Assembly (NCBI GenBank): GCA_965116885.1
Contig: OZ220741.1
Location: 4,192,001 to 4,256,000 of the forward strand
Length of the DNA: 64,000 bases
Direction of reading: 5' to 3'
From: Candidatus Latescibacterota bacterium
GTDB lineage: Bacteria > Latescibacterota > UBA2968
Shown piece by piece: positions 1 to 64,000 of this stretch (positions are counted from its first letter, which is position 1; each line of letters begins with the position of its first letter). Made by a program: the position numbers and the translations under genes. Under the pieces are notes generated by a model. It was given only the letters and a program-made list of their open reading frames with translations, did no database searches and was not told the DNA's origin.

Positions 1-618
1 GGCTATTTCTTTAGCAACACGTTCTTCCTGTTCAGTCAGTCCGATATGCGGGCGTTATTTAATATTACGCCGATGATTTATCTGATTTTTGTACCCGCGA
101 TCACGATGGGGGTGCTGGCGCGCGAAAAAAGCGCGGGTACACACGAGTTGATGGCGACACTTCCGATTAAAAATTTTGAACTTGTGATTGGGAAGTATTT
201 GTCGTCATTTACCCTGGTGCTGGCCGGGCTGGGTTTTACACTGATACATTTTTTCACGCTTTTGGTCGTCGGAACAAATATCGACTACGGCGGGGTGATC
301 TGCGGGTATTTGGGACTGGCTCTGGTGGGGGCATTTTACGCAGCTATTGGCACGTTCACAAGTAGTTTGACGGATAATCAGGTCGTTGCATTTATTCTCG
401 CGGCGGTATTTGTTTTGGGATTTTATCTTCTCGACAAATTGCTGATTTTTGTGCCGGTGGCTCTTGCTGGACCCATTCAGTTTATGGCGGTCGATTACCA
501 TTTGTCCAATATGTCGCGTGGGGTTGTCGATTCCCGCAATCTGGTGTATTTCGGATCGCTGATCTGGTTGTTTTTGGCGCTTACAGTGCGCGTTATTGAT
601 ATGCGGAAGTGGAGGTGA
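1..618 (+). CDS. ABC transporter permease, GldF-like (5' partial)
   Basis: Frame is open from base 1. Multi-TM protein with 'FVPAITMG..A.EK..GT.EL..TLP' and 'STDNQVVAF'-type GldF/ABC-2 motifs. Confidence 0.85.
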   Translation, partial: GYFFSNTFFLFSQSDMRALFNITPMIYLIFVPAITMGVLAREKSAGTHELMATLPIKNFELVIGKYLSSFTLVLAGLGFTLIHFFTLLVVGTNIDYGGVICGYLGLALVGAFYAAIGTFTSSLTDNQVVAFILAAVFVLGFYLLDKLLIFVPVALAGPIQFMAVDYHLSNMSRGVVDSRNLVYFGSLIWLFLALTVRVIDMRKWR

Positions 619-620
619 TC

Positions 621-2129
621 ATGCCTGTTATTGATTCCAAAAAGACCTTTGTGATTTTTATTGTGGTGGCTATCGCACTCGTGGCACTCGGTAATCTGGT
701 TTCTCGCAATTTTTTCTTTCGGCTGGACCTGACGGAGAATCAGATTTATTCGCTGTCGTCATCGAGCAAGGTGATAATTGAGAAAATCGACGATTTTTTG
801 ACTGCTAAAGTCTATTTTTCCGAAAATTTGCCGGGACAATACGGCAATACGCGGCGGTATTTGCAGGATATTCTGGAGGAATACGCCGCGTATTCAGACG
901 GCAATTTCCGATTTGAGTTTTACAGACCCGATGACGATGAAAAATTGGCGCTTGATGCGCAAAAATCCGGTATTCAGCCCGTGCAATTGCAGGTACTCGA
1001 AAACGACAAGTTTGAGGTGAAGCGCATTTATATGGGAATGGTGCTGCTCTACGGCGACAAGCGGGAGGTGTTGCCGGTTATTCAAACGACTACGGGGCTG
1101 GAATACGAGATTACAACGCGAATTAAAAAACTGGTTGACGATAACCGCTCTGTAGTTGGGGTGGCAAATACTGGGGCTTCGGCACCGGCAATGGAACGGG
1201 TGAGTGCGCGACTTCGGGAAGCCTACGACGTGCGCTCGGTCTTTTTGAGTGCCGGCGTGCCCGACGATATTGAAATGTTGCTCGTCAATGGGGTTGTCGA
1301 TTCTCTGTCTGAAGATGCACTCGGCGCGCTGAGGAACTATATCAACTCGGGAGGCAATCTGTTTTTGGCGCAAAGCAAGATCAATGGCGACCTTCAGGCA
1401 CAGCGAGGGACGCCCATTCAGTCCAATATCTTTGAGGTGCTCGAACCCTTTGGCGTGAGCCTGGCTGACAATCTGGTAATGGACCGGATATGTGGCACGG
1501 TTACGGTATCTCAGCAGCGCGGATTTTTGCGCTTTAATTCGGCGGTAGAGTATCCATTCTTTCCCGTGTTGCAATCTTTTCCCGATCACGAAATTGTCAG
1601 TGGCTTAGAGCAAGTCCAGATGCTGTTTTCCAGTGAGATTGTTTACGATACAGCTGATTCAACGCGCCTTGTAAAGCCTTTGCTGGTCACATCAGACCAT
1701 TCGGGTGCATCGGCCGGGTTTATCAATCTCAACCCCATTCAAAATCAGGCATTTCAATCGCTCAACGAACCGGGCAAGGTGGTAGGAGTTTATGCGACGG
1801 CGACCTCAGATAGCCTGGAAAATGTGATGAGCCAATTGGTGCTGATTTCTACGTCCGATTTTCTACTCGACAGCGGGGGAGGACAGGTGCCGTCCAATGG
1901 GATTTTTGTGATGAATGCGGTAGATGTGCTCATTGGCGACCGCGACCTCGTGGCTTTGAGATCGCGTGAGATTACAACGCGACCGTTGCAAACTGTGGAG
2001 GATACTACTCGAACCACTGTGAAAACCCTCAATATTGTGCTGCCCGTGCTGCTGGTCATTGTTTTAGGTCTGGTACAATGGCGGCTTGTGGTGGCGCGTG
2101 CAAAGCGATTGGAGGCACTCTATGAGTAA
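621..2129 (+). CDS. ABC transporter accessory protein, GldG-like (ABC_transp_aux)
   Basis: 'RLDLTENQIYSLS' and 'LEYEIT' motifs, N- and C-terminal TM helices, GGAGG RBS before ATG 621, follows the GldF-like gene. Confidence 0.85.
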   Translation: MPVIDSKKTFVIFIVVAIALVALGNLVSRNFFFRLDLTENQIYSLSSSSKVIIEKIDDFLTAKVYFSENLPGQYGNTRRYLQDILEEYAAYSDGNFRFEFYRPDDDEKLALDAQKSGIQPVQLQVLENDKFEVKRIYMGMVLLYGDKREVLPVIQTTTGLEYEITTRIKKLVDDNRSVVGVANTGASAPAMERVSARLREAYDVRSVFLSAGVPDDIEMLLVNGVVDSLSEDALGALRNYINSGGNLFLAQSKINGDLQAQRGTPIQSNIFEVLEPFGVSLADNLVMDRICGTVTVSQQRGFLRFNSAVEYPFFPVLQSFPDHEIVSGLEQVQMLFSSEIVYDTADSTRLVKPLLVTSDHSGASAGFINLNPIQNQAFQSLNEPGKVVGVYATATSDSLENVMSQLVLISTSDFLLDSGGGQVPSNGIFVMNAVDVLIGDRDLVALRSREITTRPLQTVEDTTRTTVKTLNIVLPVLLVIVLGLVQWRLVVARAKRLEALYE

Positions 2130-2727
2130 TTTAAAATGGCTTCTCATCGGGATTGCAGTACTGCTGGGTCTTTACGCACTTTTGCAGGTGCGAGAAAGCG
2201 GATATACGACGCCTACAGGCCAGGTCTTTCCCGAAGATACTGATGGTATTTACAAGGTTGAAATGATGACAAAGGGCGATAGCCTGACGCTGCAAAAGAA
2301 GGATCTTGAATGGACGATTGTGGGACACGATACCCTGAAAGTTCGGGACCATCGGATCACGGCACTATTTGAGCAGGTGCTGAAGGTGAGTCGCGAGACC
2401 CCGATGACCGACAACGCCGACAACTGGTCTAAGTATGCCGTAGATGACGCGATGGGAACACATGTCAAGATCTATAATGCGAAGGATGAGTTGCTCACGT
2501 ACGCAGTATTTGGCAGATCGAGTACCGATTGGGCGCGCAATTACGTGCGGATTGGAGATGGTCCAGAGGTGTATCTGACGGATCGAAGTATTGTCTATCA
2601 AGTGAGTACCGATGCGACATTCTGGGGCGAAAAACCTCCAGAACCCGCGCCCACAGCGGTAGATTCCGCAGATGCAGCGCCCGTACCTACAGTGGTGGAT
2701 TCTGCTAAGGTAGGGGATGAAGGATAG
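2122..2727 (+). CDS. DUF4340 domain protein
   Basis: GGAGG RBS, N-terminal TM anchor, 'NYVRIGDGPEVYL' motif. Usual third gene after GldF/GldG-like pairs. Confidence 0.7.
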   Translation: MSNLKWLLIGIAVLLGLYALLQVRESGYTTPTGQVFPEDTDGIYKVEMMTKGDSLTLQKKDLEWTIVGHDTLKVRDHRITALFEQVLKVSRETPMTDNADNWSKYAVDDAMGTHVKIYNAKDELLTYAVFGRSSTDWARNYVRIGDGPEVYLTDRSIVYQVSTDATFWGEKPPEPAPTAVDSADAAPVPTVVDSAKVGDEG

Positions 2728-2736
2728 ACCAGGTGG

Positions 2737-3696
2737 ATGGCTACAAAAATAACGAAAAAAGGCTTTTGTGCCTACTATCTGGGCGGTCTGTTTGTCAGGA
2801 TGAATGCCAACAACATTTTCTTGCTCTGTGCGGGGCTGGCTTTTGCCACTCTTTTGTGCCTTGTTCCCCTGGTCTTTCTGATATTCTTCGCACTTGAGAC
2901 CATTCTGGACGTGAGGGCGATCGCTCATTTAATCAACCAAATAGTGGATGTACTCATCCCATACCCAGAAGAGGCCGAGTATCTGAAGGAGATTTTTTCC
3001 GTGCGCGTCTCTGGCGTCATGACCTTCAAAAAGGCTTATGGAGTTTCGGGCTTGTTGATTTTGATAGTAAGCGCCAGTAGTCTGTTTAGCAGCATGAGAA
3101 CACTACTCAACACGGTCTTCAAGATCGAACACAGTTTTGGACAGAAAGAGGGAGAGGCGAGGTCGGTTGAGGTGGGATGGGTAAAAAATATGGGGACCTC
3201 AGGACGGTGGATAAAATTCTTGCACGGGGTTTTGCCAATAGCAGTGGGCAAATTGAAAGATCTCACTATGGTACTTCTGGTAATATATATTTTTCTTTTT
3301 TTGGTCCTCTCGTTGCCCATCCTATCTACCGTCATCGACACTGCTCCAGCTCTACCGCACACATATATCACCTACTTCTACGGTCTTACCTCCTTCGTCC
3401 TGATTTTTGCTGCCTTTCTGGGACTATACTGGCTGGTTCCATCCCAACAGATTCAGATAAAAATGCTGGTTACAGGTGCTTTTGGGGCTGCTTTGCTGTG
3501 GAAAATCACTGAATGGGGCTTTGGCTATTACCTGAGTCACTTTGCATCTATATCGTATCTGTACGGGGCTTATGTTCTGCTGGTGGTCGTAGCTTTATGG
3601 ATATACTTTTCGGCGATTATTTTTATTGTAGGTGCTCAGATCGCCCAACTCTGTCGCGAAAGGCCATCTGCTGACCTTCAAAGTTCTTTGTTTTGA
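2737..3696 (+). CDS. YihY/virulence factor BrkB family membrane protein
   Basis: 'AGLAFATLLCLVP' and 'LYGAYVLLVVVALWIYFSAIIFIVGA' match the YihY signatures. Confidence 0.85.
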   Translation: MATKITKKGFCAYYLGGLFVRMNANNIFLLCAGLAFATLLCLVPLVFLIFFALETILDVRAIAHLINQIVDVLIPYPEEAEYLKEIFSVRVSGVMTFKKAYGVSGLLILIVSASSLFSSMRTLLNTVFKIEHSFGQKEGEARSVEVGWVKNMGTSGRWIKFLHGVLPIAVGKLKDLTMVLLVIYIFLFLVLSLPILSTVIDTAPALPHTYITYFYGLTSFVLIFAAFLGLYWLVPSQQIQIKMLVTGAFGAALLWKITEWGFGYYLSHFASISYLYGAYVLLVVVALWIYFSAIIFIVGAQIAQLCRERPSADLQSSLF

Positions 3697-3737
3697 AATA
3701 AAGAAGCCGAGTTTTCAGAAAACTCGGCTTCTTTATT
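3697..3737. terminator. Bidirectional intrinsic terminator
   Basis: Long inverted repeat AATAAAGAAGCCGAGTTTT / AAAACTCGGCTTCTTTATT between convergent genes. Confidence 0.85.
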
Positions 3738-3753
3738 CATTGGCCCACAATAC

Positions 3754-6423
3754 TTAAAATTTGAAATCGTAATTGACTTTTGCGTATAGAAATGTGCCGC
3801 CAAAGCCATAGGGGCTATACTCGCCAAATGGCCTGCCAACAATGGGGCCCGGGTTGACGCCTTCTTCGATATTATCAGGCTCGACATCGAGAATATTTTG
3901 AATACCAGCGGTTATGGTCGCTCCGTTGCGAAGAGAAAGGCTGGACTCGAGGTCGATCAAAAATGCGTCTCCAAAGACTTGATGGCCCACACTCCACTCA
4001 TCCCAGGAACCGTAATAATTGACGCGCCCCAATGCACTCCAATAAGGCGTTATGGATTTTGACAGAGTCAAGTTTCCGCGGTGTCTGGGAAGGCCTTTCT
4101 CCAATAGCGTGATGCGTTGTTCGTCGAGAAGGGCCGGGTCGTGTTTGGTCACTTCGGTGTTGGTGTAGTTATACGCGACACTCAGTTCGCCATGACACCA
4201 CACCGGGGCCGTAAGAACAAAGTCAATCCCCTGGGTTTTTGTTTCAAAGTCATTGGTAAAGAACGCGAATTCTTGCAGGTTTCTCGCATTGATGCCCGTG
4301 GCCTCCAACTGGTCAATTTGTTGAGACGTAAGTGCTTTGTCGCTGGAGGTCGTCATGCGATCTTTCACTGAAATATTGAAATAGTCTATCGTTACATTGA
4401 GCGGAGCGATATTGGTATCGACGGGATAAACGTGCTTCGTAAAAATAAAGCCCGCCGAGATATTGATCGACTTTTCTGGCTTAAGCCCCTCGCCACCTAC
4501 CAATGCCGCTGCGGGATGGATAGAGGGAATTGTGCCTCTATTGACCAGGATAAAATTGCCGTCGTCATCTTCTCCAAACTCAGTCGTGACATTAAAGGCA
4601 TTTTGCTGGCCGGGCGTGGGTGCTCTGAAGCCCGTGCTGAAACTGCCGCGCACGTTCACGTTCTCGTTAAGCCCGTAATTGGTCGCCACTTTGAAGTTGG
4701 TCGTGGATCCAAAATCCTCGAAGTTTTCAAAGCGCAGGGCAGCGCCGAGCAACCAGTTTTCCTGTGGACTAAATTCGGCATCTCCATAAATCGCCCAGTT
4801 GGAGCGGCTCCAACTTCCGGATGCAATATCGCCGAAACCGGGGAAGCCGTTGGAAGCCGAGCTAAATCCCTGACTCGCCAGAGGGCCTATTTCAAAAGAC
4901 TCGCGCTGACCGGGCACAACTTCAAAGTTTTCAATGCGGTATTCGAGGCCGGATGCGAAGAAAAATTGCTCACTAAACGGATAGGTTATATCAAAGTTGA
5001 AATTGGTATCTGTCTGGATATAATCGCCGGGATTAAATTCCGTCGGCGTGTTGGGGCCCAAAGAGGCATTGACGGTGTTGAAGATGAAGAAATCGGAGTG
5101 GTGACGCCCATAAGATGCGCTGAGGTCCCAGGTCAGCAGCGATTGCGTCGAGCCCTTGATACCCGCCAGAAAGGCGCGGTCTTCTGTATCCGCGCCAAAT
5201 CGGGGGGTGAACCCGCCGGGAAAGAGTTCCTGGAATGTGAACAAATTGGGATCGTCAAAAACCTGTCTTAAGGCGGCTGCATCTGGCTCCGAACAGCTTA
5301 TGGGCACCACGGGGACATCGCCGCCGCTCATGTTGCCGACGAGCAATGTCGCGACCAGGTTGCCGTTTACCCCATCGACAATACCCAGTTTCTCTGCCTC
5401 GGCCTGTGTATAATAGTTGGTACCGTCCCACATCAATACGGGTCCCTGATATACGGCACCGCGCGTATTGGGATTGCGGAAGTAAAACCCGCCTTCGACC
5501 TGTTTGCTCGCATAGTTACCGTGCCCGTAGAACTCGATATTGTCGTTAATAGTGGCACCGTAGTTGGCAAAAATTTTCAGGTCGTCTCGAACAAAGGGTT
5601 GCCCCCAGGGTTGTGCGGGATCATTCACATCAGTATTGCCCACGCGTATCAGACGCGCGGCATCGTCGCGTTGCACCGAACGGTCGGTCTCATCCGCATT
5701 GCCGTATTCCACACTGAGGTTAATCCATGTATCGGGTGTACCCAGACCGATATTGCCAGCCAAGGCGTAAGTGCCTCCGTCCCCTTGCCGAAAAATACCG
5801 GGTTTGACTTCAATAGAGCCGCCTGAGTAATTGTCTTTGAGTTCAAAATTCAACACGCCAGCAATGGCATCGGAACCGTATTGCGCCGATGCGCCGTCGC
5901 GCAGGACTTCCACGCGTTTGAGGGCAATACTCGGGATAGCGGATATGTCGGGACCTTGCGCGGCATTGGAGAGACCATTGCCCAGCCAGTAAATCACGGA
6001 GGCGCGGTGGCGGCGCTTGCCGTTGACGAGTACCAGCGCGTGGTCGGGTGCCAGCCCTCGCAGATTGGGGGGGCGAACAACAGTTGCCGCATCGCTGATC
6101 GGCTGGAGGTTGACGTTATAAGAGGGCACAACATTTCTCAGCAAGTCCTGAACATCGCTACCGCCTTGCTTAACGAAATCTTCGCCGGTAACCACATCAA
6201 TGGGCACCGCGGATTCGGTGACAGAACGCGGTTGTGCGCGGGTACCGATGACCACCAATTCTTCGAGTACGACCACTTCTTCGAGTATGTCTGTGAGTGG
6301 GGGCAAGGCAGTTGTATCCGCACTCTCGGTACGCGGCGTTTCTTGTGATACGGCAACGCCACTCATCGCAAGCAAGACAATGAGGCCAAGAGCGAGAGAC
6401 TTGAAATGGGATTTGTGTTCCAT
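3754..6423 (-). CDS. TonB-dependent outer-membrane receptor (paralog 1)
   Basis: Signal peptide, TonB box 'EELVVIG', plug motif 'RVEVLRDGASAQYGSDAIAGV', C-terminal aromatic 'NYDFKF'. Confidence 0.95.
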   Translation of the reverse strand: MEHKSHFKSLALGLIVLLAMSGVAVSQETPRTESADTTALPPLTDILEEVVVLEELVVIGTRAQPRSVTESAVPIDVVTGEDFVKQGGSDVQDLLRNVVPSYNVNLQPISDAATVVRPPNLRGLAPDHALVLVNGKRRHRASVIYWLGNGLSNAAQGPDISAIPSIALKRVEVLRDGASAQYGSDAIAGVLNFELKDNYSGGSIEVKPGIFRQGDGGTYALAGNIGLGTPDTWINLSVEYGNADETDRSVQRDDAARLIRVGNTDVNDPAQPWGQPFVRDDLKIFANYGATINDNIEFYGHGNYASKQVEGGFYFRNPNTRGAVYQGPVLMWDGTNYYTQAEAEKLGIVDGVNGNLVATLLVGNMSGGDVPVVPISCSEPDAAALRQVFDDPNLFTFQELFPGGFTPRFGADTEDRAFLAGIKGSTQSLLTWDLSASYGRHHSDFFIFNTVNASLGPNTPTEFNPGDYIQTDTNFNFDITYPFSEQFFFASGLEYRIENFEVVPGQRESFEIGPLASQGFSSASNGFPGFGDIASGSWSRSNWAIYGDAEFSPQENWLLGAALRFENFEDFGSTTNFKVATNYGLNENVNVRGSFSTGFRAPTPGQQNAFNVTTEFGEDDDGNFILVNRGTIPSIHPAAALVGGEGLKPEKSINISAGFIFTKHVYPVDTNIAPLNVTIDYFNISVKDRMTTSSDKALTSQQIDQLEATGINARNLQEFAFFTNDFETKTQGIDFVLTAPVWCHGELSVAYNYTNTEVTKHDPALLDEQRITLLEKGLPRHRGNLTLSKSITPYWSALGRVNYYGSWDEWSVGHQVFGDAFLIDLESSLSLRNGATITAGIQNILDVEPDNIEEGVNPGPIVGRPFGEYSPYGFGGTFLYAKVNYDFKF

Positions 6424-6723
6424 AAAAAACTCCTTTGTGTTATGAACACGGGGGAGATATGTGGTTGTTGGAAGACGTATGTGGCTGCCAATTGAATCCT
6501 CGTTTAATCCAAAATATAAAACGAAAAAAAAAAGCCAAATTAAATTTGATCTGGCTCATATCTTATTTTTCAATAATATGGCATATCGTCTTTAGTCGAT
6601 ATATCGCCCGCATTTTACAGAAATATTATTCCATATTTTGTTTAATTTCAAATATTTATGTTAATTATACAGGCTATATGACGATATATACACCTCGTTA
6701 AATACTACTCGCATTGATAATTT

Positions 6724-6763
6724 AAAAAAAGAAGCCGCGTTTTTTGTAACGCGGCTTCTTTTT
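6724..6763 (-). terminator. Intrinsic terminator after receptor paralog 2
   Basis: AAAAAGAAGCCGCGTT / AACGCGGCTTCTTTTT hairpin with A/T tracts on both sides. Confidence 0.85.
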
Positions 6764-6793
6764 GATTGGGTGAACAATCCTTTGGACAACGAC

Positions 6794-9523
6794 CTAAAAG
6801 CTGAAGTGGTATTTGGCATACCAGAATGCGCCGCTAAAACCAAATGGGCTGTACTGGCTGTACAAATGGCCCGAACCGCTCGTTGCACTGGGATTGATGT
6901 CGGGATAGATATCGAGGATGTTCTGACCGCCAACGGTTACCGTTGAGTGCTCGGCAACGGTATAACTAACTTCGGCGTCCAGTACCCATTCGTCGCCATA
7001 AACGAAGTCATCTTCTTGATCGTACCAGGAACTGTAATACCGGAGGCGTCCCAGTACCTCAAGCATATCGTTCAACGGTTTGACTACCGTCAGATTCCCG
7101 CGGTGTTTGGGAAGACCCTCTTGCAATTCTCGAATCCTTTGAGCGCCCAGGGTCTCCAGATTGTGTTCGGTCACTTCGGTATTCGTCAAGTTATACGCCA
7201 GACTCAGCAGGCCATCACACCACACCGGAGCCGTGAGCACGACGTCAATACCCTGGGTTTTGGTGTCAAAGTCATTGACGAAAAATTTGAAATTTGTAAT
7301 AAAATTCGCAGCCGTGATACCCGCCTGGAGCAGTTCATCAACCTCCGCTGGGGTCAGGGAGAAATTCTGCGAGAGCGTCAAGCGTCCCTTCACTAAAATG
7401 TGGAAATAGTCCACCGTTATATTGACAGGAGGGATACCGGTATCCACGGGAAAAACGGGAATTTCAAAAACAATACCAGCCGAGATATTGGTCGATTTTT
7501 CGGAATCAAGTGCCTCACCACCCTTGGATTCTGCAACGGGATTGTTTGACGGAATTGTGCCGTCATTTGTCAAATCACCGATTGTGGGATCGAAGATCGT
7601 GGATACGTTAAAGGCATTTTGTTGCCCCGGCGTGGGTGCTCTAAAGCCCGTGCTAAAACTGCCGCGCACTTTTGTATTCTCGTTAAGCCCGTAATTGGTC
7701 GCCAGCTTGAAGTTCGTCGTGGATCCAAAATCATCAAAATTTTCAAAGCGCAATGCCGCGCCGAGCAACCAGTCTTCCTGCGGGGTAAATTCGGCGTCAC
7801 CATAAACCGCCCAGTTGGAGCGGCTCCAGGTACCTGCGGCAATTTCGCCAAAGCCCGAGAACCCGTTGGACGCAACCGTAAATCCATACTCTGCCAGCGG
7901 ACCTTTAACCCAGGATTCTCGTTGTCCCTGAACGATTTCAAAATTTTCCGTGCGGTATTCAAGGCCGGCGGCAAAGAAAAATTGCTCGCTAAACGGATAG
8001 GTGATATCGAAGTTGAAGTTGGTATCGGTCTGGATATAGGTTCCAGGATCAAAATACGGTGCATCTTCGTGACTGGGATCAACTTGTGGTCCATTGGGCC
8101 AGGGTTGATCGGGTCCCAAGGAGGAATTCACGGTATTGAAGATGAAGTAATCGGCTTCGTTGCGCCCATAAGACGCGCTGAGATCCCATGTCATCAGCCC
8201 TTGCGATCCCCTAATACCCGCCAGAAAGGCGCGGTCGTCCATAAACGCGCCAAATCGGGGCGTGAAGCCACCGGGAAAGAGTTCCTGGAATGTAAACCAA
8301 TCGGGATCGTCAAAAACGCGTTGTAAGGCTGCGGCATCCGGCTCACTGCAGCTAATGGCCACGATGAACTCCTGGGGAATTCTAAGACCAGTATCTTCGG
8401 ACGGTTCGAGAACCTGTCTCAGATTGCCGGTGAGCAATGTTGCTACCAGATGCCCGTTTACGCCATCGACAATACCGAGTTCAGCAGCTTTGCCCGGATC
8501 ATAATAAGTGGTGCCGTCGGACATCACTACAGGCCCCCTGAATACGCCACCTCGCGTATTGGGATTGCGGAAGTAGAAACCGCCTTCGACTTCTTTGCTG
8601 GCGTAATTCCCATGGCCGTATAATTTGACATTGTCGTTGATGTTTATGCCGTAGTTGACAAAGAATTTCAGGTCGTCTCTGATGTAGGGTTGTCCCCAAA
8701 TTTGTGCGGGATTTTCCACATAATTATTGCCCACGCGTATCAAACGCGCGGCATCGTCGCGTTGTACGGAACGGTCGGTTTCATCCTCGTTGCCATACTC
8801 TACGCTGAAGTTGGCCCAGGCATCTGGCGTACCCAGACCGATATTGCCGGCAAAAGCATAACCGAAACCATCGCCTTGCTGAAAAATACCTGGCTTGACC
8901 TCAAAAGAACCGCCTTTATAATTGTCTTTAAGCTCGAAATTCAGCACCCCGGCAATGGCGTCAGAACCGTACTGTGCAGATGCACCATCGCGCAGAACTT
9001 CCACGCGCTTGATGGCAATAGAGGGGATGGGAGCTATATCTGGCCCCTGGGCGCCGTCGGCGACACCATTGGTTATCCAGTGAATAACAGCGGCGCGATG
9101 GCGGCGTTTGCCATTGATGAGGACCAGCGTATGGTCGGGTGCCAACCCACGCATACTGGGCGGTCGCACGACAGTTGAGGCATCGCTAATCGGGTTTGTA
9201 TTCACATTGTAAGAAGGCACCATATCTCTCAGGAGATTTTGTACATCCGTATCGCCTTGCTTGACAAAATCTTCGCCGGTAACAACATCGATGGGCACGG
9301 CGGACTCGGCGACAGAACGCGGTTGTGCGCGTGAACCGATAACCACCAATTCTTCGAGTATGACCACTTCTTCAAGTATATCAGTAAGTGGGGGTAAGGT
9401 AGCTGTTGTGTCCGCGCTTTCGGTACGCGGCTTTTCCTCTTCCTGTGATATGGCAATCCCGCTCATTGCGAGCAGAACAGCAATGCCAAGGACGAGGGAC
9501 TTAAAGTGCGTCTTAGATTTCAT
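6794..9523 (-). CDS. TonB-dependent outer-membrane receptor (paralog 2)
   Basis: Same motifs as paralog 1, C-terminal 'KYHFSF', AAGGAG RBS. Confidence 0.95.
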   Translation of the reverse strand: MKSKTHFKSLVLGIAVLLAMSGIAISQEEEKPRTESADTTATLPPLTDILEEVVILEELVVIGSRAQPRSVAESAVPIDVVTGEDFVKQGDTDVQNLLRDMVPSYNVNTNPISDASTVVRPPSMRGLAPDHTLVLINGKRRHRAAVIHWITNGVADGAQGPDIAPIPSIAIKRVEVLRDGASAQYGSDAIAGVLNFELKDNYKGGSFEVKPGIFQQGDGFGYAFAGNIGLGTPDAWANFSVEYGNEDETDRSVQRDDAARLIRVGNNYVENPAQIWGQPYIRDDLKFFVNYGININDNVKLYGHGNYASKEVEGGFYFRNPNTRGGVFRGPVVMSDGTTYYDPGKAAELGIVDGVNGHLVATLLTGNLRQVLEPSEDTGLRIPQEFIVAISCSEPDAAALQRVFDDPDWFTFQELFPGGFTPRFGAFMDDRAFLAGIRGSQGLMTWDLSASYGRNEADYFIFNTVNSSLGPDQPWPNGPQVDPSHEDAPYFDPGTYIQTDTNFNFDITYPFSEQFFFAAGLEYRTENFEIVQGQRESWVKGPLAEYGFTVASNGFSGFGEIAAGTWSRSNWAVYGDAEFTPQEDWLLGAALRFENFDDFGSTTNFKLATNYGLNENTKVRGSFSTGFRAPTPGQQNAFNVSTIFDPTIGDLTNDGTIPSNNPVAESKGGEALDSEKSTNISAGIVFEIPVFPVDTGIPPVNITVDYFHILVKGRLTLSQNFSLTPAEVDELLQAGITAANFITNFKFFVNDFDTKTQGIDVVLTAPVWCDGLLSLAYNLTNTEVTEHNLETLGAQRIRELQEGLPKHRGNLTVVKPLNDMLEVLGRLRYYSSWYDQEDDFVYGDEWVLDAEVSYTVAEHSTVTVGGQNILDIYPDINPSATSGSGHLYSQYSPFGFSGAFWYAKYHFSF

Positions 9524-9772
9524 AAAAAAACTCCTTTGAGAAAATGGAGGAGAAATATGATGTCAGGAACATGAGGGAGAAACGAGGATTTACATTCCAA
9601 GCGGTCCGATTATAAAATAACTTTATATATATCAGGCGTCAACACCTAATTGCTTAGACAAATGTAAAAGTATGTATATGCCAATTTGCAATTAAGGGCT
9701 TATTTATATATATTTTTCCCTTTCATGTGTGAGATGAAAGACCCGCCAGATTTAATTGAGGGAGGTTGCGTT

Positions 9773-9934
9773 TTGAAGTCCAGTTATGTAAATAAAGACC
9801 TTGAGGAAACCAGACGCCTACTTACGCGGGTGAGGCAAGGTGGCAAGCGGGGCAAAAAGGCGCGTAAGAAATTGGAAGCAAAAGGCATCAGATATTATAC
9901 ATCTGAAGAAGCCGAGAGTCTCGGTATTGAGTAA
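9773..9934 (+). CDS. Small basic hypothetical protein (53 aa)
   Basis: GGAGG RBS then TTG start; MKSSYVNKDLEETRRLLTRVRQGGKRGKKARKKLEAKGIRYYTSEEAESLGIE. Confidence 0.6.
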   Translation: MKSSYVNKDLEETRRLLTRVRQGGKRGKKARKKLEAKGIRYYTSEEAESLGIE

Positions 9935-9967
9935 AAAGAAAGGCGTGTAAAAGCGGCCTTTTTTGTT

Positions 9968-10573
9968 ATGAATGACTCTGGAATCATCCTTATAGGCGGC
10001 GAAAGCAGGCGAATGGGCAAACCCAAGTATAGCTTGCCCTTTGGCGATGAAACTCTGCTTCAGCGAAGTGTCAGAAATCTGAGAGGAACTGTTTGCCCAA
10101 TTGTAATTGTGGGCGCGCCCGGCCAGGATTTACCCGCCATACCCCATGTTTTGTCTATATGTGATCCCGTTGCCGGGCAAGGTCCGTTAATGGGACTGAT
10201 GACAGGGTTAAAGCATGTCGAAGACATTTCTAAATGGGCGCTGGGGACGGGTTGCGACATGCCATTTATCAGTACCGAATTGGTCCAATGCCTCAAATCG
10301 CACAGGACAACAGAGGCGGAGATCGTCATGCCTCGCATAGATGATCAGTTTTACCCTTTGTGCGCGCTATATCGAACTGCTCTCTGGCGAAAGGCCAAAT
10401 TGCTACTCGAAAAAGGGGAACGGAGGCTTTTGGCATTGGTCAATGTCTGCCGCGTTCAGATTGTTGAACAAGAGGCACTCATACAGGTTGATCCCGACCT
10501 TCGTTTTTTAATAAATACCAATACGCCTCAATGGTATCAGCGTGCCCTTGAGTTGGCTGGCTTGCAGCGATGA
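9968..10573 (+). CDS. mobA: Molybdenum cofactor guanylyltransferase
   Basis: 'GGESRRMG.PK', 'GQGPLMG', 'CDMPF', 'PLCALY', 'NTNTP' motifs. Confidence 0.9.
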   Translation: MNDSGIILIGGESRRMGKPKYSLPFGDETLLQRSVRNLRGTVCPIVIVGAPGQDLPAIPHVLSICDPVAGQGPLMGLMTGLKHVEDISKWALGTGCDMPFISTELVQCLKSHRTTEAEIVMPRIDDQFYPLCALYRTALWRKAKLLLEKGERRLLALVNVCRVQIVEQEALIQVDPDLRFLINTNTPQWYQRALELAGLQR

Positions 10574-10674
10574 GGTTGGGCAGACGAGAAGGACAGTTAT
10601 CCACTGTTGACGATATTCTTTTTTCTCATATATTGCCACGTATCCATTTAACTTATCACCAAGGAGTTATCACG

Positions 10675-10977
10675 ATGGCTATTGAAGACAAAACCCTGCT
10701 GACCGAAGATCAGATTCGCGCAGAGGCTGCCAATCTCGAAGGATGGGAATATTTGGAAGACACAAAAGAATTGCAGCGCGTTTGGCATTTTGAAAAATTT
10801 GTGCCAACTATGGCTTTTGTACGCAGGCTGACAGAGATTATGGATGAAAATAATCACCATTCGGATATCAGCCTCAACAGCCGCACAAAAACACTTACAG
10901 TCACGGTGACGACCCATAGTGAAAATGCCGTCACCCGTGCAGATATCGATTTTGCAGGAGCAGTAAATAGAGGATAG
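10675..10977 (+). CDS. phhB: Pterin-4-alpha-carbinolamine dehydratase
   Basis: AAGGAG RBS; 'NHHSDI' and 'TTHSENAVTRAD' motifs. Confidence 0.85.
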   Translation: MAIEDKTLLTEDQIRAEAANLEGWEYLEDTKELQRVWHFEKFVPTMAFVRRLTEIMDENNHHSDISLNSRTKTLTVTVTTHSENAVTRADIDFAGAVNRG

Positions 10978-10995
10978 AAAAGCATTGGAGATGGA

Positions 10996-12348
10996 ATGAA
11001 GGTAAATGTCAATATTCAGCCTGGCGACCTGAAAGTCAGGCTGAATCGTTTTTTTGAACTGGCCGCACAGAAAATTCGGAGTATCGATTCGACGTGGGAC
11101 CCCGGTCGGGGAACACCGGTATTTACAGAAGGTGGAAAATACACCACGCGCGGATGGACCGAATGGACGCAGGGATTTCAATTTGGATGCGCCATTCTGG
11201 GATATGAAATTACGGACGAGGAAGATTTATTGCGGATTGGGCGCAAGGGCACGGTCGAGCGCATGGCGTCTCATGTGACGCATATTGGCGTACATGATCA
11301 CGGGTTTAACAATGTATCGACCTATGGCAATTTGAGACGGTTGATGCGAGAAGGTATAATTCCGGAAAATGAATGGGAGCAGCACTTTTACGAACTGGCA
11401 CTCAAAGCATCTGGCGCTGTGCAGGCTGCTCGCTGGACGACCATTGGTGATGGGAAAGGGTATATTCATTCGTTTAACGGACCGCATTCCCTGTTTTCAG
11501 ATACCATCAGGTCGTGTCGCGCACTGGCTGTAGCACACGACCTCGGTCACGTTTTAATGGGTGAGAATGACCTCGCAATTTCGCTGCTCGAGCGCCTGGT
11601 TCACCACGCCGAGACAACCGCGCAGTTCAATGTGTATTACGGCGAGGGGCGCGATCGATACGATGTGCGGGGACGGGTTGTACACGAGTCCATTTTTAAT
11701 GTCACCGACGGCAATTACCGCTGCCCGAGTACGCAGCAGGGGTATTCACCGTTTTCGACCTGGACCCGGGGATTGGCCTGGATTGTGACTGGCTATGCCG
11801 AATTGCTCGAATATATGGCGCACCTATCAGATGACGCACTCGATCTTTATGGCGGTAGGGATGCGATCAATGGCTGGATGCTCAAAGCCGCCTGTGCAAC
11901 GGCAGATTATTATATCGATAGTATCACTTCTGCCGATGGCATTCCATTTTGGGATGCAGGCGCGCCGGGCTTGATTGAGGGTTATAGCGATAAAATATCG
12001 GATCCTTATAATACAAGCGAGCCAATGGATAGTTCTGCTGCTGCCATTGCCGCGCAAGGGCTTTACCGTTTGGGCAAATATCTGGACGACGCGCGTTATC
12101 GGCAGGCTGCATTAACCGTGGCTCATACGTTATTTGATGCGCCCTATTTGTCCGCGGATGAAAAACACCAGGGTCTTATTCTCCATTCTATTTATCACAA
12201 TCCCAATGGGTGGGACTATGTGCCCAGTGGGCAAAAAGTAGCATGCGGCGAGTCTTCTATGTGGGGAGATTATCACGCGATGGAATTGGCGGTTTTACTC
12301 CAGCGAGAGATGGATAACGCGCCATATTTGACATTTTTTGATCATTAG
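10996..12348 (+). CDS. GH88-like glycoside hydrolase (unsaturated glucuronyl hydrolase family)
   Basis: 'WTQGF', 'HDHGF', 'QGYSPFSTWTRGLAW', 'DSSAAAIAA', 'WGDYH' motifs. Confidence 0.85.
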   Translation: MKVNVNIQPGDLKVRLNRFFELAAQKIRSIDSTWDPGRGTPVFTEGGKYTTRGWTEWTQGFQFGCAILGYEITDEEDLLRIGRKGTVERMASHVTHIGVHDHGFNNVSTYGNLRRLMREGIIPENEWEQHFYELALKASGAVQAARWTTIGDGKGYIHSFNGPHSLFSDTIRSCRALAVAHDLGHVLMGENDLAISLLERLVHHAETTAQFNVYYGEGRDRYDVRGRVVHESIFNVTDGNYRCPSTQQGYSPFSTWTRGLAWIVTGYAELLEYMAHLSDDALDLYGGRDAINGWMLKAACATADYYIDSITSADGIPFWDAGAPGLIEGYSDKISDPYNTSEPMDSSAAAIAAQGLYRLGKYLDDARYRQAALTVAHTLFDAPYLSADEKHQGLILHSIYHNPNGWDYVPSGQKVACGESSMWGDYHAMELAVLLQREMDNAPYLTFFDH

Positions 12349-12361
12349 GAGTGGGCGGAGA

Positions 12362-13168
12362 ATGTGGCAAAGAGGAAATAAAAGGACTTCAGCATATGCC
12401 TTGATAATCGGCCTCTTATTCGCTGGATTCGCGTCTCAAAGTGGCGCCGAGACATTTGATTATGCACCGCTCAACCGCGTGCTCGGGCGGGTTGTAAATG
12501 CAAAGGGGGGCGTGGATTACGAGGCTGTAAAAACAGACGCGGATTTGCAGACTTTTGTAGATCAACTCGCTCAGATCAGTCCCGATACACATCCCGCGCT
12601 TTTCCCCAGCCGCGCAGACAGCCTTGCCTTTTGGATCAATGCGTACAACGCCTGTGTACTTGCAGGGGTCTCAATAGCCTATCCCGTTTCTTCTGTCACA
12701 GAAATCGCGCCTGCTTTTGGCTTTTTTAAGATATACCGATTTGTCGTTGGCGAGCGTCAGCTCACATTGGACCAAATCGAGCACGAGATTATTCGCAAGC
12801 AGTTTTCCGATCCGCGCATTCACGCTGCAATCAATTGCGCGGCAGTGAGTTGTCCGCGTCTTCTAAATAAAGTATTTACGCCCGATGAATTGGATGACCA
12901 ACTCAATGCGGTTATGCGAGACATGATTCGCAACCCAATGCACGTTCAGATCAACCGAGAGACGAGGGTTGTGAGTCTATCTGCAATTTTTGATTGGTTT
13001 TCCTCTGATTTTACGTCTTATGTGCAAGCGCATGAGGCAGGCGAGACTGTGTTGGATTATGTCTCTCTTTTTTTATCGCAAAACGACATCCTGTATTTGC
13101 AAAATCACCCCGATCTTCAAATTGTGTTTTTAGATTACGATTGGTCTCTGAATAATCAGCAAAAATGA
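12362..13168 (+). CDS. DUF547 domain protein, exported
   Basis: Signal peptide; 'AFWINAYNA', 'IEHEIIR', 'DPRIHAAINCAAVSCP', 'YDWSLN'. Confidence 0.9.
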   Translation: MWQRGNKRTSAYALIIGLLFAGFASQSGAETFDYAPLNRVLGRVVNAKGGVDYEAVKTDADLQTFVDQLAQISPDTHPALFPSRADSLAFWINAYNACVLAGVSIAYPVSSVTEIAPAFGFFKIYRFVVGERQLTLDQIEHEIIRKQFSDPRIHAAINCAAVSCPRLLNKVFTPDELDDQLNAVMRDMIRNPMHVQINRETRVVSLSAIFDWFSSDFTSYVQAHEAGETVLDYVSLFLSQNDILYLQNHPDLQIVFLDYDWSLNNQQK

Positions 13169-14853
13169 GTATCTCAGATATACAAGTATCTTTGGGCGCG
13201 TTTCAGTCCGCAGTTGATCGCGCTATGAAAACATGGTCAAAAAATGGCAATACAGCACGGTTGTGGCGCAGCGATGCCACACTCTGGTCGGGGGCGGATG
13301 AAGCCAACTGGCTGGGGTGGCTCAATATCGCGCCTCAAATACGCGATGGTGCAGACGCCCTATGCGCTTTTGCACAGCAGGTGCGCGATAGGGGAATAAC
13401 GGATATCCTGCTTTTGGGAATGGGTGGTAGTAGCCTGTGCCCCGAAGTGCTGGCGATGACTTTTGGCTGTCGGGAAGGTTGGCCCAGATTGCATGTACTG
13501 GACTCTACGGTTCCCGCACAAGTACAGCGGTTTGCCGATGCCGTAAATCTGGAGACGACACTTTGCATCGTGGCCAGCAAATCTGGAACGACAACCGAAC
13601 CCCACGCATTTTGCGAGTTCTTCTGGGCAAAAATGCGTGAAACCATCGGCGATGCGGCAGGGCAGCACTTTATTGCCATTACAGATCCGGGTTCTGACCT
13701 GGAAGCGCTTGCCAGAGAGCGGGACTTTCTGTCTGTTTTCTATGGTTTGCCAGAGATTGGCGGCAGATTTTCAGCGCTTTCAAATTTTGGGATGGTGCCC
13801 GCAGCATTGATTGGCATTGACGTGCGAGAATTTTTAGCACGCGCAGTGGCGATGGGGAAGCGGTGCAAAATATCAGATGAGCAGAATCCTGGTCTTTTGT
13901 TGGGCCTTGTACTGGGTGAGTTGGCAAAAGCAGGGCGAGACAAAGTGACGCTTGTAACCTCTCCTCAATTGTGGGATTTGGGTGCGTGGCTGGAGCAACT
14001 TTTAGCCGAAAGCACGGGAAAAAATGGTCGGGGTCTCATACCTGTTGACTTAGAAGAGGTTGCCACGCCCGATGCGTACGGTGAAGATCGGGTATTCGTC
14101 TATATCCGACTAAAAGATGAGGCAGACCCTGAACAGGATGCAAATATAGAAAATCTGCGAGATGCTCATTTTCCAGTTATTCAGATCAATGTGGCAGATC
14201 TATTAGACCTGGGGGCAGAATTTTTCCGGTGGGAATACGCAACCGCGGTCGCTGGCGCGGTTTTGAATATCAATCCCTTTGACCAACCCAATGTACAGGA
14301 GAGCAAAGATTTTACGGCGGAATTGACGCAGGCTTATGAAAAAGAGGGAACATTACCGGCTCAAACGCCGTTTTTTATTGATGAAGATGTCCTAATTTAC
14401 GCCGATGTAGCCAACTCGCAGGCGTTGGGAATCATTGAATATCTCGATAGTTGTATTGCTGGACTGCTCAATCAGATTCGGGCGGGCGACTATGTCGCTT
14501 TGTGCGCTTATGTCGATATGAATGAAGAGAATATCACCGCTTTACAGGCTCTGAGACATCGGATACGCAATGTATATCGAGTAGCTACCACATTGGGATT
14601 TGGCCCGCGATTCTTGCATTCTACAGGGCAATTGCACAAGGGGGGACCGAACAATGTGGTGGTTGTGCAACTGACAAGCGACGATGTGACAGATGTAGAT
14701 ATTCCGGGACGAGCGTTCTCTTTCGGCGTTCTCAAGCAAGCACAGGCGCTGGGCGATGCCAGTGCTCTTTCGAGCCGAAAAAGACGGGCGATTCGCATTC
14801 ATTTTAAGACAGATATAATTGCTGGTATCCATCGGGTGAAGCAAGCGGTTTGA
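13165..14853 (+). CDS. pgi: Glucose-6-phosphate isomerase (Pgi half of the Tal-Pgi type)
   Basis: 'GMGGSS', 'SKSGTT', 'GGRFSALS', 'QLLAESTGK', 'NPFDQPNVQESK', 'GPRFLHSTGQLHKGG'. Confidence 0.85.
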   Translation: MSISDIQVSLGAFQSAVDRAMKTWSKNGNTARLWRSDATLWSGADEANWLGWLNIAPQIRDGADALCAFAQQVRDRGITDILLLGMGGSSLCPEVLAMTFGCREGWPRLHVLDSTVPAQVQRFADAVNLETTLCIVASKSGTTTEPHAFCEFFWAKMRETIGDAAGQHFIAITDPGSDLEALARERDFLSVFYGLPEIGGRFSALSNFGMVPAALIGIDVREFLARAVAMGKRCKISDEQNPGLLLGLVLGELAKAGRDKVTLVTSPQLWDLGAWLEQLLAESTGKNGRGLIPVDLEEVATPDAYGEDRVFVYIRLKDEADPEQDANIENLRDAHFPVIQINVADLLDLGAEFFRWEYATAVAGAVLNINPFDQPNVQESKDFTAELTQAYEKEGTLPAQTPFFIDEDVLIYADVANSQALGIIEYLDSCIAGLLNQIRAGDYVALCAYVDMNEENITALQALRHRIRNVYRVATTLGFGPRFLHSTGQLHKGGPNNVVVVQLTSDDVTDVDIPGRAFSFGVLKQAQALGDASALSSRKRRAIRIHFKTDIIAGIHRVKQAV

Positions 14854-14864
14854 GAGGATTGAAT

Positions 14865-15863
14865 ATGGCACTGGCAACAATGGATTTAATGCAAATTGTA
14901 GGTGACGATCACAAGACTGGTTTTGCGAGCAAACTTCGCGATGAGCAATTGGAACTCACGCGCAATCGGTTGGATATTTTGCAGGTCAATGTCGGCAAGT
15001 TGTGCAATCAAGCCTGTCACCACTGCCATGTGGATGCCAGTCCGATCCGTACAGAGATCATGACCCGAGAGACAATTGACCGTATTCTATCATTTCTCGA
15101 AACATCCAATATTCAGACAGTTGACATAACGGGTGGCGCACCTGAGTTAATTCCAGATTTTCGCTATTTTGTCGCACAAATACGCGAGCAGGACCGTTGC
15201 GTAATGGTGCGCTGCAATTTAACTGTGATCTTTGAACCAGGGCAAGAAGACTTGCCTGAGTTTTATCGCGATCACGAAGTTGAACTGGTGTGTTCGCTGC
15301 CGTGTTATCTCGAAGAAAATGTGGATGAGCAACGCGGGCGCGGTGTTTTTACAAAAAGCATACGGGCATTGCAGATTCTCAATGAAATTGGATATGGACA
15401 ACCTGGCACGGGATTGGAACTCCACCTGGTCTATAATCCCGTTGGCGCGTCTTTACCCCCTCCGCAAGCCGAACTCGAAGCCGATTACAAAGAAGAGCTA
15501 AGAGCACGCTACAACATCGACTTTAATAAGCTCTTCACCATTACCAATATGCCCATTAGCCGGTTTGAAGAATTTTTAAAACGCCGGGGCATTTACGACA
15601 GCTATATGCAGACTTTACAGGATAATTTTAATCCGCATACGATCGATAACTTGATGTGCCGCTCTCTAATTAGCGTTGGATGGCAGGGTGAGGTTTACGA
15701 TTGTGATTTTAACCAAATGCTCGATATGCATTCTTTTGGGCGCGAAGTTAAATTATGGGAACTGACCGTTGAGGATCTGGTTGGATGCAACGTACGGGTG
15801 CGAGACCACTGCTTTGGATGCACGGCAGGCGCAGGCAGCAGTTGTGGGGGAGAGCTTGTTTAG
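14865..15863 (+). CDS. arsS: Radical SAM protein, ArsS/DUF3641 family
   Basis: CNQACHHC motif, 'YDCDFNQML', C-terminal 'HCFGCTAGAGSSCGG'. Confidence 0.85.
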   Translation: MALATMDLMQIVGDDHKTGFASKLRDEQLELTRNRLDILQVNVGKLCNQACHHCHVDASPIRTEIMTRETIDRILSFLETSNIQTVDITGGAPELIPDFRYFVAQIREQDRCVMVRCNLTVIFEPGQEDLPEFYRDHEVELVCSLPCYLEENVDEQRGRGVFTKSIRALQILNEIGYGQPGTGLELHLVYNPVGASLPPPQAELEADYKEELRARYNIDFNKLFTITNMPISRFEEFLKRRGIYDSYMQTLQDNFNPHTIDNLMCRSLISVGWQGEVYDCDFNQMLDMHSFGREVKLWELTVEDLVGCNVRVRDHCFGCTAGAGSSCGGELV

Positions 15864-15901
15864 AAGTGTGAAGAGCCACTGAAATTCAATCGCTACGAGA
15901 G

Positions 15902-15924
15902 GGCACCGAGATAGGTGCCTTTTT
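15902..15924 (+). terminator. Probable intrinsic terminator
   Basis: GGCACC-GAGATA-GGTGCC followed by a T run, between convergent genes. Confidence 0.6.
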
Positions 15925-18208
15925 AGTTTACATTAACTGCTATGCGCTGTGTCTGCGGGGACAGGCATCGCGTGCTGTCGCAGGCTTGATATGTGAGTAG
16001 TAGTGAGAGGGTTTGCGGTCGGGTTTTGAATGATAGGGTAAGGGGTATATTGAGGCTGTCTTTATAAACGGCAATGGGACGCTCGGTAAAGGGGAACTGT
16101 AAGTTCTCGGCTTGCGGATAGTCGATTTGGGTGATTTCGGCAATGTCTGTGTCCAATGAGAGACGCGTGGGAATCAAATAATCGTCGGTGGGATTGGATG
16201 CTTGAATATGCCAGCCCGAAGCGATATTCAGGCGTACGTTCACTTTGTGGATATTTGCGCTATCATAGGACAAGACCGTTGCGGACGCAGTGAGCAGACT
16301 ATCGGGTGCAAGGATGGGAGAAGATGCCATCATTGTGCCGTGAATAAAGTGCAGAAGTGCGCCCGGCGTATTCTCCGCGAGGGGAGCGAAGGTATTGGTG
16401 AGCGCGAGGGCGCGTTGGGCATACAGGGGATTCTGCGTCAATACCCGGAGTTTCCACAAAACGTGCAGGGCAACGGCATTGCCAGAAGGCAGGGCACTGT
16501 CGTAAAAACTCTTGGTACGCACAATCATTTCATTTTGATCCCGCGTAAGAAAATATCCACCATTTAGTGTATCCCAAAATGCGGTGTGCATCCGTTCTGA
16601 AAGCGATAGGGCGTCCTGAAGATAGCGAGCAGAATGCGTTGCGCTATGGAGGTCGAGGAGGCCGTCGATTAAAAAGGCGTAATCTTCCTGATAGGCTTCA
16701 CCTTTGCGCTGTCCCTCGCGGTAGATGCGATACAGGTCGCCGTTTGCATTGCGGAGATTGTTGTGGATAAAATCGGCCGCCTTTTGTGCGACCTTCAAGT
16801 ATTCGGAATGACCGAGGACTTCATAGGCGCGGGCATACGCTCCGATCATGAGGCCATTCCACGCTGTGATAATTTTGTCGTCGAGGAGGGGAAGGGTGCG
16901 TTGGCTGCGAGCGTTCAGGAGTTTTTCTTTAAGTGGAGACAGACGCGCGTGCAGGGTTGTAGCGTCAATGTGATGGCGGATTGATAGCGCGCTGTCTGTA
17001 TCGGTTTTATATATAACGCCGGCCAATCCTTCGGGCATGGGCGCGAGCGCATAACACGAGAGGAAGAAATCGGCATCTTTTTTCAGGGTCTGGCGAATAT
17101 CTTGTTCTGTCCAGGTGTAATACGCGCCTTCTTCTGCTTCGGTTTCTGCGTCGAGAGCAGAGTAAAAGCCGCCTTTGGAATCTGTCATTTCGCGCGCGAC
17201 AAAGTCCAGAATTTCCTCTGCCGCAATGCGATAGGCCGTTTTATTGGTGATCTGATACGCACTGAGAAAGTTGTGGGTGAGGAGAGCCTGGTTGTAGAGC
17301 ATTTTTTCAAAGTGCGGCACGCGCCATTGTGCATCTGTTGCATAGCGATGAAAACCACCGCCAAGGTGATCGCGGATACCGCCCAGCGCCATGTGATTTA
17401 GTGTTTGCTCGACTATGACGAGATGTTTTGCATGAGGATTTTGCCAATAGGCCGCCAGCAACAGGTTGAGCGCGTGATCGGGTGGAAATTTTGGGGCTGT
17501 GCCCAGGCCGCCGTTGACGGGGTCAAACCGTTTTTCTATGTGGTCAATCGCCTTGTCAATCAGGTCTCCTTCCGCTTTCTCTGAAACGGCGCGTGTCGTG
17601 TGAATGCGCGCGATGGATTGCGATATCTGCTCGGCCTGTTTTTCGAGTTCCTGTCTCTTTTCCTGCCAGGCTACATGTAGTGCCTGAATCACGCGCGGGA
17701 AGCCCGGGCGTCCATGTGAATCTTCGGGGGGAAAGTACGTGCCAGCAAAAAAGGGTTTGAGATCGGGGGTGAGAAAAACAGAGTTGGGCCATCCGCCGTG
17801 TCCGGTCATGAGTTGGGTGGCCGTCATGTAAATATCGTCGATGTCAGGACGTTCTTCGCGGTCAACCTTGATATTGACAAAAAACTGATTCATCAAGTGA
17901 GCAATATCTGGATCCGAGAAGACCAGCCGTTCCATGACATGGCACCAGTAACAACTCGAATATCCCACCGATAAAAAGATCGGTTTGTCCTCATGACGCG
18001 CTTTTGCGAGTGCTTCTTCTCCCCAGGGATACCAGTCAACGGGATTGTGGGCGTGAAGGCGCAAATAGGGACTGAGCTCTCGGCTGAGGCGATTTTGTGT
18101 AGGAGAGGGCGTAGGAGGATTTTCTGTAGAATAAACACCCCACCAATAACCCGCAGCAATGGCGAAGATGACGATGGAGATGAATAGGAGGCGTTTGGCG
18201 ATTGCCAT
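15923..18208 (-). CDS. Thioredoxin-domain protein, SPATA20/YyaL (DUF255) family, with N-terminal anchor and C-terminal DsbD-N-like domain
   Basis: '[14 protein letters not shown]', 'CYWCHVM', 'KVDREERPD', 'VPHFEKMLY'; C-terminus 'GWHI...YQACDSTRC'. Confidence 0.9.
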
Positions 18209-18220
18209 GTCATAAGCCTC

Positions 18221-19453
18221 TCAAGCTGCAAACGCGCGTTTGATTTTGGCGACCGCTGTTAAAATATCGTCCATATCTTCCCGTTCACTCAGCAGCATGT
18301 TTTGCAAGAACCAGATACTGGAGGCGCATATCGCTTCCACATGGGGACACGGCAAACGGCGAATCAGGTGTGGGTGTCGGTCCATCACGGTTTTGAGACC
18401 GCCTTCATCAGTTAAGGGCCGCTGATAGCCAGGTGTGCAGGGAATGCCTTCGGCCTGTAAGGCCGCGATAAATTCATCGCGTGTTTTCCCTCCGAATGCC
18501 TCACTATTGTAGCGCATCATATACAGGTGATAGCCGTGCTGCGTGACCCAGGGGTGCCATCGCGGCGGTTCCAGCCCGCCAATTTCGTCCAGGCCCTTGC
18601 TGAGATAAGCCGCATTTTTATTGCGCAAATCGATTTGAGGTTCGAGTTTGGGGAGCCGTTTTAACAGGATGCCTGCCAGATACTCAGAGGTGCGATAATT
18701 CCAACCCAGGCGGGGATATTCCCATCGCTCGCCCCCGGGGCGTCGCCCCACATCTCGGAATGCCCAGGCCCGATCTCTGAGGTCTCGATCATTGGTGAGG
18801 AGACACCCGCCTTCGCCTGAAGTCAGATTTTTGCTCGACTGAAAGCTGAATGCGCCCACATGGCCCAGAGAACCCACTTTGCGACCTTTGTGCTCGGCTC
18901 CATGTGCCTGGGCACAGTCTTCGATGACTTTGAGGTTGTGCTTGCTCGCAATATCGTTGAGCGCATCCATATCGGCCGGGTGTCCGCCCAGGTGAACGGG
19001 GAGGAGTGCAACAGTCTGATCTGTGATGGCGGCTTCGGTCGCTTCGGGCGACATAGTGAAACTCACCGGGTCGATATCGACAAGGGCCAGAGAACACCGC
19101 ACCGAGAGGGGGGCGCTTGCAGTGGCAATAAAGGTGTAGTTGGGAATAATGACTTCGCCACCATCAACCATGCCATCGAGGTCGAGCGCGGCGGATAATC
19201 CAGCCGCAATAGATGTGGTTCCACTGGGCATCATCACGCCATAAGCTGCATCGCAATAGGCGGCAAATGCCTGACCAAAGCGGTGCCCCACAGGTGCGGG
19301 AAGACCTTCGGTTTGATCGAGATAGACTTCTTTGAGGATGGGAGCAATTTCTTTTTCCCATTCCCGTTCTGTGTTATCCGGCCATGTCGGCCACGGCGAT
19401 GCTTCGGTATCGCGCACGGGAACACCACCATCTATTGCGAGTGTTTCTGACAT
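18221..19453 (-). CDS. DegT/DnrJ/EryC1/StrS PLP-dependent aminotransferase
   Basis: 'YTFIATA', 'EDCAQAHG', 'FSFQSSKNLTSGEGG', 'GWNYR'. Confidence 0.92.
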   Translation of the reverse strand: MSETLAIDGGVPVRDTEASPWPTWPDNTEREWEKEIAPILKEVYLDQTEGLPAPVGHRFGQAFAAYCDAAYGVMMPSGTTSIAAGLSAALDLDGMVDGGEVIIPNYTFIATASAPLSVRCSLALVDIDPVSFTMSPEATEAAITDQTVALLPVHLGGHPADMDALNDIASKHNLKVIEDCAQAHGAEHKGRKVGSLGHVGAFSFQSSKNLTSGEGGCLLTNDRDLRDRAWAFRDVGRRPGGERWEYPRLGWNYRTSEYLAGILLKRLPKLEPQIDLRNKNAAYLSKGLDEIGGLEPPRWHPWVTQHGYHLYMMRYNSEAFGGKTRDEFIAALQAEGIPCTPGYQRPLTDEGGLKTVMDRHPHLIRRLPCPHVEAICASSIWFLQNMLLSEREDMDDILTAVAKIKRAFAA

Positions 19454-19491
19454 GTAAAGCTCCTTGTTGGATATATTGGAGACTACGCGCC

Positions 19492-19520
19492 TTGACCCGT
19501 AGTCAGACGGGATGTATATT
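19492..19520 (+). promoter_or_regulatory. Sigma70-type promoter for the oxidoreductase-acyP-apt-tRNA unit
   Basis: TTGACC-N17-TATATT. Confidence 0.55.
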
Positions 19521-19538
19521 TAATTTCTATCCCAATTC

Positions 19539-19566
19539 AAGGTACGGTTTATAGATTGATTGTCAA
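19539..19566 (-). promoter_or_regulatory. Sigma70-type promoter for the aminotransferase operon
   Basis: TTGACA-N16-TACCTT on the minus strand. Confidence 0.45.
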
Positions 19567-19590
19567 GTTATCAAGAGAGGATGATTGACG

Positions 19591-22452
19591 ATGAACCTCG
19601 CAGAAATGTTGATGCAAAAAATTGAGGGCGAAGTGCGTTTTGATAAGATGTCGCGCATTCTTTACAGCACAGATGCGAGCATGTATCAAATTGAACCTGT
19701 TGGCGTTGTTTTGCCCAAACACAAGCAGGATGTTTTGCATGTCATCAACCTCGCCAATGAACACGAGGCCCCGATCATTCCCCGAGGCGGTGGCACCGGG
19801 CTTGCCGGCGGTGTGGTGGGAAGCGGTATTGTGATGGATATGTCGAAATACATGAATCGCATTCTCGACTTCAATGCCGAAGAAGGTTGGGTCAGGGTCG
19901 AGCCTGGCGTGATACTCGATGAACTCAATGCCTTTCTCAAACCGCACGGATTGCAGTTTGCGCCCGATGTGGCGACCAGCAGCCGCGCGACAATCGGGGG
20001 TATGGTGGCCAATAATTCGGCGGGCGCGCATTCGGTTATTTACGGCAAGACCATAGATCACGTTTTAGAACTCGATTTGGTCTTGTCCAATGGCACGGAA
20101 ATAACGGTGGGGGAGTTAGACGAGCCTGCTGTGCAACAAAAATGCGAGCAACAAGACCTCGAAGGTCAGGCGTATCGGGAGGTAATTCGCATCGCTCGAG
20201 AGAATGCGGAAGAAATTGAGCGGCGATACCCCAAGATTTTGCGGCGGGTCGGCGGATACAATCTCGATGAATTTATCAAAAAGCAACCGTTCAATCTCGC
20301 GCGCATGGTCATTGGGTCTGAAGGGACTCTGGCGACCGTTGTCGGGGCAAAGCTCAGGGTAATTCCACTGCCCAAGGCAAAGGTGTTGGGCATTGTTCAA
20401 TTCAACGACCTGATTGCGTCTATGAAGGCCGTCGCACCAATCTTAGAAACAAATCCGGCCGCGGTAGAACTGATCGATAAGATGATTTTGGATCAGACCC
20501 AAGGGTCTATGGAACTGTCCAGGATGCGTTCGTGGGTGCAGGGGGATCCAGAGGCTGTGCTGGCTGTTGAATACTACGGAGATTCAGAGGGTGAACTGGT
20601 TTCTAAGCTGGACGAACTCGAGGTCGTTTTGGGCAATCAGAATCTCGAATATACTTTTTCGCGTGCTGTTTCCGATGTCGAGCAGGCCAATGTTTGGAAT
20701 GTGCGCAAGGCTGGGCTGGGTTTGCTCATGGGCGTAAAAGGCGATTCTAAGCCCATCGCTTTTGTGGAAGACGCCGCTGTACCGCCGGAAAGGCTGCCCG
20801 ATTATATTTCTGAGTTTGGAGCATTAGTGAAATCGCTCAACACGCGCGCGGGTTATTATGCACACGCCAGCGTGGGTTTGCTGCACGTTCGACCAATGGT
20901 CAATCTCAAAGATGCCGACGAGATCGCCAAAATGCGCTTTATAGCCGAATCCGTGCGAGATCTGGTGATGAAATACGGTGGTGCCGTAAGCGGAGAACAC
21001 GGGGATGGCCTGGTTCGGAGTTGTTGGAACGAAACATTCTTTGGCACGACACTTTACGAGGCTTTTCGGGAGGTCAAACGCGCTTTTGATCCCAAAGGGC
21101 TGATGAATCCCGGTAAAATTGTCGATGCGCCGATGATGACCGAAAATTTGCGTTATGGGGTAGAATATCGCGCGAGCGAGATAAATACCCACTTCGATTT
21201 TTCCGCCGATGGGGGACTTCACCGCGCCATTGAAATGTGCAATGGGGTGGGTGAGTGTCGCAAAAAGCTGGTGGGCACGATGTGTCCATCTTATATGGCA
21301 ACGCTGGAAGAAGAGCATTCGACGCGAGGGCGGGCAAACGCGCTTCGGGCGGCGATTTCGGGACGGTGGGAAGGCGGACTTACGGATCATCGCATCAACG
21401 ATGTGCTCGCGCTTTGTCTGGAATGTAAGGCATGCAAAGCCGAGTGCCCCTCCAATGTGGATATGGCGAAAATCAAGTATGAATTTAAGGCGCATTATTA
21501 CGCCAAACACGGGCGACCGTTGCGATCTATTTTATTTGGCAATGTGGAATTGATGGGCAAACTCGGATGCCTCGTCGCACCTCTTGCCAATCGTTTGTCC
21601 AGTATGGGTATTTCAAAGTGGATGATGAAGCGGCTTGGGATTGCGCCTGCGCGATCACTGCCGCCATTTGCGCGTCAAACATTTACACGCTGGTTCGCCG
21701 GTCGCAACGCGCCTCCAAAAAATAAACGCGTCGTGTTTTTTGCCGATACGTACATGACCTACAACTATCCCGAAATTGGCAAGGCAGCTACGGCCTTGTT
21801 TGAAGCAGCGGGCTATGAGGTGATTTTGGCTGTAAAGCGATGTTGTGGCCGTCCGATGCTTTCGAGTGGCTATATCGACCGCGTAAAAGAGAACGCCCTG
21901 TTTAATATTGAAAATCTCTATCAATATACCGAACAGGGGTATCCCATTGTGGGCTTTGAACCGTCGTGTGTTTCGATGTTCACGGATGAATACGGCGATT
22001 TAATTGACGATCCGCGCGTGCGTGCTGTAGCCGACAATATTTATACCTTTGAAGCATTTGTGCAGACGTTTTCCGAACGGGGCGAATTTTCCGTGCCATT
22101 TACCAATCTGAAAAAAGATATCTTACTCCACGGCCACTGCCACCAGAAGGCTCTGTGGGGGATAGGGCCGTCTGAGGTTGCGTTGGGAATGCCCGAGGGT
22201 TTTTCCGTGACGCCCATTCAGTCGGGTTGTTGCGGCATGGCGGGTTCTTTCGGCTATGAAGCCGAGCACTACGACGTGTCGCTCAAAGTGGGCGAGTCGC
22301 GGCTGCTTCAGGTGGTTCGCGACGCAGATGACACAACCGAGATTGCCGCAGCGGGGTTGTCGTGCAGGCAGCAGATTGCACACGCTACAGGTCGCACTGC
22401 CCGTCATCCCGCTGAGGTATTAGCAGACGCCCTGGATAAGGGCGATGGGTAA
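19591..22452 (+). CDS. FAD-binding and Fe-S/CCG-domain oxidoreductase (YdiJ-like)
   Basis: 'PRGGGT', 'GSEGTL', 'GEHGDG', 'CNGVGEC', 'CLECKACKAECP', CCG motifs. Confidence 0.9.
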   Translation: MNLAEMLMQKIEGEVRFDKMSRILYSTDASMYQIEPVGVVLPKHKQDVLHVINLANEHEAPIIPRGGGTGLAGGVVGSGIVMDMSKYMNRILDFNAEEGWVRVEPGVILDELNAFLKPHGLQFAPDVATSSRATIGGMVANNSAGAHSVIYGKTIDHVLELDLVLSNGTEITVGELDEPAVQQKCEQQDLEGQAYREVIRIARENAEEIERRYPKILRRVGGYNLDEFIKKQPFNLARMVIGSEGTLATVVGAKLRVIPLPKAKVLGIVQFNDLIASMKAVAPILETNPAAVELIDKMILDQTQGSMELSRMRSWVQGDPEAVLAVEYYGDSEGELVSKLDELEVVLGNQNLEYTFSRAVSDVEQANVWNVRKAGLGLLMGVKGDSKPIAFVEDAAVPPERLPDYISEFGALVKSLNTRAGYYAHASVGLLHVRPMVNLKDADEIAKMRFIAESVRDLVMKYGGAVSGEHGDGLVRSCWNETFFGTTLYEAFREVKRAFDPKGLMNPGKIVDAPMMTENLRYGVEYRASEINTHFDFSADGGLHRAIEMCNGVGECRKKLVGTMCPSYMATLEEEHSTRGRANALRAAISGRWEGGLTDHRINDVLALCLECKACKAECPSNVDMAKIKYEFKAHYYAKHGRPLRSILFGNVELMGKLGCLVAPLANRLSSMGISKWMMKRLGIAPARSLPPFARQTFTRWFAGRNAPPKNKRVVFFADTYMTYNYPEIGKAATALFEAAGYEVILAVKRCCGRPMLSSGYIDRVKENALFNIENLYQYTEQGYPIVGFEPSCVSMFTDEYGDLIDDPRVRAVADNIYTFEAFVQTFSERGEFSVPFTNLKKDILLHGHCHQKALWGIGPSEVALGMPEGFSVTPIQSGCCGMAGSFGYEAEHYDVSLKVGESRLLQVVRDADDTTEIAAAGLSCRQQIAHATGRTARHPAEVLADALDKGDG

Positions 22453-22729
22453 TATCAAGCGCATTCGCGTGATAATCAGCGGACGGGTTCAGGGCGTTGG
22501 GTTCCGCTATTTCACACAGCGAGAAGGCGAGCGCCACGGGCTGGTCGGATGGGTAAAAAATTTGTCCAATGGCGATGTTGAGGCCGAAGCAGAGGGAAAT
22601 GAAACGCAAGTTGATGCATTTGTAGAAGCGATAAGACGAGGACCTCTTGGATCTCGCGTCCTAAGTTTTCAGATCGTTGAAATACCTGCGAACCACAGGG
22701 ATGCTGCGTTTGATATAACGTTTTTTTAG
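22445..22729 (+). CDS. acyP: Acylphosphatase
   Basis: 'GRVQGVGFR' and 'GWVKN' motifs. Confidence 0.93.
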   Translation: MGNIKRIRVIISGRVQGVGFRYFTQREGERHGLVGWVKNLSNGDVEAEAEGNETQVDAFVEAIRRGPLGSRVLSFQIVEIPANHRDAAFDITFF

Positions 22730-22750
22730 TAAATTTTAGGGGAGAAAATA

Positions 22751-23263
22751 GTGGACTTAAAAGAATTTATTCGCGAGGTGCCGGACTTTCCCAAAGCGGG
22801 TATCTTGTTCAAAGATATTACGACTCTGATTGCCGATGCGGACGCGCTTCGCGAGACGATAGAACAACTCGCACAACCCTATCGCAACGGGGCTGTCGAT
22901 CTCGTTGTGGGAATTGAGTCGCGTGGTTTTATTTTTGGTACAGCACTCGCGCGAGAACTCGGTGTGGGCTTTGTGCCGATCCGCAAACCCGGCAAGCTAC
23001 CGGCAGACGCGATTTCTGCGGAATATGAATTGGAATATGGAACAGATAAGATTGAGATTCACACAGACGCAATCGCCGGGGGGCAGAGGGTCGCGCTCGT
23101 AGATGATCTGCTGGCAACTGGTGGCACAATGGCCGCGGCGTGTCAGCTCGTATCCGAACTCGAAGGAGAAATCGTCGGTATCTCTTTTGTTATTGAATTG
23201 GACTATTTAAACGGGCGTGAAAAACTTGGGAATTGGCCCATTCACACGCTGATTCACTATTAA
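22751..23263 (+). CDS. apt: Adenine phosphoribosyltransferase
   Basis: 'PDFPKAGILFKDIT', 'YELEYG', 'VDDLLATGGT'. Confidence 0.95.
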   Translation: MDLKEFIREVPDFPKAGILFKDITTLIADADALRETIEQLAQPYRNGAVDLVVGIESRGFIFGTALARELGVGFVPIRKPGKLPADAISAEYELEYGTDKIEIHTDAIAGGQRVALVDDLLATGGTMAAACQLVSELEGEIVGISFVIELDYLNGREKLGNWPIHTLIHY

Positions 23264-23271
23264 TATTATGT

Positions 23272-23344
23272 GCCCCTGTAGCTCAGAGGATAGAGTAGCG
23301 GATTCCTAATCCGTTGGTCGCAGGTTCGAGTCCTGCCAGGGGCA
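23272..23344 (+). tRNA. tRNA-Arg (anticodon CCT)
   Basis: Cloverleaf: acceptor GCCCCTG/CAGGGGC, D arm GCTC/GAGT, anticodon stem GCGGA/TCCGT with loop TTCCTAA, T arm GCAGG-TTCGAGT-CCTGC. CCA is not encoded. Confidence 0.95.
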
Positions 23345-23388
23345 CTTTTTTAAAAATAAATTCTATTAACGCAGCCGAGGAGTGAATT

Positions 23389-23580
23389 GTGAAACGCATT
23401 CTGACCATCTCCAAATTTGATCCAAACGAGAAAGCGTGCGATCATACGCGACACCTTACGGGTGACGAACGGGTTTCTCTCCTTGAGGGACTACGCCGAG
23501 AAATGTCTAAGGTAAGCCATCGTGAATATCCAAAAAGACTTCGAAGAGTTCTTACAATTGCTAAACGCAACGGGGGTTGA
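23389..23580 (+). CDS. Small hypothetical protein (63 aa), likely partner of the downstream nucleotidyltransferase
   Basis: GAGGAG RBS, GTG start, overlaps the nucleotidyltransferase remnant. Confidence 0.55.
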   Translation: MKRILTISKFDPNEKACDHTRHLTGDERVSLLEGLRREMSKVSHREYPKRLRRVLTIAKRNGG

Positions 23581-23711
23581 ATTTGTCATTGTTGGTGGAA
23601 ACTCCTGTCTTCTACATATCTCGATCAAACCTTCTTCACAACAAACGGGAATCCGCTCGCCCTAAGGATATCGCAGATGTGGACGAATTGGGCGGTAATA
23701 GAAACACTTAA
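23522..23711 (+). pseudogene. Nucleotidyltransferase (DUF6036-like), internally deleted
   Basis: N-terminus MNIQKDFEEFLQLLNATGVEFVIVGG is joined out of frame to C-terminus TPVFYISRSNLLHNKRESARPKDIADVDEL; the catalytic core is absent. Confidence 0.7.
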
Positions 23712-23727
23712 TCACTTTTCAAGCGGA

Positions 23728-23803
23728 GGCGTCGTAGCTCAGAGGATAGAGTAGCAGCTTCCTACTCCGTTGGTCGCAGGTTCGAGTCCTGCCAAGGGAA
23801 CCA
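23728..23803 (+). pseudogene. Degenerate second copy of tRNA-Arg(CCT)
   Basis: 64 of 73 positions identical to 23272-23344 by manual alignment. Acceptor and anticodon stems are broken; ends in encoded CCA. Confidence 0.85.
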
Positions 23804-23810
23804 TGTAAAT

Positions 23811-23851
23811 AAAAAGCCCGTCAACCGGTGATGATCGACGGGCTTTTGTTT
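23811..23851. terminator. Intrinsic terminator (possibly bidirectional)
   Basis: AAAAGCCCGTC / GACGGGCTTTT hairpin. Confidence 0.75.
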
Positions 23852-24061
23852 GTACTCAAATAGCTACAAACAATAACATTATGAATTTGGCAGAGGCGGT
23901 TAAGGTTTTAAACTCTAAAATAAAGATTTTGAAAACTTTAATTGTAAATCCAGATCAGCCAACGTCACGATGGATGGAGTTACCCTGTTTGAGTGTATAG
24001 GTGTAGAGGGTTCTACCCAGGCACTGACCGTTTGGACGGAGGATTCAAAATCCTCTAAATG

Positions 24062-24270
24062 TCATCTTTTGTCGTCTTTGAGTTTATCGGCCAGTGTCTC
24101 CAAAAGATCAGCAGAAGTTTCTCTAACACGACTGCTGTCTATCTTCTCAGAAATTCTGCGTAACACTTTGAGCGTGAGATATATAAGGCCCACCCCAATA
24201 GCGAACCATCCCAAGAACCAGAATAAAAAAAAACCAAGGCATCACTTCCTGCCATTGCGATAAGTGGCAT
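24062..24270 (-). pseudogene. Small single-TM protein, frameshifted in a T9 homopolymer
   Basis: AAGGAG RBS and ATG. With T10 the frame reads MPLIAMAGSDALVFFLFWFLGWFAIGVGLIYLTLKVLRRISEKIDSSRVRETSADLLETLADKLKDDKR. Confidence 0.55.
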
Positions 24271-24381
24271 CACTTGTCTCCTTGAAGCAAAGGTACTCAC
24301 CGAAACGGGTCAAGTCCAGTTCGAGTGATCGGCCTGCCTCGGGCACAACGCCAGTAATCTACATCTACTTATGGGGTAGGA

Positions 24382-25503
24382 TTAGGATGTAGCAATCAGA
24401 GCCTTTATGCCAGCGTTTTCCCGGAAGGACAAAGCCACGCTGTCAATATGCGGCTTATTCTTATAGTAGAACAGATCATCATGGGTGAGTCCTGTGATGT
24501 TCAGAGCCAAGTTCAACATATGGGGTTGAAGGTGTTTGTTTAGATATATTCCAATTCCGGCTCCAGCTGCCATACCGGCTATGCCACCGATCAGGTTGCC
24601 AACTCCCGGTACGGCTATGCCTGCGGCAGCCCCACCAAAACCACCGGCAGTTGACAAGACAGTTGAGACGCCAAAACGAGACATTAAAGTTAGGGTTTGC
24701 ACGACTTGCATCTTGTTTTTAGTGGTGCGATCAGCAGTGCTGAATTCCTTCTCAGTTTTGAGGACGTTGTGTATCAACTTAGCACCCATAAAAATTGCGC
24801 CCGCGTAAGGAACTATCTCTCCGATGCTGTCGGGCAGGTCAAAGCCCTGATTGGCACTGAGGGTTTCGAGACCATCATCTATCCCGTTCACCAGTTCATA
24901 GTCGTATCCTATATTGACCATTTGATCAATGAGTTCCGGACTACGTTCAGCGATTCTATCGTGGATTTCAGTGCTGACTAAGAAGTCTATATCAGGATTT
25001 TCCAGCATTCTTGACTGTACATCACTGGCGTAATCTGTGTTGCCGGTTTTGACTTGCCAAGCAATGGGGTCGCCGTTGGGAGCATTGCCGGTAATGTCAA
25101 ACACAGGTTGGTTAGGATTCGAGGCTATTTCCACGTTCAGGTAGCCGCGCTCCTCCAACATATCTTTAGCGTTGATTTCAGCCAATTTGCCTTTGAGTGG
25201 GTTTAAGAAGTTGTCGTAAGAATTCCCACCACGCTGCAGTATGTCTTGCCAGTGTTCGTGAAGAGATCCCTCGTAGTTCCCGAAGGCCATTTCGTGGGCT
25301 TGAGTCAGTTTATCATCCACGTTGATAGTATCAAAAATGTTCCACATTGCGAACGAGGTCGCCGCCGTTGCTTCTGCCGCATAAAGTCCTCGATCCCTGC
25401 TCAGCAGATCAGTGATTATATCCCGAAAGGATTTGCGCTGGCCAGATTCTGGACTGGGGAGTTTCTGTAGCTCCGGCAAAAGGTTTAGGGATTGCATAGC
25501 CAT
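24382..25503 (-). CDS. Hypothetical protein with a putative PD-(D/E)xK (QxK-type) nuclease domain and C-terminal glycine-zipper TM region
   Basis: 'KGKLAE...NQPVFDI...WQVK' then 'GGFGGAAAGIAVPGVGNLIGGIAGMAAGAGIG'; GGAGG RBS. Confidence 0.6.
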   Translation of the reverse strand: MAMQSLNLLPELQKLPSPESGQRKSFRDIITDLLSRDRGLYAAEATAATSFAMWNIFDTINVDDKLTQAHEMAFGNYEGSLHEHWQDILQRGGNSYDNFLNPLKGKLAEINAKDMLEERGYLNVEIASNPNQPVFDITGNAPNGDPIAWQVKTGNTDYASDVQSRMLENPDIDFLVSTEIHDRIAERSPELIDQMVNIGYDYELVNGIDDGLETLSANQGFDLPDSIGEIVPYAGAIFMGAKLIHNVLKTEKEFSTADRTTKNKMQVVQTLTLMSRFGVSTVLSTAGGFGGAAAGIAVPGVGNLIGGIAGMAAGAGIGIYLNKHLQPHMLNLALNITGLTHDDLFYYKNKPHIDSVALSFRENAGIKALIATS

Positions 25504-25515
25504 GATATTTGCCTC

Positions 25516-25995
25516 CTAAACGAGAACCGCGACGATTAGCGCGACTATGGAGATGATAGCACTGCCAGCAGCCACGACAGTAAGCCGGTTTCGGGTTTGA
25601 TGTGACTCCTGGCGCAGGGTCTCAAGTGCTTTGGCATGGGCTTCATTGAGTTGTTTTTGAGCAGTATCTAAAGCTGATTCATACTGTTGGGCCTGTTCAG
25701 ATAACGACTTTTGAGTGTTTTGTTCATGGGCTTCATTGAGTTGTTTTTGAGCAGTATCCAAAGCTGATTCATACTGTTGGGCCTGTTCAGATAACGACTT
25801 TTGGATGGTATCACTGAGTATTTGCTGCAAGTTGTCGTGCTCGGCTATGTGCTGGGTTAGCAGTTCGTGCTGACGAATGAATCGAGGAATTAGCTCTTGG
25901 TTGATTCGGTCCTGTTCCTCCCAGAAGCGCACCTTGTCCGCTATTTTGACAGTTTCATCACCGGTACCAGATTTGGTTTTTTGTAGATCATTCAT
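25516..25995 (-). CDS. Coiled-coil protein with C-terminal membrane anchor and internal tandem repeat
   Basis: AGGAG RBS, Q/E-rich heptads, hydrophobic C-terminus. Confidence 0.75.
   Translation of the reverse strand: MNDLQKTKSGTGDETVKIADKVRFWEEQDRINQELIPRFIRQHELLTQHIAEHDNLQQILSDTIQKSLSEQAQQYESALDTAQKQLNEAHEQNTQKSLSEQAQQYESALDTAQKQLNEAHAKALETLRQESHQTRNRLTVVAAGSAIISIVALIVAVLV
25635..25803. repeat. In-frame direct repeat, two 79-bp copies, 90-bp period
   Basis: 25635-25713 and 25725-25803 differ at one base; encodes QKSLSEQAQQYESALDTAQKQLNEAH twice. Confidence 0.92.
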
Positions 25996-26189
25996 GGTAT
26001 TTTCTCCTAAAAAATTTATGGTGGACCTGCCCTAGGCCTTACCTAATGTGACTTTATTCCAACAGCTATATTGTTGAGTTTTGTCAAGACAAAAGGACGA
26101 TATAAAATAAAAAACTTAAAATAATGATTGTCAATACTAATTTTATTATATTATTTATTATCAAATCTTTACGGTAATTCTCTATAATC

Positions 26190-26231
26190 ATAAGGGCGAT
26201 ATATAATGTAAGGGCTATATATCGCCCTTAT
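26190..26231. repeat. Perfect 16-bp inverted repeat (REP-like)
   Basis: ATAAGGGCGATATATA-N10-TATATATCGCCCTTAT. Confidence 0.8.
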
Positions 26232-26270
26232 TTCTGTAGAACTTTCTACAATGGAGTTATTCCGTTTTAG

Positions 26271-26376
26271 ATGCTGTTGCCGAATTGGTCAAGAGGGATC
26301 TGTGGTTGGAAAAACGGCTGTTTGTAGCCTGAATACAAGCTCTGTATGGACAGAATTCGGAATTCGGCAACAGCAT
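26271..26376. mobile_element. MITE (non-autonomous IS derivative), 106 bp
   Basis: 16-bp terminal inverted repeats ATGCTGTTGCCGAATT / AATTCGGCAACAGCAT, flanked by direct repeat CGTTTTAG (26263-26270, 26377-26384). Confidence 0.85.
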
Positions 26377-26589
26377 CGTTTTAGTGGAATATTTAGGGCT
26401 TGGGTTTCAAGCCTGTGATTGATGCTACTTGCCGTATAGAATCATTACGGCACATGCTTCGTAGGCCATCGGCTATGTTCGCCATTATCGCTCCACGCTA
26501 TTAAAAGAAACAATTTTAGCTCTTGCCTCGGCCTGTTCACGCCTTACCAGCACCCTCAGATGCCCAGTCTCGAAGTATATTAAAAATAA

Positions 26590-26618
26590 TAGACAGACAA
26601 GAAAAATGAGTGTAATTT
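26590..26618 (+). promoter_or_regulatory. Candidate sigma70 promoter of the R-M gene
   Basis: TAGACA-N17-TAATTT. Confidence 0.4.
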
Positions 26619-26678
26619 TCAGTGCCCAATAACCACCTCCTTCAACGGAACAGACTTTGCAATGGAAAAAGGAAAGAG

Positions 26679-29591
26679 ATGCCCAAAACCAACGAAATCG
26701 CCTTCAATGTCCGGCTATTAGATGTGCTACAGACTAAGCATCCACGCTGGCGCGATCATGTCGGTGTGGAGCAACGAGATGTCCTCCGCGAGACCGCCCT
26801 GCAACCGGATATTGTCATTCGTCCTCCAAGCGGTGTACCGGTCATTATCGAGACAGAGTTTATGCCAGCGCGTAGCGTCGAAGCAGATGCTACGGCTCGT
26901 TTGGGGAAATTCCTGGAGTACAACGGCGACTTGATAGAGCAGACTATGGCTGTCCAGGTCCCACAAGAACTGAGCCGTGCGCCACAGAAAGACCTGGAGC
27001 GGCAAATCGAAGCCGCTGAGTTCCGGTACTGTACCTTTTCACAGCAAAAAAAGGATACTGTCGTGCGCTGGCCGTCTGAGGGTTGGCTCTCCGGCAGTAT
27101 TGATGATCTTGCTGCCTGCATTGAAAACGTCGCACTGTCCGAACGGCTGCTTGCTGAAGGAACGCAAATTCTGGAGCAAAGCATAGGCGAAGCCGCAGGC
27201 AAACTGCGCGAAACAGCCAGCATACAGGTGCTGGAGAAAATGGCTCAGTCTCTCCATCAAGAAGATGGCGAGCAAACCTCACGTATGGCCATGGCTATTG
27301 TCGCCAACGCCCTCGTCTTCCATACCGCTATTGTTGACGCTCACGGTATCGAAACCATCGACGAATTGCGTATTCCTGGTCGCAATGATGTCAGCAAGAG
27401 CCGTTTGCTCGAATGTTGGCAGCATATCCTTGACAATATCAATTACTATCCGATCTTCCGCATTGCCTCTGACCTGCTCCTGCCTATCGCCGACAGCACC
27501 GCGCATGCTGTTCTCAATCGTCTTGCTCAGGCAGCCAGTGATTTAGCTGGCTTAGGAGCTACTACCTTGCACGACCTCTCTGGACGCATGTTCCAAAGGC
27601 TTATTGCTGACCGGAAGTTCCTCGCCACGTTCTACACGCTACCGACATCTGCTGCTCTACTCGGTGAGTTGGCCGTGTCACGCCTCGACGCGGTAACGGA
27701 CTGGTCTAACCCCGATGCTCTCACTCGTCTCCAGGTCGCCGACCTTGCCTGCGGAACCGGTACCCTGCTCTCAGCGGCGTACCGCGCCCTGGCCTTGCGC
27801 CATCGGCGGACTGGCGGTGACGATCAGGAGTCGCATACTCAGATGATGGAACGCGCCCTTATTGCTGCCGACATTATGCCAGCGGCAACGCATCTAACTG
27901 CATCCATGCTGTCGAGCACCCATCCGGGCACAACCTTTGGTAACACCCGCGTCCATACTCTGCCTTATGGACAGCAGAGCCAGGAAAAACGGCACACTAT
28001 AGCTCTGGGTGCTCTCGACCTCATTGAGGATGACACCACACCATCGCTGTTTGGGACAGGCATCCATGTAGCGCGAGGTACGGGTGCAGATGTGGAAGCC
28101 GAGGGTAGTCAGGACATGATCCTCCCTCCCGAAACGGCCGATCTGGTAATTATGAATCCTCCCTTCACACGACCTACCAACCACGAAAAAGCCAAAGGGG
28201 TGCCTGTGCCATCGTTTGCCGGGTTAGGCACAAGTGAAGATGAACAGCGACAAATGAGTAGTCGATTAAAGGAAATATGCGCTAAAATAAAAAAGAAAGG
28301 GTACTTAGCTGGTCACGGAAACGCCGGGCTGGCCTCCAACTTTATTGACCTCGCCCATGTCAAGATCAGGCCCGGTGGCGTTCTCGCGCTGGTGTTGCCA
28401 GCAGCATTTGTGAGCGGTAGCTCATGGGCGAACTCCCGTCGCTTGCTGGAAAGCGAATACAAAGACTTGACCGTGCTGAGCATTGCGGCGTACGGCCAGA
28501 CAGATCGGGCCTTTTCAGCCGATACGGGCATGGCCGAGGTCCTCGTGGTGGCCAACAAGTGCCGCGGCGGACAACAGGGATCCGGAGAAACGCTGTTTGT
28601 CAATCTCTACCACCGGCCACACAACCTCGCGGAAGCCTTTGAGGTAGCGCGAGCGGTAGGTCGCCTATCGCCTCAAGCTCGACAAGGGCGGATTTGTGTA
28701 GGCGACCATGAGACTATTGGCACGTACATTCGGGCACCTTTGAGCCAGGGCGGTTGCACGTCCCTCCGCGAAACCACGCTCGCTTCCACCGCCATTGGGT
28801 TGGCCACCGGAACGCTTCAACTTCCTCAAGGATACTCCACAACGCTTTCTACAACTCAACTCAGGGTTCTTGGTAAGGAGGGATTATACCATCTCGATAT
28901 TATCGGAGGAATTAGCAAGGGAGTGCCGCGGGGACCGTTCAAAAAAAACGCCATTCAGGGCGTGCCGCAGTATCCGATGTTGTGGAGCCACAACGCGCAA
29001 CAAGAACGGGGCCTCGTCGTCCCACCCGATAGCGAAGGCGAGGTGCGCCCCGGATGCGACTCCCGTGCTATTGAGGTGTGGAACTCAACCGCCTCGCGGC
29101 TGCACTTCAGCCTCGATTTTCAGATCAACTCACAAAGCCTCACTGCTTGTCTCACGCCGACTGAAGCCATCGGCGGCACAGCGTGGCCCAACTTCATTCC
29201 GTCTCAAGACAAGTGGACCTTACCCCTCGTCTTGTGGGCCAACACTACATTGGGCCTCCTTGCCTTCTGGTGGATCGGAACTCGACAGCAACAAGGCCGC
29301 GCACGGCTCACGATTACTCAGCTACCTCGTCTAACTGTGTTGGACCCACGCCATCTCAGTGAGGAGCAGATCGCTCAAGCCGAAGACATCTTTGAAACAT
29401 TTAAGGGAAAGACATTCCTACCGGCCAACGAGGCGTACCGGGACGAAACTCGGAAAGCTCTCGACCATGCGGTTCTGGTGGACCTGTTGCGCCTACCCGA
29501 AGCAACTCTTGACCCTCTCTCCATTTTGCGCGACCAATGGTGCGCCGAGCCGAGCGTTCATGGTGGTAAATCGACGCGGATTGACGTTTAA
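26679..29591 (+). CDS. Fused restriction-modification enzyme, type IIG-like (nuclease + amino-methyltransferase + specificity region)
   Basis: N-terminal 'QPDIVI...IIETEF'; motif X 'ATFYT', motif I 'DLACGTG', motif IV 'MNPPF' in gamma-class order. Confidence 0.8.
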   Translation: MPKTNEIAFNVRLLDVLQTKHPRWRDHVGVEQRDVLRETALQPDIVIRPPSGVPVIIETEFMPARSVEADATARLGKFLEYNGDLIEQTMAVQVPQELSRAPQKDLERQIEAAEFRYCTFSQQKKDTVVRWPSEGWLSGSIDDLAACIENVALSERLLAEGTQILEQSIGEAAGKLRETASIQVLEKMAQSLHQEDGEQTSRMAMAIVANALVFHTAIVDAHGIETIDELRIPGRNDVSKSRLLECWQHILDNINYYPIFRIASDLLLPIADSTAHAVLNRLAQAASDLAGLGATTLHDLSGRMFQRLIADRKFLATFYTLPTSAALLGELAVSRLDAVTDWSNPDALTRLQVADLACGTGTLLSAAYRALALRHRRTGGDDQESHTQMMERALIAADIMPAATHLTASMLSSTHPGTTFGNTRVHTLPYGQQSQEKRHTIALGALDLIEDDTTPSLFGTGIHVARGTGADVEAEGSQDMILPPETADLVIMNPPFTRPTNHEKAKGVPVPSFAGLGTSEDEQRQMSSRLKEICAKIKKKGYLAGHGNAGLASNFIDLAHVKIRPGGVLALVLPAAFVSGSSWANSRRLLESEYKDLTVLSIAAYGQTDRAFSADTGMAEVLVVANKCRGGQQGSGETLFVNLYHRPHNLAEAFEVARAVGRLSPQARQGRICVGDHETIGTYIRAPLSQGGCTSLRETTLASTAIGLATGTLQLPQGYSTTLSTTQLRVLGKEGLYHLDIIGGISKGVPRGPFKKNAIQGVPQYPMLWSHNAQQERGLVVPPDSEGEVRPGCDSRAIEVWNSTASRLHFSLDFQINSQSLTACLTPTEAIGGTAWPNFIPSQDKWTLPLVLWANTTLGLLAFWWIGTRQQQGRARLTITQLPRLTVLDPRHLSEEQIAQAEDIFETFKGKTFLPANEAYRDETRKALDHAVLVDLLRLPEATLDPLSILRDQWCAEPSVHGGKSTRIDV

Positions 29592-29751
29592 ATATAGGCG
29601 TCAAGGGGAAAGAGGTCCCATACGGTAAAAAGTTCAGTGAGTGCATCAGTCGGTAATTTTTAAGGCCGTAAGTTTTTGCTGTAAATGAACAGTTCTAAAC
29701 TTTCCCTCAAAAGCCACTTGTCAAGCCTGCATCACCAGAAAGGAGCCAATC

Positions 29752-30588
29752 ATGGCAACCCTACTGAGCGGCAGCCCGTTGAATCAAATTCTAGTGTTGT
29801 GTGTACAGATCTTTTCTTCCCTAATACAAATTTTAGTTTTTGGTATTATGGTATTTGTGTTTTTCCAGACAATGAGGCAGAACTTTAGAAAGGATATCGC
29901 AGACCGGATTGCAACATATAATACGCGCATATCCAACCTTCGGCTTGATGATCGCATAAAGTCTAAAAAGTTGCCTAATAACTCTGCTGAGGAAGATATT
30001 AAATTAGAGGATTTTTGTGGACATCGCGCCATTGGGTATTACTTTAATAAATTTGCATATTTGGTATTACAAATACGAACAAGCTTTAGCGACAACGACC
30101 TTAATCCGTATATGTTGAAGACATTATCTAAAAGATTTTTCACATATTACGATGAGTTAAAGGTCATCTACGAAGGCATCGTTCAAATAATGTTTCACAT
30201 TGAGAAATCTAAAGTATTCATGAGGTTTGAAAAAACTCGGATGTTTGAGGATATTCGAGCTTGTCTATCCAGTTTTGAAACTGGAATTTTGGCACTGTAT
30301 ATCTTTCAGCATTCGGAAAGTAAGGCATTAGAAAAAATTTTCAACTGCTATGGTTTTGAAAAGAGTGTGGATGAAGATTTTATACAATTTAGTGGTAGCG
30401 GGCCTTTCGGCAGCCATATACTGCCGCCATCCAACGACGCCTGCAATTTTATCCTGCTGAACAAAAAATGCTGGCATGAGGAGAAAGCGGTCTGCGAGCC
30501 AGAAAACTCCAAGCTGATGTCGTTTTTTTACAACGTATTTAGAAACTTATATACCAAAGAAGAGTATGCTAGGATTTTTGGGCGATAG
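29752..30588 (+). CDS. AT-rich hypothetical membrane-anchored protein, possibly putAbiC-like abortive-infection protein
   Basis: AAGGAG RBS, N-terminal TM, 'IRACLSSFE' recalls the putAbiC 'RAQLS..E' motif. Family call is tentative. Confidence 0.45.
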   Translation: MATLLSGSPLNQILVLCVQIFSSLIQILVFGIMVFVFFQTMRQNFRKDIADRIATYNTRISNLRLDDRIKSKKLPNNSAEEDIKLEDFCGHRAIGYYFNKFAYLVLQIRTSFSDNDLNPYMLKTLSKRFFTYYDELKVIYEGIVQIMFHIEKSKVFMRFEKTRMFEDIRACLSSFETGILALYIFQHSESKALEKIFNCYGFEKSVDEDFIQFSGSGPFGSHILPPSNDACNFILLNKKCWHEEKAVCEPENSKLMSFFYNVFRNLYTKEEYARIFGR

Positions 30589-30650
30589 TCTTGAGAAAGG
30601 TGGAGTTACCTCATTTCTATGAATAGATTCCGCTATTCAGCCTGCTACTT

Positions 30651-30965
30651 TTACGCGACCTCTTGTTGCCCTTCCACTGGAACGAAATTAATCTCGACCC
30701 TTTGATTCAATGCGATCGCGATTCTTTGAAGCATCGTAAGAGAGTGCCCTTCATAATCTGCATCCTCAAGGCGGGCAATAACTGGTTGTTTGGATCCGAT
30801 CAAGTTTGCCAATTCAGTCTGTGTCAAACCCGCCATCTTTCTGGCTTCATATATTAGACGAGCAACTTCTGCGTTGACTGTCTCCTCTGCAATCATCTGC
30901 TGCAATTCTTCATCATCCCCTGTTACATCATCCAGGATTCGATTTGCATCTCTTGTCTTAGCCAT
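30651..30965 (-). CDS. XRE-family HTH antitoxin (HigA-like)
   Basis: 'ARKMAGLTQTELANLIGSKQPVIARLEDADYEGHSLTMLQRIA'; AAGGAG RBS. Confidence 0.85.
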   Translation of the reverse strand: MAKTRDANRILDDVTGDDEELQQMIAEETVNAEVARLIYEARKMAGLTQTELANLIGSKQPVIARLEDADYEGHSLTMLQRIAIALNQRVEINFVPVEGQQEVA

Positions 30966-31020
30966 AGGTCACGTCTCCTTCAAACAAATACTGATCAGGA
31001 TTTGCTTCAAATCTAAGCCT
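30958..31020 (-). pseudogene. C-terminal remnant of a RelE/HigB-like toxin
   Basis: RLRFEANPDQYLFEGDVTYG* with its stop overlapping the antitoxin start; no start codon or toxin core upstream. Confidence 0.5.
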
Positions 31021-31230
31021 ATATAACAATATTATTATAAAAATGGCTCTGAATGTCAATGGCCAATCATCTTAGATGGAACCAGAAAATGATTGGGCGA
31101 TTCCCTGAGACTTGTCGGGTTGAATGCGTTACGAAACGTCTCTGCCACAGACCATCATGTCATATATACAACAAAATCAATATGTTATATTTTTTCTTAT
31201 TTTATAGTTATTTTAAGTTAAAAAAATAAC

Positions 31231-31259
31231 TTGACTTAACTCCTAACACATGCCATGTT
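31231..31259 (+). promoter_or_regulatory. Candidate promoter interrupted by the IS at its -10 region
   Basis: AT-rich UP-like tract, then TTGACT-N14-TGn-CATG(TT), abutting the IS right end. Confidence 0.4.
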
Positions 31260-31400
31260 GACGTACTCCCAAAGCTAAAGCATTGGGATTCTACAACCGT
31301 GTTGCTTCAGCAGGGATTGTGGGATCAACAGTAGTTGCCAGCTATGCAAGCCTGGTCTTACGCTACCTCCGCCATAGGTGGACGCCCCCACCTGTGAATG
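31258..31400 (-). ncRNA. TnpB omega/reRNA scaffold (5' limit approximate)
   Basis: Established position of the TnpB RNA, between the tnpB 3' end and the right-end TCAA; guide would come from the adjacent flank. Confidence 0.55.
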
Positions 31401-32464
31401 TTTATCGCCGCGTTGAGGTCTCTGTCTATTTCAAGACCACACGCGCAGCAGTGGAATGTTCTCTCTCGCAATTCGAGATTCTCTTTCACTGTATCACAAG
31501 CAGAGCAAGTCTTTGACGTGGGTAGCCATTTGTCGATTTGTTTGACAGCTTTGCCCGTCTTTTTTGCCACATACTTGAGAATGTTCAAAAAGTCTGAGAA
31601 GCCCAAATCGCTAATCTTTCTGCCCCACAACGCTTTCATGGCGTCGATATTCAGCGTTTCAAAATACATGAGGTCGTATTCCTCGCACAGTTGATAGGCA
31701 AGTCGCCAGTGATAGTCTCTGCGCTGATTAGCAACGCGCCTATGCACACGGGCATGATTCAACCTCGCTCTATGACGGTTGTTGCTCCCTTTCTTCTTGC
31801 GAGAAAGATTGCGATTAGCCTTTTTGACTTTTCTCGAATTACGATTGAAGAACAAAGGCGATTGTGTCTTTGTGCTGTCCGAGGCCGTTAGATATGTTTT
31901 CAAGCCAAAGTCAAAACCTGCGGTTTTACCCGTCTTGGCAATGTTCAACTCGAATCTTTCAGCCTTTGCAACAACACATAGCCACAAATCGCCTACGCGG
32001 TCACGCTTTATTGTGACCGTCTTGACACTATCTACATCGAACTTTCTGCTCTTGTGGTATCTGAATACGCACTTGCCAATACGCACTTTGTTACGCTCAA
32101 GGAATTTGTATCCAGCCTGTTTCAGCGTATAGGACTTGTATTTGAGCTTGCTACGGAATTGTGGTGGTCGCTTATTATCTCTATCAAAGAATTTCTGATA
32201 GCCAAAGTCTATACGCTCAATCACATTTTGCAATGCCTGGCTCGGCAACAGACGCCAATGTGCAAAGCGCGTTGTCCTTTTCAGCTTTGCCAAATGGTTA
32301 ATCATTGTGAACTTACTCGGATACTTATTGAATCTCTGGTAGTATCGCTTATGCAAGTCAATGAAATGATTATACACACCAGCAAAGGCGTCTATATCTC
32401 TATGGATATACTTATTGCGGTCACAGCGACTATACATCTTGTATTTGTATGTTAAGTATTCCAT
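31358..32464 (-). CDS. tnpB: RNA-guided endonuclease TnpB
   Basis: RuvC residues in 'GFDFG', 'FETL', 'DRDLNAA'; zinc finger CSAC...CCAC. Confidence 0.95.
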   Translation of the reverse strand: MEYLTYKYKMYSRCDRNKYIHRDIDAFAGVYNHFIDLHKRYYQRFNKYPSKFTMINHLAKLKRTTRFAHWRLLPSQALQNVIERIDFGYQKFFDRDNKRPPQFRSKLKYKSYTLKQAGYKFLERNKVRIGKCVFRYHKSRKFDVDSVKTVTIKRDRVGDLWLCVVAKAERFELNIAKTGKTAGFDFGLKTYLTASDSTKTQSPLFFNRNSRKVKKANRNLSRKKKGSNNRHRARLNHARVHRRVANQRRDYHWRLAYQLCEEYDLMYFETLNIDAMKALWGRKISDLGFSDFLNILKYVAKKTGKAVKQIDKWLPTSKTCSACDTVKENLELRERTFHCCACGLEIDRDLNAAINIHRWGRPPMAEVA

Positions 32465-32470
32465 AGTATA

Positions 32471-32499
32471 AATATACACAAAAACAGTAACTTATGCAA
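32471..32499 (-). promoter_or_regulatory. tnpB promoter, probably leaderless transcript
   Basis: TTGCAT-N17-TATATT, 6 nt before the ATG, no Shine-Dalgarno. Confidence 0.5.
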
Positions 32500-32501
32500 G
32501 T

Positions 32502-32605
32502 TTTGTGTGGTCTGTGAGCGGATGATTCTGATTGATGAAGTGCTGGCGCACTTGTACACCGCTCCACCGCCCATATCGCCTTGTGCGATATGCCACATGC
32601 TAAAG
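32502..32605 (+). pseudogene. tnpA: tnpA (Y1 HUH transposase) remnant
   Basis: Fragments 'FVW', 'ILIDEVLAHL', 'TAPPPISPCAICHMLK', divergent from tnpB; no HUH motif or catalytic Tyr helix. Confidence 0.55.
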
Positions 32606-32697
32606 TACCACACCATAAAGGCGAAGCCCTTCGCCATGCGACCCAACGCTAAAGCTCTCTGCGAGTGGGTCTTACGGGCTTGTTAGAGAATTAAATC

Positions 32698-33363
32698 ATG
32701 ACCGAAAAAGCATTGACAGAACTCAAGCGTGAAATTTTGCACAAAATAGAAAGTGCTGCGCGCAATGGTGAAATTCAAAATGTGATCTTAAATTCCAAAC
32801 TGCTCGAATGTGTCGAGGGATTGTTGGCAGATTACAGAAGCATGGATAGTAAGTTTGAAGGCTTGAAGAGAAGTTTCACTCTACAATCAGATGCAGAGCT
32901 TCCGTTATCCCCTCCAATTGGAAATAGTGAAAACGAAAAGAAAAACGACGAAACACTCTCAGCAAAAGCTCAGGGCCAATTACGGCGGGAAGCTTTTATC
33001 GAAATCGCCCGCAAAAAAGGAAAGGGACTCGAGCAAGTCAAGGGTGTGAGATACAGCACCGAACATGGTGACTTGCTCGGTGTTGCCAGCGCTTCGGAGA
33101 AATCACCTGGGCGTTGGGCTCTCGGGCTTCCTCCAGCCCGGTATGGCACTTTTGTTCTGTTATGTGAAGATACAAAAGGCGAAATCCATACGTTCATTGC
33201 ATCCAGAAATTTTACACAGAAATTCATAGACAAACTCAGCCGTGACTATAATGGCCAGATCAAATTAAACGTTAAAAAAACCGGCTCCAAATTTTACCTG
33301 ACCATACCGGGAAGTCACGATGAGTCGATTGTAAATCTGAAGGATCAATTTGAGAATATCTAA
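32698..33363 (+). CDS. Hypothetical protein (N-terminal coiled coil + alpha/beta domain)
   Basis: 221-aa ORF with protein-like composition, 11 nt upstream of the next gene; no family recognised. Confidence 0.7.
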   Translation: MTEKALTELKREILHKIESAARNGEIQNVILNSKLLECVEGLLADYRSMDSKFEGLKRSFTLQSDAELPLSPPIGNSENEKKNDETLSAKAQGQLRREAFIEIARKKGKGLEQVKGVRYSTEHGDLLGVASASEKSPGRWALGLPPARYGTFVLLCEDTKGEIHTFIASRNFTQKFIDKLSRDYNGQIKLNVKKTGSKFYLTIPGSHDESIVNLKDQFENI

Positions 33364-33374
33364 GGAGTCAGAAA

Positions 33375-34430
33375 ATGGAACAGGAATTTCAGGAGCGTGT
33401 CGTAAAGATAGAACCTCCAAAACGTCACTTTGTATTTCTGATTGCACCTGACGGTTCTATGCTCGGCCTTGATGAAAGTGGCGAACTCGCCTTACACGAC
33501 GAAGCCGACGATCGCGTGATCTGGGATCGCACACCAGAAGGCATAAAGCACGTGGCAACCAGTAAAGATGTATCCACCGATATCGATGAGGATGTCTGCA
33601 CATTGTCTGTCGGTTCAGACGAGATGACCTTCACTATCTATCACGGCCCTGAAAAATTGCCGTCTGAATATCTCGAACACTTAAAGCGCGAAGGCTGGGT
33701 CTGTCTGACCTGTATTCTGCCACCAGACATTTTAGAAGATATGGAACGCGTCGCCGGTACAGATCGTTACGAACACCTGGAAATGAACATCGACATACCC
33801 AGGATCTGTCAGAGTGTCTCTGTTGCCAGAGCAACCATTGAGCCCATCTCCATTTGGTTGGCCAGGCAGTATATGGGAGCCCGCGATTTACACCTCTCGC
33901 ATCCACCCGGTTTTAGAATCGAGTACCCGGATGATGGCAAAAGAAAACTGGGCGGTTGGCACTCTGATTTTCCCTATTCGGCGTCAACCGGTGGCAATGA
34001 GCCTCCCGACAGAAAGGGACCCATTAAGGCCATGCAACGCAATGTCTGTGTGTCTGACTTTACCAGGATTCGCGGTGCAACAGCATTTAAACTGGGTTCA
34101 CATCTATCAGACACACCCCCACCACCAGAGTGGAACGACACACAAGCGAGTCGCTTTCCCTATCACGGCCCTGAAGCCGATGTGATAGAAGCGCCCAGTG
34201 GTAGCGTCATCCTCTACGATGCCAGGATGTGGCATCGAGCAGGCATCAACCGCAGCCAGCAGAAAAGAGCTGCAATGCTACAATCGTTCCAAGCACCAGA
34301 TGTTCTGCCCAAGAACGACACCACAACCACGTATGAACGCCTTGTGGAGAGTCCCATTTTCAATGAACTAAATGATAGAGAACAGAAGGATATAACAGCA
34401 CTACTGACCAACAAGCCAACAATCGGTTGA
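33375..34430 (+). CDS. Phytanoyl-CoA dioxygenase (PhyH) family Fe(II)/2OG oxygenase with N-terminal extension
   Basis: 'WHSD', 'GSH', 'GSVILYDARMWHRAGIN...R'. Confidence 0.85.
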   Translation: MEQEFQERVVKIEPPKRHFVFLIAPDGSMLGLDESGELALHDEADDRVIWDRTPEGIKHVATSKDVSTDIDEDVCTLSVGSDEMTFTIYHGPEKLPSEYLEHLKREGWVCLTCILPPDILEDMERVAGTDRYEHLEMNIDIPRICQSVSVARATIEPISIWLARQYMGARDLHLSHPPGFRIEYPDDGKRKLGGWHSDFPYSASTGGNEPPDRKGPIKAMQRNVCVSDFTRIRGATAFKLGSHLSDTPPPPEWNDTQASRFPYHGPEADVIEAPSGSVILYDARMWHRAGINRSQQKRAAMLQSFQAPDVLPKNDTTTTYERLVESPIFNELNDREQKDITALLTNKPTIG

Positions 34431-34445
34431 TATACAGGAGTTGTA

Positions 34446-35897
34446 ATGGCCAACCAAAAACCACTGAATTTCATATTTTTTCAGCCCGACGAAATGCGAG
34501 CCGAAAGTTTGGGCTGTTACGGTCATCCATTGGTCAAAACCCCAAATTACGATCGCCTCGCAGCAGAAGGTGTTCGCTTTGATCAATGCCATGTGCAAAA
34601 CGCCCAGTGTACGCCTTCCAGAGTTTCGATGATGACGGGGCTTTATCCTCACTGTGCCGGACATCGCTCCATGTGGCATCTGATCAGGCCTCACGAACCC
34701 CATCTTTTTAAATATCTCCATGAAGCTGGCTACGACATTCACTGGTTTGGCAAAAACGATATTCTCGCGCCCGGAAGCTTGTCCTGCATCAAAGAATATT
34801 ATGAACACAAAGACGACAAAAGAAAGAACCGCTGGCAAAGTGGCGACAAAGAATTCTATAGCTTTGACTATCTCCCCCTCGACTGCGAAAGAGAAGAGAT
34901 TGCCGACTATGTGAAAGTCAAATCGGGAATCGATTTTTTGCGCAATCGCAATGACGATGACAATCCCTTCTTTTTATTTTTGCCACTTCTCCAACCCCAT
35001 CCAAGCTACACCACCCACCCTGATTTTTACGACATGTATGATCCCAAAGACATACCAGATTTGCGACCTCCAGACCTGGACAAAAAGCCAGACTTCTACA
35101 CACTCATCAGGAAATACCGTCGCCTTGATGAATTGTCAGATGCTTTCTTTCGAAAGTTGAATGCCGCTTATCTCGGCATGATCAGTTTTACCGACTGGCT
35201 TCTCGGAGAGCTGATGGCTGTTATGGAGGAGAAGGGCCTTTTTGAAAATACGGTTCTCATCGTTTCGTCTGATCACGGCGACTGGGCAGGCGACTATGGT
35301 TTGGTGGAAAAATGGCCCAGTGATTACAGCGACACACTGACGCGCGTACCGCTATTGGTCAAAGCACCCGGTAACAAAGCAGGTCATGTGGTCGAAGGCC
35401 CTGTTGAAATGTTTGACCTCCTGCCATCCGTTCTGGAACTGGCCGGTCTTTCACCCACACACACGCATTTCGCCAGGTCCTTTGTGCCTCAACTCCACGG
35501 AGAAGCAGAAGACAAAGACAGATTGGTATTCGCAGAAGGTGGCTATGAGACCCAAGAACCCCATGTGTTTGAAGGACGATGGAACTTGTGGAATAAGAAT
35601 CCCGAGCAGGATAGCATCTATTTGCCCAAAGGCAAATTGCAACAAGAAGTGCCCGAAAGTGTCTGCCGTACGACCATGATCAGGAGTTTGAATCACAAAC
35701 TTATTCGACGCACAGGCGGTCAGGACGAATTATACGATCTGGAGAATGATCCACGAGAGTTAGAAAATTTGATTGATGATCCTGGTATGCAAGAGACAAA
35801 ATCAGACCTGGAAAGTGCCATGCTCGATTGGTATATGAGAACCTCTGATACGGTTCCCGTAGGCGGAGATCCAAGAGGGTTTCCGCTTGAAAAATAG
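34446..35897 (+). CDS. Sulfatase (choline-sulfatase-like)
   Basis: 'CTPSR..MMTG', 'SDHG', 'ELYDLENDPRE'. Confidence 0.9.
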   Translation: MANQKPLNFIFFQPDEMRAESLGCYGHPLVKTPNYDRLAAEGVRFDQCHVQNAQCTPSRVSMMTGLYPHCAGHRSMWHLIRPHEPHLFKYLHEAGYDIHWFGKNDILAPGSLSCIKEYYEHKDDKRKNRWQSGDKEFYSFDYLPLDCEREEIADYVKVKSGIDFLRNRNDDDNPFFLFLPLLQPHPSYTTHPDFYDMYDPKDIPDLRPPDLDKKPDFYTLIRKYRRLDELSDAFFRKLNAAYLGMISFTDWLLGELMAVMEEKGLFENTVLIVSSDHGDWAGDYGLVEKWPSDYSDTLTRVPLLVKAPGNKAGHVVEGPVEMFDLLPSVLELAGLSPTHTHFARSFVPQLHGEAEDKDRLVFAEGGYETQEPHVFEGRWNLWNKNPEQDSIYLPKGKLQQEVPESVCRTTMIRSLNHKLIRRTGGQDELYDLENDPRELENLIDDPGMQETKSDLESAMLDWYMRTSDTVPVGGDPRGFPLEK

Positions 35898-35908
35898 GAA
35901 AATGAAAT

Positions 35909-38137
35909 ATGGAATCAAATTTTCGTGGCAAGATAGGCATCTCCTACAAGGATTCGGAACCAGATTGGCTTTCTCCTCCATCGTCAGACGGCGCTCCAAA
36001 CGTCCTTGTGATTCTTCTGGATGATACCGGATTCGGCAATCTGGGTTGTTATGGTTCGACCATTGAAACACCAAACATGGACGCCCTCGCAGCAAACGGG
36101 TTGCGGTACAACAATTTTCATGTCACGCCCCTGTGTTCCCCGACCCGAGCGTCGCTGTTGACAGGCCGTAACCACCATGCCGTTGGTATGTCCACCATTG
36201 TCGATGGTGGTGATGCTGGGTTTCCCAACCGACGGAGTCGCGTTAGTCGGCACGCAGCTACCCTGGCAGAGATGCTGAGCGAAGAAGGCTTCGCCACCTT
36301 TGCGCTCGGCAAATGGCATCTCAACCCCAGCACACAGAACTCGGCTGGGGGATCTCACGCCGAATGGCCATTGCAACGCGGGTTCGATCGCTTCTACGGA
36401 TTCTTACCCGGTGCAACCGATCAGTTTTATCCAGAACTGACCTATGACAACCACCCTGTATCGCCCCCAAAAACGCCTGAAGAAGGTTATCACCTCACAG
36501 AGGATCTGGTAGATCACGCCATCGAGTTTGTCAATGACCTCAAGGCCATGCGTCCCGAAACACCGTTCTTCATGTACTTTGCACCCGGTGCTATGCATAA
36601 CCCACATCAAGCACCGAAAGAATACATCGAAAAATACCGCGGTCGTTTTGACGAGGGATGGGACGTCATCCGTGAGCGCTATTTCCAAAAGCAAATCGAA
36701 CTTGGGATTATTCCCGAAGACACTCGCCTGCCACCCAGGAATCCCGGAGTACAACCGTGGGAAACACTGAGCCAGAATGAGAAAAATTTCGTGTGTCGAT
36801 TGCAAGAGACCTGGGCAGGTTTCCTTGAGCATACGGATGCACAAATCGGACGACTGATCGAACATCTGCGCGCTATTGATCAACTGGATAATACACTCCT
36901 GATACTCACCGCCGACAACGGCACCAGCCAAAACGGCGGTCCTTATGGTGTTATGAACATCGGACCCAGCCCTCTCCGAAATGCCACAAACGATGGGCAG
37001 ACTGTAGGCGGGAAAACCGGTCGCGCTTTACCAGAAGAAGACTTTGATGCCATACAGGAAAAACTGGATGACATCGGGAGCCCGCACAGCTACACCGATA
37101 TCCCCTGGGGTTGGGCTCAGGTGGGCAACACACCCTTGCCATGGTACAAGCAGGATACACATGCGGGCGGTGTACGGGTGCCGATGATTATTCATTATCC
37201 ACCATCCATAAAAGATGCTGGCGGTGTAAGGGGGCAGTTCCACTTCGTTTCAGATCTCACACCAACAATACTTGAAGTACTCAATTTACAACCTCGGTCG
37301 TGCTACCGTGGATACGATCAGATGCCTATTACGGGAACGAGCATGGCCTACACTTTTGACGACAGAGATTGCCCTACGCAAAAACCAGTTCAGTATTTTG
37401 AAATGATGGGCAACCGTGCGCTCTGGCTCGACGGCTGGATGGCCGTTACCAGACACGACCCAGACGACGATTACAATGATGACGAATGGGAATTGTATTA
37501 TCTTGATGAAGATTTCTCGCAATCCAATAACCTCGCAAAGGCCGAGCCAGATCAACTGAAAAAGCTGATCGAAAGATGGTGGGTAGAAGCCGGACGCTAT
37601 GGCGTCTTGCCTCTGCGCTCTGGGCTACCACCGCGCCCCACCACTGCGGAACCCGATTCGCTGACGTATCATTTTGTTCCGCCAATGGCTCGCATTGCAT
37701 CAAAACAATCGCCCACACTGGAACAGGGAAACTGGTCATTAACTGCCGAAGTTGAGATCCTGCCAGAAACCGAAGGCGTCATCTATGCCCAGGGAAAATC
37801 CCTCGATGGATTTTCTTTGTTCATACAGAATGGCACACTGTGCTTTGTGTATAACGCGCTGGGTCAAACAATCTCAGGTCGTTCCACAACGACGCTTCCC
37901 AATGGTCGTATTACCGTGGGCGCTGCGTTCAAACCAGCCGACGATGGCACGGGAACCATCACGCTCACGGGAGATGGCGAGACAATCGGTTCGATCCAAA
38001 TTCCAGACGCCACACGCAGGTCAAAGATGCGCGGTGTAGAAGTCGGTCGCAACCGACATTCACCCATCGCGGGCGTTTCACCTTTTGAATTCACTGGCGT
38101 TATCCATTTTGTAGATATATGCGTAGAACTCAGGTGA
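35909..38137 (+). CDS. Arylsulfatase (AtsA-like, with C-terminal beta domain)
   Basis: 'LDDTG', 'CSPTRASLLTG', 'GKWHL', 'DNG'. Confidence 0.92.
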   Translation: MESNFRGKIGISYKDSEPDWLSPPSSDGAPNVLVILLDDTGFGNLGCYGSTIETPNMDALAANGLRYNNFHVTPLCSPTRASLLTGRNHHAVGMSTIVDGGDAGFPNRRSRVSRHAATLAEMLSEEGFATFALGKWHLNPSTQNSAGGSHAEWPLQRGFDRFYGFLPGATDQFYPELTYDNHPVSPPKTPEEGYHLTEDLVDHAIEFVNDLKAMRPETPFFMYFAPGAMHNPHQAPKEYIEKYRGRFDEGWDVIRERYFQKQIELGIIPEDTRLPPRNPGVQPWETLSQNEKNFVCRLQETWAGFLEHTDAQIGRLIEHLRAIDQLDNTLLILTADNGTSQNGGPYGVMNIGPSPLRNATNDGQTVGGKTGRALPEEDFDAIQEKLDDIGSPHSYTDIPWGWAQVGNTPLPWYKQDTHAGGVRVPMIIHYPPSIKDAGGVRGQFHFVSDLTPTILEVLNLQPRSCYRGYDQMPITGTSMAYTFDDRDCPTQKPVQYFEMMGNRALWLDGWMAVTRHDPDDDYNDDEWELYYLDEDFSQSNNLAKAEPDQLKKLIERWWVEAGRYGVLPLRSGLPPRPTTAEPDSLTYHFVPPMARIASKQSPTLEQGNWSLTAEVEILPETEGVIYAQGKSLDGFSLFIQNGTLCFVYNALGQTISGRSTTTLPNGRITVGAAFKPADDGTGTITLTGDGETIGSIQIPDATRRSKMRGVEVGRNRHSPIAGVSPFEFTGVIHFVDICVELR

Positions 38138-38159
38138 GGAACTAATCGGGGAATGATAT

Positions 38160-40403
38160 ATGGAACATGACAGGCATTTCAATGGGACCATCGGTCGGAC
38201 CTTTGAAGACTCAACTGCATCATGGATCACGAAACCGACTGAGTTAAAACAGTCGCCCAACATCGTGATGATTGTGTTAGACGATGTCGGGTATTCACAA
38301 TTGGGCTGTTATGGTTCTGACATTGATACACCTGCGCTGGACAGTTTGGCAAAAGATGGCTTGCGATATGCCAATTTCCATGTAACCCCACTGTGTTCCC
38401 CTACCCGCACTTGCTTGTTGACGGGTCGAAACCATCATAGTGTCGGTATGGGCCGCGTGACTGAGATGAACAACGGCTTTCCCAATACACGCGGTTTTAT
38501 TTCCAAAGAAGCCGCCAATCTGGCTGAACTATTGCGACCCCATGGCTATCAGACCCTCGCCGCAGGCAAATGGCACTTGAATGCCATCGATGACACGAGT
38601 CCGGCAGGGTCCTATGATCACTGGCCTTTACAACGTGGCTTTGACCGCTTCTATGGTTTCCTGGCTGGCGAGACCAACCAGTGGCATCCCGAACTCGTCA
38701 TGGGCAACGAGCGCATTGAACAGCCACCCACCGAGGACTATCACCTGTCGGAAGATATCGTCGACCAATCTTGCAAATGGCTTCGGCAGTTGGTTTCGGC
38801 AGACCCCGACAAACCCTTCTTTCTGTACCTGGCATTTGCGGCTGGTCATTCACCCCACCACGTGCCACGAGAATTTGCAGACAAATACAAAGGTCGGTTT
38901 GACGATGGCTGGGATGTTGCGCGTGACAAAACCCTAATTCGCCAGAAAGCATCCGGTCTGTTGCCTGATGATCAACGTCTCGCCTCGCGGAATGATGGTG
39001 TACAACCCTGGGACGAACTGAGCGCAGATGAGCAACGCCTTGCATCCAGGTTCGAGGAAGTCTTCGCTGGCTTCATGGAACACACCGATGCTCAAATCGC
39101 CTGTTTGCTTGCCCAGTTGGATGCACTCGGTAAACGCGACGACACCATTGTGATCGCCCTTTCTGACAATGGCGCAGCATCTCTGGGTGGTCCTCATGGT
39201 AGCTACCATCATCTGCGTTCTCGCATAGGAGATCCACCCACAGTTGAGGAAAATCTCGCCCACATTGATGACCTCGGCGGTCCTCTAAGCTATCCCATTT
39301 ATCCTTCCGGCTGGGCGATGGCGGGCAACACGCCGTTCAAACGCTATAAAGGGAATACCTATGCAGGCGGTGTCCGCGCACCGCTGCTCATCCGTTGGCC
39401 AGCGGGTATCCAGGCCAAAGGCGAAACGCGGCGACAGTTTTATCATGTGGTGGATATAACCCCGACCCTGTTAGACCTTCTGGGGCTGGATCTGCCCAAT
39501 CAGGTGAATGGCATAGAACAAATCCCTTTGCATGGTACGTCGATGGCTCACACACTGAATGACAATACGGCGGATACCCGAAAAAAAATCCAGTATTTCG
39601 AAACGACTGGTCAAAGAGCGATCTGGCACGAAGGCTGGAAAGCCGTGACCTTCCACACCAGAGGCACCGACTTCGATACAGACGAATGGGAGCTTTATCA
39701 TTTGGATCAGGACCTGGCCGAGATAGACAACCTGGCAGATCAGCACCCTGAAAAATTAAGAGAAATGATCGACCTCTGGTGGCGTGAAGCGGAGCAATAC
39801 GGCGTCTTACCTCTGGATGATATAGGTGGCAGAAATGGTGTGGGCTGGTGGCCTGAACCCAAGGATCGCTGGGTATTATACCAGGATGCGGTACTGCCCC
39901 ACCATTTTAAATCCGGCCCAAGAGTGCTCGGTCTCTCACATCGCATTACCGCACGCATTGAACGTAAATCAACGGACGTCGAAGGTACTATTGTCGCCGA
40001 TGGTGGTCGATTTGGTGGCTGGAGCTTATTCATCCACGACAATCGCCTGCACTATACAAACAACCACTCCGGCGATCAAAAACGCATCTCTTCATCAGTG
40101 ACAATTCCACCGGGCAATGTAACACTTCGTCTTGATGTGGTGAAAACCGGAGAAGATGAAGGGCATGCACGTTTCTTCGTAAATGACCAGCCTGCGGGCG
40201 AAGGTCTTACATCACCATTTCGCCAATATAACTTTGTCAACGAACCCTTTGAAGTGGGGCGAGATAGCCAGACACCCGTTGACGATCACTACAACGCCCC
40301 GTTTGTATTCTCAGGCCAAATCGTCAATGTGGTGATCGAGGCCGTAGGTGAAGAGATCGCGGATCAAAATACCCTGCTTGAAGAACTGATGAGTAGTCAA
40401 TAG
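38160..40403 (+). CDS. Arylsulfatase (paralog of the preceding gene)
   Basis: 'LDDVG', 'CSPTRTCLLTG', 'GKWHL', 'SDNG'. Confidence 0.92.
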   Translation: MEHDRHFNGTIGRTFEDSTASWITKPTELKQSPNIVMIVLDDVGYSQLGCYGSDIDTPALDSLAKDGLRYANFHVTPLCSPTRTCLLTGRNHHSVGMGRVTEMNNGFPNTRGFISKEAANLAELLRPHGYQTLAAGKWHLNAIDDTSPAGSYDHWPLQRGFDRFYGFLAGETNQWHPELVMGNERIEQPPTEDYHLSEDIVDQSCKWLRQLVSADPDKPFFLYLAFAAGHSPHHVPREFADKYKGRFDDGWDVARDKTLIRQKASGLLPDDQRLASRNDGVQPWDELSADEQRLASRFEEVFAGFMEHTDAQIACLLAQLDALGKRDDTIVIALSDNGAASLGGPHGSYHHLRSRIGDPPTVEENLAHIDDLGGPLSYPIYPSGWAMAGNTPFKRYKGNTYAGGVRAPLLIRWPAGIQAKGETRRQFYHVVDITPTLLDLLGLDLPNQVNGIEQIPLHGTSMAHTLNDNTADTRKKIQYFETTGQRAIWHEGWKAVTFHTRGTDFDTDEWELYHLDQDLAEIDNLADQHPEKLREMIDLWWREAEQYGVLPLDDIGGRNGVGWWPEPKDRWVLYQDAVLPHHFKSGPRVLGLSHRITARIERKSTDVEGTIVADGGRFGGWSLFIHDNRLHYTNNHSGDQKRISSSVTIPPGNVTLRLDVVKTGEDEGHARFFVNDQPAGEGLTSPFRQYNFVNEPFEVGRDSQTPVDDHYNAPFVFSGQIVNVVIEAVGEEIADQNTLLEELMSSQ

Positions 40404-40466
40404 GAGCACGCAAAACATGAACACAGAATCAAATGTCTGTAACCTATGACGAGAAACGAGGATTGA

Positions 40467-41141
40467 ATGATCTATACCATCCGCACATTTCACGTTCACC
40501 GCAAAGACTACGCCGAATTTGTTCGCTTTAGCGAAGAACAGATCTGGCCAGCCATCGAAAAAAAAGGAGCGCGTGCACTCGGCCTCTGGGTCGTTGCCAT
40601 AGGTGGCCCCGAACGCATCTTTCTCATGACGCGATACGAAAGCCATGGTCATTGGGAAGAAACCCGAAACTGGGACAATCTCGCCAATGAAGGCAGTGGA
40701 CGTGCCGCACTCGTACACGAAACCGAATGTATTTCCCTCTTGCCCCTCACGCAAAGACAGCCCGATAGCGACGCCCCCGAAAAAGAGCCTGGTATTTATA
40801 CGCTGCGCTCATTCAAAGTTGCACCCACCGACGTTTCGCGTTTTGTTGACCTATCAGAAAATCAGTGGTGGCCCTGGGTCACCCGAGGCGAAGGTGTGCG
40901 CCCCATTGGCCAATGGATAACCAAATCAGCACCCGAAGACCGCATCTACATGATGACGCGATACGACAGCCTGTATCATTGGGAAGGCCATCACAGCAAT
41001 GTCGGCACCATCGCACAACCCGATGATCCCGAAATGGGCAAAGTCTGGGAAATCGGCCAAAAAGCCATTCAAGAGCGCAAAAAAATCACCATCGATACCA
41101 ACGTCAAAGTTCTGCGTCCCATCACCAGCAGAAGACCATAA
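40467..41141 (+). CDS. NIPSNAP family protein, two domains
   Basis: Duplicated 'IYT(I/L)R.F...(M/L)MTRY.S..HWE' unit. Confidence 0.8.
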   Translation: MIYTIRTFHVHRKDYAEFVRFSEEQIWPAIEKKGARALGLWVVAIGGPERIFLMTRYESHGHWEETRNWDNLANEGSGRAALVHETECISLLPLTQRQPDSDAPEKEPGIYTLRSFKVAPTDVSRFVDLSENQWWPWVTRGEGVRPIGQWITKSAPEDRIYMMTRYDSLYHWEGHHSNVGTIAQPDDPEMGKVWEIGQKAIQERKKITIDTNVKVLRPITSRRP

Positions 41142-41153
41142 AAGGAGACCCCA

Positions 41154-42827
41154 ATGCCCCAAATGACAGGTGCACGATTTCTCGCAGAAACCGTGCATGG
41201 CCACGGAATAGACACCGTCTTTTTTATGCCCTACATCGCACCCCGAGCATTGATGGAAATGGAAAATCTCGGCATGAAGCGCGTGCAAACCCACGGAGAA
41301 AAAGCCGCCGCGTACATGGCCGATGCGTATGCGCGCGTCAGACGCGGTCCAGGTCTTTGTATGGCCCAATCCGTTGGTGCCGTTAACCTCGCTGCTGGTC
41401 TTCAAGACGCCTATCTTGCCTGCTCGCCAGTTATCGCAATCACAGGCAAAGAAAGCCATGTCAATCAGCTCCGCCATGCCTATCAGGAAGTTGATCACCG
41501 AAACCCGTTTGATGCAGTTACAAAATACACCGCTGATGTCCACGCTGTCGATCTGTTGCCCGTGTATTTGCGGCAGGCTTTTCGATCAGCCACCACAGGC
41601 ACACCCGGTCCCGCACATCTCGATCTGCAAGGTCTAGCCGGTCAAGTCGTCGTTGAAGCCGAAGCCGATTTTGAAGTCGTCATCGAATCTGCCTTTTCCC
41701 AGATTCCACCTTTTCGCCCGACTGCCGAACCCGAATTGATCACCGAAGCCCTCAGCCTTCTTTCTCAAGCCAAAAAGCCGATCATCCTGGCCGGTGGGGG
41801 TGTGACCACATCCGATGCCAGCGCCGAACTCATCGCCCTTGCCGAGAAGCTTTCTATCCCCGTTGCCACATCCCTCAATGCCAAAGCCATGTTTCCCGCC
41901 GATCACGAACTCGCTATCGGCACACCCGGTTCATACTCACGCGCCTGTGCCAATCAGGCCATGTTTGAAACCGATCTGGTTTTCTTCATCGGCAGTCATA
42001 CGGGCGGGCAGGTTACCAATGGGTATAAAGTGCCGCCACAAGGTACGCCCATCATTCAACTCGACATCAATGCCGAAGAATTGGGTCGCAACTATCCCCT
42101 CGCCCTCGGCCTTCAAGGCGACGTGCGAAACACATTGCGCCTCATGATTGATCAGGCCAGCAAAGCAGAGCCTCGCACCCAATGGATCGCCCGCATCCAC
42201 GAACTCGTCAACGCATGGAAAGAAGACATGGCCAAACATGTCAACTCCGACACCGAACCCATGCGTCCCGAACGCCTCTGCAAAGAACTGTCTGACTTTC
42301 TTCCTTCCGATGCCATACTCGTCTCCGACACAGGACACTCCGGCATCTGGACCGGCACCATGCTCGACTTCAAATATCCCACACAATCTTATATCCGCTG
42401 TTCTGGTTCACTCGGCTGGGGTTTCCCCGCAGCCCTCGGTGCCAAATGCGCCGCACCAGACCGTCCCGTCATTTGCTTCACTGGCGATGGGGGCATCTGG
42501 TATCACATGACCGAACTCGACACCGCCATGAAATCCGAAATCAACACCGTCACCGTCATCAACAACAACCATTCGCTGAACCAGGAACAAGGTGGTGTAG
42601 AACGCACCTATGGCGGTCGTACCAAAGGCTCTGACGAACTCTGGCTCTTCCCAGACGCAGACTTTGCCAAAATGGCCGAAGCCATGGGATGCTTTGGCAT
42701 CACCGTCAACAAAATCAGCGAGTTGCAAAGTGCTCTTGAGCAAGCCCTCAACGCAGGCAAACCCGCCGTCGTCGATGTCAAAACCCATCTCGAAGGCATT
42801 GCTGCAAAAGCCTGGATGCCAGCCTAA
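41154..42827 (+). CDS. Thiamine diphosphate-dependent enzyme (acetolactate synthase superfamily)
   Basis: 'EKAAAYMADAYAR', 'GPAHLD', 'GDGG...NN' ThDP motif. Confidence 0.9.
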   Translation: MPQMTGARFLAETVHGHGIDTVFFMPYIAPRALMEMENLGMKRVQTHGEKAAAYMADAYARVRRGPGLCMAQSVGAVNLAAGLQDAYLACSPVIAITGKESHVNQLRHAYQEVDHRNPFDAVTKYTADVHAVDLLPVYLRQAFRSATTGTPGPAHLDLQGLAGQVVVEAEADFEVVIESAFSQIPPFRPTAEPELITEALSLLSQAKKPIILAGGGVTTSDASAELIALAEKLSIPVATSLNAKAMFPADHELAIGTPGSYSRACANQAMFETDLVFFIGSHTGGQVTNGYKVPPQGTPIIQLDINAEELGRNYPLALGLQGDVRNTLRLMIDQASKAEPRTQWIARIHELVNAWKEDMAKHVNSDTEPMRPERLCKELSDFLPSDAILVSDTGHSGIWTGTMLDFKYPTQSYIRCSGSLGWGFPAALGAKCAAPDRPVICFTGDGGIWYHMTELDTAMKSEINTVTVINNNHSLNQEQGGVERTYGGRTKGSDELWLFPDADFAKMAEAMGCFGITVNKISELQSALEQALNAGKPAVVDVKTHLEGIAAKAWMPA

Positions 42828-42882
42828 CAGGATATAAGATCGCAGAAAATCACTTCAACATCATTTTTTTGGAGGAGCAACA

Positions 42883-43629
42883 ATGTCAATTGAGCAATTA
42901 CAAGAAAATGGCCTAACCGGTCCTTTTGAGTTGGCAGACAAATCCCTCGTCGATGCCGTATGTGAGGTCGGGATAGAACTACAAGCGCTACAACGCCAGG
43001 AAAATATCGTGCGCCAGTTGGCAGGACAAGAACCCCAATTTAGAACGAAGATCGATAGACACATGGAATTCAAAGTGATGAGAGACCTCTGTCTCGATGA
43101 CAATGTGAAGTCCGTGGTGTCCGAACATTTCGGCAATGATCTTTTTATCTGGGGTAGCGTCTTTCAATTGAAATCTAAAGGCGTGTCAGAAAATATATGG
43201 CACCACGATCGCGCATACGAAAATGACCGCGATCAAGTCAATCTCTATGACACCAGCAATCACTTCTCTATTCTGTTCGCGCTGACCGACATTGGGTACG
43301 GTGCTGGCCGCATCGAATATGTGAAGGGATCTCATCAACCCATTGATGGATGGAACAGAGATATGCGATTTGTAAAAGAAGTGCCAGAACTCGTCCATGA
43401 TAGGATCGGCACACTCACAATGGAAAGAGGCCAGTTCACGGTGTTTCATTCTCAAATCATGCATCGCAGCCTGCCTTTTGAGTATGGCGAGCCAAGAATC
43501 TCATTGGCTGTAAGACTCGCGAGGAAGGGCACACAAATCCCCGATTATTATCCACAAAATCCAAATCCAGCCGCAGAAACACAAGGAATCGCCCGTTTCA
43601 ATCCGTCGGCAACATTTGATTTTAATTAG
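42883..43629 (+). CDS. PhyH family Fe(II)/2OG oxygenase
   Basis: 'WHHD', 'GSH', 'MHRS', 'RIS'. Confidence 0.85.
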   Translation: MSIEQLQENGLTGPFELADKSLVDAVCEVGIELQALQRQENIVRQLAGQEPQFRTKIDRHMEFKVMRDLCLDDNVKSVVSEHFGNDLFIWGSVFQLKSKGVSENIWHHDRAYENDRDQVNLYDTSNHFSILFALTDIGYGAGRIEYVKGSHQPIDGWNRDMRFVKEVPELVHDRIGTLTMERGQFTVFHSQIMHRSLPFEYGEPRISLAVRLARKGTQIPDYYPQNPNPAAETQGIARFNPSATFDFN

Positions 43630-43686
43630 AACCAGCCTCAAGCGCTGAAACCCATGAAATGGGTTATCGTCATCTAAACCAGAAAG

Positions 43687-44841
43687 ATGTCCGTTATGAA
43701 ACACACACGCTCAGACGGTCCAACCGAACTCACCCGCGAGCAAAAACGCGCTTTCTATCGAGATGGGTACATCATCCTCAAAAACATCGTGCCCAAAGAA
43801 CTGACCCAACGTGCCCGGCGGCTGGTCAACATCACCGCAGGTAAAATCCTGAACGGCACAATGGATCCGCCCAAAAGAAGAAACCGTTATGTCGGCAGTG
43901 AAGACGCCATCACAGACCTCATTAATAAAACAGCACTGACCGACATCCTCACCAACACGATGGGGCCATTCGATCCTCCGACACGCGGCTTTTCACCGGT
44001 CCTGTATCCGCGCGAGCCATCCAGAGAAATCGGCAACCACGGTCTGCCCGACGATGAAGTGCCCAATCACGCCTTCTTCCCGCACATTGATGGCCAGTGG
44101 TCTGGAGCCATTCCCAAAACAGCGGACGAAGTAGATGATTGGCACGTGCCCAAAACACCACACTTTGGCGATCGCAGTGCCAATGTGCTCGGGGTAAACG
44201 GTACGCCTTTGTTTCAGAATCCAGATTGCACGCTCTCTCTCGGCAGTTTTACCTGCTTTGCCGTTGTTGTCCTCAGCGATCAATCCAAATTTGGCTATGG
44301 CAACTTTGCCGTCCTTCGGGGTGCTCATCATCACACGGCTGAGTTCTTTCGGCGACAACGCACCGAGGGTGGCGTCATCGGCCCCGAAGGCCATGGTTGG
44401 CCGCGTTTGAAGCGCGTGGGTGACAAGGGTGTTGGTATCAATACGCTGCCAGAATGGATCGCCAATCATTATCGTGAGGGCGCGCAGTACACACCTGATG
44501 GCCTCATGTGGCCTGAGCCTACCCCTGTGCTCGCTGAAGAAGGCGATGCCGTTATTTCGGTTCACGGTATTCCTCATTGCGGTACCCGCAACGATTTGGG
44601 CGCAGACCCACGCATCAGTGCCTACTTTCGATTGCGTCGCCACCGTCCCGGTGGTGCAAAGGTAAGAGGAGACAGTGATCACCCGGACCGCGGTTGGGAA
44701 GGCGAATTTCTCGACTATCCCGAAGGTTATGATCCATGGCAAATTTCTATCGATAAACTGTGTGATCCCTGGAGTGAGTGGGATGGCATGCAGGAAGTCG
44801 TTGCTGAGGCACAAAATTCGGAAGATCAAAGCGATGCTTGA
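43687..44841 (+). CDS. PhyH-like Fe(II)/2OG oxygenase (divergent)
   Basis: 'FYRDGYIILKN', 'PHIDG', 'GAH', 'GDAVI..HGIPH...N....R'. Confidence 0.7.
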   Translation: MSVMKHTRSDGPTELTREQKRAFYRDGYIILKNIVPKELTQRARRLVNITAGKILNGTMDPPKRRNRYVGSEDAITDLINKTALTDILTNTMGPFDPPTRGFSPVLYPREPSREIGNHGLPDDEVPNHAFFPHIDGQWSGAIPKTADEVDDWHVPKTPHFGDRSANVLGVNGTPLFQNPDCTLSLGSFTCFAVVVLSDQSKFGYGNFAVLRGAHHHTAEFFRRQRTEGGVIGPEGHGWPRLKRVGDKGVGINTLPEWIANHYREGAQYTPDGLMWPEPTPVLAEEGDAVISVHGIPHCGTRNDLGADPRISAYFRLRRHRPGGAKVRGDSDHPDRGWEGEFLDYPEGYDPWQISIDKLCDPWSEWDGMQEVVAEAQNSEDQSDA

Positions 44842-46102
44842 ACTTGGCGTGATCGCAGATGATCTCACAGGTGGGATGATGGTCGCGAGTCTGCTCGAAA
44901 GAGAAGGCGTGCGTTGTCCACTGGTAACATCTGGTGATGCACTCAATACACTCGGCGACGATGCACAAGCTGTGGTCGTTGGCCGAAAACTCCTGATCCA
45001 ACCCCCTGACGATGCCCGTGCCGATGCAAAACGCACGGCTGAAGCGCTGCTCGCCAAAGGTACGAAACAGATATACTACAAATACAGTGCGCTCTTTTCA
45101 TCTACAGCACGTGGCAATATCGGGCCTGTGGCAGAAACGTTGATGGACTTGACCCAGGCCGACCACGTATTTTTTTGTCCCATCTGGAAAAACACAACAA
45201 TCTATCAGGGGCGGTTGTTTCTCGGGTCAATCATGCTGCACGAATCACCGAGACGCAATGATCCTGTAACACCGATGACCAATTCCAATCTTGTTGAAGT
45301 ACTACAGAAACAAAGTCAGGTCAAGGTTGGTCTTTTGCCATATCAAATTGTGGCGTCCGGAACAGACGCTTGCGAGAACTACATTTCAGAGCAGAAGGCC
45401 CTGGGCGTAAAGTTTTTTATTGTTGACGTGATTGATGAGTCGAATCTCGAGCAATTGGCAACACTGTCCAGGGATTTGCCGTTGAGCACTGGCGCAGACC
45501 TACTCCCTGTGATGCTTGCGCGCAACTGGCAGAGGGACAAAAAGAGCCAACCGAAAACATTACTGCCGCCTGCACCTGGTTGTGAAGCCGTTATTTCTGG
45601 GAGTTGCACGGGAAAATCAGTCCGGCAACTTGCGCATTTCGAGCAAACGCATCCGGTGTTTCGCATTGACCTTTTAGAAGCAGCTCAAGACGCCAACATG
45701 GTTGACCGCATTGTCGAATGGGCAAAAGACCGATTGGAAAAAGGGCCTGTAGGTGTGGGTACCTCAACGGATCCTGAAGGCGTAAAAAGAGCCCAGGCGG
45801 AACTCGGGCGAGAAGGCGCTGCAACACTTGCCGATAAGCTTCTGTCCAGTGTTGCCCAGCATTTCTATCAGCACGGTGTACGCAAATTTGTTGTGATGGG
45901 AGGAGAAACGTCAGGGGCCGTCATGGCATCTTTAGGTATAGAGCAAGTTTCGGTGGCGACATTCGACGTTCTCAACGGTGGTTATTGTCATAGTGCAGGG
46001 CGCGATCCATTGTCGTTGGTACTGAAAGCGGGCGGTGTTGGTGAAGACAACTTTATTCATACCGCCCTGGAGCAGATGCGTGAAGCAGACAAAAATCAAT
46101 AA
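44834..46102 (+). CDS. Four-carbon acid sugar kinase family (DUF1537, OtnK-like)
   Basis: 'LGVIADDLTG', 'GSC', 'GGETSG', 'LKAG'. Confidence 0.88.
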   Translation: MLELGVIADDLTGGMMVASLLEREGVRCPLVTSGDALNTLGDDAQAVVVGRKLLIQPPDDARADAKRTAEALLAKGTKQIYYKYSALFSSTARGNIGPVAETLMDLTQADHVFFCPIWKNTTIYQGRLFLGSIMLHESPRRNDPVTPMTNSNLVEVLQKQSQVKVGLLPYQIVASGTDACENYISEQKALGVKFFIVDVIDESNLEQLATLSRDLPLSTGADLLPVMLARNWQRDKKSQPKTLLPPAPGCEAVISGSCTGKSVRQLAHFEQTHPVFRIDLLEAAQDANMVDRIVEWAKDRLEKGPVGVGTSTDPEGVKRAQAELGREGAATLADKLLSSVAQHFYQHGVRKFVVMGGETSGAVMASLGIEQVSVATFDVLNGGYCHSAGRDPLSLVLKAGGVGEDNFIHTALEQMREADKNQ

Positions 46103-46112
46103 AGGAATACAT

Positions 46113-46772
46113 ATGGAAGATGATCCCGTTTATGAAATGGCCTTACGCGAGCAATTGGTTTTTTATTATAAAAAAGTTGGAGAGCTTGGCTTAAACGAAA
46201 TGTCCTCTGGCAATCTGAGCGTCCGATTTGGCGACAAAATGCTCATCTCTCCCAACCGTGCAACCGCAGACAATATTACCACAGAAACGATTGTCAAAGC
46301 CACCTTCGACGGTGAGTATGCAGGCGACCGCAAACCCTCTTCGGAATCGCCCATGCATGGTGCCATCTATAAAAAGCACCCCGAAGCCGGAGCAGTGGTT
46401 CACACCCACTCCGATTACTGCGTTGCGGTATCGTGCCATGTGATGACCCTACCGGGCTTTCACTACCTCATGGGGGTGTTCGGCGGTAACGATGTGCCCT
46501 GTGTCCCTTATTCCACATTTGGCAGCCAATCGCTTGCCGAAGACGCATCCGAAGCGCTCTATGACCGCACGGCGTGTCTCCTCGGAAACCACGGCATGGT
46601 CTGCCACGGACCAACCTTAAAACGCGCTGTCAACCAGGCCCATCGTCTGGAAATCATGTGCCGACAATACGTGCTTTCCCGTCAGCTTGGCGAACCAAAA
46701 TATCTGACCGATGACGATTGGTACGCGTTTCACAACAGAGGCGTGGAAAACCAATACGGCAAAAACGGTTAA
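46113..46772 (+). CDS. Class II aldolase/adducin family (FucA/OtnC-like)
   Basis: 'SGNLS', 'PSSE..MH', 'HTHS', 'NHG'. Confidence 0.9.
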   Translation: MEDDPVYEMALREQLVFYYKKVGELGLNEMSSGNLSVRFGDKMLISPNRATADNITTETIVKATFDGEYAGDRKPSSESPMHGAIYKKHPEAGAVVHTHSDYCVAVSCHVMTLPGFHYLMGVFGGNDVPCVPYSTFGSQSLAEDASEALYDRTACLLGNHGMVCHGPTLKRAVNQAHRLEIMCRQYVLSRQLGEPKYLTDDDWYAFHNRGVENQYGKNG

Positions 46773-46805
46773 TAGAGAACGCATCCGTTGTGTGTATCAC
46801 CAGCA

Positions 46806-47573
46806 TTACACGCCCGTGGTCAAGAGACCGCCATCCACGGGTAGGGAGGCTCCGGTAATATTGCCTGCCGCTGGCGAGCAGAGAAAGGCAACTGCTCGTC
46901 CGATGTCCTCGGGGGTGCCGCGGCGCTCCAGGGGGATATTGGTTTTGAGTTCATCGGACACACTGCCCACAGACGGAGCCTGAGTGCCAAAAATATGGGT
47001 CACGTCCATATACCCCGGCATCACGGCGTTGCAGCGGATATTGTGGGGACCTAAGTCCACAGCCATGCTCTCGGTGAGGCGCAGCACACCGGCTTTGGCT
47101 ACGCCGTAGGCCGTATCGTCGGGCCAGGCGCGATAGGCATGGACTGAAGAAGTACTGACAATGCAGCCACCCTCGCCCTGTTGTACCATGATGCGGGCGG
47201 CCTGTTGGCTGCAAAGAAAAAAGCCTTTGAGACACACGTCCAGGGTCAAATCCCAGTTTTCTTCGGTGATTTCGAGGAAGGTAGCCCCGCTTCCGGCATA
47301 GGGGTTGTTAACCAGGATATCGAGGCGGTTAAAACGGGCGATGAAGGCGGTGAACATCGCTTCTACCTGTGCTCGGTCGGATATATCAGCCTGAAAGAAG
47401 TCGGCTTCTCGCCCCTGGTCCCGGATCAGTTCCAGGGTCCTGTCGGCATCGGCATCTCGTTCCAGATCATTGATGCCCACATCACAGCCTGCCTGAGCCA
47501 GAGCAAGGGCAATGCCGCGACCGATATTGCGGCGTCCACCAGTGACGAGAGCTTTTTTTCCATCGAGTGACAT
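46806..47573 (-). CDS. Short-chain dehydrogenase/reductase
   Basis: 'TGGRRNIG', 'YGVAK', 'VDGG'. Confidence 0.92.
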   Translation of the reverse strand: MSLDGKKALVTGGRRNIGRGIALALAQAGCDVGINDLERDADADRTLELIRDQGREADFFQADISDRAQVEAMFTAFIARFNRLDILVNNPYAGSGATFLEITEENWDLTLDVCLKGFFLCSQQAARIMVQQGEGGCIVSTSSVHAYRAWPDDTAYGVAKAGVLRLTESMAVDLGPHNIRCNAVMPGYMDVTHIFGTQAPSVGSVSDELKTNIPLERRGTPEDIGRAVAFLCSPAAGNITGASLPVDGGLLTTGV

Positions 47574-47791
47574 AGTGCGATCTCCCTTTTGGTGTAGTAG
47601 TGCAAGATTGTTATATTTCAATATACGCCAAAAACCGTGTGATGCGATAGAGAAAGCCAGGCTACACCAAACCCCGTGTATCGTCTTAAAAATTGCTTTC
47701 GGCGATGAGGTATGTTATCATTACTATTCCCCTGATTACCGGGGATAAAGCGTCCTGTCTTGCTTTCACGTCTGGGAACTCGCGTTTTGTT

Positions 47792-48268
47792 ATGACCAAA
47801 GAAATTGAACGGAAGTTTTGTGTGCGAAAGATGCCGGATCTGACGGCTTGTATAGGAGTAGAAATCTCACAGGGCTATATTTCAGTAGGCGAGAATGGTC
47901 CAGAGGTCCGCTTGCGTCACAAAGGCGACCGATTTTATCAGACTGTGAAACAGGGCAAGGGTGTGCAACGGACGGAAGTTGAGGTGGAATTGAGCCGAGC
48001 GCAATTTGATAACCTCTGGCCTTTGACTGCGGGCAGGCGGGTCGAAAAAGTGCGTTATGAGATAGCCGAAGGAATATGGACAATTGAGCTGGATGTGTAC
48101 TGCGGCCGCCTGAAGGGCCTGGTAGTGGCCGAGGTTGAGTTTGAGACCTTAGATGAAAGTTCAAGTTTTGTCCCGCCCCCCTGGTTCGGACGAGAGGTGA
48201 CAGATGATAGTCATTATAAAAATGCCTATCTGGCATTGATGGGAATTTCAAATGATCACGCGCAGTGA
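47792..48268 (+). CDS. CYTH domain protein
   Basis: 'EIERKF', 'QGY', 'VRLR', 'KVRY', 'AEVEF'. Confidence 0.92.
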   Translation: MTKEIERKFCVRKMPDLTACIGVEISQGYISVGENGPEVRLRHKGDRFYQTVKQGKGVQRTEVEVELSRAQFDNLWPLTAGRRVEKVRYEIAEGIWTIELDVYCGRLKGLVVAEVEFETLDESSSFVPPPWFGREVTDDSHYKNAYLALMGISNDHAQ

Positions 48269-49775
48269 AACTTATGTCTTACGCGAGTCTGCTGGTCCGG
48301 ACCTAATAGAAACACTTGGGCTTGAATACAGTAAATCTCTGCCTGAGAAAGAGGAAATTATTCAGTATTACGATACATTTGACTGGCGCTTGTATCAGAA
48401 GGGACTCGCGCTGATACAGGCGGGAAATGCGGTGTATTTACAGCGAATTTCAGATGGTGCATACCCGCACGATCAGATCGAAATGAAACAACATCTGGAA
48501 GGTCGCTTCTGGTGGATGTTTCCAGAGGGCGAGTTGCGCGACACATTGCGGAGTGCGCTCTCAGTTCGGGCGCTGTTACTTCAAGCACAGGTGAGGCAGA
48601 AGGTTTGCGGATTTGGCGTTTTAAATGCAGATGAAAAGACAGTCGTTCGGTTATTTTTCACGCATACCAGCACGGAAAAAGGACACGTTGCGACTTTGAC
48701 ATTGCGAAGTGTGCGGGGATATGAGCGCGATTTTGAGAATTTGCGCCGTCGTTTTATGAAATTGGATGTTGCACATGTGGCAGAGGATGTATTTGAGCGC
48801 GTGATGAATCTCGCGGGGTGCGTGCCGGGCGATTATTCTTCAAAGCTGAATCTCGACCTGAATCGCGAGGCGAGTGGGCGTGAAGCAACATGTGAGATTT
48901 TGAAATGCCTGCACGATGTGATGCGCCAAAATGAAACGGGCATTCGCTCGGATTGGGATACGGAATTTTTGCACGATTTTCGGGTTGCGATTCGGCGCAC
49001 GCGGTCGGCGCTGAGTCAAATCAAAGGCGTTTTGCCCGAAGATGCTGTAGAACATTTTAAGGATGAGTTCCGGCAATTGGGCAGATCAACCAATCGGTTG
49101 CGCGATCTGGATGTGTATTTGCTCGATGAAGAGACTTATCGCGCGATGTTACCCCGGTCGCTACAACCCGGCCTGGACGCCGTGTTCTCGCGCTTAAAAA
49201 GCGAGCGTCGGCGTGCTCTTAAAGACATGGTGCAGGTTCTCGATACTCCTGAATATCGGGACCTGATGGATTCATGGGCGGCTTTTTTGCAGGGCGAACA
49301 GTATCGGGGAGGGAAGGACGCCGCTGTACCTGCTATAGTCCTTGCGCGAAAATTTATTTTTAAACGCTTTAAGCAGGTACTCAAAAGGGGCAAGGCGATC
49401 GGAGACCATACGCCCGACGAGGCATTACACAATTTGAGAATCGACTGCAAGAAATTGCGGTACTTGTTAGAATTTTTCGCTTCGTTTTTTCCCAAAGACA
49501 AGATGGATAAACTCATCGGGTATATGAAGAAATTGCAGGATAATCTGGGAGATTTTAACGATTTATCGGTACAACAGGGGGAATTGACGACCTACTTGAA
49601 CGAGGTATTGCCCCGCAGCCGGCGTGCGGACCGCCTGCTTTGTACTGCGGCTATTGGCGGGCTTATTGCGCGTTTGCACGACCAGCAACAAGGCGTTCGG
49701 CGCAAATTTGCCAGTGCTTTCACCACATTTTCGGGAAAGAAAAACGCTCGGTTGTACCGCGATTTATTTAGATAG
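48252..49775 (+). CDS. CHAD domain protein with degenerate N-terminal CYTH-like region
   Basis: 'YYDTFDWRL'; 'LHDFRVAIRRTR', 'RDLDV', 'LHNLRIDCKKLRY', 'LQDNLGDFND'. Confidence 0.9.
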   Translation: MITRSETYVLRESAGPDLIETLGLEYSKSLPEKEEIIQYYDTFDWRLYQKGLALIQAGNAVYLQRISDGAYPHDQIEMKQHLEGRFWWMFPEGELRDTLRSALSVRALLLQAQVRQKVCGFGVLNADEKTVVRLFFTHTSTEKGHVATLTLRSVRGYERDFENLRRRFMKLDVAHVAEDVFERVMNLAGCVPGDYSSKLNLDLNREASGREATCEILKCLHDVMRQNETGIRSDWDTEFLHDFRVAIRRTRSALSQIKGVLPEDAVEHFKDEFRQLGRSTNRLRDLDVYLLDEETYRAMLPRSLQPGLDAVFSRLKSERRRALKDMVQVLDTPEYRDLMDSWAAFLQGEQYRGGKDAAVPAIVLARKFIFKRFKQVLKRGKAIGDHTPDEALHNLRIDCKKLRYLLEFFASFFPKDKMDKLIGYMKKLQDNLGDFNDLSVQQGELTTYLNEVLPRSRRADRLLCTAAIGGLIARLHDQQQGVRRKFASAFTTFSGKKNARLYRDLFR

Positions 49776-49784
49776 GGAACGAAT

Positions 49785-50525
49785 GTGAGTATCTTTGCGT
49801 TGTACAGCATGAAAGGTGGCGTAGGGAAGACCGCCACGGCCGTAAATCTGGCTTATGAAGCGGTTCGCTCTGGTGCGAGTGCATTGCTGTGCGATTTAGA
49901 CCCTCAAGGGGCTGCGGCTTTTTATTTTCGCATTCGAGCAAAAAAAAAGTTTGGACGCAAGCGTTTCTTGAAGGGCGGCAAGCATTTAGAGAATAATATT
50001 CGGGGGACGGACTTTGAAGATCTGGACTTATTGCCTTCGGCCATGTCTTTTCGCAATATGGATTTGGGGTTGGACGAGCGGGCAAAAAACAAAAGCTATT
50101 TAAAGCGTCTGTTGACGCCGATGCGAAAAGAGTACGATTATATTTTTTTAGATTGCCCGCCCAACCTGACGCTCCTTGCCGAGCATGTTTTCAGGGCGGC
50201 TGATTATGTGGTTGTTCCGTGTATTCCGACAACTCTGTCGATGTTGACACATCAAAAGCTGGTAGAGTTCTTTAAAAAAAATAAATTGAAGCGGAAAAAA
50301 ATGGTGTCGTTTTTTTCAATGGTTGAACAGCGCAAGACAATGCACAGGGAAATGATCGCACAGGTGGGCGAGCGCGAGGGAAAATTTCTGAACGCGCAAA
50401 TTCCCTACACGACGGATGTGGAGCGAATGGGATGGGCGAGACAACCCGTAGCATGCTTCAAGTCGCGTTCAAAGGCAACTCAGGCGTATCGAGCATTGTG
50501 GACAGAATTGCAAATGCTTGAATAA
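49785..50525 (+). CDS. ParA family ATPase (no ParB partner)
   Basis: 'KGGVGKT', 'DLDPQG', 'DCPP'. Confidence 0.92.
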   Translation: MSIFALYSMKGGVGKTATAVNLAYEAVRSGASALLCDLDPQGAAAFYFRIRAKKKFGRKRFLKGGKHLENNIRGTDFEDLDLLPSAMSFRNMDLGLDERAKNKSYLKRLLTPMRKEYDYIFLDCPPNLTLLAEHVFRAADYVVVPCIPTTLSMLTHQKLVEFFKKNKLKRKKMVSFFSMVEQRKTMHREMIAQVGEREGKFLNAQIPYTTDVERMGWARQPVACFKSRSKATQAYRALWTELQMLE

Positions 50526-50554
50526 GTGATGTGCAACAGCAATGTCTAAAAATA

Positions 50555-50588
50555 ACCAACCCCCCGATAAACTTGTCGGGGGGTTGGT
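50555..50588. terminator. Intrinsic terminator between convergent genes
   Basis: ACCAACCCCCCGA / TCGGGGGGTTGGT hairpin. Confidence 0.8.
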
Positions 50589-50603
50589 GTTTGCGTTCGT
50601 AAA

Positions 50604-51290
50604 TTATCGAGTAATTCGAAAACGTATGGGTATGACGAGATAGACTTTAACAGGTCTATCATTTTGACGGGCTGGCTTAAAACGGTATTGATTAACGGAC
50701 TGAAGGGCCGCTTTGTAAAAAATTTCTTTGCCTTTGACAGCAACGGCCTGTTCGACTACTCCGGCTTTGTCAACCAGTATTTTCAAGTGAACGGTGCCTT
50801 CAATCCCCGCCTTGAGGGCGACCGGGGGATATACTGGTGCTACGCGATGGATGAGCACGGGTTTTTCTTCGACCATGAAATATTCGAGTATCTCTTCTTC
50901 TGGTTCTTCTATTACAGCAGTCTCACCGGGAGGTGGGGGTACATGGAGATCGACCTTATCGAAATCGAGGTCGGTAGTTTCAATAGTAACATCGTCGGGA
51001 ACATCATCGCTTTCAGTTGCAATGGGTATAGACGGTCGTGGCGGTGGCGGTGCACGGTGAATTTGACGAGTTTCCGGTATATCGACGTTCTCTATGACGA
51101 TGGTGCGTCTCTCTATTTTGCGCGTGCCAGCCGTAAATGTGGGAAACATCAACCCTATGCCTACATGCAAGATGAATGCAATCACCATGCTGATGCGAAA
51201 TACGCGCTTATAAGTGCGTTTGAGATCACAATCTGGATTTTTGATACGCGGAATTTCAGGCGTGATCCACTGGTCTGTGTTTTTTTCCAT
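50604..51290 (-). CDS. tonB: Energy transducer TonB
   Basis: TM with His ('FILHVG'), Pro-rich linker, 'PVYP..A..AGIEG.V', 'FKPA'. Confidence 0.9.
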   Translation of the reverse strand: MEKNTDQWITPEIPRIKNPDCDLKRTYKRVFRISMVIAFILHVGIGLMFPTFTAGTRKIERRTIVIENVDIPETRQIHRAPPPPRPSIPIATESDDVPDDVTIETTDLDFDKVDLHVPPPPGETAVIEEPEEEILEYFMVEEKPVLIHRVAPVYPPVALKAGIEGTVHLKILVDKAGVVEQAVAVKGKEIFYKAALQSVNQYRFKPARQNDRPVKVYLVIPIRFRITR

Positions 51291-51506
51291 AGCCTTTCTC
51301 GGTGGCAAGAACGATGAATCTATGTAATTAAGCTATTGGCTTATTTTGCTGAACACTTATACCTATCTATAAATTCTAACACTGCTGGCATAGAAAGGCA
51401 AGATATTTTTGCAAGCCCTTGTTCGACAAAACTACTTGTTTATTCATGGTTCATATCAATATATTGAAGCCTGTTAATCAATTATCACCTTTCTCGTGGT
51501 TCAAAA

Positions 51507-53069
51507 ATGGGAAACCGCTTCTCTCATTTGCTATTTATGTGTGCTATGGGCCTTCTGGTCGGATGTTATAACCCCCAACGCGATCTGAGCATAGACCCAT
51601 ACAATACACCGCTCATTCACATTCTCGATGCTTCCTTTAAGATTGAGGATTCCACCACGGGAGTAGTCGTTGTGCAGTGGGAGTATCTCGGGCAGAAGCG
51701 CGTTGAGAACTTTGTCCTCCAGCGTCGAGATAATATTTCTGGCTTTAGAAATATCGAGCGTTCCTCCGGTGCCGATGGCGATGGCAGATACGCGACTGTG
51801 GGCGCATTTCAAGACCGCACACTATTTGCTGGCGAGCGCTTGCAATACCGCGTAGTTGCCGAACATAGCGAAGGTGGTCTGGTGAGTACTTCTGCTGTTG
51901 AAGTCCCTATCCCCGGTGCTGCTTTACTCGAAGTTCGGCGCGACCCCATTGCCCTTGACGTGCAACTCGTCTGGCATGATGAGGGAAACACGGCAAGAAG
52001 GTATGAAATTCTGCGGACGCCTGAAGGTGACCATAAAGAGGTGATTTCCGTCATAGAAGCCTGGTTGGGGAAGACTTCCTTTTGGGATCGATCAATTTCC
52101 GACAATCTCCCTTATACTTATACCATAAGGTCTTTCCATTTTATTTCAGAGGCTGGCATTTCCTTGCCGAATATGAGTCTCACAAGTCGCAGCGTGCGCA
52201 TGCAATTTTATCGCGAAGCAGGACGGCATGTCGTTGAGACCCTGAGTGGTGCAAACGAGCGAATGCGACTTTCGGCTGCTGATCCCAATAATTCCGATGA
52301 CGAAGCCGACATGCTCGCCCTGATTGTTCGCCCCAACCAGATATCGCTTTCTCGCCTGCGGCATACCTTGAGTGTCGATATTTCCAATACGCTATCGCGC
52401 CACCTCGTCGGGACTTCTTTTCCGCGGTTGAACGATCTCGTGCCGCAATCGGTGGATCTGGCTGGCCCTTCGCTTGCGGGGCAGGGAGCTTTTCAACGCG
52501 CTTATATCGGCGGTCTGGATCGGGTTGGGCGCGTTGTAGTTGTGGGTATTGAACTAATTAATAACACCACGGTGTGGCGCATTCCCGACAATTGGGTAAG
52601 CGCGTCTTCGCATGTGCGACTGGCTCAGGACGATAAACAGCGGGTTTATGTTGCGACAGGCGGGCAATTGCGCGTCTATTCTGCTACAGGTTCTCCGGTG
52701 GGCACTTTCGATCTCGAATATGGAAATCCCGTAGATATCGCAGTTCACAATGGCGTTATCTGGACCGCCTGGGCAAATCGAGTTCAACGAGGGATTTTGC
52801 GCTTTTCGAATGATGTCCTCAGTGATATTACATGGGATGAGCTACATTCTCAGATCGAACCGCGCGCTTTAACGCTCAATACTGCGGGACAGGTTTTTGT
52901 ATTGGATCGCACGCAGGTGCGCGTGTTTCAGGCAGATGGGACACCTCTTCTCTCCTGGGAACTGCCTTCGGGCGCATTCTCAGCAGATGATCTAACTATC
53001 GGCGGATCAACCAGAAATTTTGTCCATCTTGCAGATGGAGATGGAAGGATCATAACATATGTACCGTAG
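51507..53069 (+). CDS. Hypothetical lipoprotein (FN3-like repeats + beta-propeller-like C-terminus)
   Basis: Lipobox 'LVGC'; two W...Y/F.(L/I).R...D...Y.(V/I) FN3-like units; beta-rich tail. Confidence 0.65.
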   Translation: MGNRFSHLLFMCAMGLLVGCYNPQRDLSIDPYNTPLIHILDASFKIEDSTTGVVVVQWEYLGQKRVENFVLQRRDNISGFRNIERSSGADGDGRYATVGAFQDRTLFAGERLQYRVVAEHSEGGLVSTSAVEVPIPGAALLEVRRDPIALDVQLVWHDEGNTARRYEILRTPEGDHKEVISVIEAWLGKTSFWDRSISDNLPYTYTIRSFHFISEAGISLPNMSLTSRSVRMQFYREAGRHVVETLSGANERMRLSAADPNNSDDEADMLALIVRPNQISLSRLRHTLSVDISNTLSRHLVGTSFPRLNDLVPQSVDLAGPSLAGQGAFQRAYIGGLDRVGRVVVVGIELINNTTVWRIPDNWVSASSHVRLAQDDKQRVYVATGGQLRVYSATGSPVGTFDLEYGNPVDIAVHNGVIWTAWANRVQRGILRFSNDVLSDITWDELHSQIEPRALTLNTAGQVFVLDRTQVRVFQADGTPLLSWELPSGAFSADDLTIGGSTRNFVHLADGDGRIITYVP

Positions 53070-53835
53070 TTTATTGGTCTGGATGTTGTTTTGTCTGGCG
53101 ATGGGTTCGGCATGGGCGAATGACCAGAAAATTATTGAAAAAGCGCAGGCCGCCTATCGCGCGGGGGATTATGCCAGTGCGTTTGAGACGCTCTCACAGC
53201 TTCCGCGCTTATTGGGCGTGGTGCCCTTGTTCGACAGGCCACAACAGAGTCGGAGAGCCGAGATCTTTTTTGACCTGGGACGCATTCACATGGCTGCCAG
53301 CGATACGGCTCGTGCACGTCTGGCACTTGCCGAGGCTTTTCGCTTGGATCCAGAAGTCAACAAGGGAATTATGGATATTGGTCCGGATCAGGCACTTGCA
53401 GATACGCGGACGTTGCTTTTGGGCATGCGCGGCATAACACTACGACAAACCCTTGGGAAAACCACGTTTTGGGGTGCTGCGAGCCGCTCGCTTATTTTGC
53501 CAGGGTGGGGGCAGTTGTACCGAGGACACAAAAAACGGGGGTATGTCTTTATGGGGACTTCGGCAGTGCTCGCTGCGGCCTGGCTTGTGACCGATATATC
53601 CTATCGCAGTGCATATAGCACCTATCGCGGCACGCGTTTGAATGATTTGCAACTGGGGCAACCCATAGCAGGCACGGATTCCGATGCATTTACCCAAAAT
53701 TTTGAACGCGTGGAATCTCGTGCAGGGAGGGCCAATCTCGTGCTGGGCCTGCTCGCGGCGGTCTGGTTATCCAGTGTATTGGATCATCTGGTGATTGGAC
53801 CAGCTCAAGTCTCATTATCGGTGCCCATCAAGTGA
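53059..53835 (+). CDS. Exported TPR + DUF5683-like membrane protein
   Basis: Signal peptide, TPR-like helices, 'RSLILPGWGQLY' motif. Confidence 0.7.
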   Translation: MYRSLLVWMLFCLAMGSAWANDQKIIEKAQAAYRAGDYASAFETLSQLPRLLGVVPLFDRPQQSRRAEIFFDLGRIHMAASDTARARLALAEAFRLDPEVNKGIMDIGPDQALADTRTLLLGMRGITLRQTLGKTTFWGAASRSLILPGWGQLYRGHKKRGYVFMGTSAVLAAAWLVTDISYRSAYSTYRGTRLNDLQLGQPIAGTDSDAFTQNFERVESRAGRANLVLGLLAAVWLSSVLDHLVIGPAQVSLSVPIK

Positions 53836-53847
53836 AGGAGATCGGAC

Positions 53848-56800
53848 TTGAGGCGTTTGTTAAAAAAAATTTTATTCTATCGGGTACACCTTTATACACT
53901 GACCGCATTGCTATTGCCTGTCAGTACTTTTTCTCAGCCGCCTGCTACCTTCCGATTGGCAATCGCGCCCTTTTATTCTCCTTACCATGGCGATTACGGC
54001 GTCTATATGGCCGATCGCATCGCCTATGAACTCTACCGCCGCGCCTATGTGCCTGCTCTGGGAAGGGCGCGTTTTGTTTTAATAGAAACCGATGTGACAA
54101 TGGGGGAGATAGATCAGACCGATAGACAGCTTTCTCCCGAGCTACGCGAGTTCCTTAGCAAAAGGGTTCCCGCCACCTATCTTTTGACGGGTTCTGTCGC
54201 GTTTACAGGTATTTATACAATTAAACTCAAGCTCATTGATCTTCAGACGGGTATAATTGTCTGGACGGGTGATGCGCGGGACAATCCTGCGTGGGTGTGG
54301 ACGCGTGCACATCGGTCTGTGGGAGAGATCCCCGCTGTCGAAGTGCGGTCTTCGCTTGGGTTTGCCGAAGAGGAAACACCTGTACCCGCGCCAGAAGTTG
54401 AACATTTGCCACACCATATTCTCATGCAACCACTCCACACGACAGAATATCTGCCTCTTGCTGCCGATTGTGAAATGCACTTCAAAAATGCGATTCAGCG
54501 CGATGGCCTGTTTTCCCTCGTGCCAGGGGCATTAAAAGGGAGACAGGGACACGAGCGGTTTGCTCGCATCAGTCCTGATTTGCGACGGCAAGCATCGGAA
54601 ACAACGCTTGCAGAAGCCATCCTGACGGGCAGCTTGCTTGTACTGGGCAAAGATGGATCAATGGATAATTTCGGGGTGGTGTTGCGTTTGATTGATGTGG
54701 AGACCGGACAAATTCTCTGGATGGGGTCTTCGACTGGGCGAAGAGTCTGGCGATGGGACAAAATAGCGGATATTGTGTCTGCGACCATTGGACGACTTGG
54801 TGAAGACTTCGCGCAATACGGGGCAGGGGCAGCAGAAACCCAGATTGCGGCGTTGCGCGATCATGCAAAAGATGGGAAATCGTGGAGTGTGCTCGGACAT
54901 GCCTATCTTGAGCGGGGACTGCTCAAGCAGGCTGAAGAAGCATTTGAAAAAGCCATGATTTTCCCCGATGCTCCGGCAGAGGCAAGCGCGGGAAAAGGGC
55001 TGGTGTTGCTGAGACGAGGCAGGCATTTCGATGACGGAGTACAGGCACTCAGATCTGCAATCCGAACTGATCCAGATTATCTGGATGCGTACAGCTATCT
55101 CGCGCAGGCTCTTCTCGATCAGGGGATGATTGATGGCGTGAAAATTGCCGAAAACGCCATTCGGCGCGATTCGACATATCTCCCGCCATACCGCGTGCTG
55201 GGCGATTGGTATGCCGACCGTGAAGATCACCAAAGAGCGCGGGGGTTTTATCAGACTTATTTGACGCGTAACCCCGACGATGAAGTCGCTGAACGGTTGG
55301 GTAGAAGCCTGTTGCAGTTGAAAAACTATCGGGATATCGACCGCTTTATCGCGCCCATCGCACGCGAAAAACCCGAAGCCTCTCATTTGTTGCCCATTAT
55401 GGCAATCAAAGCGTTGCGGGTGAAGCGCTTTGAGGAGTCGGCCCAATTATTCGAGCGATTTCTCGCGCAAATTAACGCGCGCGAACGCCAGCTTTACGAC
55501 GATATTCAGGTGCTGTTGTCAAATGAGGAAATAGGGACTTATCGCACGCTTAACGATGCGGAAAAGAATAATTATGTGGTGCGTTTTTGGCGTGCAAAAA
55601 ATCCGAATTTGTCCAGCGCATACAACGAGCGACAACTGGCGCACTACGAACGGGTCTGGATGGCGCGCTGGGCATTTGGGCGGGAAAATTATCCCTGGGA
55701 CCGGCGCGGTGAGGTCTATATTCGCTACGGTGAACCCGATTACCGCGCTCGCTCGGGATGGATTTCCTCGCTACCCTCAACGCGTGTGCAGGAAGTGAAG
55801 GAAAAGGTGTATCGAGAATTGTATCGGGATCCCAATGAAAGCGAATTGATTGGACCGGTTTTTCCCATTCGAAGCGATCGCGGATTTGCTGCTGAGCGCG
55901 AAAGAGAGGTGCTCGATATACCCGATCAAAATACCTTTGGCTCGGTTGAAGGACGCAGTGAAGGAGCCTCTCGCAGCGACCCTTCTCAGGAGGCATACGC
56001 GCCTGTTACCATGCAACACGACCGCAGTATCGTGCCCTGGGAGTCGTGGGTCTATACCGAGGTGGATGGCGGCATGGTCATCGATTTTACACGCGAATTG
56101 GGTGGCGTCTCCGGGTTTGATTTCGCTCCTATTCCGCCTATTCCGCCCACTATGCTCAGAGATAATATTCGAATTGCCGAACACGCTCCGGCAATTCGCT
56201 ACAAAAACGCCACAGTGAGCCAGTCCGATGAATTTCGCAAAGCACCTCGCTTGTCGCTGGGCACTTTTTATTTTGATCTGGTGGACTTTCGGGGTAGTGC
56301 AGGCAAAACCCGCGTAGATATTATTTCCGGCATACCGCTTGAAAATTTGCTCGTCGTTACAGACGGACAGCACCCCCAGGTGGTGCTTGAACGCGCGGTC
56401 GCGCTGACCGATTCGGCATACCGCGTGGTGTATCGAAACGCGCAAAAAGTGCAGTATTTTGTAGATACCTCAAATGTCATCACCCAGGAAGTTGTGGATA
56501 TCACGCGCCAGGATGTGCCCGCAGGCCTGTATCATCTCTCACTGACTGTTACCGATGCTATGACCGCACGGCAAGGGGTGTTCGCGATCGATGTGACGAT
56601 TGATGAATACGACGAAGAACAGCTTCATATCAGCGATCTCTTGCTCGTTAAAAGTCTATCGGATACGCTGCGCGATACGCGATTTCGCCGGGGAAATTGG
56701 CAAGTAGTTCCCAATCCCCGAAGGACTGTTCACGCGCCTAATCCACTGGCGTTTTATTGCGAAGTGTACAATTTGGCAAAAGACGAGTTTGGACAGACTC

Positions 56801-57045
56801 GCTATCGCGTGACAACAGCAGTCAAGGCAACGGAAACAGAGCAAAGACGTGGGCGAGAGAATGTTGACCAACCCGAGGTCGCGCTGTCCTATACACAAGT
56901 AGGCAACAGCGATTGGGAACGCTTGCCCCTTGAAGTACACCTCGAACACGCACAGGCAGGGCAAAATCGCCTTTTTGTAATTATTGAGGATCTCGTCGCA
57001 GGGACACGGGTGGCAAAGGATACTTTTTTTCAGTATATTCGATAA
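53848..57045 (+). CDS. GWxTD-domain TPR protein with two CsgG/TolB-N-like N-terminal domains
   Basis: Signal peptide; twice 'TGS...(K/R)LID..TG.I.W'; TPRs; 'FWRAKNP...HYERV..A...F...WDRRGEVYIRYGEPD'. Confidence 0.8.
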   Translation: MRRLLKKILFYRVHLYTLTALLLPVSTFSQPPATFRLAIAPFYSPYHGDYGVYMADRIAYELYRRAYVPALGRARFVLIETDVTMGEIDQTDRQLSPELREFLSKRVPATYLLTGSVAFTGIYTIKLKLIDLQTGIIVWTGDARDNPAWVWTRAHRSVGEIPAVEVRSSLGFAEEETPVPAPEVEHLPHHILMQPLHTTEYLPLAADCEMHFKNAIQRDGLFSLVPGALKGRQGHERFARISPDLRRQASETTLAEAILTGSLLVLGKDGSMDNFGVVLRLIDVETGQILWMGSSTGRRVWRWDKIADIVSATIGRLGEDFAQYGAGAAETQIAALRDHAKDGKSWSVLGHAYLERGLLKQAEEAFEKAMIFPDAPAEASAGKGLVLLRRGRHFDDGVQALRSAIRTDPDYLDAYSYLAQALLDQGMIDGVKIAENAIRRDSTYLPPYRVLGDWYADREDHQRARGFYQTYLTRNPDDEVAERLGRSLLQLKNYRDIDRFIAPIAREKPEASHLLPIMAIKALRVKRFEESAQLFERFLAQINARERQLYDDIQVLLSNEEIGTYRTLNDAEKNNYVVRFWRAKNPNLSSAYNERQLAHYERVWMARWAFGRENYPWDRRGEVYIRYGEPDYRARSGWISSLPSTRVQEVKEKVYRELYRDPNESELIGPVFPIRSDRGFAAEREREVLDIPDQNTFGSVEGRSEGASRSDPSQEAYAPVTMQHDRSIVPWESWVYTEVDGGMVIDFTRELGGVSGFDFAPIPPIPPTMLRDNIRIAEHAPAIRYKNATVSQSDEFRKAPRLSLGTFYFDLVDFRGSAGKTRVDIISGIPLENLLVVTDGQHPQVVLERAVALTDSAYRVVYRNAQKVQYFVDTSNVITQEVVDITRQDVPAGLYHLSLTVTDAMTARQGVFAIDVTIDEYDEEQLHISDLLLVKSLSDTLRDTRFRRGNWQVVPNPRRTVHAPNPLAFYCEVYNLAKDEFGQTRYRVTTAVKATETEQRRGRENVDQPEVALSYTQVGNSDWERLPLEVHLEHAQAGQNRLFVIIEDLVAGTRVAKDTFFQYIR

Positions 57046-57079
57046 AAACAATCCACTTAAATTTTTTTAGGCTGACTGA

Positions 57080-57108
57080 TTGACAGAAATGCGAGCATTG
57101 CTTAAGTT
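57080..57108 (+). promoter_or_regulatory. Sigma70-type promoter of the ruvX-mltG-pcrA-gatC unit
   Basis: TTGACA-N17-TAAGTT. Confidence 0.55.
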
Positions 57109-57126
57109 TGCTTGAAGGAGAGGAAA

Positions 57127-57477
57127 ATGGAAAAGCCAGATTTTAGCGAAGATGATCGCATATTGTCCGTTTTGACGGACAATGCAGATATTGAGGCATT
57201 TAGCAATCTGATGGAACACGCACACGGGCAAGGCGTTAGTGCGGCTGATTTTATCCGCGAAGAACCCAGGCGCACCTCTCGAAAGCGCATTCGCAAGCTC
57301 TGTCTGAAAAACCGCAAACGATCTCTACAGGTGATGTTCCAATCCGTCATCAAATCGCTATGGGATCGTCCTGTTACCGACACATCAGTTGTAGAATCCT
57401 TGTATGGGGGGATGCCTCCACAGTTTGGAAAGCCCCACCGCAATGGTCATACCGACAAAAGGAATGAGGGTGAATAA
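57127..57477 (+). CDS. Hypothetical protein (116 aa)
   Basis: Strong RBS (GGAGAGG), directly after the promoter. Confidence 0.65.
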   Translation: MEKPDFSEDDRILSVLTDNADIEAFSNLMEHAHGQGVSAADFIREEPRRTSRKRIRKLCLKNRKRSLQVMFQSVIKSLWDRPVTDTSVVESLYGGMPPQFGKPHRNGHTDKRNEGE

Positions 57478-57646
57478 TCCACTGATCCTTCGGGCACATA
57501 TTGATGAAATAGAAGCGCTTAGAGATGACCTGTTGCCATCTGCAAAACGCGGACAGGGCGATGCGCGTGAACTCGCGATTGTCCTCCACAAGATTGCAAT
57601 GGAAAAGCGGGATCGTTTGCGAGGGCATACTAATAAACAACCCTGA
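57470..57646 (+). CDS. Small hypothetical helical protein (58 aa)
   Basis: GTG overlaps the upstream gene end, AAGGA RBS, stop 2 nt before ruvX. Confidence 0.55.
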   Translation: MNNPLILRAHIDEIEALRDDLLPSAKRGQGDARELAIVLHKIAMEKRDRLRGHTNKQP

Positions 57647-57648
57647 TT

Positions 57649-58059
57649 ATGGCGCGTATTCTATCCGTTGACTTTGGCAGGCGCCGCATTGGGCTTGCAG
57701 TATGCGACGAATTGCAAATTTCTGTTCGGGGATTGCCCACACTTAAAGTTCGCAATTTCAATGATAGTGTGGCGCAGGTTGCACAGGTCGCAGGAGATGA
57801 GGCTGTTGGGGAAGTGGTTATTGGCTTGCCCTTAAACATGGACGGCAGCCGTGGGGACATGGCGCAGGTCGCAGAAAATTTCGCTTCTCAACTCGCTGTT
57901 TTGTGCAATATACCAGTTCGCATGTTTGATGAACGACTTTCATCGGTGGGTGCAAAACGCGAATTGGATGCCATGCAGGCAAAGAAACGCAAAGGAGAAA
58001 TAGATCGCATGGCTGCTGTATTAATCCTCGAAACTTATTTGCAGCACAAAGGAAGATAG
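57649..58059 (+). CDS. ruvX: RuvX/YqgF (pre-16S rRNA nuclease, Holliday junction resolvase-like)
   Basis: 'VDFGRRRIGLA', 'GLPLNMDG', 'DERLSS', 'IDRMAA..IL'. Confidence 0.93.
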   Translation: MARILSVDFGRRRIGLAVCDELQISVRGLPTLKVRNFNDSVAQVAQVAGDEAVGEVVIGLPLNMDGSRGDMAQVAENFASQLAVLCNIPVRMFDERLSSVGAKRELDAMQAKKRKGEIDRMAAVLILETYLQHKGR

Positions 58060-58065
58060 CCCCTT

Positions 58066-59091
58066 ATGAAACGGTTTCTCTTTATTTTGAGCATTGTGCC
58101 AATTGTGTGCATTTTTGTTGCTTGCGCGGGGATTTTTATTTTTAATCGGCCAACGGGAGTGGGGAAGAAAGAGGTCGAGGTTCGACATGGAGCAACCGTT
58201 AAACAAATCAGCCATCAACTCTATCAGAAGCGCCTGATCCACAGCCCGCGCCTGCTGCAGTTTCTTGCACAGATCAATGGGAGTAGTCGTCGTTTGAAGG
58301 CTGGGATTCATCCCTTCGACGGTCAGATGACGACCTGGGAGGTTTTGCTCGAGTTGGAGCGTTCACGCGATGTCACACAAAATGTCACGGTCCTCGAGGG
58401 TTTAGAAAAAAAACACGTTGCGGCGATCCTATCTGAAAAATTGAATCTCGACCAGAAAAAATTGCTGTTGTTAATGAATAGTGCTGCTTTTTGTATAACT
58501 CTTTCTGTGCAGGCCAAAGATCTGGAAGGCTATTTATTTCCCGAAACCTATAATTTTCCGACAACAGTATCAGAACAACAGGTTCTGCGCAGGATGGTTG
58601 AGCATTGTCAGGCTGTTTTTGATGAACGGCTTCAGAGACGCGCAGATGAACTCGGAATGAGTATTCACGAAGTGATCACGCTCGCATCTATTATCGAAGG
58701 GGAAACCAGTTGGGATTCCGAGCGAGACACGATTGCGGCAGTTTATCACAATCGCCTTAAAAAAGGCATGCGTCTGCAAGCCGATCCCACGGTGCAATAT
58801 GCTATTCCCGGTGAACCTCGGCGTCTGTTTTATAAGGATTATGACTACGAATCTCTCTATAATACCTATCGCCATGCGGGACTCCCACCCGGGCCGATTA
58901 ACAGTCCTGGACGCGCATCTATCGAGGCTGCTCTATTTCCCGCTGATGTCGATTATTTGTATTTTGTCGCCACCGGCAAAGGTGGTCATGTTTTTACGCG
59001 TACTTTGCAAGGCCACAAAGCTGCCATAAGAAGTACCGCGGCTGTAAGAGAAAATACCTGGAAAAAAGAAAAATTGGTGACGGGAGATTGA
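58066..59091 (+). CDS. mltG: Endolytic transglycosylase
   Basis: 'LEGYLFPETY', 'LASIIEGE', 'LQADPT', 'YNTY...GLPPGPI'. Confidence 0.93.
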   Translation: MKRFLFILSIVPIVCIFVACAGIFIFNRPTGVGKKEVEVRHGATVKQISHQLYQKRLIHSPRLLQFLAQINGSSRRLKAGIHPFDGQMTTWEVLLELERSRDVTQNVTVLEGLEKKHVAAILSEKLNLDQKKLLLLMNSAAFCITLSVQAKDLEGYLFPETYNFPTTVSEQQVLRRMVEHCQAVFDERLQRRADELGMSIHEVITLASIIEGETSWDSERDTIAAVYHNRLKKGMRLQADPTVQYAIPGEPRRLFYKDYDYESLYNTYRHAGLPPGPINSPGRASIEAALFPADVDYLYFVATGKGGHVFTRTLQGHKAAIRSTAAVRENTWKKEKLVTGD

Positions 59092-61256
59092 TGCTTTCCA
59101 TTCTCGATGGATTAAATGATGCACAACGAAAAGCTGTACAGGCCGTAGATGGCCCTGTACTCATTCTCGCGGGGGCGGGGTCCGGCAAAACGCGTGTTTT
59201 GACGCGGCGCATCGCCTATCTGTTGAGTGAGTGCGGTGTTGATCCGCGCCAGATTCTGGCGATGACTTTTACCAATAAGGCCGCGGGAGAAATGCGCGAG
59301 CGCGTTGAAGACTTGCTGCATCGTTCGTGCAACACCATGTGGATTGGCACGTTCCACAGTTTGTGTGCGCGTCTTTTGCGATCACAGGCCGAACGCGTGG
59401 GACTGAGATCCAACTTTACGATTTACGATGCAACGGATCAACTCGCGCTTCTGCGACGAGTTATTGCTGATGAAGAACTTTCTGAACGCGACTTTCCAGC
59501 GCGTTTGATTCGCACGCGGATCAGCCAGGCGAAAAATCAGATGGTGGGCATCGATGTGTTTGCCCAGCGTGCGAGTACATTTCGGGAACAGATAATCGCG
59601 CGGGTTTTTCGCCACTACCAGGATGCTCTGAAGCAGAATAATGCCGTTGACTTTGATGATTTGTTGACATTGAGCGTGGAGTTAATCCGCGACCACGAAG
59701 ATGTGCGCCAGACCTACCAGGCTCAGTTTTCACATATTTTAATTGACGAGTATCAGGATACCAATCGCCCACAATACCTTTTTGCGCGTTATTTGGCAGA
59801 AGTTCATCAAAATATATGTGTTGTTGGCGATGACGATCAGAGCATCTATGCGTGGCGTGGTGCAGATATTCGCAATATTCTCGATTTTGAAGCCGATTAT
59901 CCAAACGCGCTTGTTGTGCGTTTGGAGCAAAACTACCGTTCGACGCAGATTATCCTGGATGCCGGCAATGCCCTGATTCGCAACAATGCGGGGCGCAAGG
60001 GAAAAGAACTGTGGACAGATCGCGCACGGGGCGAGAAAATCCGTTTAAAAAGATGCGCCGATGAGGCAGAAGAAGCCCGCTGGATCGCCGGCGTAGCGCG
60101 AGACTTTAAGCGCGATCATACCTACCGGGATATGGCAGTGCTCTATCGCACCAATGCACAGTCTCGCGCCCTTGAAGAAGGGTTCAGACGCGCCGATATC
60201 CCGTATCAAATCGTGGGGGATGTGCGCTTTTACGAGCGCAAGGAAGTCAAAGATGTGCTCGCGTATCTCAAATTGGTGGTCAATCCGCGCGATTCCATCA
60301 GCTTTTGGCGCGTGATTAACACGCCGCGCCGCGGTATAGGTACGACATCTACGGGACGGCTCGATGAGTTCGCCATGCGCGAGGGGCTTGCGCCCTATGA
60401 GGCACTTGCAAATTGCATTGATACAATTCCGAAGCGCACAGCTCTCGCGATGCAGCGCTTTTACGACATGGTTGAGGGTTTTCGCGTGGATATGGAGACG
60501 ATACCCGCAGATGAACTCGCGGCAAAAATTGTCGATGAATCTGGATATTTGCGCGATTTTGAAAAACTCCTGCCGGAAGAACAGATGTCGCGAAGAGCGC
60601 ATGTCGCAGAATTGCTGACAGATATTCAGCTTTTTGTCGAGCAGTCGGACGATGTCTCTTTAGAGGCGTATTTGCGGAAAGTTTCCCTGGTGACAGATGT
60701 GGATCAGTGGGAAAACACCGAGGATGCGGTTACACTGATGACTCTCCACAGTGCTAAGGGGCTGGAATTTCCCATTGTGTTTGTTACCGGCCTCGAGGAT
60801 GGGCTGTTTCCGATTTTGCGAACCGCTGGCGATGACGGCAATATGGAAGATGCGTTAGAAGAGGAACGCCGTCTTTTTTACGTGGGTATTACCCGCGCCC
60901 AGGATCGGCTCTTTTTGTCTTATGCGATGCGAAGGCAAAGATACGGCGGTGCGGTATCCTGTTCGGCCTCGCAGTTTTTGTCCGAAATCCCCGAAGACCT
61001 GCTCGATGCCGGTTTTAAGATCAGTGAGGCCAGCAGCATTCCACGCAAAAAATCGGGCAGAGAACCCGCTCGACGGGTCAATCCTGGAGAACCGTTTTTA
61101 ATGGATGTCGGATCCTGGGTCGTGCATCCCGCCTGGGGACGCGGACAGATTCAAAACCGCGCGGGGTCGGGACAAACAGCCAGACTCAAAGTGCGATTCG
61201 ACGGCGGGGCCGTCAAAACGCTCATGGTCAAATTTGCCAATCTTCAGCCAGGATAG
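59091..61256 (+). CDS. pcrA: ATP-dependent DNA helicase PcrA/UvrD
   Basis: 'AGAGSGKT', 'DEYQD', 'GDDDQSIY', 'HSAKGLEF', 'EERRLFYVGITRA', C-terminal Tudor-like domain. Confidence 0.93.
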   Translation: MLSILDGLNDAQRKAVQAVDGPVLILAGAGSGKTRVLTRRIAYLLSECGVDPRQILAMTFTNKAAGEMRERVEDLLHRSCNTMWIGTFHSLCARLLRSQAERVGLRSNFTIYDATDQLALLRRVIADEELSERDFPARLIRTRISQAKNQMVGIDVFAQRASTFREQIIARVFRHYQDALKQNNAVDFDDLLTLSVELIRDHEDVRQTYQAQFSHILIDEYQDTNRPQYLFARYLAEVHQNICVVGDDDQSIYAWRGADIRNILDFEADYPNALVVRLEQNYRSTQIILDAGNALIRNNAGRKGKELWTDRARGEKIRLKRCADEAEEARWIAGVARDFKRDHTYRDMAVLYRTNAQSRALEEGFRRADIPYQIVGDVRFYERKEVKDVLAYLKLVVNPRDSISFWRVINTPRRGIGTTSTGRLDEFAMREGLAPYEALANCIDTIPKRTALAMQRFYDMVEGFRVDMETIPADELAAKIVDESGYLRDFEKLLPEEQMSRRAHVAELLTDIQLFVEQSDDVSLEAYLRKVSLVTDVDQWENTEDAVTLMTLHSAKGLEFPIVFVTGLEDGLFPILRTAGDDGNMEDALEEERRLFYVGITRAQDRLFLSYAMRRQRYGGAVSCSASQFLSEIPEDLLDAGFKISEASSIPRKKSGREPARRVNPGEPFLMDVGSWVVHPAWGRGQIQNRAGSGQTARLKVRFDGGAVKTLMVKFANLQPG

Positions 61257-61264
61257 GACTCCCT

Positions 61265-61552
61265 ATGTCTGTTTCAAAAGATGATGTCCAAAAAGTGGCG
61301 CAACTTGCGCGCCTGGATTTTGCGCCGGAAGAAGAGGCGCAACTAATTGACGATTTGAACCGCATGCTCGAATATGTTGCGGCACTTGATCAACTCGATA
61401 CAACAGAGGTCTCCCCAACAGCGCATGTACTCCCCCTGGAAAATGCGTTTCGGGACGATGTAATGGGGCAATCGTTGGATCGGTCAGACGCGCTGGCGAA
61501 TGCCCCGCTTTCTGGACAAGGTCACTTCCGCGTTCCCAGAGTGATTGAATAA
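61265..61552 (+). CDS. gatC: Asp/Glu-tRNA amidotransferase subunit C
   Basis: 'VAQLARL', 'FRDD', 'NAP....FRVPRVIE'. Confidence 0.93.
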   Translation: MSVSKDDVQKVAQLARLDFAPEEEAQLIDDLNRMLEYVAALDQLDTTEVSPTAHVLPLENAFRDDVMGQSLDRSDALANAPLSGQGHFRVPRVIE

Positions 61553-61561
61553 GCACAAGTG

Positions 61562-61591
61562 TCGGCGGTAAATTCCCGCCGATTTTCTTTT
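61562..61591 (+). terminator. Intrinsic terminator/attenuator between gatC and pyrG
   Basis: TCGGCGG-TAAATTC-CCGCCGA followed by TTTTCTTTT. Confidence 0.65.
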
Positions 61592-61615
61592 GTCGAACAC
61601 AGATGGAGGCACATT

Positions 61616-63397
61616 GTGAAAAAAAATGATCGCGAACCAAAATACATCGTGGTTGCCGGGGGGGTGATCAGTGGCGTGGGGAAAGGACTCGCCACGGCTT
61701 CTATCGGTAAAATTTTGCAGTACTACGGCTATAAAACCACGGCCATAAAAATTGATCCCTATTTGAATTACGATGCCGGAACGCTCAGGCCCACAGAACA
61801 CGGCGAGGTGTGGGTTACGGATGACGGGGGCGAGATCGACCTCGATTTGGGCAACTACGAGCGGTTTCTCGGCCTGGATTTACCCCGCACGAACAATCTC
61901 ACGACCGGACAAATTTACCACGCGGTTATCGAGCGCGAGCGGCGGGGCGAATATCTCGGGCAGACCGTTCAGCCTATCCCACATATTACTGACGAGATTA
62001 AAAATCGAGTTCAGCAGGCTGCACAGGGGTTCGATATCGCGCTGGTCGAAATTGGCGGCACCATTGGCGACGATGAGAATATCCCTTTTTTCTTTGCAAT
62101 GAAGGGGCTGGAGCGGGAAATTGGCGAGGCCAATATCATGTATGTGCTGGTTAGCTATTTGCCCGTACCCGATCATATCAACGAGATGAAGACCAAACCC
62201 ACGCAACACGCAGTCAAACTGCTCAGCGGGCATGGCATGGTACCCGACTTTATTATTTGCCGCGCCACGCGACCGATTGATGAGGTGCGAAAACGCAAAA
62301 TTGAGGTCTCTGCCAATATTCCAAAAGATCGCATTATTTCTGCGCCAGATGTGGATATCGTGTATCAAGTTCCGATCCATTATGAAAGCGAGCAAGTAGG
62401 TGTTAAAATGCTCGCACATCTGGGGCTAAAACCAAAAAAAGAACCCGATTGGACGCGGTGGACGCATTTGGTGCAGAAGATTCGTCAGCCTTCACAGACA
62501 GTTAAAGTGGCGATGGTTGGAAAATACGTCGAGATCGGCGATTACGAATTTACAGATTCGTATATTTCAGTGAACCAATCTCTCGAACACGCCGGTGCCA
62601 ATTTGGACACGCGCATCGACATTTCCTGGATTGATTCGGCCAGCCTCGAAATGGGAGGGGTCGAAGATGTACTTGGAGAATTTGATGGCATTATTGTGCC
62701 GGGGGCCTTTGGTGAAGGAGGGGCGGAAGGGGTGATTGAAGCCATTCGCTATGCGCGAGAAAACGGTCTGCCATTCCTCGGACTGTGTTATGGGCTTCAG
62801 ATGGCCATTGTTGAATATGCGCGAAATGTGGTGGGGTTGGAAGATGCCAATTCGGCTGAAAATGATCCCGATACACCCCATGCAGTGATCGATATTCAGA
62901 TGAGCCAACGGGAAATTATTGAAGAAAGTCGTTTCGGAGGTACGATGCGGCTGGGAGGATATGTGGCAGTACTGCGCCGCGAGAGTGTCGTACTCGATCT
63001 GTATGAGCGCACGGGGCGCCTGGAAGAAGACGCCTGGCGCATCGATCAACTGAGAAAGAATCCGGCTGAGGCTTTCCGTCTGGGTGTTCTTCTCGACAGC
63101 GAGCGCTGTGTGATTGAACGCCATCGCCATCGCTATGAAGTATCGCCCAAATTTGTCGATTTACTCGATGAATTTGGCCTGATTTTTTCCGGGTATCACC
63201 GTCGAGAAGATGGCACAAAACTCATGGAATTTATCGAGTTACCCGATCATCCTTTTTTTGTGGCTACGCAAGCCCATCCCGAATTTAAGTCGCGTCTCGA
63301 ACAACCAGCCCCTTTATTTTACGGTTTTGTAGAAACTGTTGTCGCTCACGCAAAGGCACGAATTGGTGATACGTCGGTTTCTGAAAAAAGCGTCTAA
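61616..63397 (+). CDS. pyrG: CTP synthase
   Basis: 'GGVISGVGKG', 'HGEV', 'KTKPTQH', 'GLCYG', 'RHRHRYE', 'HPEF'. Confidence 0.95.
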   Translation: MKKNDREPKYIVVAGGVISGVGKGLATASIGKILQYYGYKTTAIKIDPYLNYDAGTLRPTEHGEVWVTDDGGEIDLDLGNYERFLGLDLPRTNNLTTGQIYHAVIERERRGEYLGQTVQPIPHITDEIKNRVQQAAQGFDIALVEIGGTIGDDENIPFFFAMKGLEREIGEANIMYVLVSYLPVPDHINEMKTKPTQHAVKLLSGHGMVPDFIICRATRPIDEVRKRKIEVSANIPKDRIISAPDVDIVYQVPIHYESEQVGVKMLAHLGLKPKKEPDWTRWTHLVQKIRQPSQTVKVAMVGKYVEIGDYEFTDSYISVNQSLEHAGANLDTRIDISWIDSASLEMGGVEDVLGEFDGIIVPGAFGEGGAEGVIEAIRYARENGLPFLGLCYGLQMAIVEYARNVVGLEDANSAENDPDTPHAVIDIQMSQREIIEESRFGGTMRLGGYVAVLRRESVVLDLYERTGRLEEDAWRIDQLRKNPAEAFRLGVLLDSERCVIERHRHRYEVSPKFVDLLDEFGLIFSGYHRREDGTKLMEFIELPDHPFFVATQAHPEFKSRLEQPAPLFYGFVETVVAHAKARIGDTSVSEKSV

Positions 63398-63902
63398 GGT
63401 TCTGTTATGCACCCTGTGTGCCTGCGCCTCTGCTGACCGGATAGAGCAAGCGGCGAATGAAGGGCCGGTTAACCGGGAAATGTGGCACTGGTCCACGCAC
63501 ATTACAGATCGAGGCAAATCCCGAGCGCAGGTTAGCGCTGGCTCTTTTCAACAGGTGTCGGAAGATGAACCCGCGCGGTTTTCCGATGGCGTTCGGGTTG
63601 TATTTTTTAATGCCCAGGGCGATACGGTTTCCACACTGAGGGCTGAACGGGGTGAAATAAACGCATCGGGCGACGATATGAAAGTGTTTGAATCTGTCGT
63701 GGTGGTCGCGCGAGACTGTACGCAATTGCAAACGGATTCGCTACGTTGGCAGCGCGATGAAAATCGCATTATGGGCGAGGGCCATGTGACGATTTCTCGG
63801 CCCGACGGTACAGAGACAGGGGTGGGTTTTAATGCATCATCAGACCTGAAACAGTGGACGCTTTTATTTGTAAATACGCGGATGAGACGCAAAAAGCCGT
63901 GA
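63366..63902 (+). CDS. lptC: LPS export periplasmic protein LptC
   Basis: Lipoprotein-like N-terminus; 'GVRVVFF...STLRAERG', 'LQTDSLRW', 'G.GF....L' as in FCB-type LptC. Confidence 0.8.
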   Translation: MIRRFLKKASKVLLCTLCACASADRIEQAANEGPVNREMWHWSTHITDRGKSRAQVSAGSFQQVSEDEPARFSDGVRVVFFNAQGDTVSTLRAERGEINASGDDMKVFESVVVVARDCTQLQTDSLRWQRDENRIMGEGHVTISRPDGTETGVGFNASSDLKQWTLLFVNTRMRRKKP

Positions 63903-64000
63903 AAAATATCAGACATTATTTTTTTTTGCGATCAGAACTCCGGGGCTTTCTCGGAGTTCTGTTTATATGCACCTGCACGGAAGTATATGCCGAGCAGAAG
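63899..64000 (+). CDS. Exported protein, 3' partial (LptA/OstA-like by position only)
   Basis: GTG overlaps the lptC stop; frame open to the window end; signal-peptide-like, ending 'VYA'. Confidence 0.4.
   Translation, partial: MKNIRHYFFLRSELRGFLGVLFICTCTEVYAEQK

Follow-up and report, generated by a model that had tools for sequence, protein, structure and literature searches.

This locus raises the question of whether a group of minus-strand genes near a tRNA-Arg gene forms a new defence system. The first-pass annotation had proposed three of them, each with a ribosome-binding site (RBS) and a membrane segment: a tail-anchored coiled-coil protein, a nuclease-like protein with a glycine zipper and a small single-transmembrane (TM) protein. 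We refer to them as genes A, B and C. All coordinates are positions in the window, i.e., the whole 64,000-nt stretch of DNA that was analysed. Gene A has the following features:

25516 to 25995, minus strand: gene A, 159 aa, a tail-anchored coiled-coil protein (ORF listing, RBS and 42-homologue alignment)
25837 to 25944, minus strand: conserved A motif, residues 18-53, I-x3-VRFWEEQDxINQxLIPRxIxQxxLLxxHxxxH
25635 to 25803, minus strand: tandem duplication of 90 nt (30 aa) within the A coiled coil (repeat comparison)
25519 to 25575, minus strand: C-terminal TM anchor of A, residues 141-159 (Kyte-Doolittle)

The proposed 159-aa protein was confirmed as an ORF with an AGGAG at 26008-26004, 8 nt ahead of the ATG, and with a strongly hydrophobic stretch as its last 19 residues (Kyte-Doolittle mean 2.8). 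An invariant N-terminal motif is followed by a coiled coil of variable length and then by the C-terminal TM helix. The motif, about 40 aa, is the sole strongly conserved stretch in the alignment of 42 homologues (A4), in which F24, W25, E27, I31, N32 and R38 are invariant, and it is a candidate contact site through which A might dock B. The coiled coil differs widely in length among the homologues, as seen from gaps of variable length in the same alignment, and in the window it contains two 79-nt copies that are 99% identical and lie 90 nt apart. Two distant B-like proteins for which no A was detected, L010 and L011, carry at their start, judging by the sequences, their own hydrophobic, TM-like stretch, an observation in favour of A as an anchor. 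A VOC/glyoxalase domain was considered as a part of the module and rejected, because it is fused to A in just 6 of 74 A homologues, all six from records titled Latescibacterota or Latescibacteria.

Gene B lies directly downstream, with two recognizable parts:

24382 to 25503, minus strand: gene B, 373 aa (ORF listing, 54-homologue alignment and AF2 model)
24829 to 25326, minus strand: nuclease-like domain of B, residues 60-225 (domain model, structural neighbours and profiles)
24538 to 24669, minus strand: Gly-zipper helical hairpin of B, residues 279-322 (sequence repeats and family matches)

The RBS of B (AGGAGG, 25517-25512) overlaps the stop codon of A. A and B are real genes and are translationally coupled. 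Of 79 related loci found in other genomes with a 14-sequence B alignment (A2), 73 have an A homologue immediately upstream of B in the same orientation; among the six loci without it, five are partial or contig-end B matches. Conversely, A was matched 10 times in 41 genomes, and all 10 matches abut a B match. A and B are thus a tightly conserved, obligate pair. Other neighbouring families each recur in at most 7 of these loci. Complex prediction for the two proteins, with alignment A1 for B and A4 for A, scored 0.00 in two runs without controls, which weighs neither way on binding. A 673-aa protein, P0279, was considered as an A-B fusion and rejected as a probable frameshift rather than a Rosetta-stone fusion: it comes from a single contig, and unrelated residues take the place of the A-type TM segment immediately ahead of the B start.

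The third gene does not belong to this pair:

24062 to 24283, minus strand: small gene C, with the RBS and ATG (24283-24268) in one frame and the TM segment and charged tail (24214-24062) in another

The ORF listing of the window contains no intact 69-aa ORF for C. Instead, the region holds a 50-aa ORF with a TTG start and no RBS (24062-24214) and, in another frame, a 53-aa ORF (24139-24300), the frame in which the AAGGAG (24283-24278) and the ATG (24270) sit. A run of nine T (24225-24233) separates the ATG from the TM-coding frame; a 69-aa protein would need ten, and nine were confirmed by the main contigs of two public runs. The substitutions in a variant contig show that the TM-encoding frame is coding; the contig of this variant strain diverges from the window before it reaches B. 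No C homologue was found in either frame in 79 genome-contig loci and 11 other loci from relatives (90 in all). C is therefore a separate coding gene, frameshifted in this strain and outside the conserved A-B module. The description of three minus-strand genes, each with an RBS and a membrane segment, thus holds for A and for B, whose segment is marginal, but not for C, and neither the single-TM protein of about 69 aa nor the three-gene system that included it is supported.

The 373-aa product of gene B has a helical N-terminal part, followed by a Mrr-like PD-(D/E)xK domain and the Gly-zipper helical hairpin; a C-terminal motif, DDLFYYKNKxxID, is conserved as well. The order of E...D...QxK motifs and glycine zipper noted at first pass was recovered in the homologue alignment, with the motif residues K104-G-K106, E109, D136, Q150-V-K152 and E179 ahead of the hairpin. 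Among 54 B homologues, E109 and K152 are invariant, and K104, G105, K106, D136, Q150 and E179 are each kept in at least 90% of the sequences. With QxK, B has one acidic ligand fewer than the canonical site. The AF2 model of full-length B reached a pLDDT of 82.6, and the E/D/QxK residues fall before and on its predicted strands. Because a VIA search with the whole model was swamped by unspecific long-helix matches to the C-terminal part, the domain was also folded alone; this second model (pLDDT 88.7, pTM 0.83) shows an alpha-beta-beta-beta-alpha-beta core (H35-59, E63-67, E78-81, E87-93, H97-109 and E114-117). Most of the structural neighbours listed for this model are PD-(D/E)xK nucleases, with a best Z of 6.4; they include PA endonuclease, PaqCI, AF1548, XisH, CdiA-CT, HamA, Hjc, EcoO109I and DdmD. 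The matches are individually weak, none having a Z of 8 or more or a Foldseek E of 1e-3 or better.

Profile searches of the domain pointed in the same direction. Mrr_cat was its most frequent Pfam match (10 of 54 sequences, best E 1.5e-6), followed by NOV_C (9/54) and pPIWI_RE_REase (4/54). The Mrr_cat matches come from relatives; the window's own B domain has none at E ≤1. A PDB sequence search with the B profile (A1) returned two chance-level glycine-rich matches, with E values of 3.9 and 6.2, and the ESM Atlas yielded only clusters named "hypothetical protein", with MamC (15% of members) and YeeR_C as leads. No DNA-recognition domain was identified in Pfam scans of B and the 54 homologues. 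Sixteen proteins carry a duplicated domain, with D and K lost from the first copy and the membrane-proximal copy intact, and 30 of 32 long forms of B retain at least one full E-D-Q-K set. That the catalytic set is retained, and that dead copies are seen only next to an intact one, argues for chemistry and not just for binding. Based on the alignment and the models, the suspected Mrr-like fold was thus recovered: B carries a predicted Mrr-type PD-(D/E)xK domain whose E/D/QxK residues are under strong selection.

The second part of B, residues 279-322, repeats GxxxG-type spacing in two adjacent helices. G291, G310 and G314 are nearly invariant in the 54 sequences, and B homologues match the zipper families Gly-zipper_Omp (12/54), DUF6861 (12/54) and DUF1269 (6/54) as well as the LeoB membrane hairpin profile (9/54). 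The hairpin is marginally hydrophobic, at 1.2-1.5 on the Kyte-Doolittle scale. From its sequence it is a probable membrane-insertion or oligomerisation element, although the hydrophobic segments of B are all marginal, at most 1.5.

The pair lies in a variable region that adjoins a tRNA gene:

23272 to 23345, plus strand: tRNA-Arg(CCT), anchor of the variable island
23734 to 23815, plus strand: degenerate direct copy of the 3' part of tRNA-Arg and its flank (87% identity over 82 nt; 93% over 68 nt)

Beside tRNA-Arg, the window carries an insertion that is absent from three congeners (G009, G002 and G004). Directly behind tRNA-Arg, the synteny of G009 and G002 picks up again at about position 35895 of the window; that of G004 does so at about position 33323. 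The strain-specific island that holds the A-B pair is 10-12.5 kb long, and it also encodes TnpB and an N6-adenine-methylase-like protein of 989 aa, in line with the tRNA-anchored island suspected at the outset. The degenerate tRNA-Arg copy resembles an att-like scar left behind when an element integrated earlier.

In the genomes searched, B was found in 10 of 20 congeners and in none of 20 from other genera; the source genome has two copies, and the genomic position of the cassette varies. Latescibacterota and Dehalococcoidia records share 57-61% identity in B, other phyla nest inside the Chloroflexota diversity in the tree, and the family comprises 281 clusters at 50% identity. Searches of phage records, plasmid records and IMG/VR contigs returned no relatives of B. 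The A-B cassette is patchy within the genus, has moved between phyla and is horizontally spread. As raw counts with no random-gene baseline, 22 of the 150 nearest flanking ORFs are of toxin-antitoxin (TA), RM, CRISPR-ancillary, TIR, HEPN, transposase or integrase type, and, among the 76 flanking ORFs that match Pfam, 54 are metabolic or housekeeping.

No description of the A-B pair was found in the literature or databases searched, and the pair matches no named system there, as the first-pass annotation had supposed. Defence catalogues connect to the pair solely through B, which matches the PADLOC candidate PDC-M72B at the level of a domain. PDC systems are untested candidates, picked out because they lie embedded within known defence systems (10.1101/2024.01.29.577857); the name "PDC-M72" was not mentioned in the text of the literature searched. 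PDC-M72B matches 36 of the 54 B homologues (best E 4e-11) and the window's own B at E 2.3e-4 over residues 101-186. The likeness lies in the nuclease-like core domain of B, but the PDC-M72B profiles, with 168-193 positions, span only this domain. The partner component PDC-M72A was absent from the 14 families listed for the window's A (E ≤0.1) and from the 25 families listed, of 31 in all, for 42 A homologues. Matching to the PADLOC profiles thus returned a candidate for the B core, without its partner among the families listed for A.

Three better known groups resemble parts of the pair. Mrr-type (type IV) enzymes need no cognate methylase. The Mrr family (Mrr_cat, PF04471) shares with B the PD-(D/E)xK core with D...QxK, and no cognate methylase travels with either Mrr or the A-B cassette. 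However, B is set apart by a helical extension at its N-terminus, the Gly-zipper hairpin at its C-terminus and an obligate partner, the tail-anchored coiled-coil protein. In addition, the window's B misses the Pfam model, and no Mrr_N-type DNA-binding domain was matched by Pfam in B or its 54 homologues. In Zorya, the ZorA tail is a long membrane-linked coiled coil that occurs with nuclease effectors. A variable-length membrane-anchored coiled coil combined with a cytoplasmic nuclease-type effector, as predicted for A-B, is common to both, but A-B has two genes only and no MotA/ExbB-like channel domain, and A has a single C-terminal TM helix. Matches of A to ZorA are weak (E 2e-3 or worse) and confined to the coiled coil. 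Finally, B shares a Gly/Ala-rich helical hairpin with GxxxG-type spacing with the glycine-zipper proteins (Gly-zipper_Omp, PF13488; DUF6861; DUF1269; the LeoB hairpin), but its matches are short and compositional, and their defining domains (GTPase and others) are absent from B. The LeoB match is restricted to the zipper (residues 287-318), and Pfam scans of A or B contained no GTPase family of the Eleos / LeoBC dynamin type.

From the sequence features, a defence or conflict role is plausible, and the pair may be a new anti-foreign-DNA module. We favour, at a rough probability of 45%, the reading that A-B is a self-contained, horizontally mobile cassette encoding a membrane-associated Mrr-type nuclease complex that most likely restricts foreign nucleic acid. 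A would anchor in the inner membrane with its coiled coil projecting into the cytoplasm, its conserved N-terminal motif would dock B, the Gly-zipper hairpin would hold B at the membrane, and B would cut DNA, its probable target being modified or incoming molecules near the membrane. Such an action would resemble that of Mrr-type (type IV) enzymes, which fits the absence of a methylase travelling with the cassette. A further version of this reading is tentative and somewhat doubtful: A-B would be an undescribed two-component membrane-anchored restriction machine, spread horizontally among uncultured bacteria of at least six phyla, in which A serves as a coiled-coil "ruler" that positions the Mrr-type B at the inner membrane face. 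B would either destroy incoming DNA at its entry or, once triggered, its hairpins would switch to a lethal pore. The pore might also be the main activity. In such an abortive-infection system, the nuclease-like domain would sense nucleic acid or another signal, the hairpins of B would oligomerise and depolarise the membrane, and A would be a scaffold or brake. Defence systems commonly use membrane-disrupting effectors coupled to sensor domains, and the zipper-family and LeoB matches, the three nearly invariant glycines and the tight coupling of the two genes agree with this idea. However, the hydrophobicity of B is low for a pore helix, and the full catalytic set is retained, with dead domain copies tolerated only next to an intact one; we consider a primary pore unlikely.

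The compact two-gene arrangement, in which the stop codon of A overlaps the RBS of B, also resembles an addiction-type toxin-antitoxin cassette, with B as a membrane or nuclease toxin, A as its neutraliser and no defence role for the selfish pair. Its patchy distribution across phyla and the frequency of TA genes among its neighbours are what such a cassette would show. Yet A and B are much larger than TA pairs usually are and better conserved across phyla, as seen from the Latescibacterota and Dehalococcoidia records, and A, a TM-anchored structural coiled coil, is of a type not known among antitoxins. This explanation is very unlikely. A membrane function outside conflict, e.g., DNA processing in uptake or export, nucleoid tethering or membrane remodelling, with the nuclease fold as a DNA-binding or processing module, would suit the mostly metabolic or housekeeping neighbours, the high sequence conservation, the two copies in one genome and the absence of B from the phage and plasmid records. 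It is rendered improbable by the lack of B in half of the congeners searched and in every one of the 20 genomes from neighbouring genera, and by its variable genomic position, here within a strain-specific island.

Should A-B prove to be a defence module, the known systems would be joined by a compact two-gene one combining a restriction-type nuclease, a membrane hairpin and a coiled-coil anchor, an architecture not present as a system in any catalogue searched. The pair is in any case a clear example of an accessory cassette shared across phyla of uncultured bacteria. Its family is small but sharply defined, and the invariant motifs make mutational tests straightforward. A relative occurs in a cultured strain, Moraxella lacunata CCUG 4441 (L080), which offers a practical starting point.

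The genes coding for A (the coiled-coil protein), B (the nuclease-like protein) and C (the small transmembrane (TM) protein) are arranged as follows.

25516-25995, minus strand: gene A, ORF of 159 aa, with AGGAG 8 nt upstream of its ATG
24382-25503, minus strand: gene B, ORF of 373 aa, starting 12 nt past the A stop, which AGGAGG overlaps
24283-24278 and 24270, minus strand: AAGGAG and ATG of gene C, with a stop after 43 codons in that frame
24214-24062, minus strand: TM helix and charged tail of C, in a frame differing from that of the ATG

The first-pass annotation proposed a three-gene system, of which the A-B part stood. A scan of one genome per species yielded 79 loci with B, and a homologue of A (blastp) was found directly upstream of B on the same strand in 73 of them. 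Five of the six loci without A were partial or contig-end B matches, and the sixth (L089) held a full-length, distant B. Clustering of the flanking ORFs revealed that just the A (65 loci) and B (78 loci) families recur, the next family occurring at 7 loci, and all ten A-profile matches in 41 related genomes adjoined a B match. A and B are an obligate pair. A word-indexed search found 627 relatives of B at E ≤1e-3; among 1.84 billion proteins clustered at 50% identity, the family is represented by 281 clusters, 98 of them at E ≤1e-30. No Pfam domain was assigned to any relative, and the only informative name among them does not fit.

C, which had been read as a protein of about 69 aa, dropped out, as it is not an intact ORF. 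A nine-T run (24225-24233) splits the frame of its ATG and ribosome-binding site (RBS) from that of the TM helix and tail; ten T would give 69 aa. Nine T were confirmed by Logan contigs from two public runs, X1 and X2 (depths 46 and 20), which contain 88% of the sampled words, and C is therefore frameshifted in this strain. A minor divergent contig, at depth 5.9 in X1 and seen at depth 3 in X2, has one extra base in the run. Because, in the TM/tail frame, 7 of its 10 listed substitutions are synonymous and the other 3 conservative (V-I, S-G, L-I), and in the other frame they include a stop codon, C is a real coding frame. No homologue of C in either frame was detected by tblastn and blastp in 79 loci from other genomes or in the 11 other loci from relatives (12 searched, including the window's own), and C is without link to A and B. 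The divergent contig leaves the window sequence past 24281 and ahead of 24049, and other contigs break at 24287-24320. Summed contig depth was four-fold higher at 24270-24343 (210 vs ~50 in X1), and contigs from three runs diverge at 24281-24320. Here, at the downstream edge of the A-B cassette, there may be a short element that is repeated or prone to recombination.

The E...D...QxK motif attributed to B was confirmed. Across 54 full-length homologues, E109 and K152 never vary, and at least 90% of the sequences retain K104, G105, K106, D136, Q150, E179, P224, D225, G291, G310, G314, P327 and Y346. Long forms of B (at least 440 aa) make up 32 of 278 proteins, and most of the 32 carry the domain a second time, in full or in part. 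In 16 of the 32, the first copy has lost D136 and changed K152 to E while the membrane-proximal copy is intact; both copies keep the acidic and Q residues in 8, including P0050, where K152 is replaced by R in the second copy. A complete E-D-Q-K set is present at least once in 30 of the 32. The site is under selection and, judging from these sequences, looks functional, and B is a putative nuclease.

The full-length AF2 model of B had a pLDDT of 82.6, and residues 60-225 modelled alone reached 88.7 (pTM 0.83). In the latter model, a beta-beta-beta-alpha-beta core comes after helices, and D136 and QVK adjoin or sit on the second and third strands. A Foldseek search with B gave no match at E ≤1e-3, the best rows being EcoO109I (5.7e-3), DdmD, EcoT38I, MspJI and NucS. 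An exhaustive VIA fold search revealed similarity with influenza PA endonuclease (best Z 6.4; 131 residues, rmsd 5.1), followed by PaqCI (6.0), AF1548 (5.8) and XisH (5.8), and further with CdiA-CT toxins, HamA, YaeQ, Bax1, Hjc, Card1 and others; these neighbours are mostly PD-(D/E)xK proteins, none at Z 8. Pfam profiles matched the domain in some homologues (Mrr_cat 10/54, best E 1.5e-6; NOV_C 9/54; pPIWI_RE_REase 4/54; NERD 1/54), with no match of these four to the window's own B domain. Profiles for component B of PDC-M72, a PADLOC phage-defence candidate system, matched 36/54 and 29/54 homologues (best E 4e-11) and the window's B at residues 101-186 (E 2.3e-4). Each line is modest by itself; combined, they make the predicted PD-(D/E)xK (Mrr-type) fold of B, as first suggested, a sound assignment.

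A membrane segment and an RBS had been ascribed to every gene. A has both, its C-terminal 19-residue segment being strongly hydrophobic (Kyte-Doolittle 2.8) and the remainder charged and helical. B has the RBS; its hydrophobicity is highest in a Gly/Ala-rich helix pair (residues 279-322) and at residues 230-248, at merely 1.2-1.5. The helix pair corresponds to the expected glycine-zipper hairpin, and the C-terminal third of homologues matched Gly-zipper_Omp (12/54), DUF6861 (12/54), DUF1269 (6/54) and the LeoB hairpin (9/54). B ends in a conserved motif, DDLFYYKNKxxID. Among 42 homologues of A, the sole conserved part is an N-terminal motif of ~40 residues, VRFWEEQDxINQxLIPRxIxQ...H...H (F24, W25, E27, I31, N32 and R38 invariant), followed by a coiled coil of highly variable length and then the TM anchor. 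The window's A contains a 90-nt tandem duplication (two 79-nt copies, 99% identical). A glyoxalase/VOC domain is fused ahead of A in 6 of 74 homologues, all in records titled Latescibacterota/Latescibacteria; in the remaining 68, Pfam gave no domain or just low-complexity matches. Two distant B-like proteins of related genomes (L010 in G020 and L011 in G007; 465-469 aa, 26-27% identity, NxK variant) come from genomes with no A match and, read from sequence, have their own hydrophobic TM-like stretch at the N-terminus, which fits A as the membrane anchor of B. A would contact B, and B would be inserted in the membrane. Neighbours of these two loci appear to include GIY-YIG-like and PLD-like genes.

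The cassette is accessory and transferable. Of 20 other genomes belonging to the genus, 10 have B, at positions varying from genome to genome; it was not found in 20 genomes searched from neighbouring genera and families. The window's genome has a second A-B copy (1784731-1786695 of G000:C1), in which A is one of the six VOC fusions and B, at 525 aa, carries the nuclease-like domain twice, in the form whose first copy lost D and K. By record title, the majority of the 79 loci are Dehalococcoidia, Chloroflexota or SAR202; others are Latescibacterota, Bryobacterales, Gemmatimonadetes, Rhodothermales, Melioribacteraceae, Ignavibacteriaceae, Weeksellaceae and Moraxella lacunata. A quick maximum-likelihood tree was built from 52 full-length proteins, namely the window's B plus those of 51 loci; 28 of the 79 loci were left out, their proteins being outside 340-400 aa or below 90% coverage. 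Latescibacterota formed one clade (SH-aLRT 98), an Acidobacteriota and Gemmatimonadota clade (99) lay within a Chloroflexota clade (98), and Ignavibacteriota were sister to a SAR202/Dehalococcoidia group (100). In this unrooted tree, other phyla are nested in Chloroflexota diversity. Searches of phage records, plasmid records and IMG/VR brought up no relative of B. Just downstream of B in 5 loci (L013, L014 and three more; also L003, L004), several of them Latescibacterota, lies a gene of 307-311 aa (MGKYDTISKRL...) without a Pfam match; we take it to resemble Rpn/YhgA-like recombination-promoting nucleases.

The best-supported reading, at a probability of about 45%, is a mobile two-gene cassette of a membrane-associated Mrr-type nuclease and a tail-anchored coiled-coil partner, probably directed against foreign nucleic acid. 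Weighing the glycine-zipper hairpin against the conserved nuclease site, we consider a pore-type abortive-infection effector unlikely. An addiction module is less likely still. A Pfam match at E ≤1e-6 was obtained for 76 of the 150 nearest flanking ORFs (100 aa or longer); 22 of the 76 fall into the toxin-antitoxin, restriction-modification, CRISPR-ancillary, TIR, HEPN, Schlafen/AlbA, transposase or integrase categories and 54 are metabolic or housekeeping, a count that, lacking a matched control, shows only that the surroundings are mixed. A membrane or DNA function outside conflict, considered with these surroundings and the patchy occurrence of B, is also unlikely. The cassette is a putative defence module.

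The pair is not a named system, as had been supposed. B lacks the Mrr_N domain of Mrr proper, and the pair belongs neither to Zorya nor to the Leo dynamins, of which the LeoB hairpin alone is matched. PDC-M72 as defined does not include it, since no component A match is among the families listed for A. The PDC systems are 145 untested candidates (10.1101/2024.01.29.577857), and passages of PMC11090510 concern other systems. No description of the pair was found in the literature searched, which did not include the supplementary tables of 10.1101/2024.01.29.577857, where PDC-M72 may be covered.

The tRNA-adjacent island was also recovered; in addition to C, B and A, the region has these features.

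23272-23345: tRNA-Arg(CCT)
23389-23580 and 23522-23665: two short overlapping ORFs between the tRNA and its copy, which look like gene fragments
23734-23815: degenerate direct copy of the tRNA 3' part (82 nt at 87% identity), 389 nt past the tRNA
26622-29591: protein of 989 aa that has an NPPF motif and matches PADLOC type II methyltransferases (4e-8; mad2 5.5e-7)
within 29752-32479: protein of 278 aa, hydrophobic in an N-terminal stretch, whose AbiC-like match is below threshold (E 0.035)
30651-30965: HTH gene
31358-32479: TnpB/IS605 OrfB gene

The sequence right after the tRNA resumes at window position ~35895 in two related genomes (G009 and G002) and ~33323 in a third (G004); therefore, 10-12.5 kb are specific to this strain. 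The tRNA-to-copy stretch (23346-23815) looks like a scar left by an earlier integration. Parts of the island have a G+C content as low as 0.42-0.47 (0.42 in 29752-32479). The 989-aa protein, possibly a type IIG-like restriction-modification fusion enzyme, is not conserved beside the cassette elsewhere. Downstream of the island, 33375-46772 is a conserved cluster common to congeners, encoding three sulfatases, two PhyH dioxygenases, a TPP enzyme, a NIPSNAP protein, a four-carbon acid sugar kinase-like protein and a class II aldolase.
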